DNA from: Spirochaetia bacterium
GTDB lineage: Bacteria; Spirochaetota; Spirochaetia; CADAEX01
Reading direction: 5' to 3'
Assembly: GCA_963662795.1 (NCBI GenBank)
Contig: OY759746.1
Span: forward strand, 2,208,001 to 2,272,000
DNA length: 64,000 nucleotides
Shown: piece by piece, positions 1 through 64,000 of the stretch
Layout: every line of letters begins with the position of its first letter
Position numbering within the stretch: position 1 is the stretch's first letter
The notes under the pieces: generated by a model
What the model saw: only the letters and a program-made list of their open reading frames with translations
What the model was told of the DNA's origin: nothing
The model's database searches: none
Made by a program: the position numbers and the translations under genes

Positions 1-2
1 GG

Positions 3-599
3 GAAAACGCCCATGATCCTGATATCGTAATGAAGTTTCCGATGATTGTACTAACCATGTTTTGTATTGTACTGGGTGTATATCCTATCCTTGTTTCACC
101 ATTTCTTGATAAAGCGGTACGTGCATGGATTCCTTCCATGGTTTTCCCCGCAACTATTCCTGAGCTGGTTCCGCAGATGTGGATTACCTGGATAAGTGCA
201 GTCCTGCTGGTCCTTCTGGGGCTGGGTGGTTTCTGGTATTTTGTATCTGCAAAAAAACGGATTAATCCGGTTAAACACCTTACATGGGATTGCGGCTATG
301 GTAGGCCTTCGTCCAGAATGCAGTACACCGGAACATCCTTCGGACGGTCGGTTGTAAATCTTTTCTCTTTTGTGTTGCTGCCTCTTGCCGGCAGGGTGAA
401 AATCCGGGAATCTTTTCCTGAGCCTGTCCGATTTGATGCTTCAGTGCCTGATACTGTACTGGACCGTCTTGTGCTGCCCCTGTTTGCACTGGCAAATAAA
501 ATTCTGCCGAAAGTTTATGTATTTCAGCAGGGACAAACGTATTTATATGTCCTTTATGTGGTGATTATCACTGCTTTGCTGTTTTTAATAGGTATATAG
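3..599 (+). CDS. hyfB: Hydrogenase-4/Ehr membrane subunit B (HyfB-like), C-terminal part; gene starts before the window
   Basis: Hydrophobic protein with the TWDCGY...RMQYTGTSF motif typical of HyfB C-termini; frame is open back to the window edge; first gene of a hyfC/E/F/G/I-type operon. Confidence 0.8.
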   Translation, partial: ENAHDPDIVMKFPMIVLTMFCIVLGVYPILVSPFLDKAVRAWIPSMVFPATIPELVPQMWITWISAVLLVLLGLGGFWYFVSAKKRINPVKHLTWDCGYGRPSSRMQYTGTSFGRSVVNLFSFVLLPLAGRVKIRESFPEPVRFDASVPDTVLDRLVLPLFALANKILPKVYVFQQGQTYLYVLYVVIITALLFLIGI

Positions 600-609
600 G
601 GAGTCGTAA

Positions 610-1521
610 ATGATTATCATAATATTTCATCTTTTGTTTTTACTGCTGTTCCCTCCGTTCCTTTTGGGTGTTATCAGCAAGACTAAAGCCCTGTTCGCAG
701 GACGAGTCGGAACTCCATTATTTCAGTACTATTTCGATATCATAAAACTTATGAAAAAGGGGATGGTAATCAGTTCCACCACTACCTGGATATTCCGTGC
801 GGGGCCGATTATAAGTTTTGTTGTACCTGTTATGGCAGGATTATTAATGCCGATGGGAAATATTCCTGCCATCATCTCCTTTCCTGGGGATTTTCTCCTT
901 TTTGCATATCTGTTTGCCCTTTCACGGTTTTTTACAACAGCTGCCGCGCTTGATACAGGTTCCGCTTTTGAAGGAATGGGCTCAGCCCGGGAAGTTACCT
1001 TTGCAGTTTTAACCGAACCGGCCCTGTTCTTTTCCTTCCTGGTTCTTGCCCGTCTTTCCGGATCTCTCTCGTTAAGCGGTATGCTGTCTCTAAGCGTCAA
1101 GCATCTTTTTGCAATCGGCAACGCGGCTCCGCTGCTGCTGACATTCGTAGGGCTGTTCATAGTGCTTTTGGCTGAAAACAGCCGTATACCGGTTGATGAT
1201 CCGAATACACACCTGGAACTCACAATGATTCATGAGGTGATGGTACTGGACCACAGCGGACCGCTTCTCGGTCTGATCGAGTATGGTTCAGCTGTAAAGC
1301 TTTTTGTCCTTGGGTCTTTTTTACTTAACGTCATCCTGCCTTACCGCGTTATGCCGGTTTGGATGGGCGGACTTGTGTGGATCTGCGGGATTCTGCTGTT
1401 ATCGGTTGCTATCGGGGTTATTGAATCCATTATGGCGAGACTCCGTATGCCACGGGTTCCTGCTCTGCTGATTGCGGCGATCCTGCTTTGCGGATCGGCT
1501 TTTATTATGCTGGTGAGGTAA
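610..1521 (+). CDS. hyfC: Hydrogenase-4 subunit C / NuoH-like membrane subunit
   Basis: Motifs GRVGTPLFQYYFDIIKL, GSAFEGMGSARE, ENSRIPVDDPNTHLELTMIHE. Confidence 0.9.
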   Translation: MIIIIFHLLFLLLFPPFLLGVISKTKALFAGRVGTPLFQYYFDIIKLMKKGMVISSTTTWIFRAGPIISFVVPVMAGLLMPMGNIPAIISFPGDFLLFAYLFALSRFFTTAAALDTGSAFEGMGSAREVTFAVLTEPALFFSFLVLARLSGSLSLSGMLSLSVKHLFAIGNAAPLLLTFVGLFIVLLAENSRIPVDDPNTHLELTMIHEVMVLDHSGPLLGLIEYGSAVKLFVLGSFLLNVILPYRVMPVWMGGLVWICGILLLSVAIGVIESIMARLRMPRVPALLIAAILLCGSAFIMLVR

Positions 1522-1524
1522 AAA

Positions 1525-2166
1525 ATGATTGATATTCTGAATTCTTTATTCGTCTTTGTGCTGATATTAAATCTTTTTGCACTGGGTAACGGGCGTATAC
1601 TTTCTGTAATCAGAATAGTAGCAGTTCAGGGGATCATTCTTGGAATTATACCGCTGCTTATGCACCGGTATGTAACAATTCCGGAAGCAGTTTCTTCGTT
1701 GTCTGCTGTTTCACTGAAGGGTTTTATTATCCCTGCCATGATGACCAAAGCACTGCGTGATGTGCGCATCAAGAGGGAGGTGGAACCTCTCCTGGGTTTA
1801 CTGCCGTCCACTATTCTCGGGGCGTTGGTCATCGGTGTGACTTTTCTGGCTTTTGCCAATACAAATCCGGTCGGACAGGATGGAATATCACTGATTATTC
1901 CCACTTCTATTTCAACAGTTATAGCAGGTTTTATACTGCTTACCACCAGGTTTAAAGCACTTTCACAGGTCCTGGGATATCTGATTCTTGAAAACGGTAT
2001 ATATATTTTCAGCCTTCTGCTGGTTGATGCCATTCCGCTGGTTGTTGAAATGGGAATGCTGCTTGACCTGTTTGTCAGCGTTTTTATTGTATCAATTATA
2101 ACCAATCACATTAATCGCGCATTTTCATCGCTGGACACCCGCAAGCTTGCGGCGCTTAAGGAGTAA
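1525..2166 (+). CDS. hyfE: Hydrogenase-4 subunit E-like membrane protein
   Basis: Multi-TM protein with QVLGYLILENGI and PLVVEMGMLLD; lies between hyfC and hyfF. Confidence 0.85.
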   Translation: MIDILNSLFVFVLILNLFALGNGRILSVIRIVAVQGIILGIIPLLMHRYVTIPEAVSSLSAVSLKGFIIPAMMTKALRDVRIKREVEPLLGLLPSTILGALVIGVTFLAFANTNPVGQDGISLIIPTSISTVIAGFILLTTRFKALSQVLGYLILENGIYIFSLLLVDAIPLVVEMGMLLDLFVSVFIVSIITNHINRAFSSLDTRKLAALKE

Positions 2167-2170
2167 CCCC

Positions 2171-3604
2171 ATGGCAGCAATACTTATCCTTTTCCCCATA
2201 GCTGTGGCGTGTATTGCCATGATTTTTCCCTGGAACCGCATCCGGCCGGTTCTGTTACCCTTATCAGGAGTTGTCCATACGGCAGTTACTGTGATTGTTA
2301 TGCTTCATCCTGAATACAGAATTTATAATTCATGGTTTACTCTGGATCCACTGGCAGCATTAATACTTCTTACGGTTTCGGTGCTGTATCTGTTCTCATC
2401 TTTTTATGCTGTCGGGTATCTCCAATTCCGTCAGGAACGGTCAAACAGGGTCTTTACAGCAAGCTTTTCCGCTTTTTTGGGACTTATCAGTATGGCAATC
2501 TGGGCGCATCACCTGGGTCTTATGTGGGTTGCCATTGAAGGTACAACCCTGGTTACCGCACCTCTTATCTATTTTAATCATTCACCGAGAAGTATTGAAG
2601 CAACCTGGAAATATCTGCTGGTCGGGTCAGTCGGTATTGCACTTGCCCTGCTGGGAACATTATTTCTTGCATACGCTTCAGTTCAGGGAGGCAGGGAAGC
2701 AACTCTTGATTTGACAGCTCTGGTTGCCAATGCCTCTTTTATGTCTCCGATGTGGCTTCGTTCAGCTTTCATTCTTCTTCTTGTAGGTTACGGGACAAAA
2801 ATGGGTCTTGCACCGATGCATACCTGGAAGCCTGATGCATACGGAGAAGCTCCTGGTGTTGTCGGTGTAATTTTTGCCGGAGGAGTAACCAGCGGCGCTT
2901 TTCTGGCACTTTTGAGGATTTATCAGATTACAAATGCCGCAGGCCTTGAGCAGTTTACTTCCCGTCTGATGATCTTTATGGGGCTCTTTTCCATGGCCAC
3001 AGCAGGTGTTTTCATGATAAACCAGCGTGACTTTAAAAGAATGCTTGCATACTCCAGTGTGGAACACATGGGTATACTTATTCTCGGAGTGGGAATAGGG
3101 GGAATTGCTCTCTGGGGCGCTCTGCTTCATGTGCTGATGAATGCCATGACCAAAGGCCTTCTTTTCCTTTCGGCAGGGAATATTCACAGGGCTTTCAGGT
3201 TTAAGAGTACTGATTCAGTACACGGTGCCTTCCGCCGGCTTCCTCTTTCAGCGTCACTGTTTATTATCGGATTTCTGGCTATAACAGGATCACCGCCGTT
3301 CGGTCCCTTTATAAGTGAATTTTCGATATTGAACGGCGCTTTTCTCTCCGGCCGGTTTGTAAGCGGTTCTCTTTTTCTGTTTTTTCTCCTGGTTGTGTTC
3401 ATTGGAATGGGTATCACAGTTCTTAAGGTTGTACAGGGAAGACCCCCCGGGGATGTTAATGTATCTCCTTATCATGAAGATGTTTTAACGACACTTCCTG
3501 CACTTTGCTTTATGGTGATTGTACTTCTTCTGGGTGTCTATATTCCTCCGTTCCTGAGAGAAATGCTTGACCAGGCGGTTAATTTTCTGGGGAATCAGCT
3601 ATGA
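2171..3604 (+). CDS. hyfF: Hydrogenase-4 subunit F, proton-translocating antiporter-like subunit
   Basis: WVAIEGTT, EATWKY, GYGTKMGLAPMHTWKPDAYGEAP, KRMLAYSSVEHMG; ATG at 2171 follows AAGGAG. Confidence 0.9.
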   Translation: MAAILILFPIAVACIAMIFPWNRIRPVLLPLSGVVHTAVTVIVMLHPEYRIYNSWFTLDPLAALILLTVSVLYLFSSFYAVGYLQFRQERSNRVFTASFSAFLGLISMAIWAHHLGLMWVAIEGTTLVTAPLIYFNHSPRSIEATWKYLLVGSVGIALALLGTLFLAYASVQGGREATLDLTALVANASFMSPMWLRSAFILLLVGYGTKMGLAPMHTWKPDAYGEAPGVVGVIFAGGVTSGAFLALLRIYQITNAAGLEQFTSRLMIFMGLFSMATAGVFMINQRDFKRMLAYSSVEHMGILILGVGIGGIALWGALLHVLMNAMTKGLLFLSAGNIHRAFRFKSTDSVHGAFRRLPLSASLFIIGFLAITGSPPFGPFISEFSILNGAFLSGRFVSGSLFLFFLLVVFIGMGITVLKVVQGRPPGDVNVSPYHEDVLTTLPALCFMVIVLLLGVYIPPFLREMLDQAVNFLGNQL

Positions 3605-5112
3605 AAACTATAATCAATGGTAAATCAATACCGCTTTCAACAATTCCTGTAAGGGAGTTTGCTGATTTTTCAAACACAATAATCAGGAACGTCGCTGCCG
3701 GTAAACGTGTCAGCACCTATTTCGGTGTTCCGGGTGAAGACAGGAAACGAGTCGAAGTCTTTGTTATTCTGGCTGATGACAGCAGGAATCTGCTCGAAGT
3801 CGGACGTTCAGTCATCGAGGGGGATTCGTTCAACTCCATCACCCCCCGGTGTCCTCAGGTTCACCTGTTCGAACGGGAAATTTCTGAACAGTTCGGTCTG
3901 AAAGCACTGGGGCATCCCTGGTTCAAGCCTGTCCGTTATATTCATTCCTGGACAGAAAAGGATGCCTGGGACCGTCCTTCTGACGATGTAATACTTCCGG
4001 CTGTCGGGGATTTTTACCGGGTTGAAGGTGAACAGATTCATGAGGTTGCTGTCGGACCCGTGCATGCGGGTGTTATTGAGCCGGGTCATTTCAGGTTTCA
4101 GTGTTACGGTGAAGAAGTTTATCACCTGGAAATTGCACTGGGCTTTCAGCACAGGGGTGTTGAGAGAGCTCTGAAGGGCGGACCTGATCCGGGAACTCTG
4201 CACTATATTGAAACCCTGGCCGGCGATACTACCATAGGTCATACCATAAGCTATTCTCAGGTAGTGGAAGCTCTTTCCCGGACACAGATTACAGCCAGGG
4301 CTCAGGCATTAAGGGGTATTGCACTTGAACTTGAGAGGCTTGCCAACCATATCGGAGACCTCGGAGCACTTTCCGGAGATGTCGGTTACCTGCCTACTTC
4401 CAGTTTCTGTGGCCGTATCAGGGGCGAACTTCTGAATATGACGGCTGCTTTATGCGGAAACCGCTTCGGCAGGGGGATGACCCGCCCGGGCGGGGCAGGA
4501 TTTGATGCTGAATCTGAACGGATTACAGAACTACTGCAAAGACTTGATGTTAATGAAAAGGATTCCCGTGATGCGATAAATCTGCTCTGGGATAATCAGT
4601 CAGTCATGGCCAGATTTGAAGATACCGGACCCCTTTCCAGAGAAAAAGCCATCGAATTGGGAATTGTAGGTCCTCCGGCCCGTGCGACAGGACTCAACCG
4701 GGATGTCAGGTACACACAACCGTCAGGAATTTTCAGTTTTGTTCAGATTCCTGTATCGACATACGATTCCGGTGATGTATTTGCCCGTGCATACGTAAGG
4801 TGGCTGGAAATTCAGCAATCATTCGCTTTTATCCGTGATCAGCTTACCCGTCTTCCCTCTGGTCCTGTAATGACAGATGTTGGACAGCTTGCTCCGGACA
4901 GTCTGGCGGTATCCCTGATCGAAGGATGGCGGGGTGAAATTTGTCAGGTTGGAATTACAAATGGTGAGGGTTTGTTTGCCAGGTATAAGGTAACTGATCC
5001 CTCTTTCCATAACTGGATAGCCCTTGCCCAGGTATTAAGAAATCAGGAAATTTCAGACTTTCCCCTGTGCAACAAGAGTTTCAATCTGTCCTATTGCGGA
5101 CATGATCTGTAA
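3601..5112 (+). CDS. HyfG/HycE-like large subunit (NuoC+NuoD fold) lacking [NiFe]-binding CxxC motifs (Ehr large subunit)
   Basis: VGPVHAGVIEPGHFRF, LELERLANH, EGWRGEI, DPSFHNW; ETLAGDTTIGH stands in place of RxCGxC, and the C-terminus NKSFNLSYCGHDL in place of DPCxxC. Confidence 0.88.
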   Translation: MKTIINGKSIPLSTIPVREFADFSNTIIRNVAAGKRVSTYFGVPGEDRKRVEVFVILADDSRNLLEVGRSVIEGDSFNSITPRCPQVHLFEREISEQFGLKALGHPWFKPVRYIHSWTEKDAWDRPSDDVILPAVGDFYRVEGEQIHEVAVGPVHAGVIEPGHFRFQCYGEEVYHLEIALGFQHRGVERALKGGPDPGTLHYIETLAGDTTIGHTISYSQVVEALSRTQITARAQALRGIALELERLANHIGDLGALSGDVGYLPTSSFCGRIRGELLNMTAALCGNRFGRGMTRPGGAGFDAESERITELLQRLDVNEKDSRDAINLLWDNQSVMARFEDTGPLSREKAIELGIVGPPARATGLNRDVRYTQPSGIFSFVQIPVSTYDSGDVFARAYVRWLEIQQSFAFIRDQLTRLPSGPVMTDVGQLAPDSLAVSLIEGWRGEICQVGITNGEGLFARYKVTDPSFHNWIALAQVLRNQEISDFPLCNKSFNLSYCGHDL

Positions 5113-5127
5113 AATAAGGAATAAACT

Positions 5128-5901
5128 ATGTACAAAGAAATACTGACCAGGATAAAACAGGGGCACAGGACAATCAAATTTCCTCATGGAAATACACCTG
5201 TCCTTCCGGACCGTTACCGTGGGCTACCCCGTATATCAGCAGAAAAGTGCCCTGCACTATGCAGTAAATGTTCCGAAGCATGCAGTACCGGAGCTATCGA
5301 TCCGGAAACTAAAATCATTGATATGGGAAAATGTCTTTTTTGTACCGACTGCATACAGGCCTGTCCCGCGGCTGCAATCGAGTTTACCAGGGATTACCGA
5401 CTGTCTGTCAGGAAGAGGGTGGATTTGTTTGTTGGGCCGGATGAAGAAGAAATTGAACTTACCGGTGAGCTTGACAGAAAAATGAAAAATCTTTTCAGGC
5501 GGTCATTGAAATTGCGGGTGGTGAGCGCCGGAGGTTGTAATGCATGTGAAGCTGACGTGAATGTATTAAATACCATCGGCTGGGATCTCGGCCGCTTCGG
5601 GATCAGCTATGTTGCTTCTCCCAGACATGCAGACGGTATTATTGTTACAGGTCCTGTTACAAAGAATATGGAACTGGCTTTGAAAAAAACCTATGATGCC
5701 GTACCAGACCCGAAAATTGTTATAGCTGTCGGCGCCTGCGCAATTGCGGGAGGACCGTATGCAGGACACCCTGAGGTTTTAGGCGGTGCTGATGTCATGA
5801 TACCGGTAGATCTTTATATACCAGGATGTCCACCGCATCCACTTACAATTCTCGACGGTCTTCTGCGGCTTCTTGGAAGGATCAGAACGGAAAAGGGATG
5901 A
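5128..5901 (+). CDS. Fused 4Fe-4S ferredoxin + NuoB/HyfI-like small subunit (Ehr small subunit)
   Basis: CxxxCxxCxxxC and CLFCTDCIQACP clusters, then SAGGCNACE, SPRHAD, GACAIAGG, PGCPPHP. Confidence 0.88.
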   Translation: MYKEILTRIKQGHRTIKFPHGNTPVLPDRYRGLPRISAEKCPALCSKCSEACSTGAIDPETKIIDMGKCLFCTDCIQACPAAAIEFTRDYRLSVRKRVDLFVGPDEEEIELTGELDRKMKNLFRRSLKLRVVSAGGCNACEADVNVLNTIGWDLGRFGISYVASPRHADGIIVTGPVTKNMELALKKTYDAVPDPKIVIAVGACAIAGGPYAGHPEVLGGADVMIPVDLYIPGCPPHPLTILDGLLRLLGRIRTEKG

Positions 5902-5995
5902 TAAAAAAACTTCCCTGATGGAGTCTTTTTAGTCAAGGCGTGTTAGCCCTCTGCCCTTGCGGCTCCCACAAATTTAAACTTTCCAGGTCCGGACG

Positions 5996-6024
5996 CAAAA
6001 AAAAGACTCCCTTTCGGAAGTCTT
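5996..6024 (-). terminator. Probable intrinsic terminator of the tRNA operon
   Basis: Hairpin aagactcc-cttt-cggaagtctt preceded on + by an A-run (U-tract on -), just 3' of tRNA-Arg. Confidence 0.6.
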
Positions 6025-6026
6025 AT

Positions 6027-6100
6027 TACGTCCAAGAGGATTCGAACCTCTGACCCTCGCCTTAGAAGGGCGATGCTCTATCCAGCTGAGCTATGGACGC
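6027..6100 (-). tRNA. tRNA-Arg(TCT)
   Basis: Reverse complement GCGTCCATAGCTCAGCTGGATAGAGCATCGCCCT-TCT-AAGGCGAGGGTCAGAGGTTCGAATCCTCTTGGACGTA folds as a cloverleaf; CCA not encoded. Confidence 0.95.
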
Positions 6101-6105
6101 GCGAG

Positions 6106-6178
6106 TCGGGATAGAAGGACTCGAACCTTCGGTCTCCTGCTCCCAAAGCAGGCGCCTTAGCCACTAGGCTACATCCCG
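6106..6178 (-). tRNA. tRNA-Pro(TGG)
   Basis: Reverse complement CGGGATGTAGCCTAGTGGCTAAGGCGCCTGCTT-TGG-GAGCAGGAGACCGAAGGTTCGAGTCCTTCTATCCCGA folds as a cloverleaf. Confidence 0.95.
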
Positions 6179-6190
6179 AAAATCTGGTGA

Positions 6191-6219
6191 ATTATACTGT
6201 TATCACTTTACATGGTCAA
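6191..6219 (-). promoter_or_regulatory. sigma70 promoter for the tRNA-Pro/tRNA-Arg operon
   Basis: On the - strand, TTGACC-N17-TATAAT just upstream of tRNA-Pro. Confidence 0.75.
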
Positions 6220-6241
6220 GATATGGATGCTACTTTTAACC

Positions 6242-6880
6242 ATGAAACAAGCTGATATCAGGCGCTTGTCGGATGAAATATTCACCCTTCTGGATTCCAA
6301 TTATCCGGATACAATAGAGTTTCTCCGCTACCACAGCAGCTTCGAACTTTTAATCTCGGTTATCCTTTCAGCGCAGACTACAGACCGGCAGGTGATGGAA
6401 GTAACCCCTGCGCTTTTCGGCAGGTATCCCGGTCCCCAGGAGCTTTCAGAAGGCAGTCTGGATGATATAATGGACATAATCAGGTCTACTGGGTTTTATA
6501 AGGTCAAGGCACAGAATATCAAAAAGACTGCCAAAATGCTTGTTCAGGATTTCAAAAGCACAGTTCCGGATACAATTGAAAAACTAATCCTTTTGCCGGG
6601 TGTAGGGAGGAAAAGCGCCAATGTGATTTTAGGTGCTGTATTCGGAAAACCTGCTGTAATAGTTGATACCCATTTCGCCCGGGTTGTAAAAAGGCTCGGC
6701 CTGACTGAACAAAAAGATCCCGATAAAATTGAGTATGATATTGCCTTGCTTATTGCAAAAGAAAAACAGTACAGGTTTTCCATGACAGTAAATCTTCACG
6801 GCAGGGAAGTATGCCATGCCCGAAAGCCATTATGCGGCAGCTGTTTTTTAAGCCGCCTCTGCAGAAGCGCTGTTCTTTGA
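6242..6880 (+). CDS. nth: Endonuclease III
   Basis: ILSAQTTD, LPGVGRKSANV, VDTH, C-terminal CxxxxxxCxxCxxxxxC Fe-S motif; start chosen at MKQAD. Confidence 0.93.
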   Translation: MKQADIRRLSDEIFTLLDSNYPDTIEFLRYHSSFELLISVILSAQTTDRQVMEVTPALFGRYPGPQELSEGSLDDIMDIIRSTGFYKVKAQNIKKTAKMLVQDFKSTVPDTIEKLILLPGVGRKSANVILGAVFGKPAVIVDTHFARVVKRLGLTEQKDPDKIEYDIALLIAKEKQYRFSMTVNLHGREVCHARKPLCGSCFLSRLCRSAVL

Positions 6881-6905
6881 TATAAATAAGACTGATTTTA
6901 CACGT

Positions 6906-7349
6906 CTATTCAGAAAGTATTTTCTCCCATTCGTCATCAGAAACACCTGACTCAGAAAGGTGTCTGTTGAAATATTCAGAGCAGTTTTTAAGCCGCATGG
7001 CTGTATCAATTGAAATAGCGTGTTCAATTTCGCATGCCGAGCTGTCTGATTCTGCTTTTGAAAGCCTGAGGACAGATTGAAGAAAATCCCTTATAATATC
7101 GTGCTTTTTTCTTACTGTCGCAGCAATTTTTTTCCCCTTATCCGTAAGAGAAATAAAGGAATTTTTTTCATAGTTGACAAGACCCCGCTCTTTGAGGTTT
7201 TTAAGTGCGGATGTAACAGATGACATTTGAACATTAAGCTTGGCGGCAATATCCTTAACCCTGGCGACCCTGTTTTTTGATTCGAGAAAGAGAATGGCCT
7301 CGAGGTAGTCCTCAAGGCTTGTTGACAGTTTGGCCTTGTTGCTTGTCAT
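6906..7349 (-). CDS. DtxR/MntR family metal-dependent transcriptional regulator
   Basis: SLEDYLEAI, ARVKDIA, SSVTSALKNL, ACEIEHAIS. Confidence 0.9.
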   Translation of the reverse strand: MTSNKAKLSTSLEDYLEAILFLESKNRVARVKDIAAKLNVQMSSVTSALKNLKERGLVNYEKNSFISLTDKGKKIAATVRKKHDIIRDFLQSVLRLSKAESDSSACEIEHAISIDTAMRLKNCSEYFNRHLSESGVSDDEWEKILSE

Positions 7350-7533
7350 AATAATATAAAAGTACATCAGGGTGAGCATATTTGCAACTAAGAAAAAAGA
7401 GATTCAGGAAGAACATATGGAAAAAATACTTGCAACTATCGCCCTGCAGATTTATGTTATATAATTATTGTGCTATATATAGTACAATTCTATTCGTATA
7501 ATTAAACCGTATATTAAAAAAGAAGGTGAAAAA

Positions 7534-9216
7534 TTGAATTCAAAGGAAAATCACAACTTTGAAAGTTTTGAAGAACTTAAATTACACTACATTAACAATC
7601 TCCCTCTTGATATTGGAAATATTTCCGATAAATTCGAAGTTTTATCTTCTTCCGGGATAAATAAAATAAATGCTGCAGAGCTAAGGACTGATATTCATAA
7701 GCTGGCCGGATCAGCCGGCAGTTTCGGTTTTAAGGAAATAAGCACAATACTTAAAAGGATTGATCAGTATTTAACAAAATATATTGAGAATGAAATATCT
7801 GATAATGATTTTGATAAGCAGTATGTAAAAGAAACAATTCAGGAAGTAAGGGAAAAACTTTCAGGATCCAGAAATCCGTCTGTTGTAAGAAACCTTCATT
7901 CTGTTACAACGCTCCCTGTAACTCATGGAAGGGTATTTGAAAAAATACCTGCCACATGGGATAAAAATCTGATTATATGCAATCCTGAAAAACAGAATTA
8001 TCTTGAAGAACTGAGAGGTAAACTCTCATATTTCGGATATAAGGTCGAATATTTTACAGATAAAGATGAAGCTGTGAAGCGCATTGAAAATGAGTCTATT
8101 TATCTTGCGCTTGTTGATGTTGACTGTCTTCAGAAAAATCCTGAATTGGGTGCCAGACTTGTTAAAATAAAGGAAAAAAGGGAATGCACAAAGTTAATCT
8201 ATACATCAGCCCATAATGATTTTTTGACCCGTCTTTTCGCGCTCAAGAGCGGGGGAGATGCTTTTTTTGAAAGCCCGATAAATATTATAAAGCTTGTTGA
8301 TAAAATTGAATTTTTTGCAGACAGCCGCAGGATAAAACCTGATCACATTCTTATTATTGATGACGATATGGATACCCTTTCCTACTATGCGCATCTTTTC
8401 CAGGAGTACGGAATGATAACTTCGGTTACTTCTGACCCCTATTCTGCTTTTGATCTGATAATAGAGGCTTCGCCTGACCTGGTTTTTATTGATATGCTGA
8501 TGCCGGGGTGCAACGGACTGGAACTCGCCTCTGTAATAAGGCAGCATGAGGAGTTTGTTTCAACTCCTATCATTCTTTATTCTGCGTTTGATAAGCCTGA
8601 TTTTATTGATACAGGAGTCCCTTTTTCCGGAGATGAATTTATCAATAAATCTGTGAATGATGAAATACTTGTAAACATTGTTACAAACAGGATCTACAGG
8701 TCAAAAAATCTAAGACATTTCATGGAAAGGGATTCTCTTACCGGGCTGCTTAATCATACAAATCTGAATGACGGCTTCTACAGGGAGCTCCTGCGGGCTG
8801 ACCGTATGCAGCTTCCGTTAAGTTACGCAATGATAGACCTTGATAATTTTAAATCTGTTAACGATAAATACGGACATCTTGTCGGAGACACAATACTAAA
8901 AAGTCTTGCGTATATGCTGATTGAAAGACTCAGAACTACTGATATTATTGGCCGTTACGGCGGGGAAGAGTTTGTTGTAATTCTTAATAACACTTCCGTG
9001 GAAAATGCAAAAAAAGTTCTGGATGGAATAAGGGTAAATTTTTCTAAAATATCTCACAGCACGAAAGACGAGCAGTTTAGTGTGACTTTCAGCTGCGGTA
9101 TAGCAGGCTATCCTGATTTTTCTCTTGCAGAAACTATCTCCGAAGCGGCAGATAAAGCCCTTTATACGGCTAAGAATCAGGGAAAGAACCGGGTTGTTAT
9201 CTATGGGGACAGTTAA
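7534..9216 (+). CDS. Response-regulated diguanylate cyclase (Hpt-REC-REC-GGDEF)
   Basis: IHKLAGSAGSFG (Hpt), IDDD...FIDMLMP (REC), DSLTGLLN, RTTD I-site and GRYGGEEF active site. Confidence 0.9.
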   Translation: MNSKENHNFESFEELKLHYINNLPLDIGNISDKFEVLSSSGINKINAAELRTDIHKLAGSAGSFGFKEISTILKRIDQYLTKYIENEISDNDFDKQYVKETIQEVREKLSGSRNPSVVRNLHSVTTLPVTHGRVFEKIPATWDKNLIICNPEKQNYLEELRGKLSYFGYKVEYFTDKDEAVKRIENESIYLALVDVDCLQKNPELGARLVKIKEKRECTKLIYTSAHNDFLTRLFALKSGGDAFFESPINIIKLVDKIEFFADSRRIKPDHILIIDDDMDTLSYYAHLFQEYGMITSVTSDPYSAFDLIIEASPDLVFIDMLMPGCNGLELASVIRQHEEFVSTPIILYSAFDKPDFIDTGVPFSGDEFINKSVNDEILVNIVTNRIYRSKNLRHFMERDSLTGLLNHTNLNDGFYRELLRADRMQLPLSYAMIDLDNFKSVNDKYGHLVGDTILKSLAYMLIERLRTTDIIGRYGGEEFVVILNNTSVENAKKVLDGIRVNFSKISHSTKDEQFSVTFSCGIAGYPDFSLAETISEAADKALYTAKNQGKNRVVIYGDS

Positions 9217-10972
9217 GGCCGTTTCAGCAGCATTGTTAATTTTTTTTAGTGTTTATCTTCTCTCCTGTGAGACTAACGAAGGTTATTTTTACGGGAAAAT
9301 CAAAAACAACGGTAAATACGAAAAAACAGTATTGCGGTTTGAAAAAAGCAGTGATAAAAAAACAGGGTATTATAGATTTAAAAAACCATACATTATCGAA
9401 AACAGCGGTCAGCCGGTGTTCTTCAAATCTGAAATACCTGAAGTAAATGGATCGTTTTTTTTTACTATACATACAGCATCTCCCTCCTCCCCCGATACCC
9501 GGACAGAATCTATACATAGCATTGAATTTTCGTCAGAAGGGCCTTCAAAAGCAGTTCTTTTTTTTAGTATGCAGGGGCCTTCATCTATCAAAGGTTTTTC
9601 TATAACTGAATTAACCGAAGAAAGCGAATCAGCTGGATATCAGAGCGGGAAAAAAACAAAAGAGGAAAACAGGGATATTTCCGGGTCTTCAGGTCCAATT
9701 GAGGTGAGGATAATAGCAGGTACTGAATACAGGGAAGGATTTTTAAGGGAAAATGGATTTATTTATCAGAGTGAAAATTTTCACAGGATAACTGAAGACG
9801 GGGAAGAAGTTTTTTCTTTTAATTCCGGAAACGGAAACGGAATTAAAAGTCTTGATAAAATTAAGATAAGAGTGGAAAACGGACCTTTATACAGTCATGA
9901 TGAAAATATATTGCTGGTGAATTTTTATTCCAAAGGTATTAAAAAAAGTGTTAAGGCCCTTCCGGTGAGGGATGAAATAAATTTTACTCCGGCGGATTTA
10001 AAAACAATATTTCCTGCGCTGCCGGATGAGTTAAGGTTTTCTGTTACTTCTTTAAATGGAGCTTCCAGCCCTGTGGTAAAGGGTGTTTCAGTTTTTCGCA
10101 GTTCAGAAAACCAGACTCATTCTGATTATTCGGCGATAAAAGCTGATTTTAATTCCATGCTTGATTACAGTATTGAAAAATGGAGAACCGCAAACTATGA
10201 ACTGTTTTCCTGGTCGGTTTTTCCTGAATTTCTTCTTATTGATACAATAGACTACAGATTCCAGAATGCAATGTTCAAGAGGCTTGCCTTTTTTGTGGAA
10301 AAGCCTGGTGCTGCGGGAAAGCTTCTTACAGACAGTGAGATGGAAAAACTGCATGGATGGAATGCCCATGATTACAGGGCCGAGGACCTTTGCAGGTTTT
10401 TTAATCTGGCGGAGGAAACAGGTTTTAACCTCTCTGAAGAAGAGGAAATACTTAAAATGCTGCTCCTTGAAAACAAAATAATCCGGAATGATCAGGGCGG
10501 CAAGGAATATCTTCCTTCAGGGGGCGGTATTCTGTCTATTTCAAGGGAATCAAACCCTTTTCTGCGGAAAGTATTTATTTCCCATGAGGGATATCACGGT
10601 GTCTTTTTTTCATCAAAGGAATTCAGGGAAAAGTGCGGATTGATATGGAACAAAACTCCGGAAGATGTAAAAACTTTCTGGAAATTTTTCCTTGCCCATA
10701 AGCATTATGATATTTCAAACAGTTACCTTGTTATTAATGAATTCATGGCCTACAACCTTCAGCAGACGCCGGATAAGGGTAGAGATTATTTTTTTGAATA
10801 TATAATTCCCGCCCTCTATGATAATTATCCCTCACGGAAAGATTTTCTGGATAATATCAATGAAAATTACCGGGAAGAATTTTATGAAATAAGCACTGAC
10901 ATTGCAGCAGCCCTGTATGAAACAACAGGCCTTCCGCCCGGCAAGCTTCTCTTTATTGAAAACAGTCCCTGA
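9203..10972 (+). CDS. Hypothetical lipoprotein with HExxH motif
   Basis: Signal peptide ending YLLSC; C-terminal half contains HGWNAHDY and SHEGYHG...NEFMAY; overlaps the cyclase stop codon. Confidence 0.6.
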   Translation: MGTVKAVSAALLIFFSVYLLSCETNEGYFYGKIKNNGKYEKTVLRFEKSSDKKTGYYRFKKPYIIENSGQPVFFKSEIPEVNGSFFFTIHTASPSSPDTRTESIHSIEFSSEGPSKAVLFFSMQGPSSIKGFSITELTEESESAGYQSGKKTKEENRDISGSSGPIEVRIIAGTEYREGFLRENGFIYQSENFHRITEDGEEVFSFNSGNGNGIKSLDKIKIRVENGPLYSHDENILLVNFYSKGIKKSVKALPVRDEINFTPADLKTIFPALPDELRFSVTSLNGASSPVVKGVSVFRSSENQTHSDYSAIKADFNSMLDYSIEKWRTANYELFSWSVFPEFLLIDTIDYRFQNAMFKRLAFFVEKPGAAGKLLTDSEMEKLHGWNAHDYRAEDLCRFFNLAEETGFNLSEEEEILKMLLLENKIIRNDQGGKEYLPSGGGILSISRESNPFLRKVFISHEGYHGVFFSSKEFREKCGLIWNKTPEDVKTFWKFFLAHKHYDISNSYLVINEFMAYNLQQTPDKGRDYFFEYIIPALYDNYPSRKDFLDNINENYREEFYEISTDIAAALYETTGLPPGKLLFIENSP

Positions 10973-11015
10973 GTCTGCCTCTGTAACTGCCAATGGGAGC
11001 CGGTAAAGCAAACTT

Positions 11016-11066
11016 CAGGGCGGATATTATCCGCCGGGATATTATCCGCCCCTGTTGTCCGCCCCT
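11016..11066. repeat. Short GC-rich direct and inverted repeats between convergent genes (probable terminator region)
   Basis: ggatattatccgcc x2 followed by ccgcccctgttgt x2; gcggatattatccgc is nearly palindromic. Confidence 0.5.
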
Positions 11067-11119
11067 GTTGTCCGAACCCTTTTCAGGTTGAATCCTTGTC
11101 AGGATAGATCATCATCAGA

Positions 11120-12490
11120 TCACAATTTATTCTCAACCTCTGTAATTGCCTCTTCTATTGCATTGAGCGCAAAATCCATCTCTTTTTTTGTTATAACAAG
11201 AGACGGGGTCAGCGTAAGGATATTCCCCATAGTAAGCTTGAAGCTGACTCCTTTCGACAGAGCCCTGTACATAACCTCTTCCGCCTCTTCCGATGCAATC
11301 TCCCGTGTTTCCCTGTTCTTTACCAGCTCAATCCCGATAAAAAGGCCTATTCCTCTTACAGCTCCTATCAGCGGATGCCGCTCCATCATCTCATTCGCTT
11401 TTTTAAGTGAATACTCCCCCAGGATTCTTGAATGCTCTACAAGCTTGTTTTTTTCAATGTAGTTAATGGCTGCAAGCCCTGCCGCAGCTCCAAGAGTGCT
11501 TTTTTCGTGTGTGAAGTGTCCGAGCGCGATATGGCCTGCCACATCAAGCCTTTCGTCTGCTATAACAGCCGCGATTGGAAATACTCCGCCGCCGAGTCCT
11601 TTCCCGATGACAAGAATATCCGGGGTAACATCAAAATTCTGGCATGTAAACCACTGGCCCGTTCTTCCAAGAGCGTGAGGAATTTCATCGAAAATGAGGA
11701 GGGCCCCGTATTTGTCACAGGCTTTTCTGACAATCTGCCAGTATTCTTTCGAAGGGACATAAGGTGTGCTTCTCATCGGTTCTGAAATAACTGCAGCGAT
11801 ATCACCCTCTTTTTCAAGAATATACTCGATATACTTTGCCCAGAGTATCTCCCACTCTTCAGGTTTTCCTATGTCCATGAACCGTCTGTGAATATCAGGC
11901 GGGGGAACGTGTTCTGTTCCGCTTGACAGGGGGCCGATCCCTTTTCTGAAAACTGCCTCACCCCCGATAGAAATTGTATCGAGCGTCGCGCCGTGAAAAG
12001 AATCCCACATTGAAATTGTCTTATATCTTCCTGTTGCTATACGGGCAAGCTTAATCGCGATTGAGTTTGCTTCCGCGCCTCCGGGGGCAAAAAGCATTTT
12101 ATTGAGGTTTCCCGGGGTGAGGGATGCAATTTTTTTGGCGAATTCTATCACAATTTTGTTTGTATACCGCCGTGTACAAAAGGGAAGTTCATCCAGTTGT
12201 TTTTTTACTGCATCAATAACGTCCTGATTTCCGAAACCGACCTGATGTACATTGTTGCCGTGGAAATCAAGATATTTTCTCCCTTCATAGTCTTCTATCC
12301 AGGCGCCTTTTGCTGATGCAAGGACATTAAGGCATGGGGATGAGAGCGATTGTTTTAAAAAATATCTGCTGTCCTCCTCAAGTATTTCCGCGGTTTCTTT
12401 TCCTATATTTTCATCCTGCCACTGCTTTCTTTTTTCCGAGATATTAATATCACCTTCCAGCTTAAGCTGGCTGCTCATTTTTTCCGGCAT
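11120..12490 (-). CDS. pbfA: Class-III PLP enzyme, PbfA-like ((R)-1-hydroxy-2-aminoethylphosphonate ammonia-lyase family)
   Basis: EGDINIS...W, QSLSSPCL, DFHGNNVHQVGFG, LPFCTRRYTN, WDSFHGATLDTISIGGEA, GKGLGGG (PLP Lys), GHFTHEKS: the motif set I recognise from PbfA-type proteins. Confidence 0.7.
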   Translation of the reverse strand: MPEKMSSQLKLEGDINISEKRKQWQDENIGKETAEILEEDSRYFLKQSLSSPCLNVLASAKGAWIEDYEGRKYLDFHGNNVHQVGFGNQDVIDAVKKQLDELPFCTRRYTNKIVIEFAKKIASLTPGNLNKMLFAPGGAEANSIAIKLARIATGRYKTISMWDSFHGATLDTISIGGEAVFRKGIGPLSSGTEHVPPPDIHRRFMDIGKPEEWEILWAKYIEYILEKEGDIAAVISEPMRSTPYVPSKEYWQIVRKACDKYGALLIFDEIPHALGRTGQWFTCQNFDVTPDILVIGKGLGGGVFPIAAVIADERLDVAGHIALGHFTHEKSTLGAAAGLAAINYIEKNKLVEHSRILGEYSLKKANEMMERHPLIGAVRGIGLFIGIELVKNRETREIASEEAEEVMYRALSKGVSFKLTMGNILTLTPSLVITKKEMDFALNAIEEAITEVENKL

Positions 12491-12640
12491 GGGCCCTCCT
12501 TATTCAATTATTTTCAAAATATAGCTGAGAGACACAATTGTGTCAACAAATGTATATACAAATATAGTTAGAGTTGATATGAAAATATGCATTTTTTATA
12601 AAAAAATGATTATAATCATATTATATAATATTAAGATTTG

Positions 12641-12710
12641 TTATCATAATAAAATATGATAATTAATATAATATAAATTTATTGACAATAAAACAAACTG
12701 CCCTGATAAT
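12641..12710 (+). promoter_or_regulatory. LysR-type operator plus sigma70 promoter upstream of the first TAXI gene
   Basis: TTATCATA-ATAAAA-TATGATAA palindrome (contains T-N11-A); TTGACA(12682)-N17-GATAAT begins 21 nt after the 18-bp core. Confidence 0.75.
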
Positions 12711-12779
12711 TTATTATGTTGATCAATAAACAGTAAATATATGCCAAAAAGAATGACTAATTATTTAGGGAGGAGTTTA

Positions 12780-13772
12780 ATGAAAAAGATAATTTTATTG
12801 GGGCTGATCCTTATTGTTGCACCGTGCCTGGTTTTTTCCGGCGGTGCAGGTGAGCAAGGGTATTCGGCAATTATGGGAAGCTCAAGTCTTGGAGGAACAT
12901 GGTATCCGACAGCGGCAAGAATGGCAGGCGCCGCGATGGAACATGGTGGCATAATAATAACTGTCCAGTCATCCGGCGGCGGAACAGAAAATGTAAGACT
13001 TATGAGGCAGGACCAGTATCAGATGGGACTTTGTGAACCAAATATTGCCAACTACGCATATAAAGGTGTTAAATTATTCAAGGATGACGGGCCATATGAC
13101 AATCTTACATTTGTTACAAACCTTTACCCAAATGCGGCCTGCGCGGTTGTTCACAAGGGCGGCCCGATAAAAACAATGTATGATTATAACATGGACAGCA
13201 ATGGTGGAAAAAAATACGGATTTGCTCCGGGAAGTCCGGGATCAGGTGATGAATACTGCTGGGAAGAGATTTTCAGCATCTATGGCGCAAACAAAACAAA
13301 CATGAACTGGAAGCCCCTTTCCCACAATGAAAGAGTTATGGCTTTCAAGGACAGAATTCTTGAAGGAATAGGTTATACGACAGCACAGCCTTCAGGGAGT
13401 ATAATTGAAGCATCAGCACAGACTCCAATCAGAATTTTGGAGATAACGGGAAAAGACAGGGAAAAAATAATCAAAGAATTCCCCTGGTATTCTCCGGCGG
13501 TAATCCCTGCAGGCATGTATAATGGCATTGATGCTGATGTGGAAACAATTTCAATCGGCGGATTTGTTCTTGCCAACAAGGATGTTCCAGAGGATTTTAT
13601 TTACAGATATCTTTCCGCTGTTTACGGCAAAGGACTTAAAAGTGTTCAGGGTGTGGCAGAAGCAACAAAAGATATAAAACTTGAAAATTCCATTAATGGC
13701 AATGAGACTGCTTCGATGGCATTTCATGCCGGTGCTGAAAAATTTTACAGGGAAAAAGGTCTCCTGAAATAG
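12780..13772 (+). CDS. TAXI-family TRAP solute-binding protein (copy 1)
   Basis: Signal peptide, GSSSLGGTWYP, SSGGGTENVRL, NLYPN, PGSPGSG, FHAGAEKFYREKG; AGGAG RBS. Confidence 0.88.
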   Translation: MKKIILLGLILIVAPCLVFSGGAGEQGYSAIMGSSSLGGTWYPTAARMAGAAMEHGGIIITVQSSGGGTENVRLMRQDQYQMGLCEPNIANYAYKGVKLFKDDGPYDNLTFVTNLYPNAACAVVHKGGPIKTMYDYNMDSNGGKKYGFAPGSPGSGDEYCWEEIFSIYGANKTNMNWKPLSHNERVMAFKDRILEGIGYTTAQPSGSIIEASAQTPIRILEITGKDREKIIKEFPWYSPAVIPAGMYNGIDADVETISIGGFVLANKDVPEDFIYRYLSAVYGKGLKSVQGVAEATKDIKLENSINGNETASMAFHAGAEKFYREKGLLK

Positions 13773-13798
13773 AAATTATTAAGCTGATCGCCTTTTAA

Positions 13799-13832
13799 GC
13801 GGGGTATTTAAACAGATATCCCGCATTTTTTC
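13799..13832 (+). terminator. Intrinsic terminator after TAXI copy 1
   Basis: gcggggtattt-aaac-agatatcccgc followed by a T-run. Confidence 0.7.
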
Positions 13833-13943
13833 CCTCTGATAATACTGAAAATTATCAGTGCATTAATTTAATCTCTCTATTTTACTTTCTGTAATTCGTG
13901 AATATTATTAATTCCAGCCGTAAAAATAGAAACCAAAAAACAG

Positions 13944-13972
13944 TTGACAAAAGATTGAATCAGAGTGATAAT
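13944..13972 (+). promoter_or_regulatory. sigma70 promoter for TAXI copy 2
   Basis: TTGACA-N17-GATAAT; no copy of the ATCATA-N6-TATGAT box upstream. Confidence 0.65.
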
Positions 13973-14022
13973 TTTCCTAACAGTAAATTAACTAAATTTT
14001 AACACTAATAAAGGAGAGAAGT

Positions 14023-15021
14023 ATGAAGAGAATTTTAATTTTTCTACTAATTGCCTTCCTGTTTACCAGTTTTGCATTTGCAGCTGGACAGGGAGAAGCT
14101 GGTGGAAAAAAATACTCAGCAATCATGGGAAGTTCAAGCCTTGGTGGATCATGGTATCCTATGGCTAGTAGACTTGCCGGTGTAGCAATGAAGTACGGCG
14201 ATATAGTAATAACTGTACAGTCCTCAGGCGGCGGTACAGAGAACGTAAGACTTATGAAACAGGGTCAGTATAACATGGGTCTCTGCGAACCAAACGCAGC
14301 CAACTATGCTTATCAGGGAATTAAAATGTTTGCCAAAGAAGGCAAATTTGATAACCTCAGATATGTTATGGGCCTTTATCCGCTTCCTTTGACAGCAGTT
14401 GTTCATAAAGACGGTCCTATTACAAGCCTTGGTGATTTTGATAAGGCAAAAACAGGTAAAAGCTACGGTTTTTCACCTGGAAGCCCGGGATCAGGCGATG
14501 AAGTCAGCTGGCTTGAAGTTTTCGAAGCTTACGGCGTTAAAAAAGATGACATGAACTGGAAACCACTTTCACATAATGAAAGAGTAATGGCTTTCAAAGA
14601 CAGAATTCTTGAATGCGTAGCTTTTGAAACAGCTCAGCCTGCAGGTGCTATAATCGAACTTTCAGCTCAGAACCCGATCAGAATTATTGAAATCAAGGGC
14701 GCAGAAAGAGACAAGATTCTCAAAGCTCTTCCTTTCTATGGTAAATATACACTTCCTGCTGGAATGTATAACGGTCAGGATACAGCAGTTGAAACAATCT
14801 TCCTTGGCGGATTTTGTCTTGCCAATGCAGATGTTCCAGAAGATTTTATCTACAAATATCTGACAGCAATTTATGGACCTGGTCTTTCCGAAGTACAGAG
14901 TGTATTCCCGGTAGCAAAAGAAATTACCCTGAAAACAGCTATTCTTGGAAATGAGAACGGAGAAATCCCTTTCCACCCAGGTGCTCTTAAATTCTACAAG
15001 GAAAAAGGTCTTCTTAAATAA
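14023..15021 (+). CDS. TAXI-family TRAP solute-binding protein (copy 2, paralog of copy 1)
   Basis: Shares YSAIMGSSSLGG, SSGGGTENVRLM, MNWKPLSHNERVMAFKDRILE with copy 1; FAAGQGE signal peptide. Confidence 0.88.
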   Translation: MKRILIFLLIAFLFTSFAFAAGQGEAGGKKYSAIMGSSSLGGSWYPMASRLAGVAMKYGDIVITVQSSGGGTENVRLMKQGQYNMGLCEPNAANYAYQGIKMFAKEGKFDNLRYVMGLYPLPLTAVVHKDGPITSLGDFDKAKTGKSYGFSPGSPGSGDEVSWLEVFEAYGVKKDDMNWKPLSHNERVMAFKDRILECVAFETAQPAGAIIELSAQNPIRIIEIKGAERDKILKALPFYGKYTLPAGMYNGQDTAVETIFLGGFCLANADVPEDFIYKYLTAIYGPGLSEVQSVFPVAKEITLKTAILGNENGEIPFHPGALKFYKEKGLLK

Positions 15022-15049
15022 TTCTAATATATAGAGTTAGAGAAAGATT

Positions 15050-15080
15050 AAAAGCCATACCGCAAGGTATGGCTTTTTTT
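15050..15080 (+). terminator. Intrinsic terminator after TAXI copy 2
   Basis: aaaagccatacc-gcaa-ggtatggctttt hairpin with T-tract. Confidence 0.8.
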
Positions 15081-15267
15081 ATGGTCTGCACGGTATAGCC
15101 GGTAATTCCGGCAGACCCGGCAGTACTGCTGCTGATGACAGATCAGATGTTTTATCCGGACAGGTATATCTATTACGGGATAATAAAGATAATTGTTTTG
15201 CCCGAAAAGTTACTAAAAAAAATTTGTATTGTATTATTCAGCTTTATTAAATATAGTATTTAAAGTA

Positions 15268-16188
15268 ATGAACCTATATCATTTAAAGACTTTTTTTTAT
15301 ACTGCCAAATACAGGAGCTTCACAAAAGCGGCTGATGTACTTTGTATTACCCAGCCGGCTGTAACGAGACAGATTCAGGAGCTTCAGTCTACTCATAACC
15401 TTGTTTTGTTTAACAGGATAGGGAAAAAAATCCTTCTCACCGATGCCGGTGAGGCGTTGTACTCTCTGGCTGAGAAAATATTCGAGCTTGAAACACAGGT
15501 TGAAGAAAGCATCCGGGATTTTCAGCAGCAGAAAAGCGGTAAAATAAGTATTGTGACGTCCGAAACTTTCGGCGGTTTTTATCTTCCTAAGATTATAATA
15601 AAGTTTAACCAGAAATATCCTGATATATATGTTTCTGCAATGACTCTTAATGATTTTTATGTTGTTGATTATGTTTCAAGACTTACCTATGATTTCGGTT
15701 TTTTATCGAAAGAGATGTCTCACCCTAAAATTATTGTAAAAGAACTGTTTGAGGAAGACATTGTCATGATAATCAACCCGGAACATCCTCTTGCAGGAAA
15801 AAGCATTATTGAACCTCACGAACTGGATAATATCCCGATGATAATGCCTGAGCAGGACAGCGGTACCCGCAATATTCTTAACGAATTCAAAAAAAGACAT
15901 GATCTGAAATTTAATGTTGTATGTGAGTTTTCAAACAACGATTCAATAAAAACCCTTGTTCAGGAAGGAATGGGCGTTTCCCTTATCTCAAGAAATGTTG
16001 TAAAGAATGAGATAAAGAGGGGAGAACTTGCATCTCTTAATATAAATGATAAAGGTTTAACGAGAAAATATTATATCACTTATCATAAGGAAAAATACTT
16101 TACAAAGACGATAGCTGAATTTATCGCAATAACATATCAGTGGTCTAATGAGTATATGAATGAATACGGCCGCGGTCCGGTATTATAA
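15268..16188 (+). CDS. LysR family transcriptional regulator
   Basis: MNLYHLKTF...SFTKAADVLCITQPAVTRQIQELQ...LFNR...LTDAG helix-turn-helix. Confidence 0.93.
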   Translation: MNLYHLKTFFYTAKYRSFTKAADVLCITQPAVTRQIQELQSTHNLVLFNRIGKKILLTDAGEALYSLAEKIFELETQVEESIRDFQQQKSGKISIVTSETFGGFYLPKIIIKFNQKYPDIYVSAMTLNDFYVVDYVSRLTYDFGFLSKEMSHPKIIVKELFEEDIVMIINPEHPLAGKSIIEPHELDNIPMIMPEQDSGTRNILNEFKKRHDLKFNVVCEFSNNDSIKTLVQEGMGVSLISRNVVKNEIKRGELASLNINDKGLTRKYYITYHKEKYFTKTIAEFIAITYQWSNEYMNEYGRGPVL

Positions 16189-16231
16189 AATTACCCTGCA
16201 TCGATTATACTTCTTAATATAATATCCACAA

Positions 16232-16299
16232 ATCATAATAAAATATGATAATAATTATAATTAATAATTATTGACAAAGCTCACTCCAAAAAAGATAAT
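16232..16299 (+). promoter_or_regulatory. Second copy of the LysR-type operator plus sigma70 promoter
   Basis: ATCATAATAAAATATGAT (identical to 12643-12660), 21-nt spacer, TTGACA(16271)-N17-GATAAT. Confidence 0.75.
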
Positions 16300-16364
16300 A
16301 TATTTAAGATTATTAATCTTTATAATAAGTATAATTAAATATTATACAACAAGGAGATGAAAAC

Positions 16365-17561
16365 GTGGCTAAAAAATTATTTGCTCTTGCGGGAGCCGGA
16401 AAAATCTGCGGCTGGGCACTTAGAACTGCGGTAAAAAATTCAGACAAAAATCTTTTTGACAGGATTACAATCGGTGAGTACAACCTTGAAGCTGCAAATG
16501 CGCTTAAGGCTGAGCTTGATGATCCAAGAGTTGATGTCGTAAAAATCGATATCAATGACGAGGCCGATGCAATAAATAAAATGAAGGGGTATGATGTTGT
16601 TCTCGACGGTTCAACAATCAAATTGAACGGTATTTCAACAAGGATTATTGCGCAGGCCGGATGCAGCGGTTTAAATCTTAACGGTTTCGGTGAAGAATAT
16701 AAATACAGCGATATTTTTAAAAAAAACGGCAGGATTCATATTCCCGGTTACGGGATGACACCCGGGCTTACAGATTCGATGGTGAGGGCAGGTGCTGAAA
16801 AACTTGATAAAATTGATACAGTAAGAGTAAGCCACTGTGCGTTCAGGCCTATCGCGTATTCTCCTGCTATTTTTGAAACAACTTCATACGAGTATGATCC
16901 GAACCTTCCAGGCAGGGTTGTTTATGAAGACGGAGAACTTAAGCAGGTTCCCCCGTTTGCACGGGAAAGGCTGATTCCTACCCCTCTTCCATACGGGACA
17001 AATCCTCAGTACATAATCCCCCACTCGGAGGTGCATACTGCAACAGAATATCTTAAAAAAATCGGGAAACCGCCCAGGCTTGTAGAGGTAAGGGGAACCT
17101 GGCCGCAGAAAAACATGAGACTTATTAAAGCTCTTTATGAATGGGGCATAATGAAAAACGAAAAATTCACCTATAACGGTTCAGAAATGAAGATTATGGA
17201 TGTTATCGGCGCTTATCTTCAGCAGAAGGAAGATGGAAAAGTGACAGATCTTTACGGATACTGCCTCTATATCCAGCTGCTTGGAGAAAAGAACGGCAGG
17301 AAGATTGAACAGGTCCTTTATCATACACACCCGAAATCAGATGGTTCGGTTAAAGGCTGGGAAGGGCTTACCGCCTATATCAGGAATGTTGGTTCTCCGA
17401 TGGGTGTCGCTGCTCTGCTTATTGCCCAGGGTAAATCAGCAGGAACAGGTTGTGTAATTCCTGAAGAAGCATTTGATCCCGCGGATGTTTTTGCGGCGCT
17501 TGAGCCGATCGGGATCCGGATTCACCAGTCTGAAAGGGAAATTGCTGATTATAATTATTGA
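16365..17561 (+). CDS. Saccharopine dehydrogenase / lysine 6-dehydrogenase family NAD(P)-dependent oxidoreductase
   Basis: N-terminal Rossmann motif LAGAGKIC, GYGMTPGLT, IIPHSEVHT, PEEAFDP; GTG start after AAGGAG. Confidence 0.75.
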   Translation: MAKKLFALAGAGKICGWALRTAVKNSDKNLFDRITIGEYNLEAANALKAELDDPRVDVVKIDINDEADAINKMKGYDVVLDGSTIKLNGISTRIIAQAGCSGLNLNGFGEEYKYSDIFKKNGRIHIPGYGMTPGLTDSMVRAGAEKLDKIDTVRVSHCAFRPIAYSPAIFETTSYEYDPNLPGRVVYEDGELKQVPPFARERLIPTPLPYGTNPQYIIPHSEVHTATEYLKKIGKPPRLVEVRGTWPQKNMRLIKALYEWGIMKNEKFTYNGSEMKIMDVIGAYLQQKEDGKVTDLYGYCLYIQLLGEKNGRKIEQVLYHTHPKSDGSVKGWEGLTAYIRNVGSPMGVAALLIAQGKSAGTGCVIPEEAFDPADVFAALEPIGIRIHQSEREIADYNY

Positions 17562-17607
17562 TATAAGGGAACCTAAGATACTTCTCCCGGAAACTTAATT
17601 TTACCGG

Positions 17608-17642
17608 CCCGGACTGCAGGAAACTGCGATCCGGGTTTTTTT
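17608..17642 (+). terminator. Intrinsic terminator
   Basis: cccggactgcag-gaaa-ctgcgatccggg followed by a T-run. Confidence 0.65.
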
Positions 17643-17708
17643 ATGAGACACAATTTTTTTTAATAAATAAGCTTTATCAGGCTGTCCGGATAAGAGGAAT
17701 CCGGGGTA

Positions 17709-19154
17709 TTACATTACCGGTGAAAGAATTCTTATTGCTGAATTTCTGAATTTTCTGAATATCCCTGTTTTTTGGAGATATGCTCTTGTAACTGTTTCTG
17801 AAAATTCCAGGTCTTTGTAGAAAGAGGTAATCATTTCCCCTGCTATTTCTGAATCATATATAAGGGCGTTTATTTCATAGTTGATATGGAAACTTCTCAT
17901 ATCGAGGTTACAGCTTCCGATTGAGACTATTGTGCCGTCAGCAATAACAATTTTTGAATGCATAAACCCTTTTTTATATAAAAATATATTTACTCCTGCA
18001 TTTAAAAGGGGCTCGAAATAGGTGTGAGCGGCCCAGTATGGAATTAATTTGTCAGGGATACCTGTCATAAGGATATTGACGCTAATGCCGCTTAAAGCCG
18101 CCGTCTCAAGAGCTGTCATTATGCTTTGATCCGGAATAAAATAGGGAGTCTGGATATATATTTCCTTGTTTGCATTGGTAATCATTGTGAAATACATCTG
18201 ATGTATGGAATCCCACCTGGAATCAGCCCCGCTTGTTGCTACCTGAATAGGCATTTCTGTCGCTGCAATAGTATTTTCAGGAAAATATTTTCTGTCGAGA
18301 AGCAGTTCATCACCGCTGTTATACCAGTCTACGAGGAATACAGACTGAAATATACTTACGCTTTCACCTATAAGCCGGATCTGGGTATCTTTCCAGCTTT
18401 CAAACCTCCTGCCGCCGGAAATATATTCGTATCCGACATTCATCCCTCCCGTATATGCAATTTCTCCGTCAATTACGGCAATTTTTCTGTGATTACAGTA
18501 GTTTATTTTGATAATGGCAAAAGGGGCTGCAAGATCAAGATAATACTTGTATTTTATCCCTGCTTTTTTAAGTTCTCTTTTATACTTATAGGAAATCCTT
18601 CCAAAAGAGCCTACTCCGTCAAAAAGAAGTCTTATTTCAACACCTTCAGCTGCTTTCTTCAGCAGAATTTCTTTAATTTCTTCGCCAAGACGGTCCGATG
18701 TCCAGATAAAAAACTCAAGATGTATTGATGATTTTGCATTTTCAAGATCCTTTAATAAATCCCTGAAAAATTCTTCGCCTGTATGGTAGATGCTGCAGTT
18801 ATTTTTCAGAGTCAGAATTGAACTGTTCGAGTTCATCAGGAGGTTCATCAGTTTGTTCTTGTCGTTTTCAGCTTCATCGGACAGGCTTCTTTTTTTTAAA
18901 AAATGTTTCTGGTTTTTAAGTATTGTTTCAAGATGCGTGCTGAAAAGCGTGTCGGGGCTTTGTTTTGTAAGCTTTGTTTTTTTCCAGTTTATTCCAAACA
19001 GGACAAAAGTAAAAAGCCCGATAACCGGAAAAAAAATTATAAGCATTATCCATGAAATTGATACTTCAGGAGGCCTGTTGTCCAGAATAATGATGAAAAC
19101 AGCGATGACTGCATTTATCCAGAATATATAATTCAATATCTGAGCAGGATTCAT
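17709..19154 (-). CDS. cls: Cardiolipin synthase
   Basis: Two N-terminal TM helices and two HKD motifs (NHRKIAVIDG, MHSKIVIADG). Confidence 0.93.
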   Translation of the reverse strand: MNPAQILNYIFWINAVIAVFIIILDNRPPEVSISWIMLIIFFPVIGLFTFVLFGINWKKTKLTKQSPDTLFSTHLETILKNQKHFLKKRSLSDEAENDKNKLMNLLMNSNSSILTLKNNCSIYHTGEEFFRDLLKDLENAKSSIHLEFFIWTSDRLGEEIKEILLKKAAEGVEIRLLFDGVGSFGRISYKYKRELKKAGIKYKYYLDLAAPFAIIKINYCNHRKIAVIDGEIAYTGGMNVGYEYISGGRRFESWKDTQIRLIGESVSIFQSVFLVDWYNSGDELLLDRKYFPENTIAATEMPIQVATSGADSRWDSIHQMYFTMITNANKEIYIQTPYFIPDQSIMTALETAALSGISVNILMTGIPDKLIPYWAAHTYFEPLLNAGVNIFLYKKGFMHSKIVIADGTIVSIGSCNLDMRSFHINYEINALIYDSEIAGEMITSFYKDLEFSETVTRAYLQKTGIFRKFRNSAIRILSPVM

Positions 19155-19323
19155 GTTAATTCCTTAGAATAAACAAAATATACTACAAAACGTTAAGTAT
19201 TCAAGCATATTTTTATTGTTTAATTGTTTACAAAACAGTAAAAAACTGCTAATTTCTTAAAACCTGTTAACAGGAAATTACTGAATACTAATTATTATTT
19301 AATATAAAGGCAGGAAGTTTCAA

Positions 19324-19512
19324 ATGGCTCGAAGATGTGATATATGCGGAAAAGGTGTTCAAACCGGAAACAATGTCAGCCATGCTCATAATAAAACAAG
19401 AAGAGTGTGGAGACCGAACTTAAGAAAAATCAGGGGATATGTGGAAGGCAAACTCCGATCAGTTAAAATCTGTACAAGCTGTCTTAAAAGCGGCAAAGTA
19501 ACAAAAGTCTGA
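19324..19512 (+). CDS. rpmB: 50S ribosomal protein L28
   Basis: [10 protein letters not shown]...[19 protein letters not shown]...ICTSCLKSG. Confidence 0.97.
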
Positions 19513-19544
19513 CATATTTTCCGGCAGCTGAATCAATCATTTTT

Positions 19545-20354
19545 TCAAAAATTAATTTTTAATCCGTCCCAGGCAGGTCTCACATGTAAAGGAAGCTCTT
19601 TTTCCAGGGTTTCATGATCTATATTATGGCACATGTGAGTGAGATAAGCTTCTCTGCATCCTGTTTTTTCTATCATTTCAAGCGCCTGGTCAACTGAAAA
19701 GTGGGTGGGGTGCGGCTTGTATCTCAGGGCATCAATTATAAGTATTTCAACTCCTTCAAGTGCCTCAAACGATTCAGGCGGTATATAGCTGCAGTCGGTG
19801 AGATATGCGAGACTTCCTGCCCTGTATCCCAGGATATTATCTTTTCCGTGTTTGATTTTTACCGGTTTTATAATGATCTTATTTTCAGTATTTGTATTGC
19901 AGGCCTGTCCCGGATTGCCATCTGCGGGTCCTGCCTGTACAGTTAATTCTTCATCTTTTATTTCCTTGAATGCCAGTCTTGGTTTACCCCCACCGCTGCC
20001 TGCATCAGCGTTAATATAGCTGAAGCGCTTTTTTACATCGTTTATTGTTTCCGCATTTCCGTAAACAGGTATGGGGTTGTATCTGGAAAGGGGGCGGAGG
20101 TCATCAATTCCATGTATGTGGTCCGCGTGAGAATGAGTGAGGAAAACACAATCCACCTTATTTATTCCTTCCCTCACAGCCTGTAGTCTGAATTCTGTTG
20201 CTGTATCGATCAGAATGGAAGCTGTTCCTGATTCTATCCATACAGAAGCCCTTGTCCGCTTGTTTTTTTGATTCCCTGATTTACATACTGCACAGGCGCA
20301 GCCGATTACCGGAATGCCATGGGATGTTCCTGTCCCCAGAAATGTTAAACGCAT
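19545..20354 (-). CDS. MBL-fold metallo-hydrolase (PhnP/YycJ-like phosphodiesterase)
   Basis: FLGTGTSHGIPVIGCxCxVC, THSHADHIHGIDDLR, YLTD, HPTH, THMCH. Confidence 0.88.
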   Translation of the reverse strand: MRLTFLGTGTSHGIPVIGCACAVCKSGNQKNKRTRASVWIESGTASILIDTATEFRLQAVREGINKVDCVFLTHSHADHIHGIDDLRPLSRYNPIPVYGNAETINDVKKRFSYINADAGSGGGKPRLAFKEIKDEELTVQAGPADGNPGQACNTNTENKIIIKPVKIKHGKDNILGYRAGSLAYLTDCSYIPPESFEALEGVEILIIDALRYKPHPTHFSVDQALEMIEKTGCREAYLTHMCHNIDHETLEKELPLHVRPAWDGLKINF

Positions 20355-20444
20355 AGATAGGTTATAGCAGATTAAGCTCTGTTGTGCATCAATTCTGCTG
20401 CCGGTTTCAGGGGATAAATGACCTGAGTACCTTAATTTTAAAGT

Positions 20445-21968
20445 TCACACATAATAAATATTTTTCCATAAATATTTTCCTTTTTTAACTTCACCTGATT
20501 TTTCAAGATTTACAAGCGCTTCCCGTATCTCATCAGGCTGCCAGGTCTCAAGTGAGCAATAGCTTTCTGAAAATACCTGCCATATTTTTATGATACTGTC
20601 TGATCCGAATCCGGTTAATATCTGTGAAATCTCTTTCCCTGTGAGCTTCCTGTTATTGGCTCTGATAATCTTAATTATTTCATCCGCCCCCGCCGGGGCC
20701 TCAGCTTTTGTGCCGCGGCAGATATCACATCCGCTGCAGTATGGAATTTCATCAGAAAAAAAGGATAGAAGCTTCTCTCTCCTGCAGATTGCTGTGTTTT
20801 TCGCGTAATCAATCATCTGGTTCAGCCTTGAAAGCTGGAATTCTTTTATTTTGCTGTAAGCTGCAGATACATCCGCATCTGTTTTACCCATGGGATTACT
20901 TCCGGCCTGTGCAGATATATTGTATAAAAGAACTGCTTCTGATTGAAGCCCGTCCCTGCCCGCACGTCCTGATTCCTGGAGATAGGCTTCAACTGACCCT
21001 GGCGGGCCCCTGTGGATAACTGTTCTGATGTCAGGTTTGTCTATCCCAAGTCCATATGCACAGGTTGCAGCCAGAATACCGTTTTCAGATGAAAAAAACC
21101 ATTTTTCAATTTTTTCTTTTTCATTTTTCTCAAGCCCCGCGTGATAGAAGTAAACCTCGCTTTTTCCCAGAGATGATCTCAGCATCCTTGCCGTAAGCTC
21201 CGTGTCTGTTCTGCTTGTACAGAATATTACAAGCGGTTTTTTGCCCTTTTCCGCATAGACAGAGGTGTCCCTGTCCATGCAGATTGTCGGAACTACACTG
21301 TAGAAAATATTGCTCCTGTCAGGGCTGCCCGCGATTATGTTGACCTGGTTTTCTCCGAAGATGTACATTCTGATTTTATCGAAAATTGAGGATGTAGCTG
21401 TTGCTGTAAATGCAGTGATGCAGTCGGGTCTAATAATATCAATTATTTCACCTGTTTTTAACAGCGCATCCCTGAATGTCTCTCCCCATTCAGGAATTGT
21501 GTGGGCTTCATCAACGACAATATGGCTGATAACCGGATTACCGTTTTTGTCAGGGGAGAAACATGTTTTTGCAAGAGGATAAAGAGACTCGGGATTTGTG
21601 AGCAAAATCCTGCATTTCCCTGACCTGGCATCCTCAACTGCCTTGTTTTTTTCTGAGCGGTTAAGTGTACCTGTCAGTATTGATACATCGATTCCCGCTT
21701 TTTTAAGTCTTCTTTCCTGGTCCTTAACCAGGCTTAGAAGGGGGGACAATACTATCGTAGGTTTTTCAAGAAGGAGGGCCGGCAGCATGTAGCACAGTGA
21801 TTTTCCATATCCGGTCGGAAGTATTACTATCTGTCCCGGCAGTGCCTCCCCTGTTTTTTCAGCAGCGGAAAGTATATTTGAGATTACAAGGCGCTGGTAC
21901 GGATAAATATAACTGATCCCGAAAAAATCATGGGCAAGTTCATTGAGCCGGTCTTTAACTGAATCCAT
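20445..21968 (-). CDS. recQ: RecQ family ATP-dependent DNA helicase
   Basis: PTGYGKSLCY, DEAH, TATAT, YHAGL, QESGRAGRDG, Zn-binding CRR...CSGCDIC. Confidence 0.9.
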   Translation of the reverse strand: MDSVKDRLNELAHDFFGISYIYPYQRLVISNILSAAEKTGEALPGQIVILPTGYGKSLCYMLPALLLEKPTIVLSPLLSLVKDQERRLKKAGIDVSILTGTLNRSEKNKAVEDARSGKCRILLTNPESLYPLAKTCFSPDKNGNPVISHIVVDEAHTIPEWGETFRDALLKTGEIIDIIRPDCITAFTATATSSIFDKIRMYIFGENQVNIIAGSPDRSNIFYSVVPTICMDRDTSVYAEKGKKPLVIFCTSRTDTELTARMLRSSLGKSEVYFYHAGLEKNEKEKIEKWFFSSENGILAATCAYGLGIDKPDIRTVIHRGPPGSVEAYLQESGRAGRDGLQSEAVLLYNISAQAGSNPMGKTDADVSAAYSKIKEFQLSRLNQMIDYAKNTAICRREKLLSFFSDEIPYCSGCDICRGTKAEAPAGADEIIKIIRANNRKLTGKEISQILTGFGSDSIIKIWQVFSESYCSLETWQPDEIREALVNLEKSGEVKKGKYLWKNIYYV

Positions 21969-22126
21969 ATTTATATTAACATGCAGACAAGTCAAAACAA
22001 TTCATAAGTGCAGTTAAAACAGCTGTCAAAAATGTATTATCTGAATTTTTAAATATGGCGTATAACAGTTCGGTGAAAATATTAACAGTGCAAAAAATCA
22101 TTTTTATCGGCGCCTAAAGATATTTT

Positions 22127-22993
22127 ATGGGGACTATAATTTTGAAAGACAATCTGCTGGATATTTTTAAAAATCTTTTCCTGATAACAGGAGGGTGTGT
22201 TGTTGCTGCAATTGCCCTGAATGGAATCCTCATCCCTCATCAGTTTGTAAGCGGGGGAATAGTAGGTATCTCAATTCTGCTTAATTCTCTTTTTCCTATT
22301 ATTTCGGTTTCAATTTTTAATTTTATCCTGAATATTCCTATTTTCACCGCCGGCTGGATATTTGTAAGGAGACGGTTTTTTCTCTACAGTATTGCCGGTA
22401 TTCTCAGCTATACAATTGCCCTGCATTTTTTACAATTTATAATACCGGTACATGACAAGATACTTGCCGCGATTCTCGCCGGAATAATCTCGGGTATAGG
22501 CGGAGGGATGATCCTTAAGTCCAAGGGATCGGGCGGAGGTCTTGATATCCTTTCTGTTATACTGCTTAAAAAGTTCTCAATCAGGGTAGGGTCAACAATT
22601 CTCGGTTTTAACTCAATAGTACTTGTATTGGCCGGAATCATGTTTTCCATAGATTCGGCCCTTTATACGCTGGTTTATATTTTTGTTACATCAAAAATGA
22701 CGGAAGTTGTCCTTACAGGTCTTACCCAGAGGAAAGTTGTCTTTATCCTTTCAGATAAATGGAGGGACATCAGCGGTAAAATAAGGAAAGACCTTTCAAA
22801 AGGAATAACTGTTTTAAACGGTTCGAGGGCAGCCTCGGGGAAAGAGGCACATGTCCTTTTTACAGTCGCGACAGTCAGGGAATCTGTCAGGATAAAAGAG
22901 ATTGTAAACGAGAAAGATAAAAAAGCGCTTATTGTTATACAGGAAACTGTAGATGTCGCGGGACGGAGGATGGACAGCAGGCCTGACTGGTAA
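22127..22993 (+). CDS. YitT family membrane protein
   Basis: FVSGGIVGI, LNIPIF, GSGGGLDIL, C-terminal DKKALIVI domain. Confidence 0.85.
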   Translation: MGTIILKDNLLDIFKNLFLITGGCVVAAIALNGILIPHQFVSGGIVGISILLNSLFPIISVSIFNFILNIPIFTAGWIFVRRRFFLYSIAGILSYTIALHFLQFIIPVHDKILAAILAGIISGIGGGMILKSKGSGGGLDILSVILLKKFSIRVGSTILGFNSIVLVLAGIMFSIDSALYTLVYIFVTSKMTEVVLTGLTQRKVVFILSDKWRDISGKIRKDLSKGITVLNGSRAASGKEAHVLFTVATVRESVRIKEIVNEKDKKALIVIQETVDVAGRRMDSRPDW

Positions 22994-23064
22994 ATATCAA
23001 AAAAGAGAACTGCGGGGAAAGCAGCATCGGGCCTTAAAAGTAATCAGCTGCAATTCGGGCAGGT

Positions 23065-24621
23065 TTACTTTTTTAATCTAACCTTGTTCCCATCACCTGA
23101 TTCCTTGTCCTGTCCACAGACTGGATAGGGTGTTAAAGCAGATTCAGAAAACCGAAAAACCTGCCTCGACGTCTGCTGTATGGGAGACAGAGTTCCCGGA
23201 CCGCCGACGCATCCACCTGGACAGGCCATTCCTTCCACTAAATCCGGTTGAGATTCCCCCATTTGTATTTTACGAAGCATTTCCCGGCAATCAGAGAGGG
23301 TATCAGCTTTTTCAAACCGGATATCGGTTATCCCGAAATTTTTTTCAGCTGTATTAATGATTGCATTCCCCACACCGCCCGCATTTGCATATCCACGGCC
23401 CAGTGCGCTGGCATCATCTATGGGTTCCTCATTTTTTAAAGCAGTGAGATCTATGCCGAACGCTACGAAAAGCGCTGCAAGCTCTTCAAAAGTCAGAACA
23501 TGGTCAATAAACCCCGACACTTCAGCCGTAATTGCCTCAAATTTTTTGGCTATGCAGGGGCCTATAAATATAACCTTTGCTTCATCATTGGATTCTTTAA
23601 TCTTCCTCGCTGTTTCAACCATGGGCGTATAGCTGTCTGTAATATTCTCCGCCATGTCAGGAAAAAATGCCCGGGCAGCCATCACCCAGGAAGGACAGCA
23701 GGAGGTCCCTAAGAATTTCCCATGGTTATTTCGATACTTTTCTGTTAGCAAAATTGTATCACAATCCGCACCATAGGCTACTTCCATGGCTCTATCAAAG
23801 CCGAGTTTTTCAATACCGGTAAATATCATTTCTGGAGAGACTTTATTTCCGAACTGTCCGGGAAAAGAGGGGGCTACTATGGCATACAGAGGAGACTCGC
23901 GTTTCTTTTCCATTAAGCTGAAAATTACCTGAACTATCTCCGACTTATCTGAAATCGCTCCAAACGGGCAGGAGACAATGCATAAACCGCAGCTGACACA
24001 GATATCATGGTTAATCCTGGCAAAACCTTCATCATCTGAATCAATAGCTTCGACTCCGCATGCTTCCGAACAGGGTCTGACCATTCTTGTTATTGCCGAA
24101 TAAGGACAGACTTGAACACACCTCATACATTTTATGCATTTCTCCTGATCTATGTGGGCTTTTTTCTCAGGAAAGGAGACGGCATTGCGGGGGCAAACTA
24201 TTGAACAGGGATGGGCCATACAGGCCTGACATTTATCAGTGACAATAACTTCGTCTTCCGGGCATTTTTCACAGGCAGCACGGATCACATGAACAAGTGG
24301 CATTTTGATGATTTTTTTACTTGTAAATGCTTTTTCTATTCCCCGGGAGACCGGGATATTGTCTCTTTCCTCGATCAAAGGCAGACCGAATGCCAAACGG
24401 ATTCTCTGTTTTATTATGGAAAGTTCACGATAGGAGCAGCAGCGGTAGGTAGGTTTGCCCATTTCAATAATATTGAATGGAAGAGACTCGATTTCCAAGG
24501 GAGATTTTTCACCCAGGACGAATCGTGTTATTTCCATGAGAAGACGACGGCGTAGGTCTGTTACCGGAGTATAAACTCCCCGCATCCGTTCAAAAGCCCG
24601 TTTGACTCCATATTCCTTCAT
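23065..24621 (-). CDS. Monomeric [FeFe]-hydrogenase (group B-like) with several N-terminal 4Fe-4S clusters
   Basis: H-cluster motifs TSCCPSW, GPCIAKKFE, EGMACPGGCVGGPG; N-terminal YRCCSYRE and ferredoxin CxxCxxCxxxCP motifs. Confidence 0.9.
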   Translation of the reverse strand: MKEYGVKRAFERMRGVYTPVTDLRRRLLMEITRFVLGEKSPLEIESLPFNIIEMGKPTYRCCSYRELSIIKQRIRLAFGLPLIEERDNIPVSRGIEKAFTSKKIIKMPLVHVIRAACEKCPEDEVIVTDKCQACMAHPCSIVCPRNAVSFPEKKAHIDQEKCIKCMRCVQVCPYSAITRMVRPCSEACGVEAIDSDDEGFARINHDICVSCGLCIVSCPFGAISDKSEIVQVIFSLMEKKRESPLYAIVAPSFPGQFGNKVSPEMIFTGIEKLGFDRAMEVAYGADCDTILLTEKYRNNHGKFLGTSCCPSWVMAARAFFPDMAENITDSYTPMVETARKIKESNDEAKVIFIGPCIAKKFEAITAEVSGFIDHVLTFEELAALFVAFGIDLTALKNEEPIDDASALGRGYANAGGVGNAIINTAEKNFGITDIRFEKADTLSDCREMLRKIQMGESQPDLVEGMACPGGCVGGPGTLSPIQQTSRQVFRFSESALTPYPVCGQDKESGDGNKVRLKK

Positions 24622-24905
24622 GGCTGTGACTCCCGAATTCGCTGTACCCTGCTATGAAGTACATCGAGAATTACTTCGGGTTTTGCCTGTAGATATATAT
24701 CACCATCGATTATAACAACGGGGGAGTTTTGAGAATGCTCACATTTCATCTCAAGACAAGGTGATTCCCTTATGACACAGAATTCCTTGATATCTTCTTC
24801 TGATGACAGTACTTCAAGCAGGTGGGAAGCGCCGCGAAAAGCACAGTATGTACCCATACAAACGGAAACCTGAATCAAAGGCCTGTCAGTCTGGTCATCA
24901 ATCAT
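24618..24905 (-). CDS. Thioredoxin-like [2Fe-2S] (NuoE-like) small protein
   Basis: VCMGTYCAFRGA...CLEMKC...SPVVIIDG; overlaps the hydrogenase start (ATGA). Confidence 0.8.
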   Translation of the reverse strand: MIDDQTDRPLIQVSVCMGTYCAFRGASHLLEVLSSEEDIKEFCVIRESPCLEMKCEHSQNSPVVIIDGDIYLQAKPEVILDVLHSRVQRIRESQP

Positions 24906-25097
24906 TTTTACACCATGAATGAGCAGTTTTTTATCATAGGTTAATGGTGAATTATAACTATTTTATTGTCAAGGAAAGATTAATTGTACTTCTTCGAATT
25001 TTTAAAATAACATGAATTGATTAAAAACAGCGGTATTTTGAAAAATTTGAATTCTCCCTGAGGAAATATTACTTTTGATATAACAGCTTAAGGAGCA

Positions 25098-25400
25098 ATG
25101 ATGAGGTATAATATCTTCACTACACTCCCTCCGCCGTTTCTGGAACGTATAGAAAGAGTGAAGGCAGCATTACAGGCAGAAGGGTTAGGTGTACTTTCCA
25201 ACATTGATTTAAAGACAACTATGAAACAATACTCAATCCTGAAATCAGCAACATTGAATTTCAGATGTCTGTAATCCTCAATTCGTTTATAAGGTTTTGG
25301 ACACGGAAGTCTGAATAGAAAACGATGCTGCCCTGCGGTCCCCGGCAGATGAAACCTGAGGTCGCTGAAAGCGGGTCATAGGAGTACTTGTCCAGAAGTA
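25098..25400 (+). pseudogene. Disrupted DUF302-domain gene
   Basis: After AAGGAG: MMRYNIF...ERIERVKAALQAEGLGVLSNIDLKTTMK, then in other frames CNPQFVYKVL and MLPC with intervening stops; these are DUF302 hallmarks, and DUF302 genes are often found beside Cu ATPases. Confidence 0.65.
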
Positions 25401-25443
25401 AAGTACCAAATATGGATAGACTATAAAACAGGAGGATTATAAT

Positions 25444-27465
25444 TTGAAAAATAATGACATTAACCATGAACACAAGAATCATCAGAAACATGACCACAAT
25501 GCCCATCACCGAATGATGATCCGGGATTTTAGAAAGCGATTTTATATAACACTGTTATTGACCTTGCCTGTCCTGGCGCTATCTCCCCTTATCCAGCAGT
25601 TTCTCGGATTTTCGTTTGGATTTTCCGGCTCCGGATTTGTCGTTTTTGGTCTGGCGACGATTATTTTTTTCTATGGAGGCTGGCCTTTTCTTTCCGGGCT
25701 TGTTAAAGAGCTGAAGGATAAGAACCCTGGAATGATGACCCTAATCGGTCTTGCCATAACTGTAGCCTATGTTTACAGCGGTGCGGTAACATTCGGGCTC
25801 GACGGAACCCCCTTTTACTGGGAACTTGCAACCCTGATTGCCATTATGCTAGCCGGGCACTGGATTGAAATGTCCTCGATACTCGGTGCCTCATCCGCCC
25901 TGGAAAAGCTGGCCAAACTGATGCCCAGCGGGGCCCATCGAAAGAAAGAAGATAAAGTTGAGGATGTTGCTCTTTCGGAAATTCAGAAGGAGGATGTTCT
26001 CATTATTAAACCGGGAGAGAAGATTCCCTCCGACGGGGTAATCGTTAAGGGTGAAAGCTATATCGACGAATCCATGCTCACCGGAGAATCAAGACCGGTA
26101 AGGAAGGGAAAGGATGACAAACTGATAGGCGGTTCTCTGAACGGTGACGGTTCTCTGGAGCTTCGCGTTGAGGGGGCTGGTGATGACTCTTACCTGAACA
26201 AGGTGATTAAGATGGTAGGAGAAGCCCAGTCTTCAAAATCCAGAACTCAGGCCTTTTCCGACCGCGCCGCGTTTTGGCTGACTATTGTCTCCCTAACAGT
26301 TGGTATCACGACATTTGTTACCTGGTTTCTGGTGGGGAAAGACCTGCAGTTCGCCATAGCCCGGATGGCTACGGTTATGATTATTACATGTCCTCATGCA
26401 CTGGGATTGGCGATTCCCCTGGTGGTCGCAGTTTCTACTGCCAAGTCCGCCCAGAACGGTCTGCTTATCCAGAACCGCACAGCCTTTGAAAATGCCAGAA
26501 AGATCTCCACAGTCATCTTTGATAAAACAGGAACCTTAACCATGGGGACATTCGAAGTCACCAATGTTGATATTCACGATAAAAAATATAGTGAGAAGGA
26601 GTTGCTCGCCTTTTCCGGCGGAGTTGAATCCCTTTCAGAGCATCCCATTGGAAAGAGTATTGTCCTGCGGGCGAAAAAGGATGGGATAAAACTTCCTGAG
26701 GTTGAGGATTTTGAGGCAGTCAAGGGGAAGGGAGTAAATGGTACTGTGTCCGGTAAGAAGATACAGATTGTGAGTCCCGGCTATCTTAAGGAACAGAATC
26801 TGGATATCCCCGAAGGGGCGGAAAGTAAGGGCGGAGTCACCAGGATATTCGTTCTTGTCCAGGGAAAAGTTGCCGGTTCCCTGGCCTTGTCAGATACTAT
26901 CCGACCCGAATCTTACCAGGCAATTAAAACTCTGCAGAAGCGGAATATAAAATGCTGGATGCTTACCGGTGATAATAAGGAAACAGCAAAAGCTGTAGCC
27001 GATGAACTGGGGATGGATGGTTTTTTTGCAGAAGTACTGCCTGATGAGAAACAGGCAAAGGTAAAAAAGCTGCAGGATCAGGGGGAATATGTGGCTATGA
27101 CAGGGGACGGAGTAAACGATTCTCCTGCTCTTGTCCAGGCACAGATCGGGATAGCTGTAGGATCCGGAACGGATATTGCCGCATCATCGGCGGATATTAT
27201 CCTTGTAAACTCAAATCCCCTGGATATCACGGCATTGATACTGTTCGGCAAGGCCACATATAAAAAGATGGTTCAGAATCTGATCTGGGCAACCGGATAT
27301 AATGTTATTGCAATCCCTCTGGCGGCTGGTGTTTTATATAAAGCAAGTATAGTTCTGTCGCCTGAAGTAGGAGCTATTCTGATGTCGATTTCTACGGTAA
27401 TTGTTGCAGTGAATGCACGACTTCTTCGGGTGGAGAAAGAGGAATTTAAGGAGGAAGGAAAATGA
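25444..27465 (+). CDS. copB: Copper-translocating P1B-3 ATPase (CopB type)
   Basis: His-rich N-terminus, TGES, CPH, DKTGT, SEHP, GDGVND, YN...MSIST. Confidence 0.9.
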   Translation: MKNNDINHEHKNHQKHDHNAHHRMMIRDFRKRFYITLLLTLPVLALSPLIQQFLGFSFGFSGSGFVVFGLATIIFFYGGWPFLSGLVKELKDKNPGMMTLIGLAITVAYVYSGAVTFGLDGTPFYWELATLIAIMLAGHWIEMSSILGASSALEKLAKLMPSGAHRKKEDKVEDVALSEIQKEDVLIIKPGEKIPSDGVIVKGESYIDESMLTGESRPVRKGKDDKLIGGSLNGDGSLELRVEGAGDDSYLNKVIKMVGEAQSSKSRTQAFSDRAAFWLTIVSLTVGITTFVTWFLVGKDLQFAIARMATVMIITCPHALGLAIPLVVAVSTAKSAQNGLLIQNRTAFENARKISTVIFDKTGTLTMGTFEVTNVDIHDKKYSEKELLAFSGGVESLSEHPIGKSIVLRAKKDGIKLPEVEDFEAVKGKGVNGTVSGKKIQIVSPGYLKEQNLDIPEGAESKGGVTRIFVLVQGKVAGSLALSDTIRPESYQAIKTLQKRNIKCWMLTGDNKETAKAVADELGMDGFFAEVLPDEKQAKVKKLQDQGEYVAMTGDGVNDSPALVQAQIGIAVGSGTDIAASSADIILVNSNPLDITALILFGKATYKKMVQNLIWATGYNVIAIPLAAGVLYKASIVLSPEVGAILMSISTVIVAVNARLLRVEKEEFKEEGK

Positions 27466-27698
27466 TGAATGGCTGGGGAACCGGATGGGGGATATTTCCC
27501 TTTATATTGACTGCAGGATTAATTGTCGGAGGCTTCTTTTTTGTCAGATGGATAATCCAAAAATCCGGTAAAAACGGATTAATCGGAAGAGAGCCTGGCG
27601 CTATGGAAATACTGAAAAAACGATACGCAAACGGAGGAATTACCAGAGATGAATACCTGGAAATAAAGGCTGCTCTTGAGGAAGAAAATAAATCATAG
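27462..27698 (+). CDS. SHOCT-domain membrane protein
   Basis: One TM helix followed by AMEILKKRYANGGITRDEY. Confidence 0.8.
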   Translation: MMNGWGTGWGIFPFILTAGLIVGGFFFVRWIIQKSGKNGLIGREPGAMEILKKRYANGGITRDEYLEIKAALEEENKS

Positions 27699-27710
27699 GA
27701 CAGGTTGGAT

Positions 27711-28140
27711 GAATGGATAAATAAATTTCGAATAATAACGAAAGGAATGATGGTTTTTGTTTTTTTGGCATGTAGTTTTTCTCTTCTTGCTCAGGACACA
27801 GGTACATACGGGGGATTGATGAAATAATCAGAGAAATAGAAAAAAACCAGAGTGTGGAAGGTATTTCTAAAATCAGCATTGAAAAAGAGAATCCAAATCT
27901 TCTCGAAGAGCAGGGAGATTCAGTCATGGAAGAGGTAATCGGGAATCAATCCAGCTATGAATAGATGGGGACGAGGTTCTGAACGGTTTTATCCCCTTTA
28001 CCGATTTTTAGGCTATCAGTATATACAAAATGAAGGAAAAATTAAGTCCTTCGGGTTGGGGGATGACATGGGTCTGGATTTTAGGATTGGTTCTGCCTGC
28101 CGCTATTAAGATGGATAGTATTGATGCTCTGACAAAACAA
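27711..28140 (+). pseudogene. Fragmented remnant(s) of an exported hypothetical gene of the copper locus
   Basis: Protein-like + frame IDEIIREIEKNQSVEGISKI...LLEEQGDSVMEEVIG broken by stops and frameshifts, preceded by a signal-peptide-like stretch. Confidence 0.4.
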
Positions 28141-28272
28141 TCGGCTATCACCGTCAGAAATGAAGCATATGAAAATGATCCCATAAGGTTTACTTGGTAG
28201 ATTTACTATGTAAGTTCTGAAATACATTTCTTAGCCTTTTATTGACTGGATGACATATCAGAGCAACTACAA

Positions 28273-28974
28273 TCATGAGAGTGTGGGATAAGTGATGATA
28301 AACTGCTCAATTTTTTCAGCTGCCCTGTAAAGTTCCCGGCCTGTTTTTTTAAGGTAAGGTATTTCCACTTCAAGCTCCATAATATCGAAAAACATTTCAG
28401 ATGAATCCATGTTCCCGTTATCTTCCTGTTCTTTTTCCCTGATCAGTTCCTCAATTTTTACGGCAAGAGGGCCTGAATCTTTTGATGCTTTTATCAGAAG
28501 CTGCTTTACCGCTGAAAGGAAAACAAGGTCCTTTTCACCGCATGGGCCGTCTTCACTTGTTTTTTCAATAATATCAAGTGTCAGCTTTGAATACTCCTCT
28601 GCGGACCTGATTACTGAAACCTCTTTTTTAAGTCCCTGAAAATCCTCATCTGTGCTGAGCCTTGCGTAAAAATAAAGTTTGCGCTCTTTTGTTATTTCAT
28701 TTACAGCTTCAAGTATCTCTTTTTTACCTTGTTTCCTCCCTGTAAGGGATTCTGCATCGCGAAGTGACCTGTCAAGAATGGCAGGCGTAAATATTTCTTC
28801 TGTATTAAGTGGTATTGAATCCGGTCTGGAACCGGCGGTCTGTATCAAATGGGAACATGATGAAAGGAAGAGGCCGAAAATAATTAAAAAAAAATAAATA
28901 CTGTATGATGGGGAATGAGAGCTTTCAGATTCCCCTGAAAAAAGACCCAAATCCGATTCCTCCTCCGTTTTCAA
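28273..28974 (-). CDS. Hypothetical lipoprotein (start uncertain)
   Basis: Hydrophobic stretch ending FLSSC; helical, charged body. Confidence 0.55.
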   Translation of the reverse strand: MKTEEESDLGLFSGESESSHSPSYSIYFFLIIFGLFLSSCSHLIQTAGSRPDSIPLNTEEIFTPAILDRSLRDAESLTGRKQGKKEILEAVNEITKERKLYFYARLSTDEDFQGLKKEVSVIRSAEEYSKLTLDIIEKTSEDGPCGEKDLVFLSAVKQLLIKASKDSGPLAVKIEELIREKEQEDNGNMDSSEMFFDIMELEVEIPYLKKTGRELYRAAEKIEQFIITYPTLS

Positions 28975-30004
28975 TTTTTTTCCTTACTGTTTTTCCTTTG
29001 ATCAGATCTGTAAATTCCGGTGAAAGGCCGGGGCTGAGATTTTTTTCACTTCGAAGCGGGGCGAAATCCGCCTCTGTCATTACCTCACCGGGATGGATTG
29101 TCCGCAGCGCGATCAGAGACCTGTTGGTGGTTTCGTAATTTGCTTTTTCTGAAGGGGCAAGCCTTTTGACACCGTCTCCTGCTATAGCGTTAACCCTGGC
29201 TTTGCCGAACCTTTTTTCAAGGTCGGCAAAGATATCTTTTCTGTCCGGCCTGTTTCCGGATGCGGAAGCATATTGTTTTATTTCAGCGCTCATTTTTTTA
29301 AATTCAGAAGGATTTAATGAAGTAAGGTCATCGAGTCCTTCTCCGCTGTTGTCCAGTGTAATGTGTTTTTCAAGCGTCACTGCGCCGAGGGCCAGCGAGA
29401 CAAGCGGTACAAGAAGCGGGTCTTTTGAATGGTCTGAAACCCCGGTTTTAAAACCGAAAACGGCAGAAAGTGTTTTTATAAGAGACAGGTTATAATCCTC
29501 TTCCGGCGCGGGGTAGGAGGTTACGCAGTGAAGAAATGTAATGTCAGTTCCTGTTATGCCGACTGCCTTTTCAATATCAGAGAGAGTCGAAACCCCGCCT
29601 GAGAGAATCAGCGGCAGGGAGTATTCTGAAACCTCTTTGAGCAGCGGATAATGGTTAAGCTCGGGGGAAGCGATCTTGATCATTGAAACTCCGATATTTT
29701 TTAGAAGTCTTGCGCTTTTTATGCCGAATGGTGTTGCCAGAAATGTAATACCGCATTTTTCTGCTTCCTGCTTCAGTTTGAGATAAAACTCCTCATCCTT
29801 TTCAAGCTCCCTGAATCTTTCATAAAGGCTTGTCTCACCTCCGGGGAGTTTTATTCTGCCGCAAAGAGGATGGACAATCTCATCAGCGAAAACAACCTGG
29901 AATTTAACGCAGTCAGCACCCGAGGCGGCTGCTTTTTCTATCAGCTTAAACCCTTTTTCAAGTGAACCTCCGTGAGATGTTCCTGCTTCCGCGATAATAT
30001 ACAT
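28925..30004 (-). CDS. N-acetylneuraminate synthase family protein (NeuB/SpsE-like)
   Basis: IIAEAGTSHGG, GADCVKFQ, KIASPE, LHCVTSYP, GVSDHS, LEKHITL, C-terminal SAF/AFP-like domain. Confidence 0.88.
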   Translation of the reverse strand: MYIIAEAGTSHGGSLEKGFKLIEKAAASGADCVKFQVVFADEIVHPLCGRIKLPGGETSLYERFRELEKDEEFYLKLKQEAEKCGITFLATPFGIKSARLLKNIGVSMIKIASPELNHYPLLKEVSEYSLPLILSGGVSTLSDIEKAVGITGTDITFLHCVTSYPAPEEDYNLSLIKTLSAVFGFKTGVSDHSKDPLLVPLVSLALGAVTLEKHITLDNSGEGLDDLTSLNPSEFKKMSAEIKQYASASGNRPDRKDIFADLEKRFGKARVNAIAGDGVKRLAPSEKANYETTNRSLIALRTIHPGEVMTEADFAPLRSEKNLSPGLSPEFTDLIKGKTVRKKIENGGGIGFGSFFRGI

Positions 30005-30118
30005 ATTTTCCCGCCTGTTTATCGTATATGGTTTATTAATTTACCGTTATATTATACAATAACAAAAAATAACTCGACAAGAATACCTTGTTGTTATAAT
30101 ATTTATTGAGAGGTATTT

Positions 30119-30337
30119 ATGCAGTATTTAACATGCGATATATGCAAAAAAATGATAAGTGATCCAGTCAGGGGGAAAAATTATGTTACCCTTAAAACCA
30201 GACATCTTTGCAGAAAATGCTATCTATCAATAGCAAGGGAAATGCAGGACAGGGCGGAAGCTCAGAATATTCCCTATGACTTTCTTGAAAAGAAAGGCGA
30301 ATATGTCGCCGCAGTTGAGAAAAAGTGTTCAAAATAG
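30119..30337 (+). CDS. Small hypothetical protein with CxxC...CxxC
   Basis: TCDICKK...LCRKC; GAGG RBS and TCGACA-N17-TATAAT upstream. Confidence 0.6.
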   Translation: MQYLTCDICKKMISDPVRGKNYVTLKTRHLCRKCYLSIAREMQDRAEAQNIPYDFLEKKGEYVAAVEKKCSK

Positions 30338-30341
30338 GGAA

Positions 30342-30881
30342 ATGATTCTTCTACATATATGCTGCGCCCCCTGCGGTTCGGCTTCCGTTGAAAGGTTACT
30401 TCGCGAAAACCGTGAAGTAACCCTTTTTTTTTCAAATTCCAATATCGCTCCAAAAGAAGAATACCTTAAACGATTAAAATACGCATTAAAACTTGCATCT
30501 CATTACAATATCCCCTTGATAAAGGATAATTATGAGCATGAGAGATGGCTTTCATATATTGCGGGACTTGAGGATGAACCTGAAAAAGGAAAAAGATGCA
30601 GTAAATGCTTTTATTTTAATCTTGAAAATACTTCCCGGAAGGCATCTGAGCTTGGAATAAAAGAGTTTACCACAACGCTTACCATCAGCCCCCATAAGGA
30701 TTCAGGGCTTATTTTTGAGACAGGCGGCATTTTCCAGGGATTTAAGGAATATGACTTTAAAAAGAAAGACGGGTTCAGGCGGAGCATCGAACTTTCAAAA
30801 GAGCTTGATCTATACAGGCAGGATTACTGTGGCTGCGAGTTCAGCCTTGCGGGAAGAGCAGTTCCGGGGTTAAAGGGCTGA
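30342..30881 (+). CDS. queH: Epoxyqueuosine reductase QueH
   Basis: LLHICCAPC, NSNI.P..EY.KR, EPEKGKRCSKC, TTTLTISPHK, YRQDYCGCEFS. Confidence 0.92.
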   Translation: MILLHICCAPCGSASVERLLRENREVTLFFSNSNIAPKEEYLKRLKYALKLASHYNIPLIKDNYEHERWLSYIAGLEDEPEKGKRCSKCFYFNLENTSRKASELGIKEFTTTLTISPHKDSGLIFETGGIFQGFKEYDFKKKDGFRRSIELSKELDLYRQDYCGCEFSLAGRAVPGLKG

Positions 30882-30965
30882 AATATATAACGGCCAAGGA
30901 TTATGCCTGGATAGGTCAGGCCGGCTGAAGACATACCTGAGGGGCCGGCGGGACGGAATGCCGGG

Positions 30966-31634
30966 TCAGAGGAGGTCCGGCATCGTTTCAAGCCCCTGGA
31001 TGATGTAGAGCGGTATCGTGTCTGTTTCCACTTCAATTTCAAGAATAGTCCTGTCAAGTTTTTTGTAGTATTCGACAAGGGGCATTGTCTGCTGTCTGTA
31101 GATATCCAGCTTCCTGCTTATCTCATCCTGCGAGTCGTCTTTCCTTCCTGCCCTGTCGCCGCCTGAGTTTGATTTAATCCTCTCGATTATTACCGCGGGA
31201 TGTGCCTCAAGTATGATCACCAGTCTGATGTCTACTATTCTGCTCAGGGCTTCAGCCTGTCCTGTGTGACGGGGAAGGCCGTTCAGGATTATTATCTCTG
31301 TCTCCGGGCCGGCGGGCGCAGCGCTTTCCCCGATAAAGGCGGAGAGGAGTTTTTCCGCTATAGGAAAATCCCCGTCCTCTAAAAGGGAATTGGACTTAAG
31401 TACGTTATTTATCGTCTCAAGTTCTTTTTTTGTCAGCTTTACACCGCCGCCCCCTTCCTTTCCGGCTGTACCGTCTGACAAGGCTGCGGCCTCCCTGAGT
31501 TTTTCCCCGAAATCAAAGTGGCGGTATGTTTTTCCCCAGAGATTCCTTGTTTCAAGCTGCTGTCCGAGCGGCGTTTTTCCTGTCCCTGTGGGGCCCAGAA
31601 GAAGAATTGCTTTATATGTGTTTGTGTTGTCCAT
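30966..31634 (-). CDS. Divergent adenylate-kinase-like nucleoside monophosphate kinase
   Basis: LLLGPTGTGKT P-loop, FGEKLR, LNGLPRH..QA, RKDD...I..KL..Y..QTMPLVEYY. Confidence 0.75.
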   Translation of the reverse strand: MDNTNTYKAILLLGPTGTGKTPLGQQLETRNLWGKTYRHFDFGEKLREAAALSDGTAGKEGGGGVKLTKKELETINNVLKSNSLLEDGDFPIAEKLLSAFIGESAAPAGPETEIIILNGLPRHTGQAEALSRIVDIRLVIILEAHPAVIIERIKSNSGGDRAGRKDDSQDEISRKLDIYRQQTMPLVEYYKKLDRTILEIEVETDTIPLYIIQGLETMPDLL

Positions 31635-31671
31635 TAAAATTCCTTCTTTTAAATTGTTCTGATGCAGTGTT

Positions 31672-32460
31672 TTAAAGCAGATAAATATCTGTTCTCCTGT
31701 CCTGGAACAGGGCGCAAAGCGGTGTTACGGACTTGTCGTCAGCCAGAGAGGGGTTGATATCAACTGCGAAAAAACCCTCTTCAAAACCGCCTGCCTGTAC
31801 CATTATTCTTCCGTCGGGATCTGTTATCTGGCTGCACCCTGAAAAGGTGAGGCTTTTATCCCCGTTTGCTTCTGTACCGAACCTGTTGGCGAGGATCCAG
31901 AATATCCTGTTTTCCATGCTTCGCGACCGCGTTGTAACCTGGGCCTTGCCTGTAAGTACCAGGTTTGAAGGGTGACAGATCACCTGCGCTCCCTGAAGGG
32001 CGAGGGTGCGGGCGGCTTCCGGAAAAAGGTGGTCGAAGCACACCAGAAGGCCGATTTTTACGCCGTTTACAGTAAAAACAGGAAACCCCAGGTCTCCGGG
32101 GGTAAAGAAGAGTTTTTCCTCGTGGAAAAGATGATTTTTCCTGTATGTCTTTATCTCCCCTTCCGGGGTAAAAAGCAGTGCGCTGTTATAAACCGCGCTC
32201 CCGGATTTTTCGGCAAAGCCTGTGATAATTGTCATTTTTTTCCTGATGGCAAATTCTGCGAGTTTTTCGGTTGATTTTCCCGGAACAGCTTCCGAGAGTG
32301 CAAGGACTTCCTGTTTATCGTTAAAAACATAGCCTGTGAGCGCAAGCTCGGGGAGGACCGCAAGGTCAGCTTCGCTCCCGGAAAGGGCATCTGTAATTTT
32401 TTTCAGGTTCTGCTCCGGCTCACCTAAAACAGGTGCGAACTGATAGAATCCTGCTCTCAT
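31672..32460 (-). CDS. Nitrilase / carbon-nitrogen hydrolase family protein
   Basis: Catalytic triad VLPEL, YRKNHL, LVCFDHLFPEAAR; ATG after AAGGAG. Confidence 0.9.
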   Translation of the reverse strand: MRAGFYQFAPVLGEPEQNLKKITDALSGSEADLAVLPELALTGYVFNDKQEVLALSEAVPGKSTEKLAEFAIRKKMTIITGFAEKSGSAVYNSALLFTPEGEIKTYRKNHLFHEEKLFFTPGDLGFPVFTVNGVKIGLLVCFDHLFPEAARTLALQGAQVICHPSNLVLTGKAQVTTRSRSMENRIFWILANRFGTEANGDKSLTFSGCSQITDPDGRIMVQAGGFEEGFFAVDINPSLADDKSVTPLCALFQDRRTDIYLL

Positions 32461-32633
32461 GTCTGTCTCCTTGAAAAAATTTAATAAATAGTATAGTATA
32501 TATGATATATAAAAAGTCAATTATCCGCCGGCTTAGGCAGAAAAAACAACATTCAAAAAATTGTATATTTTCTTAGTTTTTAATATTTTTAAAGTATACT
32601 TATTTAGTATCCTTTTGTTTTGGAGGAAAATTG

Positions 32634-33734
32634 ATGAGAAAATTAATTATTGGGACATTTATACTGCTTTTTGCTGCAGGCGGCGGGCTGTTTGCTGTGG
32701 ATGTGACTGCGACCCTGCCTGGGATTACTTACCTTGGCACTCCTGTAGACATATCTGCATTATCTGCTGATTTAAATCTGGCAATTGCTGATGCAGAGAC
32801 TGAACTTTCAAGGTTTGATAAAATGGACGATCTGGCAAGGGGATTTTCAAACGCCAATTCCTATGCCTCCGATGCAGCTACGACAAGGGGATTTATGGGA
32901 TATAAGTTCCTCACTATTGCCGTAGGCACAATGGTAGGTTTTCAGATGCCGAGCAACAGCATGGATGCCCTGAGCGATACCATTTCAACCATAGAAGATG
33001 ACGGCGATGCCTATTTCGGGGCAGGGTATCAGGCATTGACTGTAAGCGTAGGTGTTAACGCAGGTTTTCTTATGGACGGGCTTTACCTTACAGGAAAGAT
33101 CGGAAAGTTTTCAACAGAGACTGATGATATAAAATACGATTCATTTGTATTCGGGCTTCTTGCGAACTACCAGCTTGTTGACCCCTTTTCTATCGGAATC
33201 CTTAAATGGAGAGGGCTGCAGGTGGGAAGCGGTATTGTATATTACAAAACTGTAGCGGAAATGACTTTAAATGTTGATCCTGTTGCAACACCTGTATCAA
33301 TTGATCCGGGAACTGGCGCTGTCCCAACCAATTTATACCTTGATCCTACAATTGTTGCAGAGATAACTTCTTCCGGGTTCAAGATACCGGTTGACCTGAT
33401 AACGGGGATAAGGCTTTTCTGGATAGCAAACCTTTCCTTCGGCCTCGGTGTCGACATGAATTTCGCAGGTAGCTCTGATATTGCGCTTAAGGCAGATGGA
33501 ACAACCTATATCGGAGATGAACTCACTTCTCTTCCGGATGTGGAGGTAACTCCAGGTTCTGTTAAAGTCGACGGCGGCACAGACGGCGACGGCGCGGATA
33601 TGTTCCGTTTAAGAGCCATGGCAGGCATCGGCTTCGGACTCGGCCCGCTCAAGATAGATATACCGTTTACATATTACTTTGACGGGACAGGGCTTGGAAC
33701 AAACATAGGACTCACAGGGGCGCTGACCCTTTAA
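32634..33734 (+). CDS. Exported / outer-membrane protein, Lsa36-like spirochaete surface family
   Basis: Signal peptide ending LFA, GFSNANSYAS...GY motif, amphipathic beta-strand pattern up to the C-terminus. Confidence 0.55.
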   Translation: MRKLIIGTFILLFAAGGGLFAVDVTATLPGITYLGTPVDISALSADLNLAIADAETELSRFDKMDDLARGFSNANSYASDAATTRGFMGYKFLTIAVGTMVGFQMPSNSMDALSDTISTIEDDGDAYFGAGYQALTVSVGVNAGFLMDGLYLTGKIGKFSTETDDIKYDSFVFGLLANYQLVDPFSIGILKWRGLQVGSGIVYYKTVAEMTLNVDPVATPVSIDPGTGAVPTNLYLDPTIVAEITSSGFKIPVDLITGIRLFWIANLSFGLGVDMNFAGSSDIALKADGTTYIGDELTSLPDVEVTPGSVKVDGGTDGDGADMFRLRAMAGIGFGLGPLKIDIPFTYYFDGTGLGTNIGLTGALTL

Positions 33735-33779
33735 TATCTATTTAAAAAGGAAAAAGCTTTAACATAATTATAATGCATC

Positions 33780-33814
33780 GGGGTATCGGCCATTGCGGCT
33801 GATACCCTTTTTCT
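33780..33814 (+). terminator. Intrinsic terminator
   Basis: gggtatcggcc-attgc-ggctgataccc followed by a T-run. Confidence 0.7.
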
Positions 33815-33865
33815 TTATCCGGCAAAATGTGATATAGTATATTTATAACATAACTGCGGTTAAGG

Positions 33866-34984
33866 ATGGAAAAAATGCTTGAGAATAAGATAGCTTTAGA
33901 AAAACTCACGGAAAGGGTTTACCCCAGGGTGGAAGACGAGAGAGGTTTTTACTTCCGCGACATCACGGCAATAATACATTCCTATCCGTTCAGGCGGCTC
34001 AAGCATAAAACGCAGGTGTTTTTCTCTCCAAAGAACGACCATATCTGCACGCGGATAGAGCATGTAATGCATGTGGCGACAATATCTGTGACAATCTGCA
34101 AGGCGCTGTCGCTTGAAAGCGATCTTGCCTGGGCAATCAGCCTTGCCCATGATCTCGGCCATACTCCGTTCGGGCATACTGGAGAACACATTATTTCATC
34201 CCTGCTTGCGGATCAGGGCGGGTTTAAACACGAGGGGTACTCTCTCCGTGTAGTTGACCATCTTATAAACTACGGGAAAGGGCTTAACCTTACATATGCT
34301 GTGAGGGACGGAATAATCAACCACTGCGGCGAGGTTTTTGAACAGAGCTACCGGCCCGATTTTACGATAAAGGTCCTCTCCGCTCTTGAGGGAAGGTCGG
34401 CTTACCCTTCGACATGGGAAGGGGTGGCGGTAAGGGCCTCGGACAGGATCGCATATCTGGGACGCGATCTTGAGGATGCCCTGCAGTTAAAAATTATTGA
34501 CAGAAAGCAGATCCCTTCGGTTGTGGCAGAGACACTCGGCAAAAGCAACAGCGAAATGATTGACACACTTGTTAAAGACGTTATCCGCTATGCCGGTAAA
34601 AACGGGAAAATAGGCTTTTCGGATGCGGTTTATAACGCGATGATTGTGCTGAAAGACTTTAACTACAAGAATATCTACAACAGCAGCGTGCTTGAGGATT
34701 TTCACAAGTTTATCGAACGGGTGCTTAAAACACTCTGGGAATATCTCTCCTCGATTTTTGAAAAATACGGCTATGAGTATGAAAAATATAAAGAGGAAAA
34801 AACAATGCTAGCCTCCCGCTTCAGCGACTTTCTTTCCAAGATGGAGGATTTCTATAAAAACACGGAGAAGTCAGATAAAAATGTTGTGCTTGACTACGTA
34901 GCAGGGATGACTGACGCCTATGCCCTTGACTGCATATCGGAGCTCTACCTTCCAGGGAAGTTTTTCTACAATTTTTACACCTGA
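33866..34984 (+). CDS. HD-domain dNTP triphosphohydrolase (dGTPase-like)
   Basis: FRRLKHKTQVF, TRIEH, HDLGHTPFGH, DRIAY...DLED, DYVAGMTD. Confidence 0.9.
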   Translation: MEKMLENKIALEKLTERVYPRVEDERGFYFRDITAIIHSYPFRRLKHKTQVFFSPKNDHICTRIEHVMHVATISVTICKALSLESDLAWAISLAHDLGHTPFGHTGEHIISSLLADQGGFKHEGYSLRVVDHLINYGKGLNLTYAVRDGIINHCGEVFEQSYRPDFTIKVLSALEGRSAYPSTWEGVAVRASDRIAYLGRDLEDALQLKIIDRKQIPSVVAETLGKSNSEMIDTLVKDVIRYAGKNGKIGFSDAVYNAMIVLKDFNYKNIYNSSVLEDFHKFIERVLKTLWEYLSSIFEKYGYEYEKYKEEKTMLASRFSDFLSKMEDFYKNTEKSDKNVVLDYVAGMTDAYALDCISELYLPGKFFYNFYT

Positions 34985-35046
34985 TCGGGCAGGCAGCTGC
35001 GCCCCGGGGTAAGAAATTGTTTCCCCTTAAGACTCCGGCCTGATTT

Positions 35047-35232
35047 TCAGCAAGGCCCGCTTTTCTTCATCAGAAAATGGGTCACATTCCAGATATTCCC
35101 TTTTCCGTACCCGAATACAACAGCTGATGAAAGAAAAAAGAGCCTCCACCTGTTCCACCAGCGCTGAGCGTCATTTCCGTAGGTGTTTTCCAGTACACTC
35201 ATAATATCTTTTTTATTTGAAAAATTATTCAA
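35047..35232 (-). pseudogene. C-terminal fragment of a CFA-synthase-like SAM-dependent methyltransferase
   Basis: TYGNDAQRWWNRWRLFFLSSAVVFGYGKGNIWNVTHFLM matches the C-terminal signature of this family; the N-terminal part is absent. Confidence 0.65.
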
Positions 35233-35307
35233 ATAATATTAAAATATTTCTATATATAATAATAAAGATGCTGCAAAAACACGCCGAAATCCTAAAAAAT
35301 AAAAAAA

Positions 35308-35800
35308 TGTTATTATGGTTTTTATATTCATTTTTATTGAATTTTCAAGCGCATCGCAGATTGCAGTCTACAAACCTTTTTCCGGAGATGTATATCCGGC
35401 CGGGACAGACAGGGGGTGCTGCTGCTGTTACGGCACCGGAACTCAATGGAAGCTGACGGCACCAGAACCATATTAAGGCATGTATATTCACATCCTGACG
35501 GGCGCCCCGCTACAACAGAAGAAGTTGTTCTTGAAAATGGGGAACTTGCGGACTTTACAGTTGATTTTCCGGAAACTGACGAATGCGGCTGCAGGCTTGA
35601 GAGGAAAGGGGAAACTCTTAAATTCAGTTTTACGAGGAGCGATAAGAACAGAACAGAACAGAACAGGAGAAAATGAATATCTTTCAACATTAGCCACAGG
35701 CCCTGCATTAAACAGCTTTATAATTAATGGTTGAAATCCACAGGAAAAGCCTGCTTCAGACAGAAGTTGGCGGGAAAATCGAAAACCCTGTTGTGAATAT
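35308..35800 (+). pseudogene. Frameshifted exported hypothetical gene containing an (AGAAC)4 repeat
   Basis: Protein-like pieces in three frames (MLLWFLYSFLL / HVYSHPDGRPATTEEVVLENG / LATGPALNSFIING*). Confidence 0.45.
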
Positions 35801-36266
35801 TTATTATAATTACGGAGCCTGAAATGATTATTAAGATAATTGAGCTGATTAAGGAAAACCTGTGACTGATATTATTTACTCCATGGGGTATACCGCTCGG
35901 ATATTTCCGGAGTAAATTCCGGAAGATAGTGTATAAAACAGACAGCTGGATGATAAATATCAAGCCCTGTTTTATAAAAGAGACTAAAGCGCTTTTTGTT
36001 ACCCTGTCCCCTGATGATGAAGACTATATAAGGATAAGGAATTTTTACAGGATTTATCTCACGGTTTATTTACTGCTGTTTCTCTCCTGGTATTTTCTTG
36101 CCTGATAATAACTGATAAAGTGGGAAGCATCCCTGCCGCTGCTCTTGAGTATTATGGTGGTAGAATATAATATTTCACCGTTGGAATAATTACCATTAAT
36201 AGATTTATCGTGATGGAAATTCCTGGAAAATTCTGGTATATCTCATACGAATTAATCTGATTTTTT

Positions 36267-37118
36267 ATGTGGAGGGGCGTTTTGAAGTTTGTCTCAGGAA
36301 TTAAATGCAGTGACAGGAATGATCGCGGGCTCTGGTTTATTTTCAGCAGGAATAAAATGCTTTATGCAAAGGATGGGGAGAAGATAACCGTACCTCAGCT
36401 TTTATCGCCCTCGGAACTGGGACTGAAAACAACGCCCCCGGTATATTTCGGACAGGCTGACGGGGTAAGCTGCTGGACCGCTGAGCTGCTTGATACAGAT
36501 GATAACATCGCTGACTGCAGCGGCTGTCCTGAAAATACTGATTTTAAAAATCTGCGCGAGCTTTATCCACTGCTTGGAGATGAAATATTCTCTCTCGCAG
36601 GACGGGCCCTTCAATTGAACAACTGGAATATAAGCTGGCAGTACTGCCCCTCCTGCGGCGGCCCGCTTGATAATTCCAAAGAAGAAAGGGCAAAAGTCTG
36701 CGGCAAATGTTCAAAACCGTATTATCCTGTAATATCGCCGGCTATAATCGTAGCAGTTTCAAAAGACGACAGAATCCTTCTTGCAAGAAATCTTAGACAT
36801 GTAAGTTTTAAAAGGTTCAGCATACTTGCCGGTTTTGTCGAGCCGGGCGAATCGCTTGAGGAAACAGTAGCGCGGGAAGTTGAGGAAGAAGTTAACATTA
36901 AGGTAAAAAACATTAAATACTACGCAAGCCAGAGCTGGCCCTTTCCCCATTCACTGATGCTGGGATTCACTGCTGACTATGATTCAGGCGAGATCAGGGC
37001 TGACGGAATCGAGATAGGCGAGGCTGACTGGTTCAGGGCTGACAATCTTCCTGAAATACCGCCCCACGGGAGCATCAGCAGAATACTTATAGACAATTTT
37101 GTCAAAAATAATTCCTGA
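36267..37118 (+). CDS. nudC: NAD(H) pyrophosphatase NudC
   Basis: YCPSCG...CGKC Zn ribbon, YPVISPAII, AGFVEPGESLEETVAREVEEE Nudix box, SQSWPFPHSLM. Confidence 0.93.
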   Translation: MWRGVLKFVSGIKCSDRNDRGLWFIFSRNKMLYAKDGEKITVPQLLSPSELGLKTTPPVYFGQADGVSCWTAELLDTDDNIADCSGCPENTDFKNLRELYPLLGDEIFSLAGRALQLNNWNISWQYCPSCGGPLDNSKEERAKVCGKCSKPYYPVISPAIIVAVSKDDRILLARNLRHVSFKRFSILAGFVEPGESLEETVAREVEEEVNIKVKNIKYYASQSWPFPHSLMLGFTADYDSGEIRADGIEIGEADWFRADNLPEIPPHGSISRILIDNFVKNNS

Positions 37119-37179
37119 CTCCGCACTTGAGCGGTATCGGAACGGCAGCGCGGAAAAAGCGGAGGTTTTGTCTGTGGAA

Positions 37180-38520
37180 ATGGATGATATTATTGATGAC
37201 GGCAGGAAATATCTTTTTTACCCCTGGAAAAAACAGGATTCGGCATCACCTCCTGTAATTGAGAAAGCCGAAGGCTGCTGTTTTTGGGACAGGGACGGAA
37301 AAACATATCTTGACATGTCTTCCCAGCTTGTCAACATGAACCTGGGCCATGGAAACAGGGAAATAATTGACGCGATAAAAACCCAGGCAGAAAAACTGGC
37401 CTTTATGGCACCCCAGTATCCCCTTGATGTCAGATCTCATCTCGCAAAAATAATAATCGAGGAAATTGCCCCTGATAACATGGGTAAGGTTTTTTTCACG
37501 CTTGGAGGCAGCGACGCCAATGAGCATGCCTTAAGAATCGCAAGGGCTTTTACAGGGAAGCACAAGGTATTAAGCAGGTACAGATCCTATCACGGAGCGA
37601 CCGCAGGCTCTGCCAACTTAAGCGGCGAACCGAGAAGATTTCCGTCGGAACCGGGAATGCCGGGTTTTGTCAAATTCTTTGATCCGTATCTGTACCGTGA
37701 AACGATTGACTTTAAAAGCGAAAAGGAAGCCTCGCAGTATTACCTTGCTAAACTTGAAGAGCAGATACTCTATGAGGGGCCTGATCAGATTGCTGCAGTT
37801 TTTATTGAAACAATTACCGGCACAAACGGTGTTATAATCCCTCCTGACGGATATCTTGAAGGACTACGCGATATCTGCACCAGATACGGTATACTTTTAA
37901 TCTGTGATGAGGTAATGACAGGCTGGGGAAGGACGGGGGAGTGGTTCGCGTTCATGCACTGGAAAATAAAGCCTGATATCATCACCTTCGCGAAAGGGAT
38001 CACATGCGGATATGTACCTCTCGGCGGCGTTATTGTCAGCAGGGAAATCAGCTCCTATTTTGATGAAATTAATTTTGTAGGAGGGCTTACATACAGTGCC
38101 CATCCAATCGGATGCGCGGCCGGAATTGCTGCGATAGGCGCCTACAGAAAATATAATGTATTTGCAAATGTCAGAAACATGGAAAAAGTGCTGATCCGGG
38201 AACTTGAAGCCCTTAAGCAGAAACATGAATGTCTCGGTGATGTAAGGGTAAAAGGGCTCTTCGGCATGATTGAGCTTGTAAAGGACAAGAAAACAAAAGA
38301 GCCGCTTGTCCCTTTCAATTCCGACCCGCAGGGGATAATGGGAAAAATAATCTCAAGGCTTTTAAATGAAGGCTTTGCCACATACAGCCACGAGAACATG
38401 ATCTCTGTCTCTCCCCCCCTGATAATAACTGAAGAAGAAATAATTGAAGCCTGCGGGATACTCGATAGAGTGCTTACCTGGGTAGACAGTGAGTACTGCA
38501 GGAGAGATGGAATTGTATAA
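37180..38520 (+). CDS. Class-III omega-amino transaminase, Toa-like (taurine:2-oxoglutarate transaminase family)
   Basis: DMSSQLVNMNLGH, KVFFTLGGSDANE, YRSYHGAT, DEVMTGWGRTG, AKGITCGYVPLG, GLTYSAHP; alternative GTG start at 37174. Confidence 0.75.
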   Translation: MDDIIDDGRKYLFYPWKKQDSASPPVIEKAEGCCFWDRDGKTYLDMSSQLVNMNLGHGNREIIDAIKTQAEKLAFMAPQYPLDVRSHLAKIIIEEIAPDNMGKVFFTLGGSDANEHALRIARAFTGKHKVLSRYRSYHGATAGSANLSGEPRRFPSEPGMPGFVKFFDPYLYRETIDFKSEKEASQYYLAKLEEQILYEGPDQIAAVFIETITGTNGVIIPPDGYLEGLRDICTRYGILLICDEVMTGWGRTGEWFAFMHWKIKPDIITFAKGITCGYVPLGGVIVSREISSYFDEINFVGGLTYSAHPIGCAAGIAAIGAYRKYNVFANVRNMEKVLIRELEALKQKHECLGDVRVKGLFGMIELVKDKKTKEPLVPFNSDPQGIMGKIISRLLNEGFATYSHENMISVSPPLIITEEEIIEACGILDRVLTWVDSEYCRRDGIV

Positions 38521-39215
38521 AAATCATAACCTCGGTTGACATATCTGATAAAATATTAACCGGGGTGTATTATGGATCCTTACCAGAAAAGAATAGTGAA
38601 TAAAAAAATCAAAGTCATTGAACATGACCAAAAAACAGAAAACGTTTCTTTAACCTGCAGATACTTTGGAATATCAAGACAAACCTTTTATGAATGAAAA
38701 AGAGCTTATGAAGAAATTGGAGAAGCTGCTTTTGTAAATAAAAGCCAGGTTTTCCATCAGGCAGCAGTCCTCTCCAGACAGCTCCACCAATTGCCCTAAA
38801 AAATCATTTATTTAAGAAAAAAATATCATTTTGGAGCTGTGAGAATTTCATGGTATCTAAAACGCTATCATAGAATAAAAATCAGTTCAGGAGGTGTTTA
38901 TTACACCTTAAAACGAAATGGACTTAATCTCCTGCCAAAAAACCTGAGAAAACGTTCTATTCCGTCGTTTCAAAGATATGAGAAGCTTACTTCCGGGTCA
39001 TCATGTTCAGGTTGACGTTAAATTCTTATTCTTTTATGATGAAAATGGCAAAAGAATCAAGCGTTTCCAGTATACTGCAATTGATGATTCGACCAGAGTA
39101 AGGGCTTTAAAAATATACAAGCGACATACTCAGGAAAATGCGGTTGATTTTATAAATTACATTATTTCGTCATTTTCTTTTAGAATCCATACTATCCGAA
39201 CTGACAATGGTCATG
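38514..39215 (+). mobile_element. Degenerate, truncated IS481-family element
   Basis: TGT-start end; from 38572 MDPYQKR...NVSLTCRYFGISRQTFYE*KR (stop 38695), frameshifts, then PGHHVQVDVKF...QYTAIDDSTR...IRTDNGH integrase core, cut at the end of the DeoR gene. Confidence 0.85.
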
Positions 39216-39226
39216 ACCCACACATT

Positions 39227-40060
39227 TTACACAATGTAAAGTTTAATACCTTTTTCCTTGAAAATATTTTGAAACTCAGAAGATATCTTTGAATCAGTAA
39301 TTATAATATCAAATTCATCTATATCAGCAAAATATACATTTTGTACATTACCAAATTTTGATGAATCTACCAATAATATTTTTGTATGAGATGAAGCAAT
39401 AATTGCTTTTTTAATATTTACAACATAAGGATTTGAGCATGTTACACCTAGCTGTTCGCTCACTCCGCCAGCTGCGAAAAATGCCTTATTAAATCGATTT
39501 TTGCGTAAAAGATTAATACTTTCTTCACATTCAAACACAAGAGTTTCTTCATGAAAATATCCTCCAGGGAAAATAATATCACAACCTTTTTTCATCTGAA
39601 TATTTACAAGTACATAGAATGCATGACATCCCACAATAAGATTTTTATTTTCAGGAATATTTCTTGATAGATACTCCATTGTTGAACCTGAATCAATATA
39701 GATATTATCACCTTCTTCAATTAACTCTATTGCTTTATTAACTATACGTATTTTTTCATCAACATTTCGATGTATTTCTGTTGGGAGATCATAGGTAACT
39801 TCATTTTTCTGATAAGTCTGCTGTTTATCACAATATTTATTGTACATAACGACTCCATTGATAACTGTAACAATATTTCTTTCATTCAATAACATTACAT
39901 CTCTATAAATAGTCATTTTAGTTACACCACAAAATTTAGCTAACTCATTTATAGTTATTATTTTATCTTTTTTTAGTTTAAATATTATTCTATTAAGCCG
40001 TAATGTTTTTTTGTTAGTATCCCCAATGTTTTCATTATTTCTATGGTTAGTTTCTATCAT
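39227..40060 (-). CDS. DeoR/GlpR family transcriptional regulator
   Basis: ELAKFCGVTKMTIYRD HTH, EKIRI, IYIDSGST, LLVDSSKFG, IITD. Confidence 0.92.
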   Translation of the reverse strand: MIETNHRNNENIGDTNKKTLRLNRIIFKLKKDKIITINELAKFCGVTKMTIYRDVMLLNERNIVTVINGVVMYNKYCDKQQTYQKNEVTYDLPTEIHRNVDEKIRIVNKAIELIEEGDNIYIDSGSTMEYLSRNIPENKNLIVGCHAFYVLVNIQMKKGCDIIFPGGYFHEETLVFECEESINLLRKNRFNKAFFAAGGVSEQLGVTCSNPYVVNIKKAIIASSHTKILLVDSSKFGNVQNVYFADIDEFDIIITDSKISSEFQNIFKEKGIKLYIV

Positions 40061-40175
40061 TTATAATATTACCTCAAAAAATAAATAAAAATATTAATGC
40101 TAAATATATTTATACATTAGAAAATAAAAAAGTAAACTGGTTTTTTTATAAAATGTTAATTTATTAAAAAAAAAT

Positions 40176-40223
40176 TTGACAGTTATAACAATCAATGATA
40201 AAATAATAACAATTAACTGTTAT
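40176..40223 (+). promoter_or_regulatory. sigma70 promoter of the tct operon with a candidate DeoR operator
   Basis: TTGACA-N17-TAAAAT; palindrome ATAACA-ATTAAC-TGTTAT (40206-40223) over the expected +1; related GTTATAAC within the spacer. Confidence 0.6.
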
Positions 40224-40243
40224 GGTTTTTTAGGAGGTATTAG

Positions 40244-41203
40244 ATGAAAAGAATAATAATGTCAATTGTTATTGTAATCCTGCTTACTCAAACGGCATGG
40301 TCTGCGGGTCAATCAGAAAAAGAATATCCAAGTAAGCCGATTCAGGTCGTTGTGCCTTATAGTGCTGGAGGCGGAACAGATATATTTGCCCGAACTGTTC
40401 TACGATATACTGATCTCAATGATGATATTGTGGTGAAAAATATTGCTGGTGGCGGTGCTAAACTTGGTACGATGGAGGTCATTAACAGTAAAGCTGATGG
40501 ATACACATTGCTTTCACATGTTATGGCGATCGCAATAGGTTATCATGCTGGACTATATGATACACCTCCATGGGAAAAGTTAGATCCTATTTGTTCGATA
40601 ACAGTTGAAGATAGTGGAATTTCTGTAAAAGCTGATTCACCTTGGAAAACAATAGATGATTTAATCAATTATGCTAAAGAAAATCCTGGGAAATTGAGAT
40701 TGGGGTTTGCTGGTGTAGGTGGAACAACTCATTCAGTTAGTGCGATTTTTGCAATGAAAGCTGGAATTGATGTAAATTTTACGCCATTTAAGGGCGGTGC
40801 AGACTCTCGGGTAGCATTGGCAGGTGGTCATATTGATGCAATTAGTACACAAGTTTCAGAAGTTATTGACTTAGTTGAAGCAGGAGAACTTCGTATGCTT
40901 GTTACTACGGGGTCGAAAAGACACTATCTTGTCCCAAATGTCCCTACTTTAAAAGAAAGTGGAATTGATTTTGTGTTTCAGGTCTGGAGAGGGTTCTTTG
41001 CGCCTAAAGGCACTCCGCAGAATATTTTAAATACCCTTGAAAAATCAATGGAGAATGCAACCAAGAATAAGGAATTTGTGGAAGTAATGAAGAAATTAGG
41101 TTATGAAATCGAATTTAGGGGATCGGAAAAATTCTTGGATGAAATAAAAAGGAATCATGTAGAATTCGCAAAAATAAGTGATATTTTAAAAGGTGAAAAG
41201 TAA
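40244..41203 (+). CDS. tctC: Tripartite tricarboxylate transporter substrate-binding protein (TctC/Bug)
   Basis: YPSKPIQVVVPYSAGGGTDIFAR, ADGYTL, PFKGG, VPTLKESG, WRGFFAPKGTP. Confidence 0.92.
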   Translation: MKRIIMSIVIVILLTQTAWSAGQSEKEYPSKPIQVVVPYSAGGGTDIFARTVLRYTDLNDDIVVKNIAGGGAKLGTMEVINSKADGYTLLSHVMAIAIGYHAGLYDTPPWEKLDPICSITVEDSGISVKADSPWKTIDDLINYAKENPGKLRLGFAGVGGTTHSVSAIFAMKAGIDVNFTPFKGGADSRVALAGGHIDAISTQVSEVIDLVEAGELRMLVTTGSKRHYLVPNVPTLKESGIDFVFQVWRGFFAPKGTPQNILNTLEKSMENATKNKEFVEVMKKLGYEIEFRGSEKFLDEIKRNHVEFAKISDILKGEK

Positions 41204-41232
41204 GAGGAAAGAATAGTTTCTTCACTAAAATT

Positions 41233-41279
41233 AAGTAAATTGTTCCGGTGTAATTATTATGCTGGAACAATTTTACTTT
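41233..41279 (+). other. Intergenic stem-loop between tctC and tctB (mRNA-stabilising or partial terminator)
   Basis: aagtaaattgttccggtgtaa...tgctggaacaattttacttt inverted repeat. Confidence 0.55.
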
Positions 41280-41294
41280 AAAAGGGTAGGTAAA

Positions 41295-41777
41295 ATGAAT
41301 GCATTGAAATCTGATACAAATATTGGATTTTTTATACTATTGGTAAGTATATTATTTTTCGCAGGTAGTTTTTCCATTAAGCAAAGCACTTTTTCTGCAC
41401 CCATGGCTACTGCAACTTTTTTCCCGAGAGTTGTCAGTATACTATTGGCTATTTCCAGTATCAACCTGATTATTAAAGACTATTTGAAAAAAAAGAAATC
41501 AAAAGGTCGGGTACAATCCAAAAAAATGAACGGGAGTAGTGAGAAATATGTACAGTACATGATCGGTGCAACAGCTATCTATATTTTATTGATACCAATC
41601 ATTGGGTATTTAATTTCTACAATTATTTATATGATCAGCAGCTGCTTATTTTTAGGCGCGGCATTTATTAAAAAACGATGGGTAACTATTTTAATTGCAA
41701 TTTCGATTAGTGTTTTTTCCTATTTGTTATTTACGAAGATTCTTATAGTTTTATTACCAAGCGGGGTTTTTATCTAA
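41295..41777 (+). CDS. tctB: TctB-family small membrane subunit
   Basis: Four TM helices, FFPR motif, IGYLIST, C-terminal F...L.VLLPSG. Confidence 0.85.
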   Translation: MNALKSDTNIGFFILLVSILFFAGSFSIKQSTFSAPMATATFFPRVVSILLAISSINLIIKDYLKKKKSKGRVQSKKMNGSSEKYVQYMIGATAIYILLIPIIGYLISTIIYMISSCLFLGAAFIKKRWVTILIAISISVFSYLLFTKILIVLLPSGVFI

Positions 41778-41796
41778 TGGAAGAGGATGGTTAGAG

Positions 41797-43296
41797 ATGT
41801 TATTTTTTGAAACATTAAAATATGGAATTGAACATGTATTCACTTTTTATACTTTATTATTAATAGGTGGCGGAGTTTTATTTGGAATAATTTTTGGAGC
41901 AATTCCTGGATTGACGGCGACTCTGGCAGTTGCACTTTTATTGCCATTTACATATGGATTGGGACCTTTCAAGGGGCTATCACTTCTCCTTGGTATTTAT
42001 GTTGGAGCCATATCTGGAGGCTTGATTTCTGCTACTCTATTAAGTATTCCAGGGACTCCATCTTCAATAGTGACGACCTTTGATGCCTACCCAATGGCAA
42101 AAAAAGGAAAACCTTTGGAAGCATTGTCTATAGGTGTTTTTTCTTCATTAGTTGGCGGGATTTTCAGTGCTATTATTCTTACGGTTATTGCCCCGCAATT
42201 AGCAAAAATTGCCCTGAAATTTGGTCCTACAGAATATTTCTCACTGGGAATATTCGGGATAACTGTTGTAGCAAGTTTGTGTGCAAAAAATCTAAATAAA
42301 GGGATAATTGCAACATTACTAGGAATGCTTATAGCTACTGTTGGTATGGATCCGGTTACTGCTCGTCCCCGCTTTACTATGGGTTTTTTACAACTGGAGG
42401 GTGGATTTTCTTCACTTGCAACAATGTTAGGATTCTATGCTGCTGCACAAATATTTATCGATACAAAAAATATGGATATTGAACAGGAAGTTATTAAAAT
42501 TAACAATAAAAGCAATATCTTTTTTATGCCATTCAAATTAGTAAGTAAGCAGAAGATGAATTTATTACGTTCTGCAATAATTGGGACATTTATTGGCATT
42601 TTACCCGGAGCCGGAGGGAGTACTGCTGGTTTTTTAGCTTATGATCAGGCAAAAAAAGCATCAAAAGAAATAGAAAAATTTGGGACAGGGTATATTGATG
42701 GAATTGTTGCCTCTGAAACTGCTAACAATGCAGTTACCGGAGGGGCACTAATTCCGTTAATGACTCTTGGTATCCCGGGAGATGTTGTAACAGCAATTTT
42801 ATTGGGTGGTCTTATGATCCATGGATTAAGACCAGGTCCCCTATTGTTTAGAGACAATGCAGATGTGGTCGGTACAATCTTTGTTGCTCTTTTTGTATCA
42901 AATCTTTTTATGTATGTGATTGAAGCTGGTCTTATGAGAAGATTGACGAAGATAATTCAAATCCCCAAACATATTCTTATGCCAACCATAATGATAATGT
43001 GTGTAATTGGTGTATATTCCCTGAATAACAGGATATTTGATATGTGGGTTCTTTTAGTCTTTGGAATTTTTGGATATATTCTTGTTAAAAATGATATATC
43101 CCCAGCACCACTGGTTTTAGGGTACATTCTTACTGATATCATTGAGAGAAATTGGCGAGTTTCTGTAATGTCTTCGAAAGGAGATTTGATGCCTTTTATT
43201 ACTAGTCCAATATCATTATTATTATTAATTTTATCCTTAATTTCAATTTTATACCCATTTATTTCAGGCAAACTATCTATAAATCAAAAAAAATAA
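41797..43296 (+). CDS. tctA: TctA-family permease
   Basis: GAIPGLTATLAVALLLP, IPGTPSS..TTFDAYPMA, ETANNA, LGIPGD..TA, GLRPGP. Confidence 0.93.
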   Translation: MLFFETLKYGIEHVFTFYTLLLIGGGVLFGIIFGAIPGLTATLAVALLLPFTYGLGPFKGLSLLLGIYVGAISGGLISATLLSIPGTPSSIVTTFDAYPMAKKGKPLEALSIGVFSSLVGGIFSAIILTVIAPQLAKIALKFGPTEYFSLGIFGITVVASLCAKNLNKGIIATLLGMLIATVGMDPVTARPRFTMGFLQLEGGFSSLATMLGFYAAAQIFIDTKNMDIEQEVIKINNKSNIFFMPFKLVSKQKMNLLRSAIIGTFIGILPGAGGSTAGFLAYDQAKKASKEIEKFGTGYIDGIVASETANNAVTGGALIPLMTLGIPGDVVTAILLGGLMIHGLRPGPLLFRDNADVVGTIFVALFVSNLFMYVIEAGLMRRLTKIIQIPKHILMPTIMIMCVIGVYSLNNRIFDMWVLLVFGIFGYILVKNDISPAPLVLGYILTDIIERNWRVSVMSSKGDLMPFITSPISLLLLILSLISILYPFISGKLSINQKK

Positions 43297-43318
43297 ATTG
43301 TTTAAGGATTAGATTATA

Positions 43319-44098
43319 ATGATTAAAACTACGAAAAAAGATTTATTTGATATTCATTCAAAAAATGCAGTAGTTGTCGGTGGTGCTAGCGGTATTGGTA
43401 AGGCTATTTCTTATGCCTATGCTGAATTTGGTGCCAATGTATCAATAGTAGACATTAATTATGATGCTGCATTAAAAGTTGCTGAAGAAATAAATAAAAC
43501 ATTTAACAGTTTTGCAAAAGCTTATAAATCTAATGTTTCAGATAAGCAGCAGGTTTTCGAAAGTATAAATAACATAAAAAAAGATTTTGGCTCAATTGAT
43601 ATTTTTGTGTACAGTGCGGGAATTAATTTCAGAGAATATGTTGTTGATATCATAGAGAAAAACTGGGACAGCATTATAACTGTAAATCTGAAAGGAGCAT
43701 TTCTTTACGGCCAGGCTGTTGGAATGGAAATGATCAAAACAGGAGGAGGTAAGATAATAAATATTGCCTCTGTTTCTTCTCATCTTGGTCATCCTAAAAG
43801 GGGAGCATATGCTGCAAGCAAGGGTGGTTTAATACAGCTGACTAAAGTTATGGCTAATGAGTGGGCTAAATACAATATTAATGTTAATGCAATTTCCCCT
43901 GTAGCTGTATTAACACCTTTGGTTAAAGATCTGGTTGATACTGAAGATAAGATGAAAGAATTAACTAAAAACATCCCTATGGGGAGAATTGCAGAACCTG
44001 ATGATATCGTTGGAACAGCAATATACTTGTCTTCAAAAGCTTCAAATTTTGTTACTGGAGTAAACATCTTTGTTGATGGCGGAAGAATAATTGATTGA
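43319..44098 (+). CDS. SDR oxidoreductase (gluconate-5-dehydrogenase-like)
   Basis: GGASGIG, SAGI, NIAS, YAASKGG, NVNAISP, VDGG. Confidence 0.88.
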   Translation: MIKTTKKDLFDIHSKNAVVVGGASGIGKAISYAYAEFGANVSIVDINYDAALKVAEEINKTFNSFAKAYKSNVSDKQQVFESINNIKKDFGSIDIFVYSAGINFREYVVDIIEKNWDSIITVNLKGAFLYGQAVGMEMIKTGGGKIINIASVSSHLGHPKRGAYAASKGGLIQLTKVMANEWAKYNINVNAISPVAVLTPLVKDLVDTEDKMKELTKNIPMGRIAEPDDIVGTAIYLSSKASNFVTGVNIFVDGGRIID

Positions 44099-44128
44099 TT
44101 TTACTAAAATTATTAAGGAGTTTTGATC

Positions 44129-45790
44129 ATGCTTGAAAATAATGGAGCAAATTATCTTGCAAAATTTTTAAAAAATTATGGAGTATCACATGTTTTTTAT
44201 GTACTTGCGATATTAAGAAAAAGTTTGTCGTATATGGAAAAACAGGGAATTAAGAGGATAACAGCTCATAGTGAAAAAGCTGCTGTATATATGGCTGATG
44301 GGTATGCCCGAATTTCACATAAACCTGGTATAGCTATGTCACAGTCAGTTGGAGCGGCAAATCTTGCTGCCGGACTTCAGGACCCCTTTTTAGCTCATTC
44401 TCCTGTAATAGCAATAACCGGAAGAAAACCATTTATTGCACAATACAGAAATGCATATCAGGAAATAAAGCATGAACCAATGTTTGATCCTGTAACAAAA
44501 TATAATGTTAATATTGATACAGGTCTTCAGTTGCCCTTATTACTGAGACAGGCGTTTAGAGAGGCTACAAGCGGAGCACCCCGGCCGGTACATCTGGATT
44601 TATTGGGTTTTGCCGGAGAAAATATCGAAAATGAAATTATCAGTGATGATCTTGATGTTGAGCTGGAATACACTAAATTCCCTTCATACAGACCTGTCCC
44701 TGAAGATAAGGAATTTGAAAAAGCTGTAGATTTAATAAAAAAAGCAAATAAACCTGTTATTGTTTATGGCATCGGAGCTGTCGCTTCCAGTGCCGGTGAA
44801 GAGATATTAAAGCTCTCTGAATTATTATCAATTCCTGTTGCTTATTCTGTTAATGGTAAAGGCCTGCTTCCGGATACATACAGTTTAAACGCCGGTAGTG
44901 TCGGTACTTATTCCTGCTTATCTGCAAATGAAATTGTCTCAGAAGCTGATTTGGTAATCTATATCGGATGTGGTGTTGGAGATCAGGTGACAATGAACTG
45001 GACTATACCTTCAGATGAAGTAATAAAAATTCAAATAGATATTGATCCTTCTGAACTTGGACGAAATTATAAAAACACAACCGGTCTTCTCGGAGATGCT
45101 AAAAAAACGGTTGCCAAACTTGTTCAGTTGTTGAGGAAAGTAGAGAAAAAATCAGAATGGGCAGATATTGCTTTAAATATTATTAATACATGGAAAAAGA
45201 AAATTGAGCCCTTAAGAAATTCAGATCAAAAACCAATCAGACCAGAAAGATTATGTAAAGAAATAAGTGATACAATTCCGGATGACGCAATTGTTGTAGC
45301 TGATACCGGATATTCTGCCATGTGGGCGAGCAGTATGATTGAATTTAAAAGTATTGAGCAAACTTTCATAAGAGCAGCCGGTTCCCTGGGCTGGGCGTTT
45401 CCCGCTTCTCTTGGGGCAAAATGTGCAGCCCCGGATAGACCGGTTATTTGTTTTACAGGTGACGGCGGATTCTGGTATCATTTTGCTGAACTTGAAACTG
45501 CTATAAGATGGAATATAAATACTATAACGATCATAAATAATAACAGTGCTTTTGGGCAAAGTATTGTAGGAATAGAAAATGCATATGAGGAAAGAAAAGG
45601 TAATAGTGAAGAATTATATGCTTTTAAAAAGACTAATTTTGCAAATATAGCCAATGAAATGGGATGCTTAGGTATAAGAGTAGAAAAACCTGAAGATATT
45701 TCATCAGCTATTAAGCAGGCTCTGGATTCACCATTACCAGTTGTTATTGATGTGATTTCCGACCGCTTAAGCAAACCAGTTACTTGTTAA
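44129..45790 (+). CDS. ThDP-dependent enzyme of the acetolactate synthase/decarboxylase family, substrate unknown
   Basis: HSEKAAVYMADGYAR, SVGAANL, RPVHLDL, GDGGFWYH...NNN ThDP motif; no ilvN nearby. Confidence 0.85.
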   Translation: MLENNGANYLAKFLKNYGVSHVFYVLAILRKSLSYMEKQGIKRITAHSEKAAVYMADGYARISHKPGIAMSQSVGAANLAAGLQDPFLAHSPVIAITGRKPFIAQYRNAYQEIKHEPMFDPVTKYNVNIDTGLQLPLLLRQAFREATSGAPRPVHLDLLGFAGENIENEIISDDLDVELEYTKFPSYRPVPEDKEFEKAVDLIKKANKPVIVYGIGAVASSAGEEILKLSELLSIPVAYSVNGKGLLPDTYSLNAGSVGTYSCLSANEIVSEADLVIYIGCGVGDQVTMNWTIPSDEVIKIQIDIDPSELGRNYKNTTGLLGDAKKTVAKLVQLLRKVEKKSEWADIALNIINTWKKKIEPLRNSDQKPIRPERLCKEISDTIPDDAIVVADTGYSAMWASSMIEFKSIEQTFIRAAGSLGWAFPASLGAKCAAPDRPVICFTGDGGFWYHFAELETAIRWNINTITIINNNSAFGQSIVGIENAYEERKGNSEELYAFKKTNFANIANEMGCLGIRVEKPEDISSAIKQALDSPLPVVIDVISDRLSKPVTC

Positions 45791-45813
45791 CTGAGTAATT
45801 GGAGGGGGGTATT

Positions 45814-46596
45814 ATGTTACTTAAGAATGATGTTGCAATAGTTACAGGTGGTGCAAAAGAAATTGGGCAAAAAATTGCTTTTGGCTTGGCAAAAGAAGGG
45901 GCTAAAGTTGTAGTTGTAGATATTGATGATGAAGAAGGGAAAAAGACTGTAGATATTATTAAAAAGGAATATAGAACTGAAGCTTTGTCTTTCAGTATTG
46001 ATGTCTGCAATGATAATCAGGTAAATGATATGGTGAAAAAGGTAATAAACGAATTTGGAGAAATTACCATTTTAATTAATAATGCAGGAATAATGGGGCC
46101 GGTTGACAATATTGAAAATATTTCTGAAGAGGATTGGGATAAGACAATGTCTGTTAATTTAAAAGGAGTGTTTCTTTGTTCTAAATATGTAATTCCATAT
46201 ATGAAAAAAAAGAAAAATGGCAACATTGTAAACATTGCCTCAATATCCGGTAAAAGAGCTCTTCCGCTCCGAACACCATATACTACCACCAAAATGGGAG
46301 TGATTGGACTTACCAGAACTTTAGCTGCTGAAGTTGGATCTTCCGGTATTAGGGTAAATTCAATTTGTCCTGGCTCTGTTCTTGGTAATCGTCAGAAGTA
46401 TGTTTTTGAAGGGATTATGAAGGCGACAGGAAAAAGCTGGGACCAGGTAAAAAAGGAGAAGGCTGAAGTAACAGCTTTAAAAACTTTTGTCGATCCTGAA
46501 TATATTGCAAATACAGTCGTATTTTTATGTTCAAAACAATCCTGGGTTATAACCGGACAGGATATAAATGTCTGCGGTGGAGCGATTATGTATTGA
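45814..46596 (+). CDS. SDR oxidoreductase
   Basis: TGGAKEIG (atypical GxxxGxG), NNAG, NIAS, PYTTTK, RVNSICPG. Confidence 0.85.
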   Translation: MLLKNDVAIVTGGAKEIGQKIAFGLAKEGAKVVVVDIDDEEGKKTVDIIKKEYRTEALSFSIDVCNDNQVNDMVKKVINEFGEITILINNAGIMGPVDNIENISEEDWDKTMSVNLKGVFLCSKYVIPYMKKKKNGNIVNIASISGKRALPLRTPYTTTKMGVIGLTRTLAAEVGSSGIRVNSICPGSVLGNRQKYVFEGIMKATGKSWDQVKKEKAEVTALKTFVDPEYIANTVVFLCSKQSWVITGQDINVCGGAIMY

Positions 46597-46727
46597 AATG
46601 AACTTTTTGCTTTTTTGCAATAGTATCATGATTATTAGTTGAGATATGTAAGCGTAATTCTAAAATACGTCCCCCTTGACTTTGATTATATTGTATCAAT
46701 TTTAAAATAATTATATGGAGGAAAATA

Positions 46728-48107
46728 ATGGAAGCGAAAGAAATGGTAGCTGCTCTGATAAAAAGAGGGAGGGCGGCGCAGAAGATAGCGGACGGATACA
46801 GCCAGGAAAAGGTTGATGAACTTGTAAAGGCGATATCATGGGCTATAGTAAAGAAGGAAAACTCGGAAAAAATAGCGCGCCTTGCGGTGGATGAATCGCA
46901 GCTCGGACACTATGAAGGAAAATACGGAAAGCTGCAAAAGAAAATCCGCGGTGTAGTTCGTGATGTGGCCGGAGTAAAATCTGTAGGTATAATTGAGCGT
47001 GATGAGAAAAAAGGACTCCTTAAAATAGCAAAACCTGTTGGAGTAATAGGGGCGCTTGTCCCCTGCACAAATCCTGAGGCGACCCCTGTAATCAAGGCGA
47101 TAAACTCGATCAAGGGAAGAAACGCAATCATCTTCGCGCCGCACCCGAGGACAAAGAAAACCAATACCCTTATAGTAAACATTATGAGGGACGCGCTTAA
47201 AAGACACGGAGCGCCGGAAGACCTTATAATCGGAATAGAAGAGCCTTCGATGGACGCAAGCGGAGAGCTTATGGCCCAGTGCGACCTTGTTGTTGCAACA
47301 GGCGGGGCAGGGATGGTAAAAGCTGCATATTCATCAGGAACTCCTGCATACGGAGTAGGTGCCGGAAATGTTGTAGTTGTAGTTGATGAGACAGCAGACT
47401 TTAAAGACAGCGCAAAGAAGATAATGCTGAGCAAGACATTTGATCTTGCAACCAGCTGCAGCGCGGACAATAATATCGTTCTTGTCGATGAGGTTTATGA
47501 AAAAATGCTTGATGAGCTTAAGGCAGTGGGCGGGTACATGTGCTCATCCGATGAGAAGGCAAAGCTTCAGAAGGTAGTCTTTCCAGATAATCATCTCGGA
47601 CGGGACCATGTCGCACAGAGTGCACAGAAGATAGCATCCCTTGCGGGGTTTAAAATACCTGAAGGTGTAACCTTCATCCTTGTTGAGGAAGACGGTGTAG
47701 GGGCAAGCCATCCGTTCAGCGGAGAGAAGATGAGCGTAATCGCAGCTGTTCATAAAGTAGCTGATTTTAAGGCCGCGATTGATAAGGTAAACGAGATAAC
47801 ATCCTATCAGGGCGCGGGGCACTCCTGTGGACTTTACTCAAATGATATGAAGCGGATAGAAGAGTACGGTCTTAAAACAAAGACAAGCCGCGTAATGATA
47901 AGGCAGCCGCAGGTGTTCGGGAACAGCGGAAACTGGGACAACGGTCTTCCATTTACCCTTACCTTGGGATGCGGGACATGGGGAGGCAACATCTCAAGCG
48001 AGAACATCACCTGGAAGCATTTTATCAACATAACATGGCTTTCGATGCCTATCCCTGAGGTAATACCCAGAGATGAGGACCTCTTCGGCGATATCATGAA
48101 GGAATAG
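46728..48107 (+). CDS. CoA-acylating aldehyde dehydrogenase (SauS-like subfamily)
   Basis: PVGVIGALVPCTNP, ATGGAGMV, GVGAGN, SKTFDLATSCSADN (catalytic Cys), GEKMS, LGCGTWGGNISSENITWKHF. Confidence 0.85.
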   Translation: MEAKEMVAALIKRGRAAQKIADGYSQEKVDELVKAISWAIVKKENSEKIARLAVDESQLGHYEGKYGKLQKKIRGVVRDVAGVKSVGIIERDEKKGLLKIAKPVGVIGALVPCTNPEATPVIKAINSIKGRNAIIFAPHPRTKKTNTLIVNIMRDALKRHGAPEDLIIGIEEPSMDASGELMAQCDLVVATGGAGMVKAAYSSGTPAYGVGAGNVVVVVDETADFKDSAKKIMLSKTFDLATSCSADNNIVLVDEVYEKMLDELKAVGGYMCSSDEKAKLQKVVFPDNHLGRDHVAQSAQKIASLAGFKIPEGVTFILVEEDGVGASHPFSGEKMSVIAAVHKVADFKAAIDKVNEITSYQGAGHSCGLYSNDMKRIEEYGLKTKTSRVMIRQPQVFGNSGNWDNGLPFTLTLGCGTWGGNISSENITWKHFINITWLSMPIPEVIPRDEDLFGDIMKE

Positions 48108-48661
48108 ATTATTTAATATTAGGATTCAGAAACGATTGTAAATATTTTATATTTCTAACACTTTAAAAATGGAATAGAGGTTTGTATTTAATTGGACTAA
48201 CCACTAGGCTAAATTGCAGAGGAATTAAAATTTATTTCTGTGATGACAAATTATAATAATAATTTTTAATTTTCAAAACTGAGAATAGCGGTCTTATGAG
48301 TAGGCCTGCGAACAATGAAGTAAATATCATCTTCTTTATACTATTGATTATGAGCTGATTATTTTTGAGCTTTGAAAGAGGAAGAATATCAGAAATACTG
48401 ATCTATACTTTATATAGAATTTTATCAGTGATCTTGTAAGTGATTAGATTATAAGGCAAGAATGAAAAATATTTACAGATAATACAATGACTACATTGTT
48501 TTGCATATCTAAAAGTTATCCAATTTATGATAAAAATTATTTAGTATTATACATTTTGTGATTTTAATGGATAAAACATTTGTGTATAATTGCCCTATAT
48601 ACCGTAAAAATTCAGGTAAAAACCTGTAAAATAGAATGGTTATGCCTAACAGGAGGTCCAG

Positions 48662-50212
48662 GTGGGTAACAAGGAAGCAATGCTGCGTTTTAGAGAGATG
48701 CAGGCTAAAGCATTTGCCGGAGGCGGTGAAGCGAGAGTCGCCTCCCAGCATGAAAAAGGAAAACAGACAGCGCGGGAAAGAATAAATCTTCTCGTAGAAG
48801 AGGGATCTTTTATTGAAGATGGAACATATATTACGGGACGGGCGGATAATTTCGGTCTTGATAAACTCAAATTCCCCGGAGACGGTGTTGTAACCGGCAG
48901 CGGTAAAATCAATGATAAACAGGTTTTCCTGTCGTCACAGGATTTTACAGTTCTCGGAGGATCGCTCGGCGAAATGCATGCGGAGAGGATTGCCTCTGCA
49001 CAGGAGCTTGCGCTTAAAAACGGAACTCCGTTTATCCAGATAAATGACTCCGGCGGAGCAAGAATCCAGGAAGGGATACTCTCTCTCGGCGGATACGGAA
49101 AAATATTCAGGAATAATACAATTTCATCCGGGGTTATTCCCCAGATTTCTGTAATACTCGGCCCCTGTGCCGGAGGAGCTGTTTACTCCCCTGCCATTAC
49201 TGATTTTGTTTTTATGGTAGACGGCATAAGCAACATGTATATTACAGGTCCGGATGTCATCAAGGCGGTAACAGGGGAAGAAATATCCCATGAAGCGCTT
49301 GGCGGAGCTTCTGCCCATTGTGTTAAAAGCGGTGTAGCTCATTTCATGTATAAAACAGAGGAAGACTGTCTTGAGGGCGTAAGAAAGCTTTTAAGCTATC
49401 TTCCGTCAAACAATATGGAAAAACCTCCCTTTGTGCCGTCAGGCGATTCTCCTGACAGGGACACATCAGCCCTTAATGATATCATACCTGAAGAGTCAAA
49501 TAAGTCGTATGACATGAAAGACTGCATTAACGAAGTTTTTGACGAGGGAAGTTTTTTTGAGGTTCATGCCGAATATGCGAAAAGCGTTGTAGTCGGTTTC
49601 GCAAGGCTAAACGGCAGGACAGTAGGTGTATTCGGTAACCAGCCGAAGGTTTTTGCCGCCTCGCTTGATATAAACTCATCAGATAAAGGGGCAAGGTTTG
49701 TAAGGTTCTGCGATTCATTCAATATCCCTATTATAACCTTTGTGGATGTTCCGGGATTTCTTCCTGGTATTGCGCAGGAGCACGGCGGTATAATAAGACA
49801 CGGAGCCAAGATTCTTTACGCGATAGCGGAAGCCACTGTTCCAAAGATCGCGCTTATCATAAGAAAATCATACGGCGGGGCATTTATAGCAATGTCGGCC
49901 AAGCAGCTCGGGTATGACAGGTCAATAGCGTTTCCGTCAGCTGAAATTGCTGTCATGGGAGCTGAAGGGGCGGCGAATGTCATCTTCAGAAAAGAAATCA
50001 ATGCATCAGACGATCCCGCTGCCAAAAGGGCGGAAAAAATTGATGAATTCCGTGAGCAGTTCATGAATCCTTTTGTCGCGGCCGGTTACGGATATGTTGA
50101 TGATGTAATTGACCCGAAGAACACAAGAATTGAGCTTATAAGGTCTCTTGAGATGCATTCAAGGAAAAGGGAAGAGAGGCCGGCCAAGAAGCACGGCAAT
50201 ATTCCTCTGTAG
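48662..50212 (+). CDS. mmdA: Acyl-CoA carboxyltransferase (methylmalonyl-CoA decarboxylase alpha / PccB family)
   Basis: GKQTARERI, GDGVVTG, DFTVLGGSLG, DSGGARIQEG, GPCAGGAVYSPA, DVPGFLPG, KKHGNIPL. Confidence 0.88.
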   Translation: MGNKEAMLRFREMQAKAFAGGGEARVASQHEKGKQTARERINLLVEEGSFIEDGTYITGRADNFGLDKLKFPGDGVVTGSGKINDKQVFLSSQDFTVLGGSLGEMHAERIASAQELALKNGTPFIQINDSGGARIQEGILSLGGYGKIFRNNTISSGVIPQISVILGPCAGGAVYSPAITDFVFMVDGISNMYITGPDVIKAVTGEEISHEALGGASAHCVKSGVAHFMYKTEEDCLEGVRKLLSYLPSNNMEKPPFVPSGDSPDRDTSALNDIIPEESNKSYDMKDCINEVFDEGSFFEVHAEYAKSVVVGFARLNGRTVGVFGNQPKVFAASLDINSSDKGARFVRFCDSFNIPIITFVDVPGFLPGIAQEHGGIIRHGAKILYAIAEATVPKIALIIRKSYGGAFIAMSAKQLGYDRSIAFPSAEIAVMGAEGAANVIFRKEINASDDPAAKRAEKIDEFREQFMNPFVAAGYGYVDDVIDPKNTRIELIRSLEMHSRKREERPAKKHGNIPL

Positions 50213-50231
50213 AAAGAGGGGAGAGGTGATA

Positions 50232-50597
50232 ATGGATATACAGGCGTACAGTTATACAGTTTTATCAAGTATTATCGGGATGGGAATCGTCTTCGCGTTT
50301 TTGGGTTTCCTTTCTCTGCTGATGGTTTTCATAAAGAGGGTTTTTGACAGTCCCGCTTCACCGGCAAACGCTGTAAAAACAAAACCTGCAGATGCCGTGG
50401 CGAACGCTAACGAGGCAGGCAGGGGATCTGAAAACAGCGCAGAGGATAATATGTGGATAATTGCCGCTGTTGCCGCATTCCTTGAAGACGAGGATATGCC
50501 TAAAAGCGCAATGGCATGGCAGCCGGCCGAAAGCGAAAAACATGACCCATGGGTTTCTGTGCCGGGTGTTCAGAGACAACCGTCAAGAGTATTTTAA
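50232..50597 (+). CDS. OadG/MmdD-family anchor subunit of a Na+-translocating decarboxylase
   Basis: GMGIVFAFL TM helix, Ala/Pro linker, IAAVAAF. Confidence 0.8.
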   Translation: MDIQAYSYTVLSSIIGMGIVFAFLGFLSLLMVFIKRVFDSPASPANAVKTKPADAVANANEAGRGSENSAEDNMWIIAAVAAFLEDEDMPKSAMAWQPAESEKHDPWVSVPGVQRQPSRVF

Positions 50598-50672
50598 TAT
50601 ACGGATGACAAACTGAAATTACTTATGGTTTAAGACCTAAAGCAAAGTCCACAGGATTAACGGAGAATTGAT

Positions 50673-51110
50673 ATGAAAAAGAATATAAAATTTGAACTGG
50701 CTGGAAAAAAATACAGCGTTGATGTTGAGAGAGAAGGTGATTCTCTTATTATTGAAAATGAAGGGAAGAGTGTGACGGTAAATCTGCTTGAGGGGGAGAA
50801 AAAAGCGGCAAGACCTAAACCCCGGCCGGTTTCTGCTCCTGCCGTATCAGCAGCACCCGCACCAACAGCTGCTCCAGCTGCCGCTGTGTCTGCAGGCGCA
50901 GGAGATATAGTTGCTCCGATGACAGGAACAATAAAGGAAATAAAGGTTTCCAGGGGTGATAAAGTAAGTGCAGATCAGCTTGTTGTAATAATGGAAGCAA
51001 TGAAAATGGATATTGAAGTGTTTTCACATATATCCGGAACAGTTTCTGATATCTATCTGGCGCCGGGAAGCAGCGTCAAGGAAAATCAGCCTGTTGTTAA
51101 ACTGGCTTAG
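50673..51110 (+). CDS. Biotin carboxyl carrier subunit (MmdC-like)
   Basis: Ala/Pro-rich linker, APMTG, EAMKM biotinylation motif. Confidence 0.92.
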   Translation: MKKNIKFELAGKKYSVDVEREGDSLIIENEGKSVTVNLLEGEKKAARPKPRPVSAPAVSAAPAPTAAPAAAVSAGAGDIVAPMTGTIKEIKVSRGDKVSADQLVVIMEAMKMDIEVFSHISGTVSDIYLAPGSSVKENQPVVKLA

Positions 51111-51121
51111 GGGGGGAATAA

Positions 51122-52237
51122 ATGGGACTTTTACATCTGTTTCAGGAATTCCTTAACAGCACAAGTTTTTCAGTTATAACCTGGAAAGATTATGTGATGA
51201 TAGGTGTCGGATGTGTTTTGCTTTATCTGGCAATTGTCAAAGGCTATGAACCGCTTCTTCTTATTCCGATCGGATTTGGAGCCGTACTTGTCAACATCCC
51301 TCTCGCCGGAATGCTTGATGAGGGGGGGCTGTTAAAATATTTCTACTTCGGGATTGAAGCAGGGATATTTCCCCCGCTTATCTTTATGGGTATAGGTGCA
51401 ATGACCGATTTCGGCCCGCTTCTTGCCAAACCGCAGACGTTTCTTCTCGGGGCCGCTGCCCAGTTCGGGATTTTCGGCACTCTTCTTGGAGCCAAAGCGC
51501 TTGGATTTGATTTCGCGGAATCAGCTTCAATCGCGATTATCGGAGGAGCGGACGGTCCGACAGCAATTTATCTTACATCAAAACTTGCTCCCCATCTTCT
51601 CGGGCCTATAGCTGTTGCCGCATACTCGTATATGGCTCTGGTTCCTTTTATCCAGCCTCCGATAATTAAAGCGCTCACTTCCAAAAATGACAGGAAGATT
51701 GTGATGTCCGAGGTCAGGGAAGTATCAAAAAAGGTAAAGATTATATTTCCGATAGTTACCTGTATTATCGCGTCGCTTGTAATACCGGCGGCAACCCCTC
51801 TTTTAGGTATGCTGATGGTAGGAAACCTTTTCAGGGAATGCGGTGTTGTTGAGAGGCTTTCAAAAACTGCCCAGAATGAACTTATAAACATAGTTACAAT
51901 TTTTCTTGGCCTTTCTGTAGGTTCGAAGATGTCTGCTGAATATTTTCTTACAGCAAAAACACTTATGATTATCGGTCTTGGACTTATCGCATTTTCAGTA
52001 GGAACTGCCTCAGGTGTCCTTCTTGGACAGTTGATGAAAGTCTTTTCCGGCGGCAAAATAAATCCGATGATAGGGGCCGCCGGTGTCTCTGCTGTGCCGA
52101 TGGCTGCGAGAGTAGTTCAGAAAGTAGGGCAGCAGGCAAACCCCAAAAATTTTCTCCTTATGAATGCAATGGGGCCCAATGTCGCAGGAGTTATCGGATC
52201 TGCCGTTGCGGCCGGCGTACTTTTGTCCTTGGCGTGA
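51122..52237 (+). CDS. Na+-translocating decarboxylase beta subunit (OadB/MmdB)
   Basis: [51 protein letters not shown]. Confidence 0.95.
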
Positions 52238-52266
52238 TCCTCACTTTTTTTCAATATTTTCACTTT

Positions 52267-52303
52267 TTTCCTGCTGTCTCCCTATAAGGGGGACGGCAGG
52301 AAA
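52267..52303. terminator. Hairpin terminator after the decarboxylase operon
   Basis: tttcctgctgtctcc-ctataa-gggggacggcaggaaa inverted repeat. Confidence 0.6.
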
Positions 52304-52427
52304 TCTTAATCTTACATCGTTCGTAAAAAAGCATTGTGTTGCAAAGAGATAATAAAAACTGTACAGCATATAACGGGAAAACTGATAGCAAGGGGTTTTA
52401 AAATGTATCCGGAGCCATACCCGTAGA

Positions 52428-52752
52428 ATGGGAGTAATTAACCTATATTTATCCATTAACCGGAAAAAGCATATTGATGATTTAAAAAACAAAATGGAAA
52501 AGTATGTTTTACCGGATAAAGAGTTTTCCGGTAAAACGCTTTCTGATATTACCAGGGGCGACATAATTGATCTGATGCAAAGGCTTGCCCGGGAACCCTC
52601 TGATAAAATACCTGGGCGGGACAGATAAAAACAGGGATACGCAGGCGTTCTATACACATATTAAATCTGAGAATCTTGTAATTGTCGCGGATAAGATCGA
52701 TGATATCTACAGTGGAAAGAGTAATGTAATCCAGTTTGAGAAGAATGTCTGA
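52428..52752 (+). pseudogene. Internally deleted tyrosine recombinase / integrase remnant
   Basis: N-terminal core-binding-like piece (KYVLPDKEF...LSDITRGDIIDLMQRL) joined out of frame to the C-terminal TQAFYTHIKSENL...VADKID* (catalytic-Tyr YTH motif at 52651). Confidence 0.6.
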
Positions 52753-53051
52753 ATAGTAACGTCCATTCCCCCAGTTGATAATCAAAGGGAATCAACAGCA
52801 TTACTAAAAATATACCAAAAAAAATTCTCTGAATATACAAAAAAACTCAATTTAAATAATCTAATAATTGCAAAATCCATGAAAATAATAATTGACAATA
52901 TTCAAAATATTCTAATGAAATGATTAAAGAAAAAAAGTTGGAAATAAGAAATGTTTTACAACTAGACCTTAATAAATAATAATACAGTTTAAATATTTAT
53001 TCAGTAATAAAAATAATAGAGTATTTAATATATTCATAGGGGTTAATTTAA

Positions 53052-54155
53052 TTGATAAATTCCATACTCAATTCAATGAAGGATATACCTAATTTATCTA
53101 AAACACGGATAAATCAAAAGTCTTTGATGATTCTTTTAGAATCATCATCATTGAGAATTATCATAACTGATAATACGGGGCAAGTTGTATATGTTAACTG
53201 GAATTTTGCCTTAAGCCTTGGATATACAAGGGAGGAATTGTGCAGTCGTCGTTTTCAAGATATAACTGTTTCAACTTATCTTCCGGAAAATATAAATAAA
53301 TTTCAGAATATTATAAACAAACGGTCTGATTCATATTATATGGAAAAACAATTAATAAAAAAAAATGGTCAGATTATCAATGTCAGAATTGATGCTTTTC
53401 CTTTTTTTTTAGATATGAATGATTCAATACATGTGATTGGATTTTTTCAAGATTGTACTTCTTCTGTTGAAAATGATAAGATAACAATAAATACTGAACT
53501 GGATAAAAAATACAATGAAATGCCACTAGGAATTTTAGTTTGTGATAAAGATAAATGTATTGTATATGGGAATAAGTTCGCTGCTGATTTTCTTGGATTC
53601 TCAGAAAAGGAAATGGAAAAACTTCCTCTGGAAAAAATCTTAGATATTAATCAAAATAAAAAAATATTTTCTGAGATGATGCAAAAAAAAATTTTTGATA
53701 AAAAATTAATATTACAGGACAAGAATCGTTTTTCTCTTTTTGTTCATGCACAAATATTTATTTATCCGGCAAATATAATTAATAATGAATATTTTTTTAC
53801 AATTATCTTTCAGGATAATCATTATATTAACAATAAAAATAATAAAGATTTTCGGGAGAATATGCTTTTCAGTGACTTAGAAAAAGTAAGAGAATCAATT
53901 AACTCATTTTTAGAAGATTTTATGGATAAACGGCAATCACACACAATTATTAATCTTGATGATTATAACATTACTAATCGGGAGAGAACAGTACTTGCTT
54001 TAATCCTAGAAAGAAAAACAACAAAAGAAATTGCCTATAATTTAGGGTTAGCTGAAATAACCATAAGAAAATATTTAACAAGTTTATATCAAAAATTAAA
54101 AGTTAGTGGAAGGGAAGATCTATTATTTTTACTTCTTGGAAAAACAATAGAATAG
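53052..54155 (+). CDS. PAS-PAS-LuxR(HTH) transcriptional regulator
   Basis: PAS motifs (IIITDNTGQVVYVN...LGYTREEL; GILVCDKD..IVYGN) and C-terminal ITNRERTVL...TKEIAYNLGLAEITIRKYL. Confidence 0.82.
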   Translation: MINSILNSMKDIPNLSKTRINQKSLMILLESSSLRIIITDNTGQVVYVNWNFALSLGYTREELCSRRFQDITVSTYLPENINKFQNIINKRSDSYYMEKQLIKKNGQIINVRIDAFPFFLDMNDSIHVIGFFQDCTSSVENDKITINTELDKKYNEMPLGILVCDKDKCIVYGNKFAADFLGFSEKEMEKLPLEKILDINQNKKIFSEMMQKKIFDKKLILQDKNRFSLFVHAQIFIYPANIINNEYFFTIIFQDNHYINNKNNKDFRENMLFSDLEKVRESINSFLEDFMDKRQSHTIINLDDYNITNRERTVLALILERKTTKEIAYNLGLAEITIRKYLTSLYQKLKVSGREDLLFLLLGKTIE

Positions 54156-54224
54156 TAGTTTTTTATTTGATATAAAAAATATTTTAAAATACTTTAACTT
54201 TATCGGGTATTTGATATTACTCGT

Positions 54225-54848
54225 CTAAAATAAAAATAATTGTGATTCTTCTGGATGACTTATTTTTTCCTGCCAGTATTTTCTTTCATCCCTCTCCACG
54301 GCTTTTGTCTTATGGGAATGAATGTAACGCAGAATAACATCCATATTTTTTGTATTGAAATAGATAATCCGCCCCCTGTTCCCTCCCAAGTCCACAGCGT
54401 CTAAAAATATTTTCTCAGTTTTCAGAAATTCAATAATGAATTTCTGATTAATATCAGATATTTTAAAAAAATCATCTTTTTCATCAAAATCAAGGACTGC
54501 AGCTCCTCCGAAAACTTTTGCCCTTATCTGTGAGCGTATGGCTCCCTTCTTCATCATATCATTGATTAAAAGCTCCATTGAATTAATGCCGTACCTTCCC
54601 GCTTCGCAGAGCAGAAGAGGAGGATGAGCCTTTGGATAGCGGGGAGCTGCCAGCAGAAAATGATTCATACCTGCCACTGAATTTTCCCGATCATAAAGAC
54701 AGGCTGAAACGCAGGACCCCAAAAGAGTCTGGATTATTAAAGGCTTTGATGAACAATAGAATTCTCCTGGGTGAATTACAAAAAGATCAAGATCTGAAGG
54801 CAGATGTTTAAGTGAATGTTTTAAAAAATTACTTCGATTGATAATCAT
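54225..54848 (-). CDS. cheD: Chemoreceptor glutamine deamidase CheD
   Basis: PGEFY, TLLGSCVSACL, GMNHFLL, RYG, AKVFGGA, DLGGNRGR. Confidence 0.93.
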   Translation of the reverse strand: MIINRSNFLKHSLKHLPSDLDLFVIHPGEFYCSSKPLIIQTLLGSCVSACLYDRENSVAGMNHFLLAAPRYPKAHPPLLLCEAGRYGINSMELLINDMMKKGAIRSQIRAKVFGGAAVLDFDEKDDFFKISDINQKFIIEFLKTEKIFLDAVDLGGNRGRIIYFNTKNMDVILRYIHSHKTKAVERDERKYWQEKISHPEESQLFLF

Positions 54849-54858
54849 GTATTAATTA

Positions 54859-55920
54859 TTACGTACTTGATAATTTATTACGAACATATTCAGGTATATC
54901 TTTTAGTGGGAGGACACAATCAGATGCTCCCAGATTAATTGCTTCCTTTGGCATTCCCCATACAATAGAGGAAGCCTCATCCTGCGCAATTGTATAACCG
55001 CCGGCATTCTTTATCTTAAGCAATCCCTGTGCCCCATCCTTTCCCATTCCCGTGAGAAGAATGCCAATGCAGTTCCGTCCTGCCTGTATAGCAACGGATT
55101 CAAACATGGTATCTACTGCAGGCCGCTGGTTGCATACTTTCGGGCCGGAAACGATTCTTAAAGTTCTTTCAGTACCTTGAGTCCTGAGAAGCATATGGTA
55201 ATTCCCAGGAGCGATGTAAATTGTTCCTGAAAGAAGTCGTTCCCCGTTTTCTGCTTCTTTCACCATCACCTGACATATATCATTCAACCGGGACGCAAAA
55301 GTCGCGGTAAACCTTTCTGGCATATGTATCACTACCAGAGTGGGAGGGAAATCCGGATACCAGTTTTTAAATATTTCTTCGAGGGCAATAGTTCCCCCTG
55401 TGGAAGCTCCAACCGCAATCAGTTGATTAGTTGTTTTAAGTGTTGCCAGATAACTCTTTTGTCCCTTTTTTCCTGTTACAGCTGTTTCCTGCAGTTTTTT
55501 TGAATTGGCCTGGAGTTTCGAAAGATCAACTTCATTGGCAGAGATAATTCGATCTATTAGAATATCAACTACTTCCTCTATACTGAAAGGTCCACCCGGT
55601 TTGGGAACCACGTCCACAGCTCCCAATTCCAGGGCTTCCATGGCAGCCTTACTGGAAGATTTTGCCAGTGAAGAGACAATTATGACCGGTTTGGGATAAT
55701 ATTTCATTAACTGCCGGAGAAATGTCAATCCGTCCATTCTGGGCATTTCAATATCAAGAGTAATAACATCAACATCAGTTTTTTCAAGCTTATCCCGCGC
55801 AACATAGGGATCAATTGCGCTTCCCACAACTTCGATTCTTGGATCCCTGGAAAGCTTTTCCGTAAGGATCTCACGAACAATTGCTGAGTCATCCACTATC
55901 AGCACTTTAATTTTACTCAT
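54859..55920 (-). CDS. cheB: Chemotaxis methylesterase CheB (REC + methylesterase)
   Basis: VDDSA, TLDIEMPRMDG, GASTGG, HMP, RPAVD, TGMGKDGA. Confidence 0.95.
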   Translation of the reverse strand: MSKIKVLIVDDSAIVREILTEKLSRDPRIEVVGSAIDPYVARDKLEKTDVDVITLDIEMPRMDGLTFLRQLMKYYPKPVIIVSSLAKSSSKAAMEALELGAVDVVPKPGGPFSIEEVVDILIDRIISANEVDLSKLQANSKKLQETAVTGKKGQKSYLATLKTTNQLIAVGASTGGTIALEEIFKNWYPDFPPTLVVIHMPERFTATFASRLNDICQVMVKEAENGERLLSGTIYIAPGNYHMLLRTQGTERTLRIVSGPKVCNQRPAVDTMFESVAIQAGRNCIGILLTGMGKDGAQGLLKIKNAGGYTIAQDEASSIVWGMPKEAINLGASDCVLPLKDIPEYVRNKLSST

Positions 55921-55924
55921 AAAT

Positions 55925-56728
55925 TCAAACCGTCCTTATAAACATGGAATGGCCCATTTTCTTAAGCTGTGGAGGGGGATTTAAAAGTGCTTCCGTATGT
56001 CCCACAAACAATAGCCCGCCAATTTTTAAATTATGAACCAGATTATCAATGACCTGTTGTCGACCCGAATCATCAAAATAAATCATTACATTGCGGCAAA
56101 AAATATAGTCAAATAATTCACTGAACCTTATATCTTCAAATAAATTCAGCTTTTTAATCCTGAGGTATTGCCTGAGTTCTTTTCTTATTTGATAGGAATC
56201 ATTATCACGTTTCTGAAAATATTTGAGGATATGGGCACGTGAGGTATTTGAAAACTTACCGGAAGAATAAACTCCCTTGTTCATTACCTTGAGGACCTGA
56301 GCATTCACATCAGAGCTGACTATCGTAAAATCTTCGATTCCCTTCTCCAGAAGCGTGATGGCAATGGAATAAGGTTCCTCTCCAGTAGAACTTGCAGCGC
56401 ACCAGATTAATGGTGCCTCAGTCTTTTTCTTAGTTATTTCTTCAGAGAGAATTTCAAAATGAGATTCTTCCCGGAAAAAAAATGTATGACCTACCGTAAT
56501 CGTTTTAAGCAACAGGTCCACTGCTGGCGGATAACCTCTTGAAACCTGATCATAAAAGTCCCACAGATTCCCTGTAATAGCAGATAGCTTGTCGAGTTTG
56601 GCTTTTAAAAGGTAAAGCTTTAACGAGTCATAGTATATACCATAGTTGCGGTAAATCAGTTCGCTATACTTTGAAAGAAGCTCCCTACTTACAGGTTCCG
56701 ATTTATTGTTTTCAGGAGCTTTAAACAT
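55925..56728 (-). CDS. cheR: Chemotaxis methyltransferase CheR
   Basis: TFFFREESHF, IWCAASSTGEEPYSIA, IFCRNVMIYFD, GHTE. Confidence 0.95.
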   Translation of the reverse strand: MFKAPENNKSEPVSRELLSKYSELIYRNYGIYYDSLKLYLLKAKLDKLSAITGNLWDFYDQVSRGYPPAVDLLLKTITVGHTFFFREESHFEILSEEITKKKTEAPLIWCAASSTGEEPYSIAITLLEKGIEDFTIVSSDVNAQVLKVMNKGVYSSGKFSNTSRAHILKYFQKRDNDSYQIRKELRQYLRIKKLNLFEDIRFSELFDYIFCRNVMIYFDDSGRQQVIDNLVHNLKIGGLLFVGHTEALLNPPPQLKKMGHSMFIRTV

Positions 56729-58407
56729 TATTTATCATCCACATCCTGAAATTCTTCATCGTCATCCAGCGGGATTCTGTAATTCTTACTTTCATTATTA
56801 GCCGAAATAGCCAGCCTCTCCTGATTTTTAGGTAACTGATACATACGGCCTCCCTTGGAAATTAACCCCTGAGTGCTTTTTATTTTATCAGATTCACTCC
56901 GTTTGGATTTAGGAGCGGATTTCTTCATTGAAACTGCAGACTGGTTAACAGCTCCCATCACCAGAACAGACAGTTCTGTAACCATCTCATTCAGGCCTTC
57001 CACCTGGGATTTAAGCTCTTCCGCTGCGCTGGCTGTCTCTTCAGAACTTGCCGCATTCTGCTGAACAACAGTGTCAAACTGGATAATTGCAGTGTTTGTC
57101 TGGCTGATTCCCATGTCCTGCTGACGGCTTGCCGTCTCAACCTCTTTAGTCATCTCGTTTACCTTTTTGGAGTTGGTAGTAATTTCCTTAAAAACTTCAG
57201 CCAGTTCGTTTGCAAGATTGAGGCCTTCCTGGCTTTTCTGCAGTGAAGTCTTGATCATCTGGGCAGTCTCCTTGGCGCTGGAAGCACTCCTGTTGGCCAG
57301 ATTTTTTACCTCATCGGCAACAACTGCAAATCCCAGGCCCGCTTCCCCGGCCCGCGCTGCTTCAACCGCAGCGTTTAATGCCAGCATATTTGTCTGAAAG
57401 GCAATGTCATCAATCACATCGATAACAGCGCTGATATCGTCAGCAGATTTACCGATCTCGGTCATTGCTATCAGCATTTTATCCATCTGCTCCGATCCCT
57501 GAACTGAAGCATCAGAACTCTTGGCTGCAAGAAGACTTGCCTCCTTGGCGTTTTCCACATTCTGTTTTACCATGGATGCCAATTCCTCCATGGAACTTGT
57601 AGTCTCTTCGATTCCGGAGGCCTGTTCTGTTGCCCCGCTTGCTATCTGCTGGGCACTGACCGAAAGCTGATTGGAAGCGTTTCCTATCTGATCCGATCCG
57701 TTGGTCAGAGAATCAACTATCCGCAATATCGGCTTTGTTATAGACCGGGAAAGGATAATCCCGAGAATTATAGCCAGAAGAAAGCCGGCGCAGACAGCTA
57801 TCATTATAATCTTTTCCATCAAACCAATTGATGAAACTGCAATGGCTGTTTGTTCATCTGCATAATACTTTCTCACATACTCAACAAGATTCCGTAGACT
57901 CTCAGATATAATTTCAATATTTGTGTTCACTTCATTAAGATAAAAAGCATCTGTCAGAGTTTTACCGTAGGTAATCTCATCCATCCCCTGAGCTCTGCTG
58001 TCCTGCGCCTGTTTGATAAACAGATTATTGTATTTGCTAGCATTTTCTAATTTAAGGCGATAATCCTTGTAAAGTTTTGTTTCTTCCTCAGTTTTTGCAG
58101 TTTTTTCATACTCGCTGAGGAAACCAAGCATTTCAGTCCTCGCTGTATTGATGTTATTTATATGATATTCAAATCTGTTCTGAGGTATAAATGGTGAGGT
58201 TAAGATACTCAGACTTCCGCTGATTCTCTCTGTCCGGATAAAAACACTGTTCAGATTTTGAATATTGGGTATGGTACTATCAGCTAAATTTCTAAGATTA
58301 TTAGACGCTATTTGAATACCCCAAAAACCTACAGAACCCACTGCCAGTGTGATTACTCCAACTACTAAAAAACCGGTTATCAATTTTACAGACAGACTAA
58401 ATTTCAT
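56728..58407 (-). CDS. Methyl-accepting chemotaxis protein (four-helix-bundle-type periplasmic sensor)
   Basis: Two TM helices around a helical sensor; [40 protein letters not shown]. Confidence 0.95.
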
Positions 58408-58925
58408 TTTTCACTCCTTTCATTTGTCGCGCATTTAGATGCGACTTTTTTTATTTGTACAAACTCTTCATCATTGAGAATCTTGATGACATCAAGTATG
58501 ATTTTCATTCCCTCAGGAGTATCAGCAACTCCTTTTATGTACTCTGCCTTGACCTTGGAATTGATGTACGGCAAAGGATTAATCTTCTCTTCCGGTATGG
58601 GAATTACTTCATGGATTGCATCAACCACAAGTCCCATAAGCATCATGTCTCCATCCAGACTAACTTCAACAACTATAATGGTTGTCCTCTTGTGGTATTC
58701 ATTAAACGGAAGGCCGAATTTAAGTCTCAGATCAATAATAGGAATAATCTGTCCCCTGAGGTTGATCACCCCACGTATAAAATCCGGGGTCTGGGGCAAG
58801 GGTGTGATATCTGTCATACCCATCAGTTCCTTGACCTTAAGAATCTCCATGCAGTAACTTTCACCAGCCAGGGTAAAGTTCATAAAACGCGAACCTGCTG
58901 AAGTTCTTCTTCTGCTGTTCTCCAT
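58404..58925 (-). CDS. cheW: Chemotaxis adaptor CheW
   Basis: [43 protein letters not shown]. Confidence 0.95.
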
Positions 58926-58947
58926 AATTTTCTCCTTATTCAATTTT

Positions 58948-59304
58948 TCAGATAAGCTTTTTGATTGCCCCCAGAAGCCTATCAGGCTCACATGGCTTAA
59001 CAATCCAGCCGGATGCCCCCAACTCCCGTCCTTTTTGCTTTAGTTCTTCCTTTGTCTCAGTTGTGAGCATAAGTATCGGTGTGGATGTGTAAGAAGGTAA
59101 TTGCCTGATTTCATCAAGCAGGGTTATACCATCCATTTCAGGCATATTGACATCCAGCAAAAAAAGATCAACCTGCTGAGAGTTCAGTTTTTCCAGTGCC
59201 CTGACTCCATTTTCTGCCTCAATAACAGTATATTCTCCAACTAAAGCGTTTTTTAATATGTTTCTTATAGAAGTAGAATCATCAACGAGCATTATGGTTT
59301 TCAT
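58948..59304 (-). CDS. cheY: CheY-like single-domain response regulator
   Basis: VDDS, LLDVNMPEMDG, TPILMLTTE, GASGWIVKP. Confidence 0.9.
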   Translation of the reverse strand: MKTIMLVDDSTSIRNILKNALVGEYTVIEAENGVRALEKLNSQQVDLFLLDVNMPEMDGITLLDEIRQLPSYTSTPILMLTTETKEELKQKGRELGASGWIVKPCEPDRLLGAIKKLI

Positions 59305-59316
59305 AAAAATCCCTCC

Positions 59317-60570
59317 TTAAAATAACTCAAAATCGTTATTACTCCTCTGCAGGTCAATTTTTTCAGCTAGCCCCAGACTTTTAATGGCAACTTCCAAAGC
59401 GTCTAACTCCCTGGAAGTTGTAAGCCGTTTGCGAAACCGTTCTATACTGTCAGTTTCCCTGAATTCAACATTTGATCCCTGGTGGTTTCGGATGAGTTCT
59501 GTTAACATTTTTAAAAAATCTTCCGTGACAAGATCAAGATTTTCCACTTCCTGAATAATTATTGCATGAAGCATTGACAGGGGAAAAAGATCATTCATGT
59601 TTCCTTCCAGTCCTTTAATAAACTGAAGTATTCCTGAATACAGATTCTTGAATTGACTGTAATGTCTGATAATGATTTCATTAAGATCATTAAAGGTTTC
59701 TTTTTCTTCATGGACCATGGTGGTAAGGCTGTTTTTATTATCCTCAAGTTCCAGGTAGACAGAGCTGAATATCCCCTTGCTTGAATCCGCAGTGACTCTG
59801 ATATCCTTGAGAAATTTCTGAGTCTCGTGAGCCAGTTTCTGTATTTCGTTGGCTATTACTTTAAAACCATTGCCCTTAACTCCAGCCCGGGCCGACTCAA
59901 TTGAAGCATTAATGGATAAAATATGAACACGCTCTGCTATGTCGGAAATATCACCTGTGAGTTTAAAAATGGAATCAAGGACAGCTTTGAGGCTTTTAAA
60001 TTTATTTTCAAAAACAGTAAAAGCATCAACAGATTTTTGGGCAACCAGATTTATATCAACCTGTAATTTATCTACATTGCCCGTCATTATATCAAGAGAG
60101 GATGAATTTATGATCTCCTGATCATGTTCCTGAACCTGTGCTATAAAATCTTTCATACCTGTTTTAATGACAACAAGACTCTCAGACATGGGTTCAGTGG
60201 TTTTATTCAGGTAGTCAACAATGCTTTTGAAAAGTGAGGGTATTGCTTTTTCATAAACCCCTATTTCCCCGATTAATACAGGACTTATTTTTTCAAGTTC
60301 CTCACTGTATCCGTTTCCCTGGATTGGTATTTTTTCGGTTACAGGTGGAGCTATCTCCTGTTTAATTGATGACACCTCTGTTTGATTAGTCTGTGGAATA
60401 TATCCAGGTAAAGGTATGCGGATTAACAAAAAAATACCCGTAATGCCTGTAATGAACGATAAAACAGACAGAACCAGAGCAAATGTATTAATAGTCCCTA
60501 AATAAAAAACAACAAGCGCTTCAAGTCCGGTTAGCCCTGTTACAGCTAATAATATCGCCCAATTTTTCAA
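59317..60570 (-). CDS. Atypical MCP-signalling-domain protein (two N-terminal TMs, no sensor, C-terminal DFELF)
   Basis: ISDIAERVHILSINASIESARAGVKGNGFKVIANEIQKLA hairpin tip; short helical arms. Confidence 0.8.
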   Translation of the reverse strand: MKNWAILLAVTGLTGLEALVVFYLGTINTFALVLSVLSFITGITGIFLLIRIPLPGYIPQTNQTEVSSIKQEIAPPVTEKIPIQGNGYSEELEKISPVLIGEIGVYEKAIPSLFKSIVDYLNKTTEPMSESLVVIKTGMKDFIAQVQEHDQEIINSSSLDIMTGNVDKLQVDINLVAQKSVDAFTVFENKFKSLKAVLDSIFKLTGDISDIAERVHILSINASIESARAGVKGNGFKVIANEIQKLAHETQKFLKDIRVTADSSKGIFSSVYLELEDNKNSLTTMVHEEKETFNDLNEIIIRHYSQFKNLYSGILQFIKGLEGNMNDLFPLSMLHAIIIQEVENLDLVTEDFLKMLTELIRNHQGSNVEFRETDSIERFRKRLTTSRELDALEVAIKSLGLAEKIDLQRSNNDFELF

Positions 60571-62663
60571 TTATCAGCCTCCAGTAAGCTGAGTTCTATT
60601 ATCTGGTCCACATCCAGAACAAGACCTATCTTTCCTCCACCCAGAACTGTCCCTGAAGTTACTCCTTTCATTTTTTTGAACCGGGAGCCCAACGATTTTA
60701 TGACAACTTCCCTTTTGGCAATAATCTCATCCACCAGAAGAAGAAATTTTCTTTTATCGGAACTTTCAGTTAATATTCCAATTACATTTTGCTCCGGAGG
60801 TGGGGGACTCATCCCTAATACCTGATGCATCCGCAGTACCAAGACAACACCTCCCCTCATGTCTATCATTTCTACTTTTCCATTTATTGTGTAAATCCTG
60901 GAGGTATTTACTTTAAATGCCTCAATTACAGAGCTGATAGGAAAAATAAAGAGATTTTCCCCAATCCGTGAAATCATCCCATCAATAATTGCTGTGCTTA
61001 AGGGAAAAGAAAGGTGAAAATAGGTGTAATTTCCCGGTTTGGTTTCAATTTCAATCTTTCCGCGATTATTTGCGATTGCCGAACGGACAATATCCATACC
61101 TACACCGCGCCCTGATATAAGATCAATATTTTCACGGGTACTGAATCCTGAGGTAAATATTAGCCCGTGTACCTGGGAATCACTCATTGATTCAGCTGCT
61201 TCGGGCCGTATAAATCCCTTGGCAATTGCTTTTGCAAGGATTTTTTCCCGGCTCAGTCCTGCTCCATCATCACCTATGGTTATAACAATAATATTCCCCA
61301 GCCTTTTAGCTCCAAGAAATATTGTACCCTGGGGATCCTTTCCAGCCTGTTGTCTGATTTCCGTTGTTTCAATTCCATGATCCAAAGAGTTCCGAATCAG
61401 GTGGATCAGCGGTTCTTCTAGTTTTTCAATAAGATTCCTGTCAATTTCCAGATCCTCTCCAAATATTTCCAGTTTGACCGGTTTATTGAGTTTTTTACTT
61501 AAATCCCTGATAACCCGCTTGATGTTACTGAACAGGGTCTGAACTGTTTCTGTACGCAATTCCATTGCACCGAACTGGATGCTGCGGGTGATTTTTCTCA
61601 TCTGAACAAGCGCAGGAGTATTTTCTGTTATCTGTCCCATGGAAATCAGAAGCTCTCCAATCATATCTACCAGAAAGTTGACCTTGGATGCCCGAACCTT
61701 AATAATCGGGTCTGTGGTTGCAATTTCGGAACGGCTCTGAACCGGTGCTTCTGTTTTTTGTTTTCCAAGGGTTTCCTGAAGTTCCTGGGATGTAAGATAA
61801 TTCTCTACTACGGCTATTTCTCCGAATTTTTTTGTATATGCCGATTCTTTCTGTTTTTGAAGAATCTGCTCCTTATCTGTTTCATTCAGTTTACCTTCCT
61901 GGACCAGGATATTGCCAAGGGCTGATTTTGTCTGATATGAGAGTTGCTCAAGTTTCTGAAAGTATAAATCCATTGAAACATTGCTGGAAACAAGATAGTC
62001 CCCGGTTTTAAGTTTATTGACAATCTGCAGGGACATATCCAGTCCTTCAAGGAGCATTTCTATTATTTCAGAATTCGGTTCCAGTTTTTTACTTCTGAGA
62101 GAGTCAAGCAAATTTTCAATGTTGTGTGTTAATTCTCCCAGAGAAGCAATTTTAAGAAAACCGCATTCACCTTTAATTGTATGAAACACACGGAAAAGCT
62201 TATTTATCAGATCAAGATTTGTAAAATCCTGTTCAAGATCAAGTATCAGTGTCTGGGCCTGAACCAGCCGGTCAGACGCCTCGGCGATAAATATCTGAAA
62301 TGATTCATCATCATGATAAATACCTGAAGCCTGTATACCCTCCCTTATTGTGCTGCCAATTAATTTTTTCATCCGCTCTTTTAAATCCTTAACAGCGTCA
62401 GGTGAGCTGTCTGGATCCATACACTGGAGAAGATCAATACCCTGGGTTAAATTATCCATAAAACCGGGTTGTCCTGCCTTGTTCATCTCGGCTCTGATTA
62501 AATTCAAAAGCCATTGAATCAACTCATAGGGCTCTTCCTGTTCAAGATAAAAATCTGTTAGAAGAGCGACGGAATCCTCAATGTCTGAAAGAAGCAAAAA
62601 ATCTCCTGTGTCATAATTCAATAAAGCATTGGTGATAACATTAAACTGTTCTTCACGATTCAT
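60567..62663 (-). CDS. cheA: Chemotaxis histidine kinase CheA
   Basis: FRVFHTIKG (Hpt), HLIRNSLDHG, DDGAGL, GFST, SGRGVGMD, C-terminal CheW domain. Confidence 0.95.
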   Translation of the reverse strand: MNREEQFNVITNALLNYDTGDFLLLSDIEDSVALLTDFYLEQEEPYELIQWLLNLIRAEMNKAGQPGFMDNLTQGIDLLQCMDPDSSPDAVKDLKERMKKLIGSTIREGIQASGIYHDDESFQIFIAEASDRLVQAQTLILDLEQDFTNLDLINKLFRVFHTIKGECGFLKIASLGELTHNIENLLDSLRSKKLEPNSEIIEMLLEGLDMSLQIVNKLKTGDYLVSSNVSMDLYFQKLEQLSYQTKSALGNILVQEGKLNETDKEQILQKQKESAYTKKFGEIAVVENYLTSQELQETLGKQKTEAPVQSRSEIATTDPIIKVRASKVNFLVDMIGELLISMGQITENTPALVQMRKITRSIQFGAMELRTETVQTLFSNIKRVIRDLSKKLNKPVKLEIFGEDLEIDRNLIEKLEEPLIHLIRNSLDHGIETTEIRQQAGKDPQGTIFLGAKRLGNIIVITIGDDGAGLSREKILAKAIAKGFIRPEAAESMSDSQVHGLIFTSGFSTRENIDLISGRGVGMDIVRSAIANNRGKIEIETKPGNYTYFHLSFPLSTAIIDGMISRIGENLFIFPISSVIEAFKVNTSRIYTINGKVEMIDMRGGVVLVLRMHQVLGMSPPPPEQNVIGILTESSDKRKFLLLVDEIIAKREVVIKSLGSRFKKMKGVTSGTVLGGGKIGLVLDVDQIIELSLLEADN

Positions 62664-62799
62664 GGATAATCCTTGTTTTTAGAAAAATATGAAGTATTAT
62701 TTTTAGCAAAAACAAACATCAATAAATGATTGATCTGTTTTCAATATCTTTCTCTTAACGTAAAATTAGTATTATCAGGCAATACAATACGCCTAATAA

Positions 62800-63999
62800 T
62801 TATTCGAATGCTAAATGATAAATACATTCCTCATCATATATTTTTCTGAAATTTTCTGAATTTAACGGTTCCCCCAGAAAGAACCCTTGATATTGTGAAC
62901 AGCCTTTTCTTTTAAGAATCTTGAATTGCTTCTCTGACTCTATTCCTTTTGCTGCCACATCCAGGGATAATGTCTGAGCTAACGAAATAATCATTTCGAT
63001 TATTGCTAAAGTTTTCTTGCTTTCTCCTAAATAAGTAATAAATGATTTATCTATTTTTAAAATGTCTACTGGATAATCTTTTAACTTGGAGAGAGAAGAA
63101 GAACCAGTTCCAAAATCATCAATGGCAATTCGAATTCCCATCGCCTGCAGAATCTTTAAATTCTTGATTGATGCCTTATTGTTCTTCACCAATCCAATTT
63201 CGATAATTTCAATTTCAAGACTGATAGGGGATACCCCGAATGTACCTAATGCGTTAGAGATATCTTTCACAATATTACCGTTCTCTATCGAATATGGAGA
63301 AATATTTACTGCAACTGGGATGGATAAATGATTTTCCTGATTCCATGATTTAATCTGCTGGCAAGCATTAAAAACAACATACCGATCAATATCCAGTATC
63401 TGTCCTGTTTTTTCCGCGAATGAAATAAATTGATTTGGTTCTAGTAATCCGTGTGTTGGAGACTGCCAACGGATCAGGGCTTCAATTTTACATAATTTCC
63501 CCAAATTATTGAATATGGGCTGATAATGTAATATAAACTCCTGGTTATCAAAAGCTTTCTCAATTTCCCATTTTAAAATATAAGGAAAGACTAATAAGTT
63601 TTGGGATTTCTTACTGAATATCTCATGAAAATTAAACCCTTTTCCCATTTTTTCAGATAAAGCATATTTGCATATTTTAGCTTTACCTTTTGTCGGATGT
63701 GGATAATAGGGTAGAAGTGATCTCTCCAGATTAAGAGTCACTTTAACCGATTCATTATCCCTTATAAGGTGGTATGAAAATATTTCAGTAACCCTTTTTT
63801 CAATACTATCGATATCTTTTTGAAAGTTGATATTTTCGAATAAAAGCAGATAATCATTAGATGTTATCCGACACATTGTATCGTTTTGTCTGTATATGCT
63901 TTGCAGCTTGTTAGCCGTTAATGATAATAAGTCATCATTAATTGTTTTTATTTCTTTTCCAGTTTGAGATTTGTAATATTTAAAATTCAAAGCCATTAT
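62800..63999 (-). CDS. GGDEF(degenerate)-EAL domain protein, 5' end probably outside the window
   Basis: ILHYQPI, EALIRW, VAVNIS, AIDDFGTG, LKIDKSF, QGF; GGDEF replaced by TSNDY; frame is open to the window edge. Confidence 0.85.
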   Translation of the reverse strand: MMALNFKYYKSQTGKEIKTINDDLLSLTANKLQSIYRQNDTMCRITSNDYLLLFENINFQKDIDSIEKRVTEIFSYHLIRDNESVKVTLNLERSLLPYYPHPTKGKAKICKYALSEKMGKGFNFHEIFSKKSQNLLVFPYILKWEIEKAFDNQEFILHYQPIFNNLGKLCKIEALIRWQSPTHGLLEPNQFISFAEKTGQILDIDRYVVFNACQQIKSWNQENHLSIPVAVNISPYSIENGNIVKDISNALGTFGVSPISLEIEIIEIGLVKNNKASIKNLKILQAMGIRIAIDDFGTGSSSLSKLKDYPVDILKIDKSFITYLGESKKTLAIIEMIISLAQTLSLDVAAKGIESEKQFKILKRKGCSQYQGFFLGEPLNSENFRKIYDEECIYHLAFE

Positions 64000-64000
64000 C

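Follow-up and report, generated by a model that had tools for sequence, protein, structure and literature searches.

We propose that five genes of a spirochaete, lying at positions 11120-17561 of the 64,000-nucleotide stretch analyzed (the window), form a LysR-controlled module for the uptake and deamination of hydroxy- or aminoethylphosphonate-type compounds, in which an NAD(P)-binding protein with the saccharopine/carboxyspermidine-dehydrogenase fold (SDH-like) would act as an ancillary NAD(P)-dependent C-N oxidoreductase. In our judgment, this reading has a probability of about 50%; that the module handles phosphonates of some kind is rather more probable, and the specific reaction on N-substituted amines proposed below for SDH-like is tentative. 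SDH-like belongs to a large, widespread, and uncharacterized family (995 homologues were found) and is a good candidate for a missing enzyme of phosphonate recycling. The sequence-only reading knew of no description of this gene combination, and a literature search found no paper linking the enzyme family to phosphonates.

That reading had described a pbfA-like gene, two TAXI genes, a LysR gene, and a saccharopine-dehydrogenase-like gene, and the open reading frames and family scans bear it out. The gene for the PbfA-family lyase (11120-12490, minus strand, 456 aa) has AAGGAGG 6 nt 5' of its ATG. On the plus strand are TAXI-1 (12741-13772, 343 aa) and TAXI-2 (14023-15021, 332 aa), both TAXI-family TRAP solute-binding proteins, a LysR-type regulator (15229-16188, 319 aa, with HTH_1 and LysR_substrate matches), and SDH-like (16365-17561, 398 aa). 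The more probable start of TAXI-1 is 12780, where GGAGGAG precedes an ATG, and that of LysR is 15268, given that alignment to the family models begins only at residue 14. The claimed absence of phnW, phnX, and phnYA from the window also held, in that whole-genome family searches for PhnX, PhnW, PhnA, and PhnY gave no match within it (contig positions 2208001-2272000). The window additionally carries a monomeric [FeFe] hydrogenase gene, and a cardiolipin synthase gene adjoins SDH-like.

On sequence grounds, the PLP enzyme is a member of the PbfA family. It scores 676 bits against NCBIfam model NF049939 (cut-off, 525) and 255.7 bits against Pfam Aminotran_3, contains the class-III lysine context VIGKGLGGG, and groups in a phylogenetic tree with PbfA proteins of true phnS2T2U2-phnX-phnW operons, the shared node being supported at 100% (SH-like). 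PbfA proteins 49 to 67% identical to it adjoin SDH-like in 11 non-spirochaete metagenome loci, which favors PbfA-LysR-SDH as a unit.

Both binding proteins exceed the TRAP_TAXI cut-off of 84.35 bits (TIGR02122; TAXI-1, 193.6 bits; TAXI-2, 215.6 bits), and TAXI-1 also matches Pfam NMT1_3 at 211 bits. They are 62 to 64% identical to each other, and TAXI-1 is 40 to 42% identical to the TAXI proteins of phnW-like, pbfG/phnX-like, and SbnB-like loci. No permease gene is adjacent to TAXI-1, and none of the nine genome matches to the fused TRAP permease over the cut-off falls in the window; across the genome, TAXI and permease paralogues fall into matching subfamilies, with five binding proteins to four permeases. 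To our knowledge, the TAXI proteins characterized so far bind carboxylates, which counts against a phosphonate ligand. RNA-library contigs from four studies, in which DNA carry-over is possible, match the TAXI-2 region (13987-15057) at approximately 95 to 97% likeness. The regulator scores 185.9 bits against phn_lysR (TIGR03339), under the cut-off of 341.1, and LysR genes 30 to 46% identical to it adjoin SDH-like in 29 of 80 metagenome loci.

Consensus scans identified promoter-like sites, each matching at 11 of 12 positions, 5' of pbfA (TTGACA-17-TATATT, 12518-12546, minus strand, a pattern match only) and, as TTGACA-17-GATAAT on the plus strand, 5' of TAXI-1 (12682-12710), TAXI-2 (13944-13972), and SDH-like (16271-16299). 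Terminator-like hairpins on the plus strand follow TAXI-1 (13799-13824, an 11-bp stem and then a T-run) and TAXI-2 (15050-15077, a 12-bp stem and then a T-run, bidirectional). A 21-nt element, ATCATAATAAAATATGATAAT, with the dyad ATCATA-N6-TATGAT, lies in the pbfA/TAXI-1 intergenic region (12643-12663, plus strand) and, identical at 21 of 21 positions, 5' of SDH-like (16232-16252, plus strand); these are its only occurrences in the 3.93-Mb genome in a search allowing up to two mismatches, and no copy is present at the TAXI-2 promoter-like site. Since both copies stand 18 nt 5' of the TTGACA (12682 and 16271) of an identical promoter-like site, the element argues for a single regulon comprising the pbfA/TAXI-1 region and SDH-like, with the 21-nt sequence as candidate operator. 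Alternatively, the identity could stem from duplication of a promoter segment and not from selection on an operator; approximately 80 nt surrounding the two copies can be aligned, and the element is less conserved in relatives.

SDH-like matches Pfam models Sacchrp_dh_C (PF16653; 45.9 bits, cut-off 31) and Sacchrp_dh_NADP (PF03435; 34.2 bits, cut-off 25.1), and no NCBIfam model matched in a scan of the protein. The best Foldseek matches to its AF2 model (pLDDT 92.2) are carboxyspermidine dehydrogenases (TM 0.79 to 0.80, 16 to 18% identity), and in profile comparison these are likewise the closer relatives (E = 9e-14, versus 1.5e-3 for lysine dehydrogenase over the N-terminal 143 positions only). 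The analogy with lysine 6-dehydrogenase drawn in the sequence-only reading therefore stands at the level of superfamily and is the weaker of the two (TM 0.71 versus 0.80). SDH-like proteins form a separate, internally highly conserved family with a mean column identity of 66%, in which the spirochaete clade sits on a long stem (1.12 changes per site) that may reflect a shift in the function of this clade.

The proposed link between the dehydrogenase and aminophosphonate clusters recurs in several phyla. Among 123 related SDH-like loci, PhnX-type genes are found within 10 kb in 26, PhnW-type genes in 23, PbfA in 20, and PhnS2/U2-type AEP-like ABC transporter genes in 47, counts that are limited to the flank present at each locus and overstate independence, as the loci are interrelated and include some duplicates. 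Restricting the count to non-spirochaete loci whose flanks both exceed 5 kb leaves 36, of which 22 have at least one of PhnX, PhnW, and PbfA, and 27 have such an enzyme or the ABC transporter; a PhnX-type match at E <= 1e-15 was found in 0 of 14 control genomes. A primary-amine-consuming partner always accompanies SDH-like: a PhnW-like gene is present in all five further genomes tested, and PbfA, EutBC, or a class-III aminotransferase lies nearby.

Outside the window, the genome has PhnW-like, PbfG-like, PhnX-like, PhnA-like, and PepM genes, three of which adjoin paralogous TAXI-TRAP systems, in keeping with the earlier suggestion of TAXI uptake. The PhnW-AepZ gene (404.7 bits, cut-off 360.8) adjoins a TAXI gene and two permease genes, and the PbfG-like gene (TIGR03366, 333.8 bits versus 328.1) adjoins the PhnX-like gene and a TAXI-TRAP system. 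The PhnX-like and PhnA-like proteins score below curated cut-offs; in the former, encoded at 0.71 Mb, the Asp, cap-Lys, and Arg columns are invariant relative to PhnX, and it is 70 to 72% identical to PhnX-like proteins that share clusters with SDH-like in five metagenome loci. The pbfA gene is unclustered with phnW and phnX, which lie 0.44 and 1.5 Mb away, respectively.

We hypothesize that the two TAXI proteins capture their substrate(s) outside the cell for delivery to a fused TRAP permease whose gene lies elsewhere in the genome; the best candidate is the additional permease (75% identical) that stands in tandem at the phnW-like locus. PbfA would then take ammonia off (R)-1-hydroxy-2-aminoethylphosphonate (HAEP) to give phosphonoacetaldehyde (PAA), to be cleaved by the PhnX-like hydrolase or possibly by the PhnA-like enzyme. 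SDH-like, as a co-regulated enzyme, would most likely cleave oxidatively an N-substituted, for example N-alkylated, relative of AEP or HAEP, yielding either a free primary amine for PbfA or PhnW or PAA for the hydrolase. The gene families, their repeated linkage in different phyla, the common 21-nt element, and the fold are observed, and from these we infer the substrates, the reaction direction, the permease partner, and the part played by LysR. A secondary-amine reaction is suggested in preference to one on AEP itself because the nearest folds are carboxyspermidine rather than lysine dehydrogenases, because SDH-like is always found with a primary-amine-consuming partner, because the binding proteins adjoining it in LysR-type clusters are PhnS2-like yet far below the cut-off (148 to 167 bits versus 392.75), and because some SDH-like relatives, including distant spirochaete homologues, adjoin non-pyrrolysine MtmB homologues and corrinoid proteins. 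A naturally occurring N-substituted HAEP is not known to us.

The sequence-only reading had suggested that SDH-like could be an O2-independent deaminase or C-N cleaving enzyme for AEP or an N-substituted derivative, standing in for PhnW or PbfBCD; acting on AEP, it would give PAA and ammonia directly. Such a replacement is not supported, in view of the PhnW-AepZ gene of this genome, the 23 of 123 loci in which PhnW lies beside SDH-like, and the PhnW-like genes in all five further SDH-bearing genomes tested. One of these five has a PhnX-MFS-SDH locus without PhnW within 10 kb (L051), which, together with LysR-type clusters in which PbfA, SDH-like, and an ABC transporter occur without PhnW in the flank covered, speaks for the idea, as does the presence of L-lysine dehydrogenase (3abi, TM 0.71) in the same fold family. 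Demethylation in the MtmB/corrinoid contexts could also supply AEP as substrate. Given, however, that the nearest structures, the carboxyspermidine dehydrogenases, form secondary amines and that no PAA hydrolase was found in the rumen relatives described next, we consider an AEP dehydrogenase unlikely.

TAXI-SDH (71% identity) is also present in five closely related rumen Spirochaetia genomes, all assigned to the same family, where it lies directly 5' of eutABC-eutE. Three of the five have PbfA (81% identity), with pbfA 3' of ilvB/ilvN-like genes; a PhnX-type gene was found in none of the five (best match, 39 bits). The sequence-only reading had made its proposal depend on a PAA-consuming enzyme, for which this genome has PhnX-like and PhnA-like candidates and the rumen relatives have none, and the phosphonate reading is thereby weakened. 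In this spirochaete lineage, the module may instead handle another small beta-substituted ethylamine (ethanolamine or choline derived) or a carboxylate analogue such as isoserine, with products entering acetaldehyde or central metabolism. The long stem of the spirochaete SDH clade would fit such a change, two and a half PbfA-like paralogues in the genome hint at diversified substrates, and the one characterized member of the non-pyrrolysine MtmB class, whose homologues adjoin the distant spirochaete SDH-like genes, demethylates tetramethylammonium and choline according to PMC13044021. Nonetheless, PbfA exceeds its curated cut-off, the PbfA and SDH-like families are repeatedly tied to PhnX, PhnW, PhnA-like, and PhnS2T2U2-like genes, the closest TAXI paralogues lie in phnW-like and pbfG/phnX-like loci, and the PhnX-like protein carries PhnX signature residues, so that a non-phosphonate module seems about as doubtful as an AEP dehydrogenase.

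Three further roles for SDH-like appear very improbable. By analogy with the alanine dehydrogenase found beside taurine:pyruvate aminotransferase, it could regenerate an amino acceptor (alanine or glutamate to 2-oxo acid and ammonia) for a cluster aminotransferase, as might be suggested by Bacillota operons in which it accompanies PhnW, by L140-type clusters in which it accompanies class-III and HemL-like aminotransferases, and by an OCD/archaeal-AlaDH-type gene in a paralogous TAXI-TRAP cluster of this genome and of one rumen relative, the latter cluster also holding a PhnW-like aminotransferase; however, the window module lacks an aminotransferase, links to PbfA (a lyase needing no acceptor), EutBC, and MtmB-like systems would be left unexplained, and we know of no alpha-amino-acid dehydrogenases in this fold family. 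A mere neighbor with an unrelated housekeeping function, such as one in the metabolism of polyamines or lysine, is hard to reconcile with the unique 21-nt element common to SDH-like and the pbfA/TAXI-1 region, the PbfA and TAXI linkage kept despite rearrangement at one locus (L024), recurrence of phosphonate-gene linkage across phyla, and identity of just 16 to 18% to carboxyspermidine dehydrogenases, even though SDH-like has its own promoter-like site and adjoins the cardiolipin synthase gene, eight Clostridia loci have DeoR and SDH alone and lack phosphonate genes within 10 kb, and 55 of 123 loci are marker-free, many on short contigs. A non-homologous analogue of PbfF, supplying PbfA with R-HAEP from S-HAEP, would sit poorly with the chemistry known from this fold family, including its Foldseek matches, which is at C-N rather than C-OH bonds; PbfA takes only R-HAEP, the NAD-dependent racemase PbfF accompanies pbfA in Alphaproteobacteria (PMC12366243), and PbfA adjoins SDH-like in 20 loci, but the other 103 of 123 lack PbfA in the flank covered, whereas pbfF is always with pbfA in a table of that source.

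The module that we favor, for uptake and deamination of hydroxy-/aminoethylphosphonate-type compounds, resembles the hydrolytic AEP/HAEP pathway, composed of PhnW-PhnX (or PhnY-PhnA) and the ancillary lyase PbfA (Zangelmi et al. 2021, PMC8154272), in its PbfA above the curated cut-off, in the PhnW-like, PhnX-like, and PhnA-like genes of the genome, and in the use of ancillary enzymes to channel AEP relatives into PAA. It differs in its spirochaete host, the separation of pbfA from phnW and phnX, uptake genes of the TAXI rather than ABC or MFS type, and the extra SDH-fold enzyme in the putative regulon. PbfC and PbfD, FAD-dependent N-methyl-AEP/AEP oxidoreductases (pfam01266) with O2 or dyes as acceptors (PMC10590968), are recurrent C-N oxidoreductases that widen the substrate range of AEP clusters, a role we propose for SDH-like, which has an unrelated fold, being a predicted Rossmann NAD(P) enzyme of the saccharopine/carboxyspermidine-dehydrogenase type. 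Like PbfF, an NAD-dependent HAEP racemase (pfam02826; PMC12366243), and PbfG, a Zn-dependent HEP dehydrogenase (pf00107; PMC13576164), it would be a nicotinamide-dependent helper found through phosphonate-cluster genomic context, although it belongs to neither family. L-Lysine 6-dehydrogenase (PDB 3abi), which oxidatively deaminates a terminal primary amine, shares its superfamily but is the weaker match. Its best structural and profile matches, carboxyspermidine/carboxynorspermidine dehydrogenases (PDB 8deb, 8h4z/8h52, and 4ina), perform NAD(P)-dependent aldehyde-amine chemistry via an imine in polyamine synthesis, whereas SDH-like represents a separate family set in a context of phosphonate or amine catabolism.

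The five open reading frames of the module at 11120-17561 lie at exactly the coordinates proposed for them by an earlier, sequence-only reading. Among them, pbfA (11120-12490, minus strand) encodes a class-III PLP enzyme that scored 676 bits against NF049939, above the equivalog cut-off of 525; the next unrelated model, PRK08360, gave 316.5 bits, below its cut-off of 608. The PbfA-like designation of that reading was borne out when the protein was compared with other class-III aminotransferases: in a FastTree phylogeny of 33 class-III proteins, a set that does not include the characterised Vibrio splendidus PbfA, it fell inside a 21-member PbfA clade with 100% SH-like support, and the five other full-length class-III genes of the genome fell outside. 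The clade includes the PbfA of Pontibacillus salipaludis (L038), from a phnS2-phnT2-phnU2-phnX-pbfA-phnW operon in which all genes exceed their cut-offs except PhnX, located by tblastn only. The presumed substrate of the window's PbfA is assigned by homology. A second PbfA-family gene, 47% identical to the first (NF049939, 633 bits), lies on the genome's single contig of 3.93 Mb, of which the window is positions 2208001-2272000. That gene (160888-162213) closes a cluster at about 154000-162300 (L080, 4049-12232) whose other members are a histidine kinase and a response regulator, a TAXI protein together with a fused TRAP permease, and, besides a 126-aa ORF, a deacylase of the M20 ArgE/DapE type; this composition suggests an N-acylated amino compound as substrate. 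A third PbfA-like sequence, in three out-of-frame pieces at contig positions 1815147-1816107, is probably a decayed copy.

The remaining module genes are all on the plus strand. Two encode TAXI-family TRAP solute-binding proteins, TAXI-1 (12741-13772; TIGR02122, 193.6 bits) and TAXI-2 (14023-15021; 215.6 bits), both above the cut-off of 84.35, and the third (15229-16188) encodes a LysR-type regulator whose best family models all scored below cut-off (e.g., LysR_Sec_metab, 216.8 bits versus 250). The curated model for the LysR regulator of 2-aminoethylphosphonate (AEP) catabolism, TIGR03339 phn_lysR, does not claim this protein (185.9 bits versus a cut-off of 341.1), and regulators adjoining the dehydrogenase gene in other loci gave similar scores of 184-217 bits. 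The last gene (16365-17561) encodes a 398-aa saccharopine-dehydrogenase-like protein, SDH-like hereafter, a name we also use for its family. The best homologues carry the names Spirochaetia or Spirochaetaceae. Genome-wide family searches placed no PhnW, PhnX, PhnA or PhnY match inside the 64 kb, as the sequence-only reading had stated, and thus pbfA does not cluster there with phnW and phnX or with phnY/phnA; PhnW-like and PhnX-like genes lie at 1.78 and 0.71 Mb. Likewise, none of the genome's nine TRAP_fused matches above cut-off, which would mark a fused DctQM-type permease, lies in the window.

Flanking genes encode a GGDEF response regulator, a family-less 615-aa ORF, cardiolipin synthase, an MBL-fold hydrolase and a RecQ-family helicase, none obviously related to the module. 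The MBL-fold gene (19545-20354) was ruled out as PhnP (96.8 bits versus 272.25). The 615-aa ORF (9125-10972), convergent with pbfA, begins with a signal-peptide-like segment, matches no Pfam or NCBIfam family, and is syntenic beside pbfA in four related genomes at 42-84% identity. Farther along, a DeoR gene divergent from TctC-TctB-TctA, short-chain dehydrogenase and thiamine-diphosphate enzyme genes (39227-45790) forms a separate uptake/catabolic cluster, and a class-III aminotransferase gene standing after a NUDIX gene (37099-38520) groups with PRK06062-type aminotransferases of clusters that combine PhnX-like, ABC transporter and SDH-like genes (L140 type).

SDH-like belongs to the saccharopine dehydrogenase superfamily by its two-domain fold and by both Pfam domains, which scored just above gathering (PF16653, 45.9 bits, cut-off 31; PF03435, 34.2 bits, cut-off 25.1); no NCBIfam model matched. 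Its N-terminal motif is GAGKICG, and the AlphaFold model has a pLDDT of 92.2. One search returned 995 homologues, with about 55% identity between Spirochaetia, Bacillaceae, Clostridia and Syntrophales, and an alignment of 26 sequences had a mean column identity of 66%, with numerous His, Arg and Glu positions fully conserved. The best structural matches were carboxyspermidine dehydrogenases (8deb, 8h4z/8h52 and 4ina; TM 0.79-0.80, 16-18% identity), followed by an unassigned Streptococcus protein, Pyrococcus L-lysine dehydrogenase (TM 0.71), saccharopine reductases and homospermidine synthases; a profile search likewise found 8deb (E 9e-14) and 3abi (E 1.5e-3). Because of these structural and profile matches, we regard SDH-like as a distinct family in a superfamily whose known members all perform NAD(P)-dependent imine chemistry between aldehydes and amines.

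Several more specific identities were rejected. A carboxyspermidine dehydrogenase orthologue is not expected at 16-18% identity and with phosphonate or amine catabolic neighbours rather than polyamine synthesis genes. For L-lysine 6-dehydrogenase, the 3abi profile match was limited to positions 1-143, the N-terminal domain (E 1.5e-3, TM 0.71). The folds of PbfF, described as a racemase of 1-hydroxy-2-aminoethylphosphonate (HAEP) with a pfam02826 domain (PMC12366243), and of PbfG/PhpC, a pf00107 Zn-dehydrogenase recently shown to oxidise 2-hydroxyethylphosphonate (HEP) to phosphonoacetaldehyde (PAA) (PMC13576164), differ from that of SDH-like, which has neither domain. Nor is SDH-like a close relative of a solved protein, since a single-sequence search gave 4rl6 alone (E 1.8e-4).

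SDH-like and aminophosphonate genes cluster together recurrently, in anaerobes and Bacillota. Neighbourhoods were compared in 46 species-genome loci and in 80 out of the 335 metagenome contigs that matched, with markers located by tblastn; loci with less than half of the SDH gene (L063-L065) were left out, giving 43 of the 46 genome loci and a total of 123. PbfA was counted at at least 40% identity, which excludes lower-scoring class-III proteins (29% in L041, 32-35% in L140-type loci), and the family-model scan of metagenome loci left out high-GC L113 and L126. Within the available flanks, PhnX-type genes occurred in 26 of the 123 loci, PhnW-type in 23, PbfA in 20 and PhnS2/PhnU2-type ABC transporter genes in 47, with at least one of the three enzymes in 48 and an enzyme or the transporter in 68; these are raw counts without a matched background rate, from loci that are not independent, many being relatives and a few metagenome contigs duplicating MAG contigs (e.g., L090/L026). 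When only the 36 non-spirochaete loci whose flanks exceed 5 kb on both sides are considered, the numbers were 16 (PhnX), 14 (PhnW), 7 (PbfA) and 23 (ABC), with one or more of the enzymes in 22 and an enzyme or the transporter in 27. At E<=1e-15, a PhnX-type gene was found in 7 of 10 SDH-bearing genomes (nine without PhnX near SDH-like plus that of L051) and in 0 of 14 control genomes. All five SDH-bearing genomes tested had PhnW-like proteins, scoring 214-298 bits, none above the TIGR02326 cut-off.

Several arrangements recur. Bacillaceae and Paenibacillaceae have phnS2-T2-U2-phnX-(pbfA)-phnW-SDH-deoR, and Clostridia have deoR, SDH, histidine kinase, PgtP-like MFS, hydantoinase-A-like, HAD, PhnX-like and PhnW-like genes. 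One metagenome type joins lysR-SDH to a PhnS2/U2/T2-like ABC transporter, frequently together with PbfA and in one case (L102) with a PhnA-like gene; its binding protein scored 148-167 bits versus 392.75. Another (L140 and four others) comprises lysR, PhnX-like, PRK06062-type aminotransferase, HemL-like, ABC and SDH genes, and its PhnX-like proteins are 70-72% identical to that of our genome. The third (L129 and others) carries two non-pyrrolysine MtmB homologues, a corrinoid protein, lysR, SDH and ABC genes.

Within Spirochaetota, SDH-like is rare (6 of 401 sampled genomes, our own included). In a quick IQ-TREE of 76 sequences, thinned from 126 at 92% identity, the window's protein and nine others formed a clade (100% SH-aLRT) that has a long stem (1.12 changes per site) and falls within the LysR-type clusters, adjoining two PbfA-ABC-LysR loci (L101 and L102); L066 (26% identity) was an outlier on a very long branch. 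Close relatives L021-L023 share the window's gene order, and two others (L025 and L026) show it for TAXI-TAXI-LysR-SDH, beyond which their contigs stop. Three more (L024, L089 and L100) have the order cls-SDH-TAXI(-)-pbfA(+), without lysR; because this order differs yet keeps all three genes, the linkage of SDH, TAXI and PbfA outlasts rearrangement. It is very improbable that SDH-like is a mere neighbour of the module.

Other spirochaete contexts bear on whether the module's substrate in this phylum is a phosphonate at all. Rumen Spirochaetia belonging to the same family have TAXI (56% identity) and SDH-like (71% identity) genes directly 5' of eutA-eutB-eutC and an acetylating acetaldehyde dehydrogenase gene, and none of five rumen genomes has a PhnX-type gene (best match, 39 bits). 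Two distant spirochaete SDH-like homologues (40-45% identity) adjoin non-pyrrolysine MtmB homologues and a corrinoid protein (L084, 7539-11055; L086, 348-5628), as does the metagenome locus L129 (3478-7075). According to PMC13044021, the only characterised member of the non-pyrrolysine MtmB class demethylates tetramethylammonium and choline, and these loci possibly represent an anaerobic route for N-methylated amines or aminophosphonates. Four of the five rumen genomes carry a PhnW-AepZ-like gene next to a TAXI-TRAP system, and in three of them a PbfA gene, its product sharing 81% identity with the window's, lies 3' of ilvB/ilvN-like genes. It is chiefly these spirochaete contexts that speak against reading the module as purely phosphonate-related. 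Overall, we consider a non-phosphonate substrate in spirochaetes unlikely.

The sequence-only reading depended on a PAA-consuming enzyme elsewhere in the genome, and a candidate is present: at about 706-712 kb of the contig, genes for a PbfG-type Zn-dehydrogenase (TIGR03366, 333.8 bits versus 328.1), a fused TRAP permease and a TAXI protein accompany that of a PhnX-like hydrolase (711926-712669). The hydrolase scored below its cut-offs (TIGR03351, 160.6 versus 218.9; TIGR01422, 111 versus 220), and its D14, K54 and R167 (own numbering) align with columns invariant in PhnX of the Bacillaceae operons. We take these residues to be the nucleophile, the cap-domain Schiff-base Lys and the phosphonatase-typical Arg in place of the HAD Lys. 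A PhnW-AepZ aminotransferase gene (404.7 bits versus 360.8) at about 1.779 Mb is transcribed divergently from a TAXI gene and a pair of fused permease genes, and a GntR regulator gene lies close by. The genome has no PhnY above cut-off and a PhnA-like gene at 694 kb (171.8 bits versus 407.55). This gene lies between two xylose-isomerase-like TIM-barrel genes (about 693200-698900; L167, 6238-11941), adjoins a distant TAXI gene and a two-component system, and encodes a protein 44% identical to the PhnA-like protein of the PbfA-SDH-ABC cluster L102. PEP mutase matches lie at 588367-589215, 1470102-1470959 and 2493146-2493958, one above the cut-off of 319.55 (405 bits) and two below (318.7 and 292.8); the organism therefore probably also synthesises phosphonates, in which case part of the uptake genes could serve salvage.

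TAXI-1 and TAXI-2 share 62-64% identity, and they have 40-45% identity with the TAXI proteins of the phnW-like, pbfG/phnX-like and SbnB-like loci; other TAXI paralogues reach at most 30%. The matching fused permeases form a subfamily of four (50-75% identity), the tandem pair at the phnW-like locus being 75% identical. Because there are five such binding proteins and four permeases, the extra permease at the phnW-like locus is a reasonable candidate partner for the orphan TAXI-1 and TAXI-2. The SbnB-like locus is itself another amine-handling TAXI-TRAP module, a conserved cluster (about 3752600-3757700; L081, 6636-11695) of TAXI, PRK07475 racemase-like, fused TRAP permease and SbnB/ornithine-cyclodeaminase/archaeal-AlaDH-type dehydrogenase genes, to which a rumen version (L078, 6709-13009) adds a PhnW-AepZ-like aminotransferase.

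Promoter-like sites matching TTGACA-17-GATAAT (11 of 12, by pattern) precede TAXI-1, TAXI-2 and SDH-like, and terminator-like hairpins lie 3' of TAXI-1 and TAXI-2. A 21-nt string, ATCATAATAAAATATGATAAT, which contains the dyad ATCATA-N6-TATGAT, is found both between pbfA and TAXI-1 (at 12643) and between lysR and SDH-like (at 16232); in either place it ends 18 nt before the -35 hexamer. The genome holds exactly these two copies at 0, 1 or 2 mismatches on both strands, and about 80 nt around them align. Because the element is restricted to these two upstream regions, it points to common control of pbfA/TAXI-1 and SDH-like, which would most simply be exerted by the LysR encoded between them. Alternatively, the identity could reflect a copied promoter segment rather than a shared operator. 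In relatives L021-L034, searched at up to 3 mismatches, the copies are all degenerate and confined to the region upstream of SDH-like in L021-L023; the pbfA/TAXI intergenic regions have none, and AT-rich local alignments there are weak. A second, different dyad, CTGATAAT-N7-ATTATCAG, lies at 13836-13858, between the TAXI-1 terminator, which it closely follows, and TAXI-2. RNA-library contigs from four studies cover TAXI-2 at about 95-97% likeness, and those of one digester run include pieces of pbfA, lysR and SDH-like; DNA carry-over is possible in both cases, the contigs give neither strand nor level, and the uncovered TAXI-1 and gene parts carry no meaning.

A model can be proposed in which TAXI-1 and TAXI-2, with a distant permease, would import a HAEP-type compound, PbfA would convert it to PAA and ammonia, the PhnX-like hydrolase would release phosphate and acetaldehyde, and SDH-like would serve as an ancillary C-N oxidoreductase. 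As substrate of SDH-like, we prefer an N-substituted (secondary or tertiary) amine over AEP, because its nearest structures form secondary amines, because an enzyme that consumes primary amines (PhnW, PbfA, EutBC or a class-III aminotransferase) always occurs with it, because the binding proteins in LysR-type clusters are AEP-binder-like but clearly different, and because the methyltransferase contexts point to N-methylated amines. Direct deamination of AEP, by which SDH-like could replace PhnW according to the sequence-only reading, would be redundant with PhnW in most genomes, and we regard it as improbable. Regeneration of an amino acceptor and racemisation of HAEP, the latter being the activity of the differently folded PbfF, are roles that we think SDH-like hardly likely to have.

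With a probability of about 40%, we read the SDH-like family, which spans Bacillota, Spirochaetota, Thermodesulfobacteriota, Acidobacteriota and Pseudomonadota, as a new phosphonate breakdown factor and the first NAD(P)-dependent, O2-independent C-N oxidoreductase of aminophosphonate catabolism, whose substrates would be AEP itself or N-substituted or methylated compounds of the AEP/HAEP type, and which would be accompanied here by the first phosphonate TAXI-TRAP system and a dedicated LysR operator. In full-text literature outside subscription journals, TAXI-TRAP transport of phosphonates received incidental mentions only, no relevant paper among the matches listed linked saccharopine dehydrogenase with aminoethylphosphonate, phosphonoacetaldehyde, phnW, phnX or phosphonatase, and the PbfC paper alone concerned an AEP dehydrogenase, as the PbfG paper alone was relevant to PbfE/PbfG/PbfH. 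A term search found no saccharopine-dehydrogenase-type enzyme in the PbfA (PMC8154272) and PbfB-D (PMC10590968) papers.

Aminophosphonates make up a sizeable pool of organic phosphorus. The helper enzymes PbfA, PbfC/D, PbfF and PbfG each widened the range of compounds that bacteria are known to recycle, and the present locus draws attention to one more large enzyme family, which recurs in phosphonate clusters of anaerobes and Bacillota, as well as suggesting phosphonate transport by TAXI-TRAP systems. NAD(P)-linked C-N cleavage, if true, would explain how strict anaerobes use the substrates of FAD/O2-dependent enzymes. We read the module as a new variation on the known hydrolytic aminophosphonate pathway: it shares with that pathway the PbfA-type lyase, and its own additions are the TAXI proteins and SDH-like, a dehydrogenase of a widespread, uncharacterised family.
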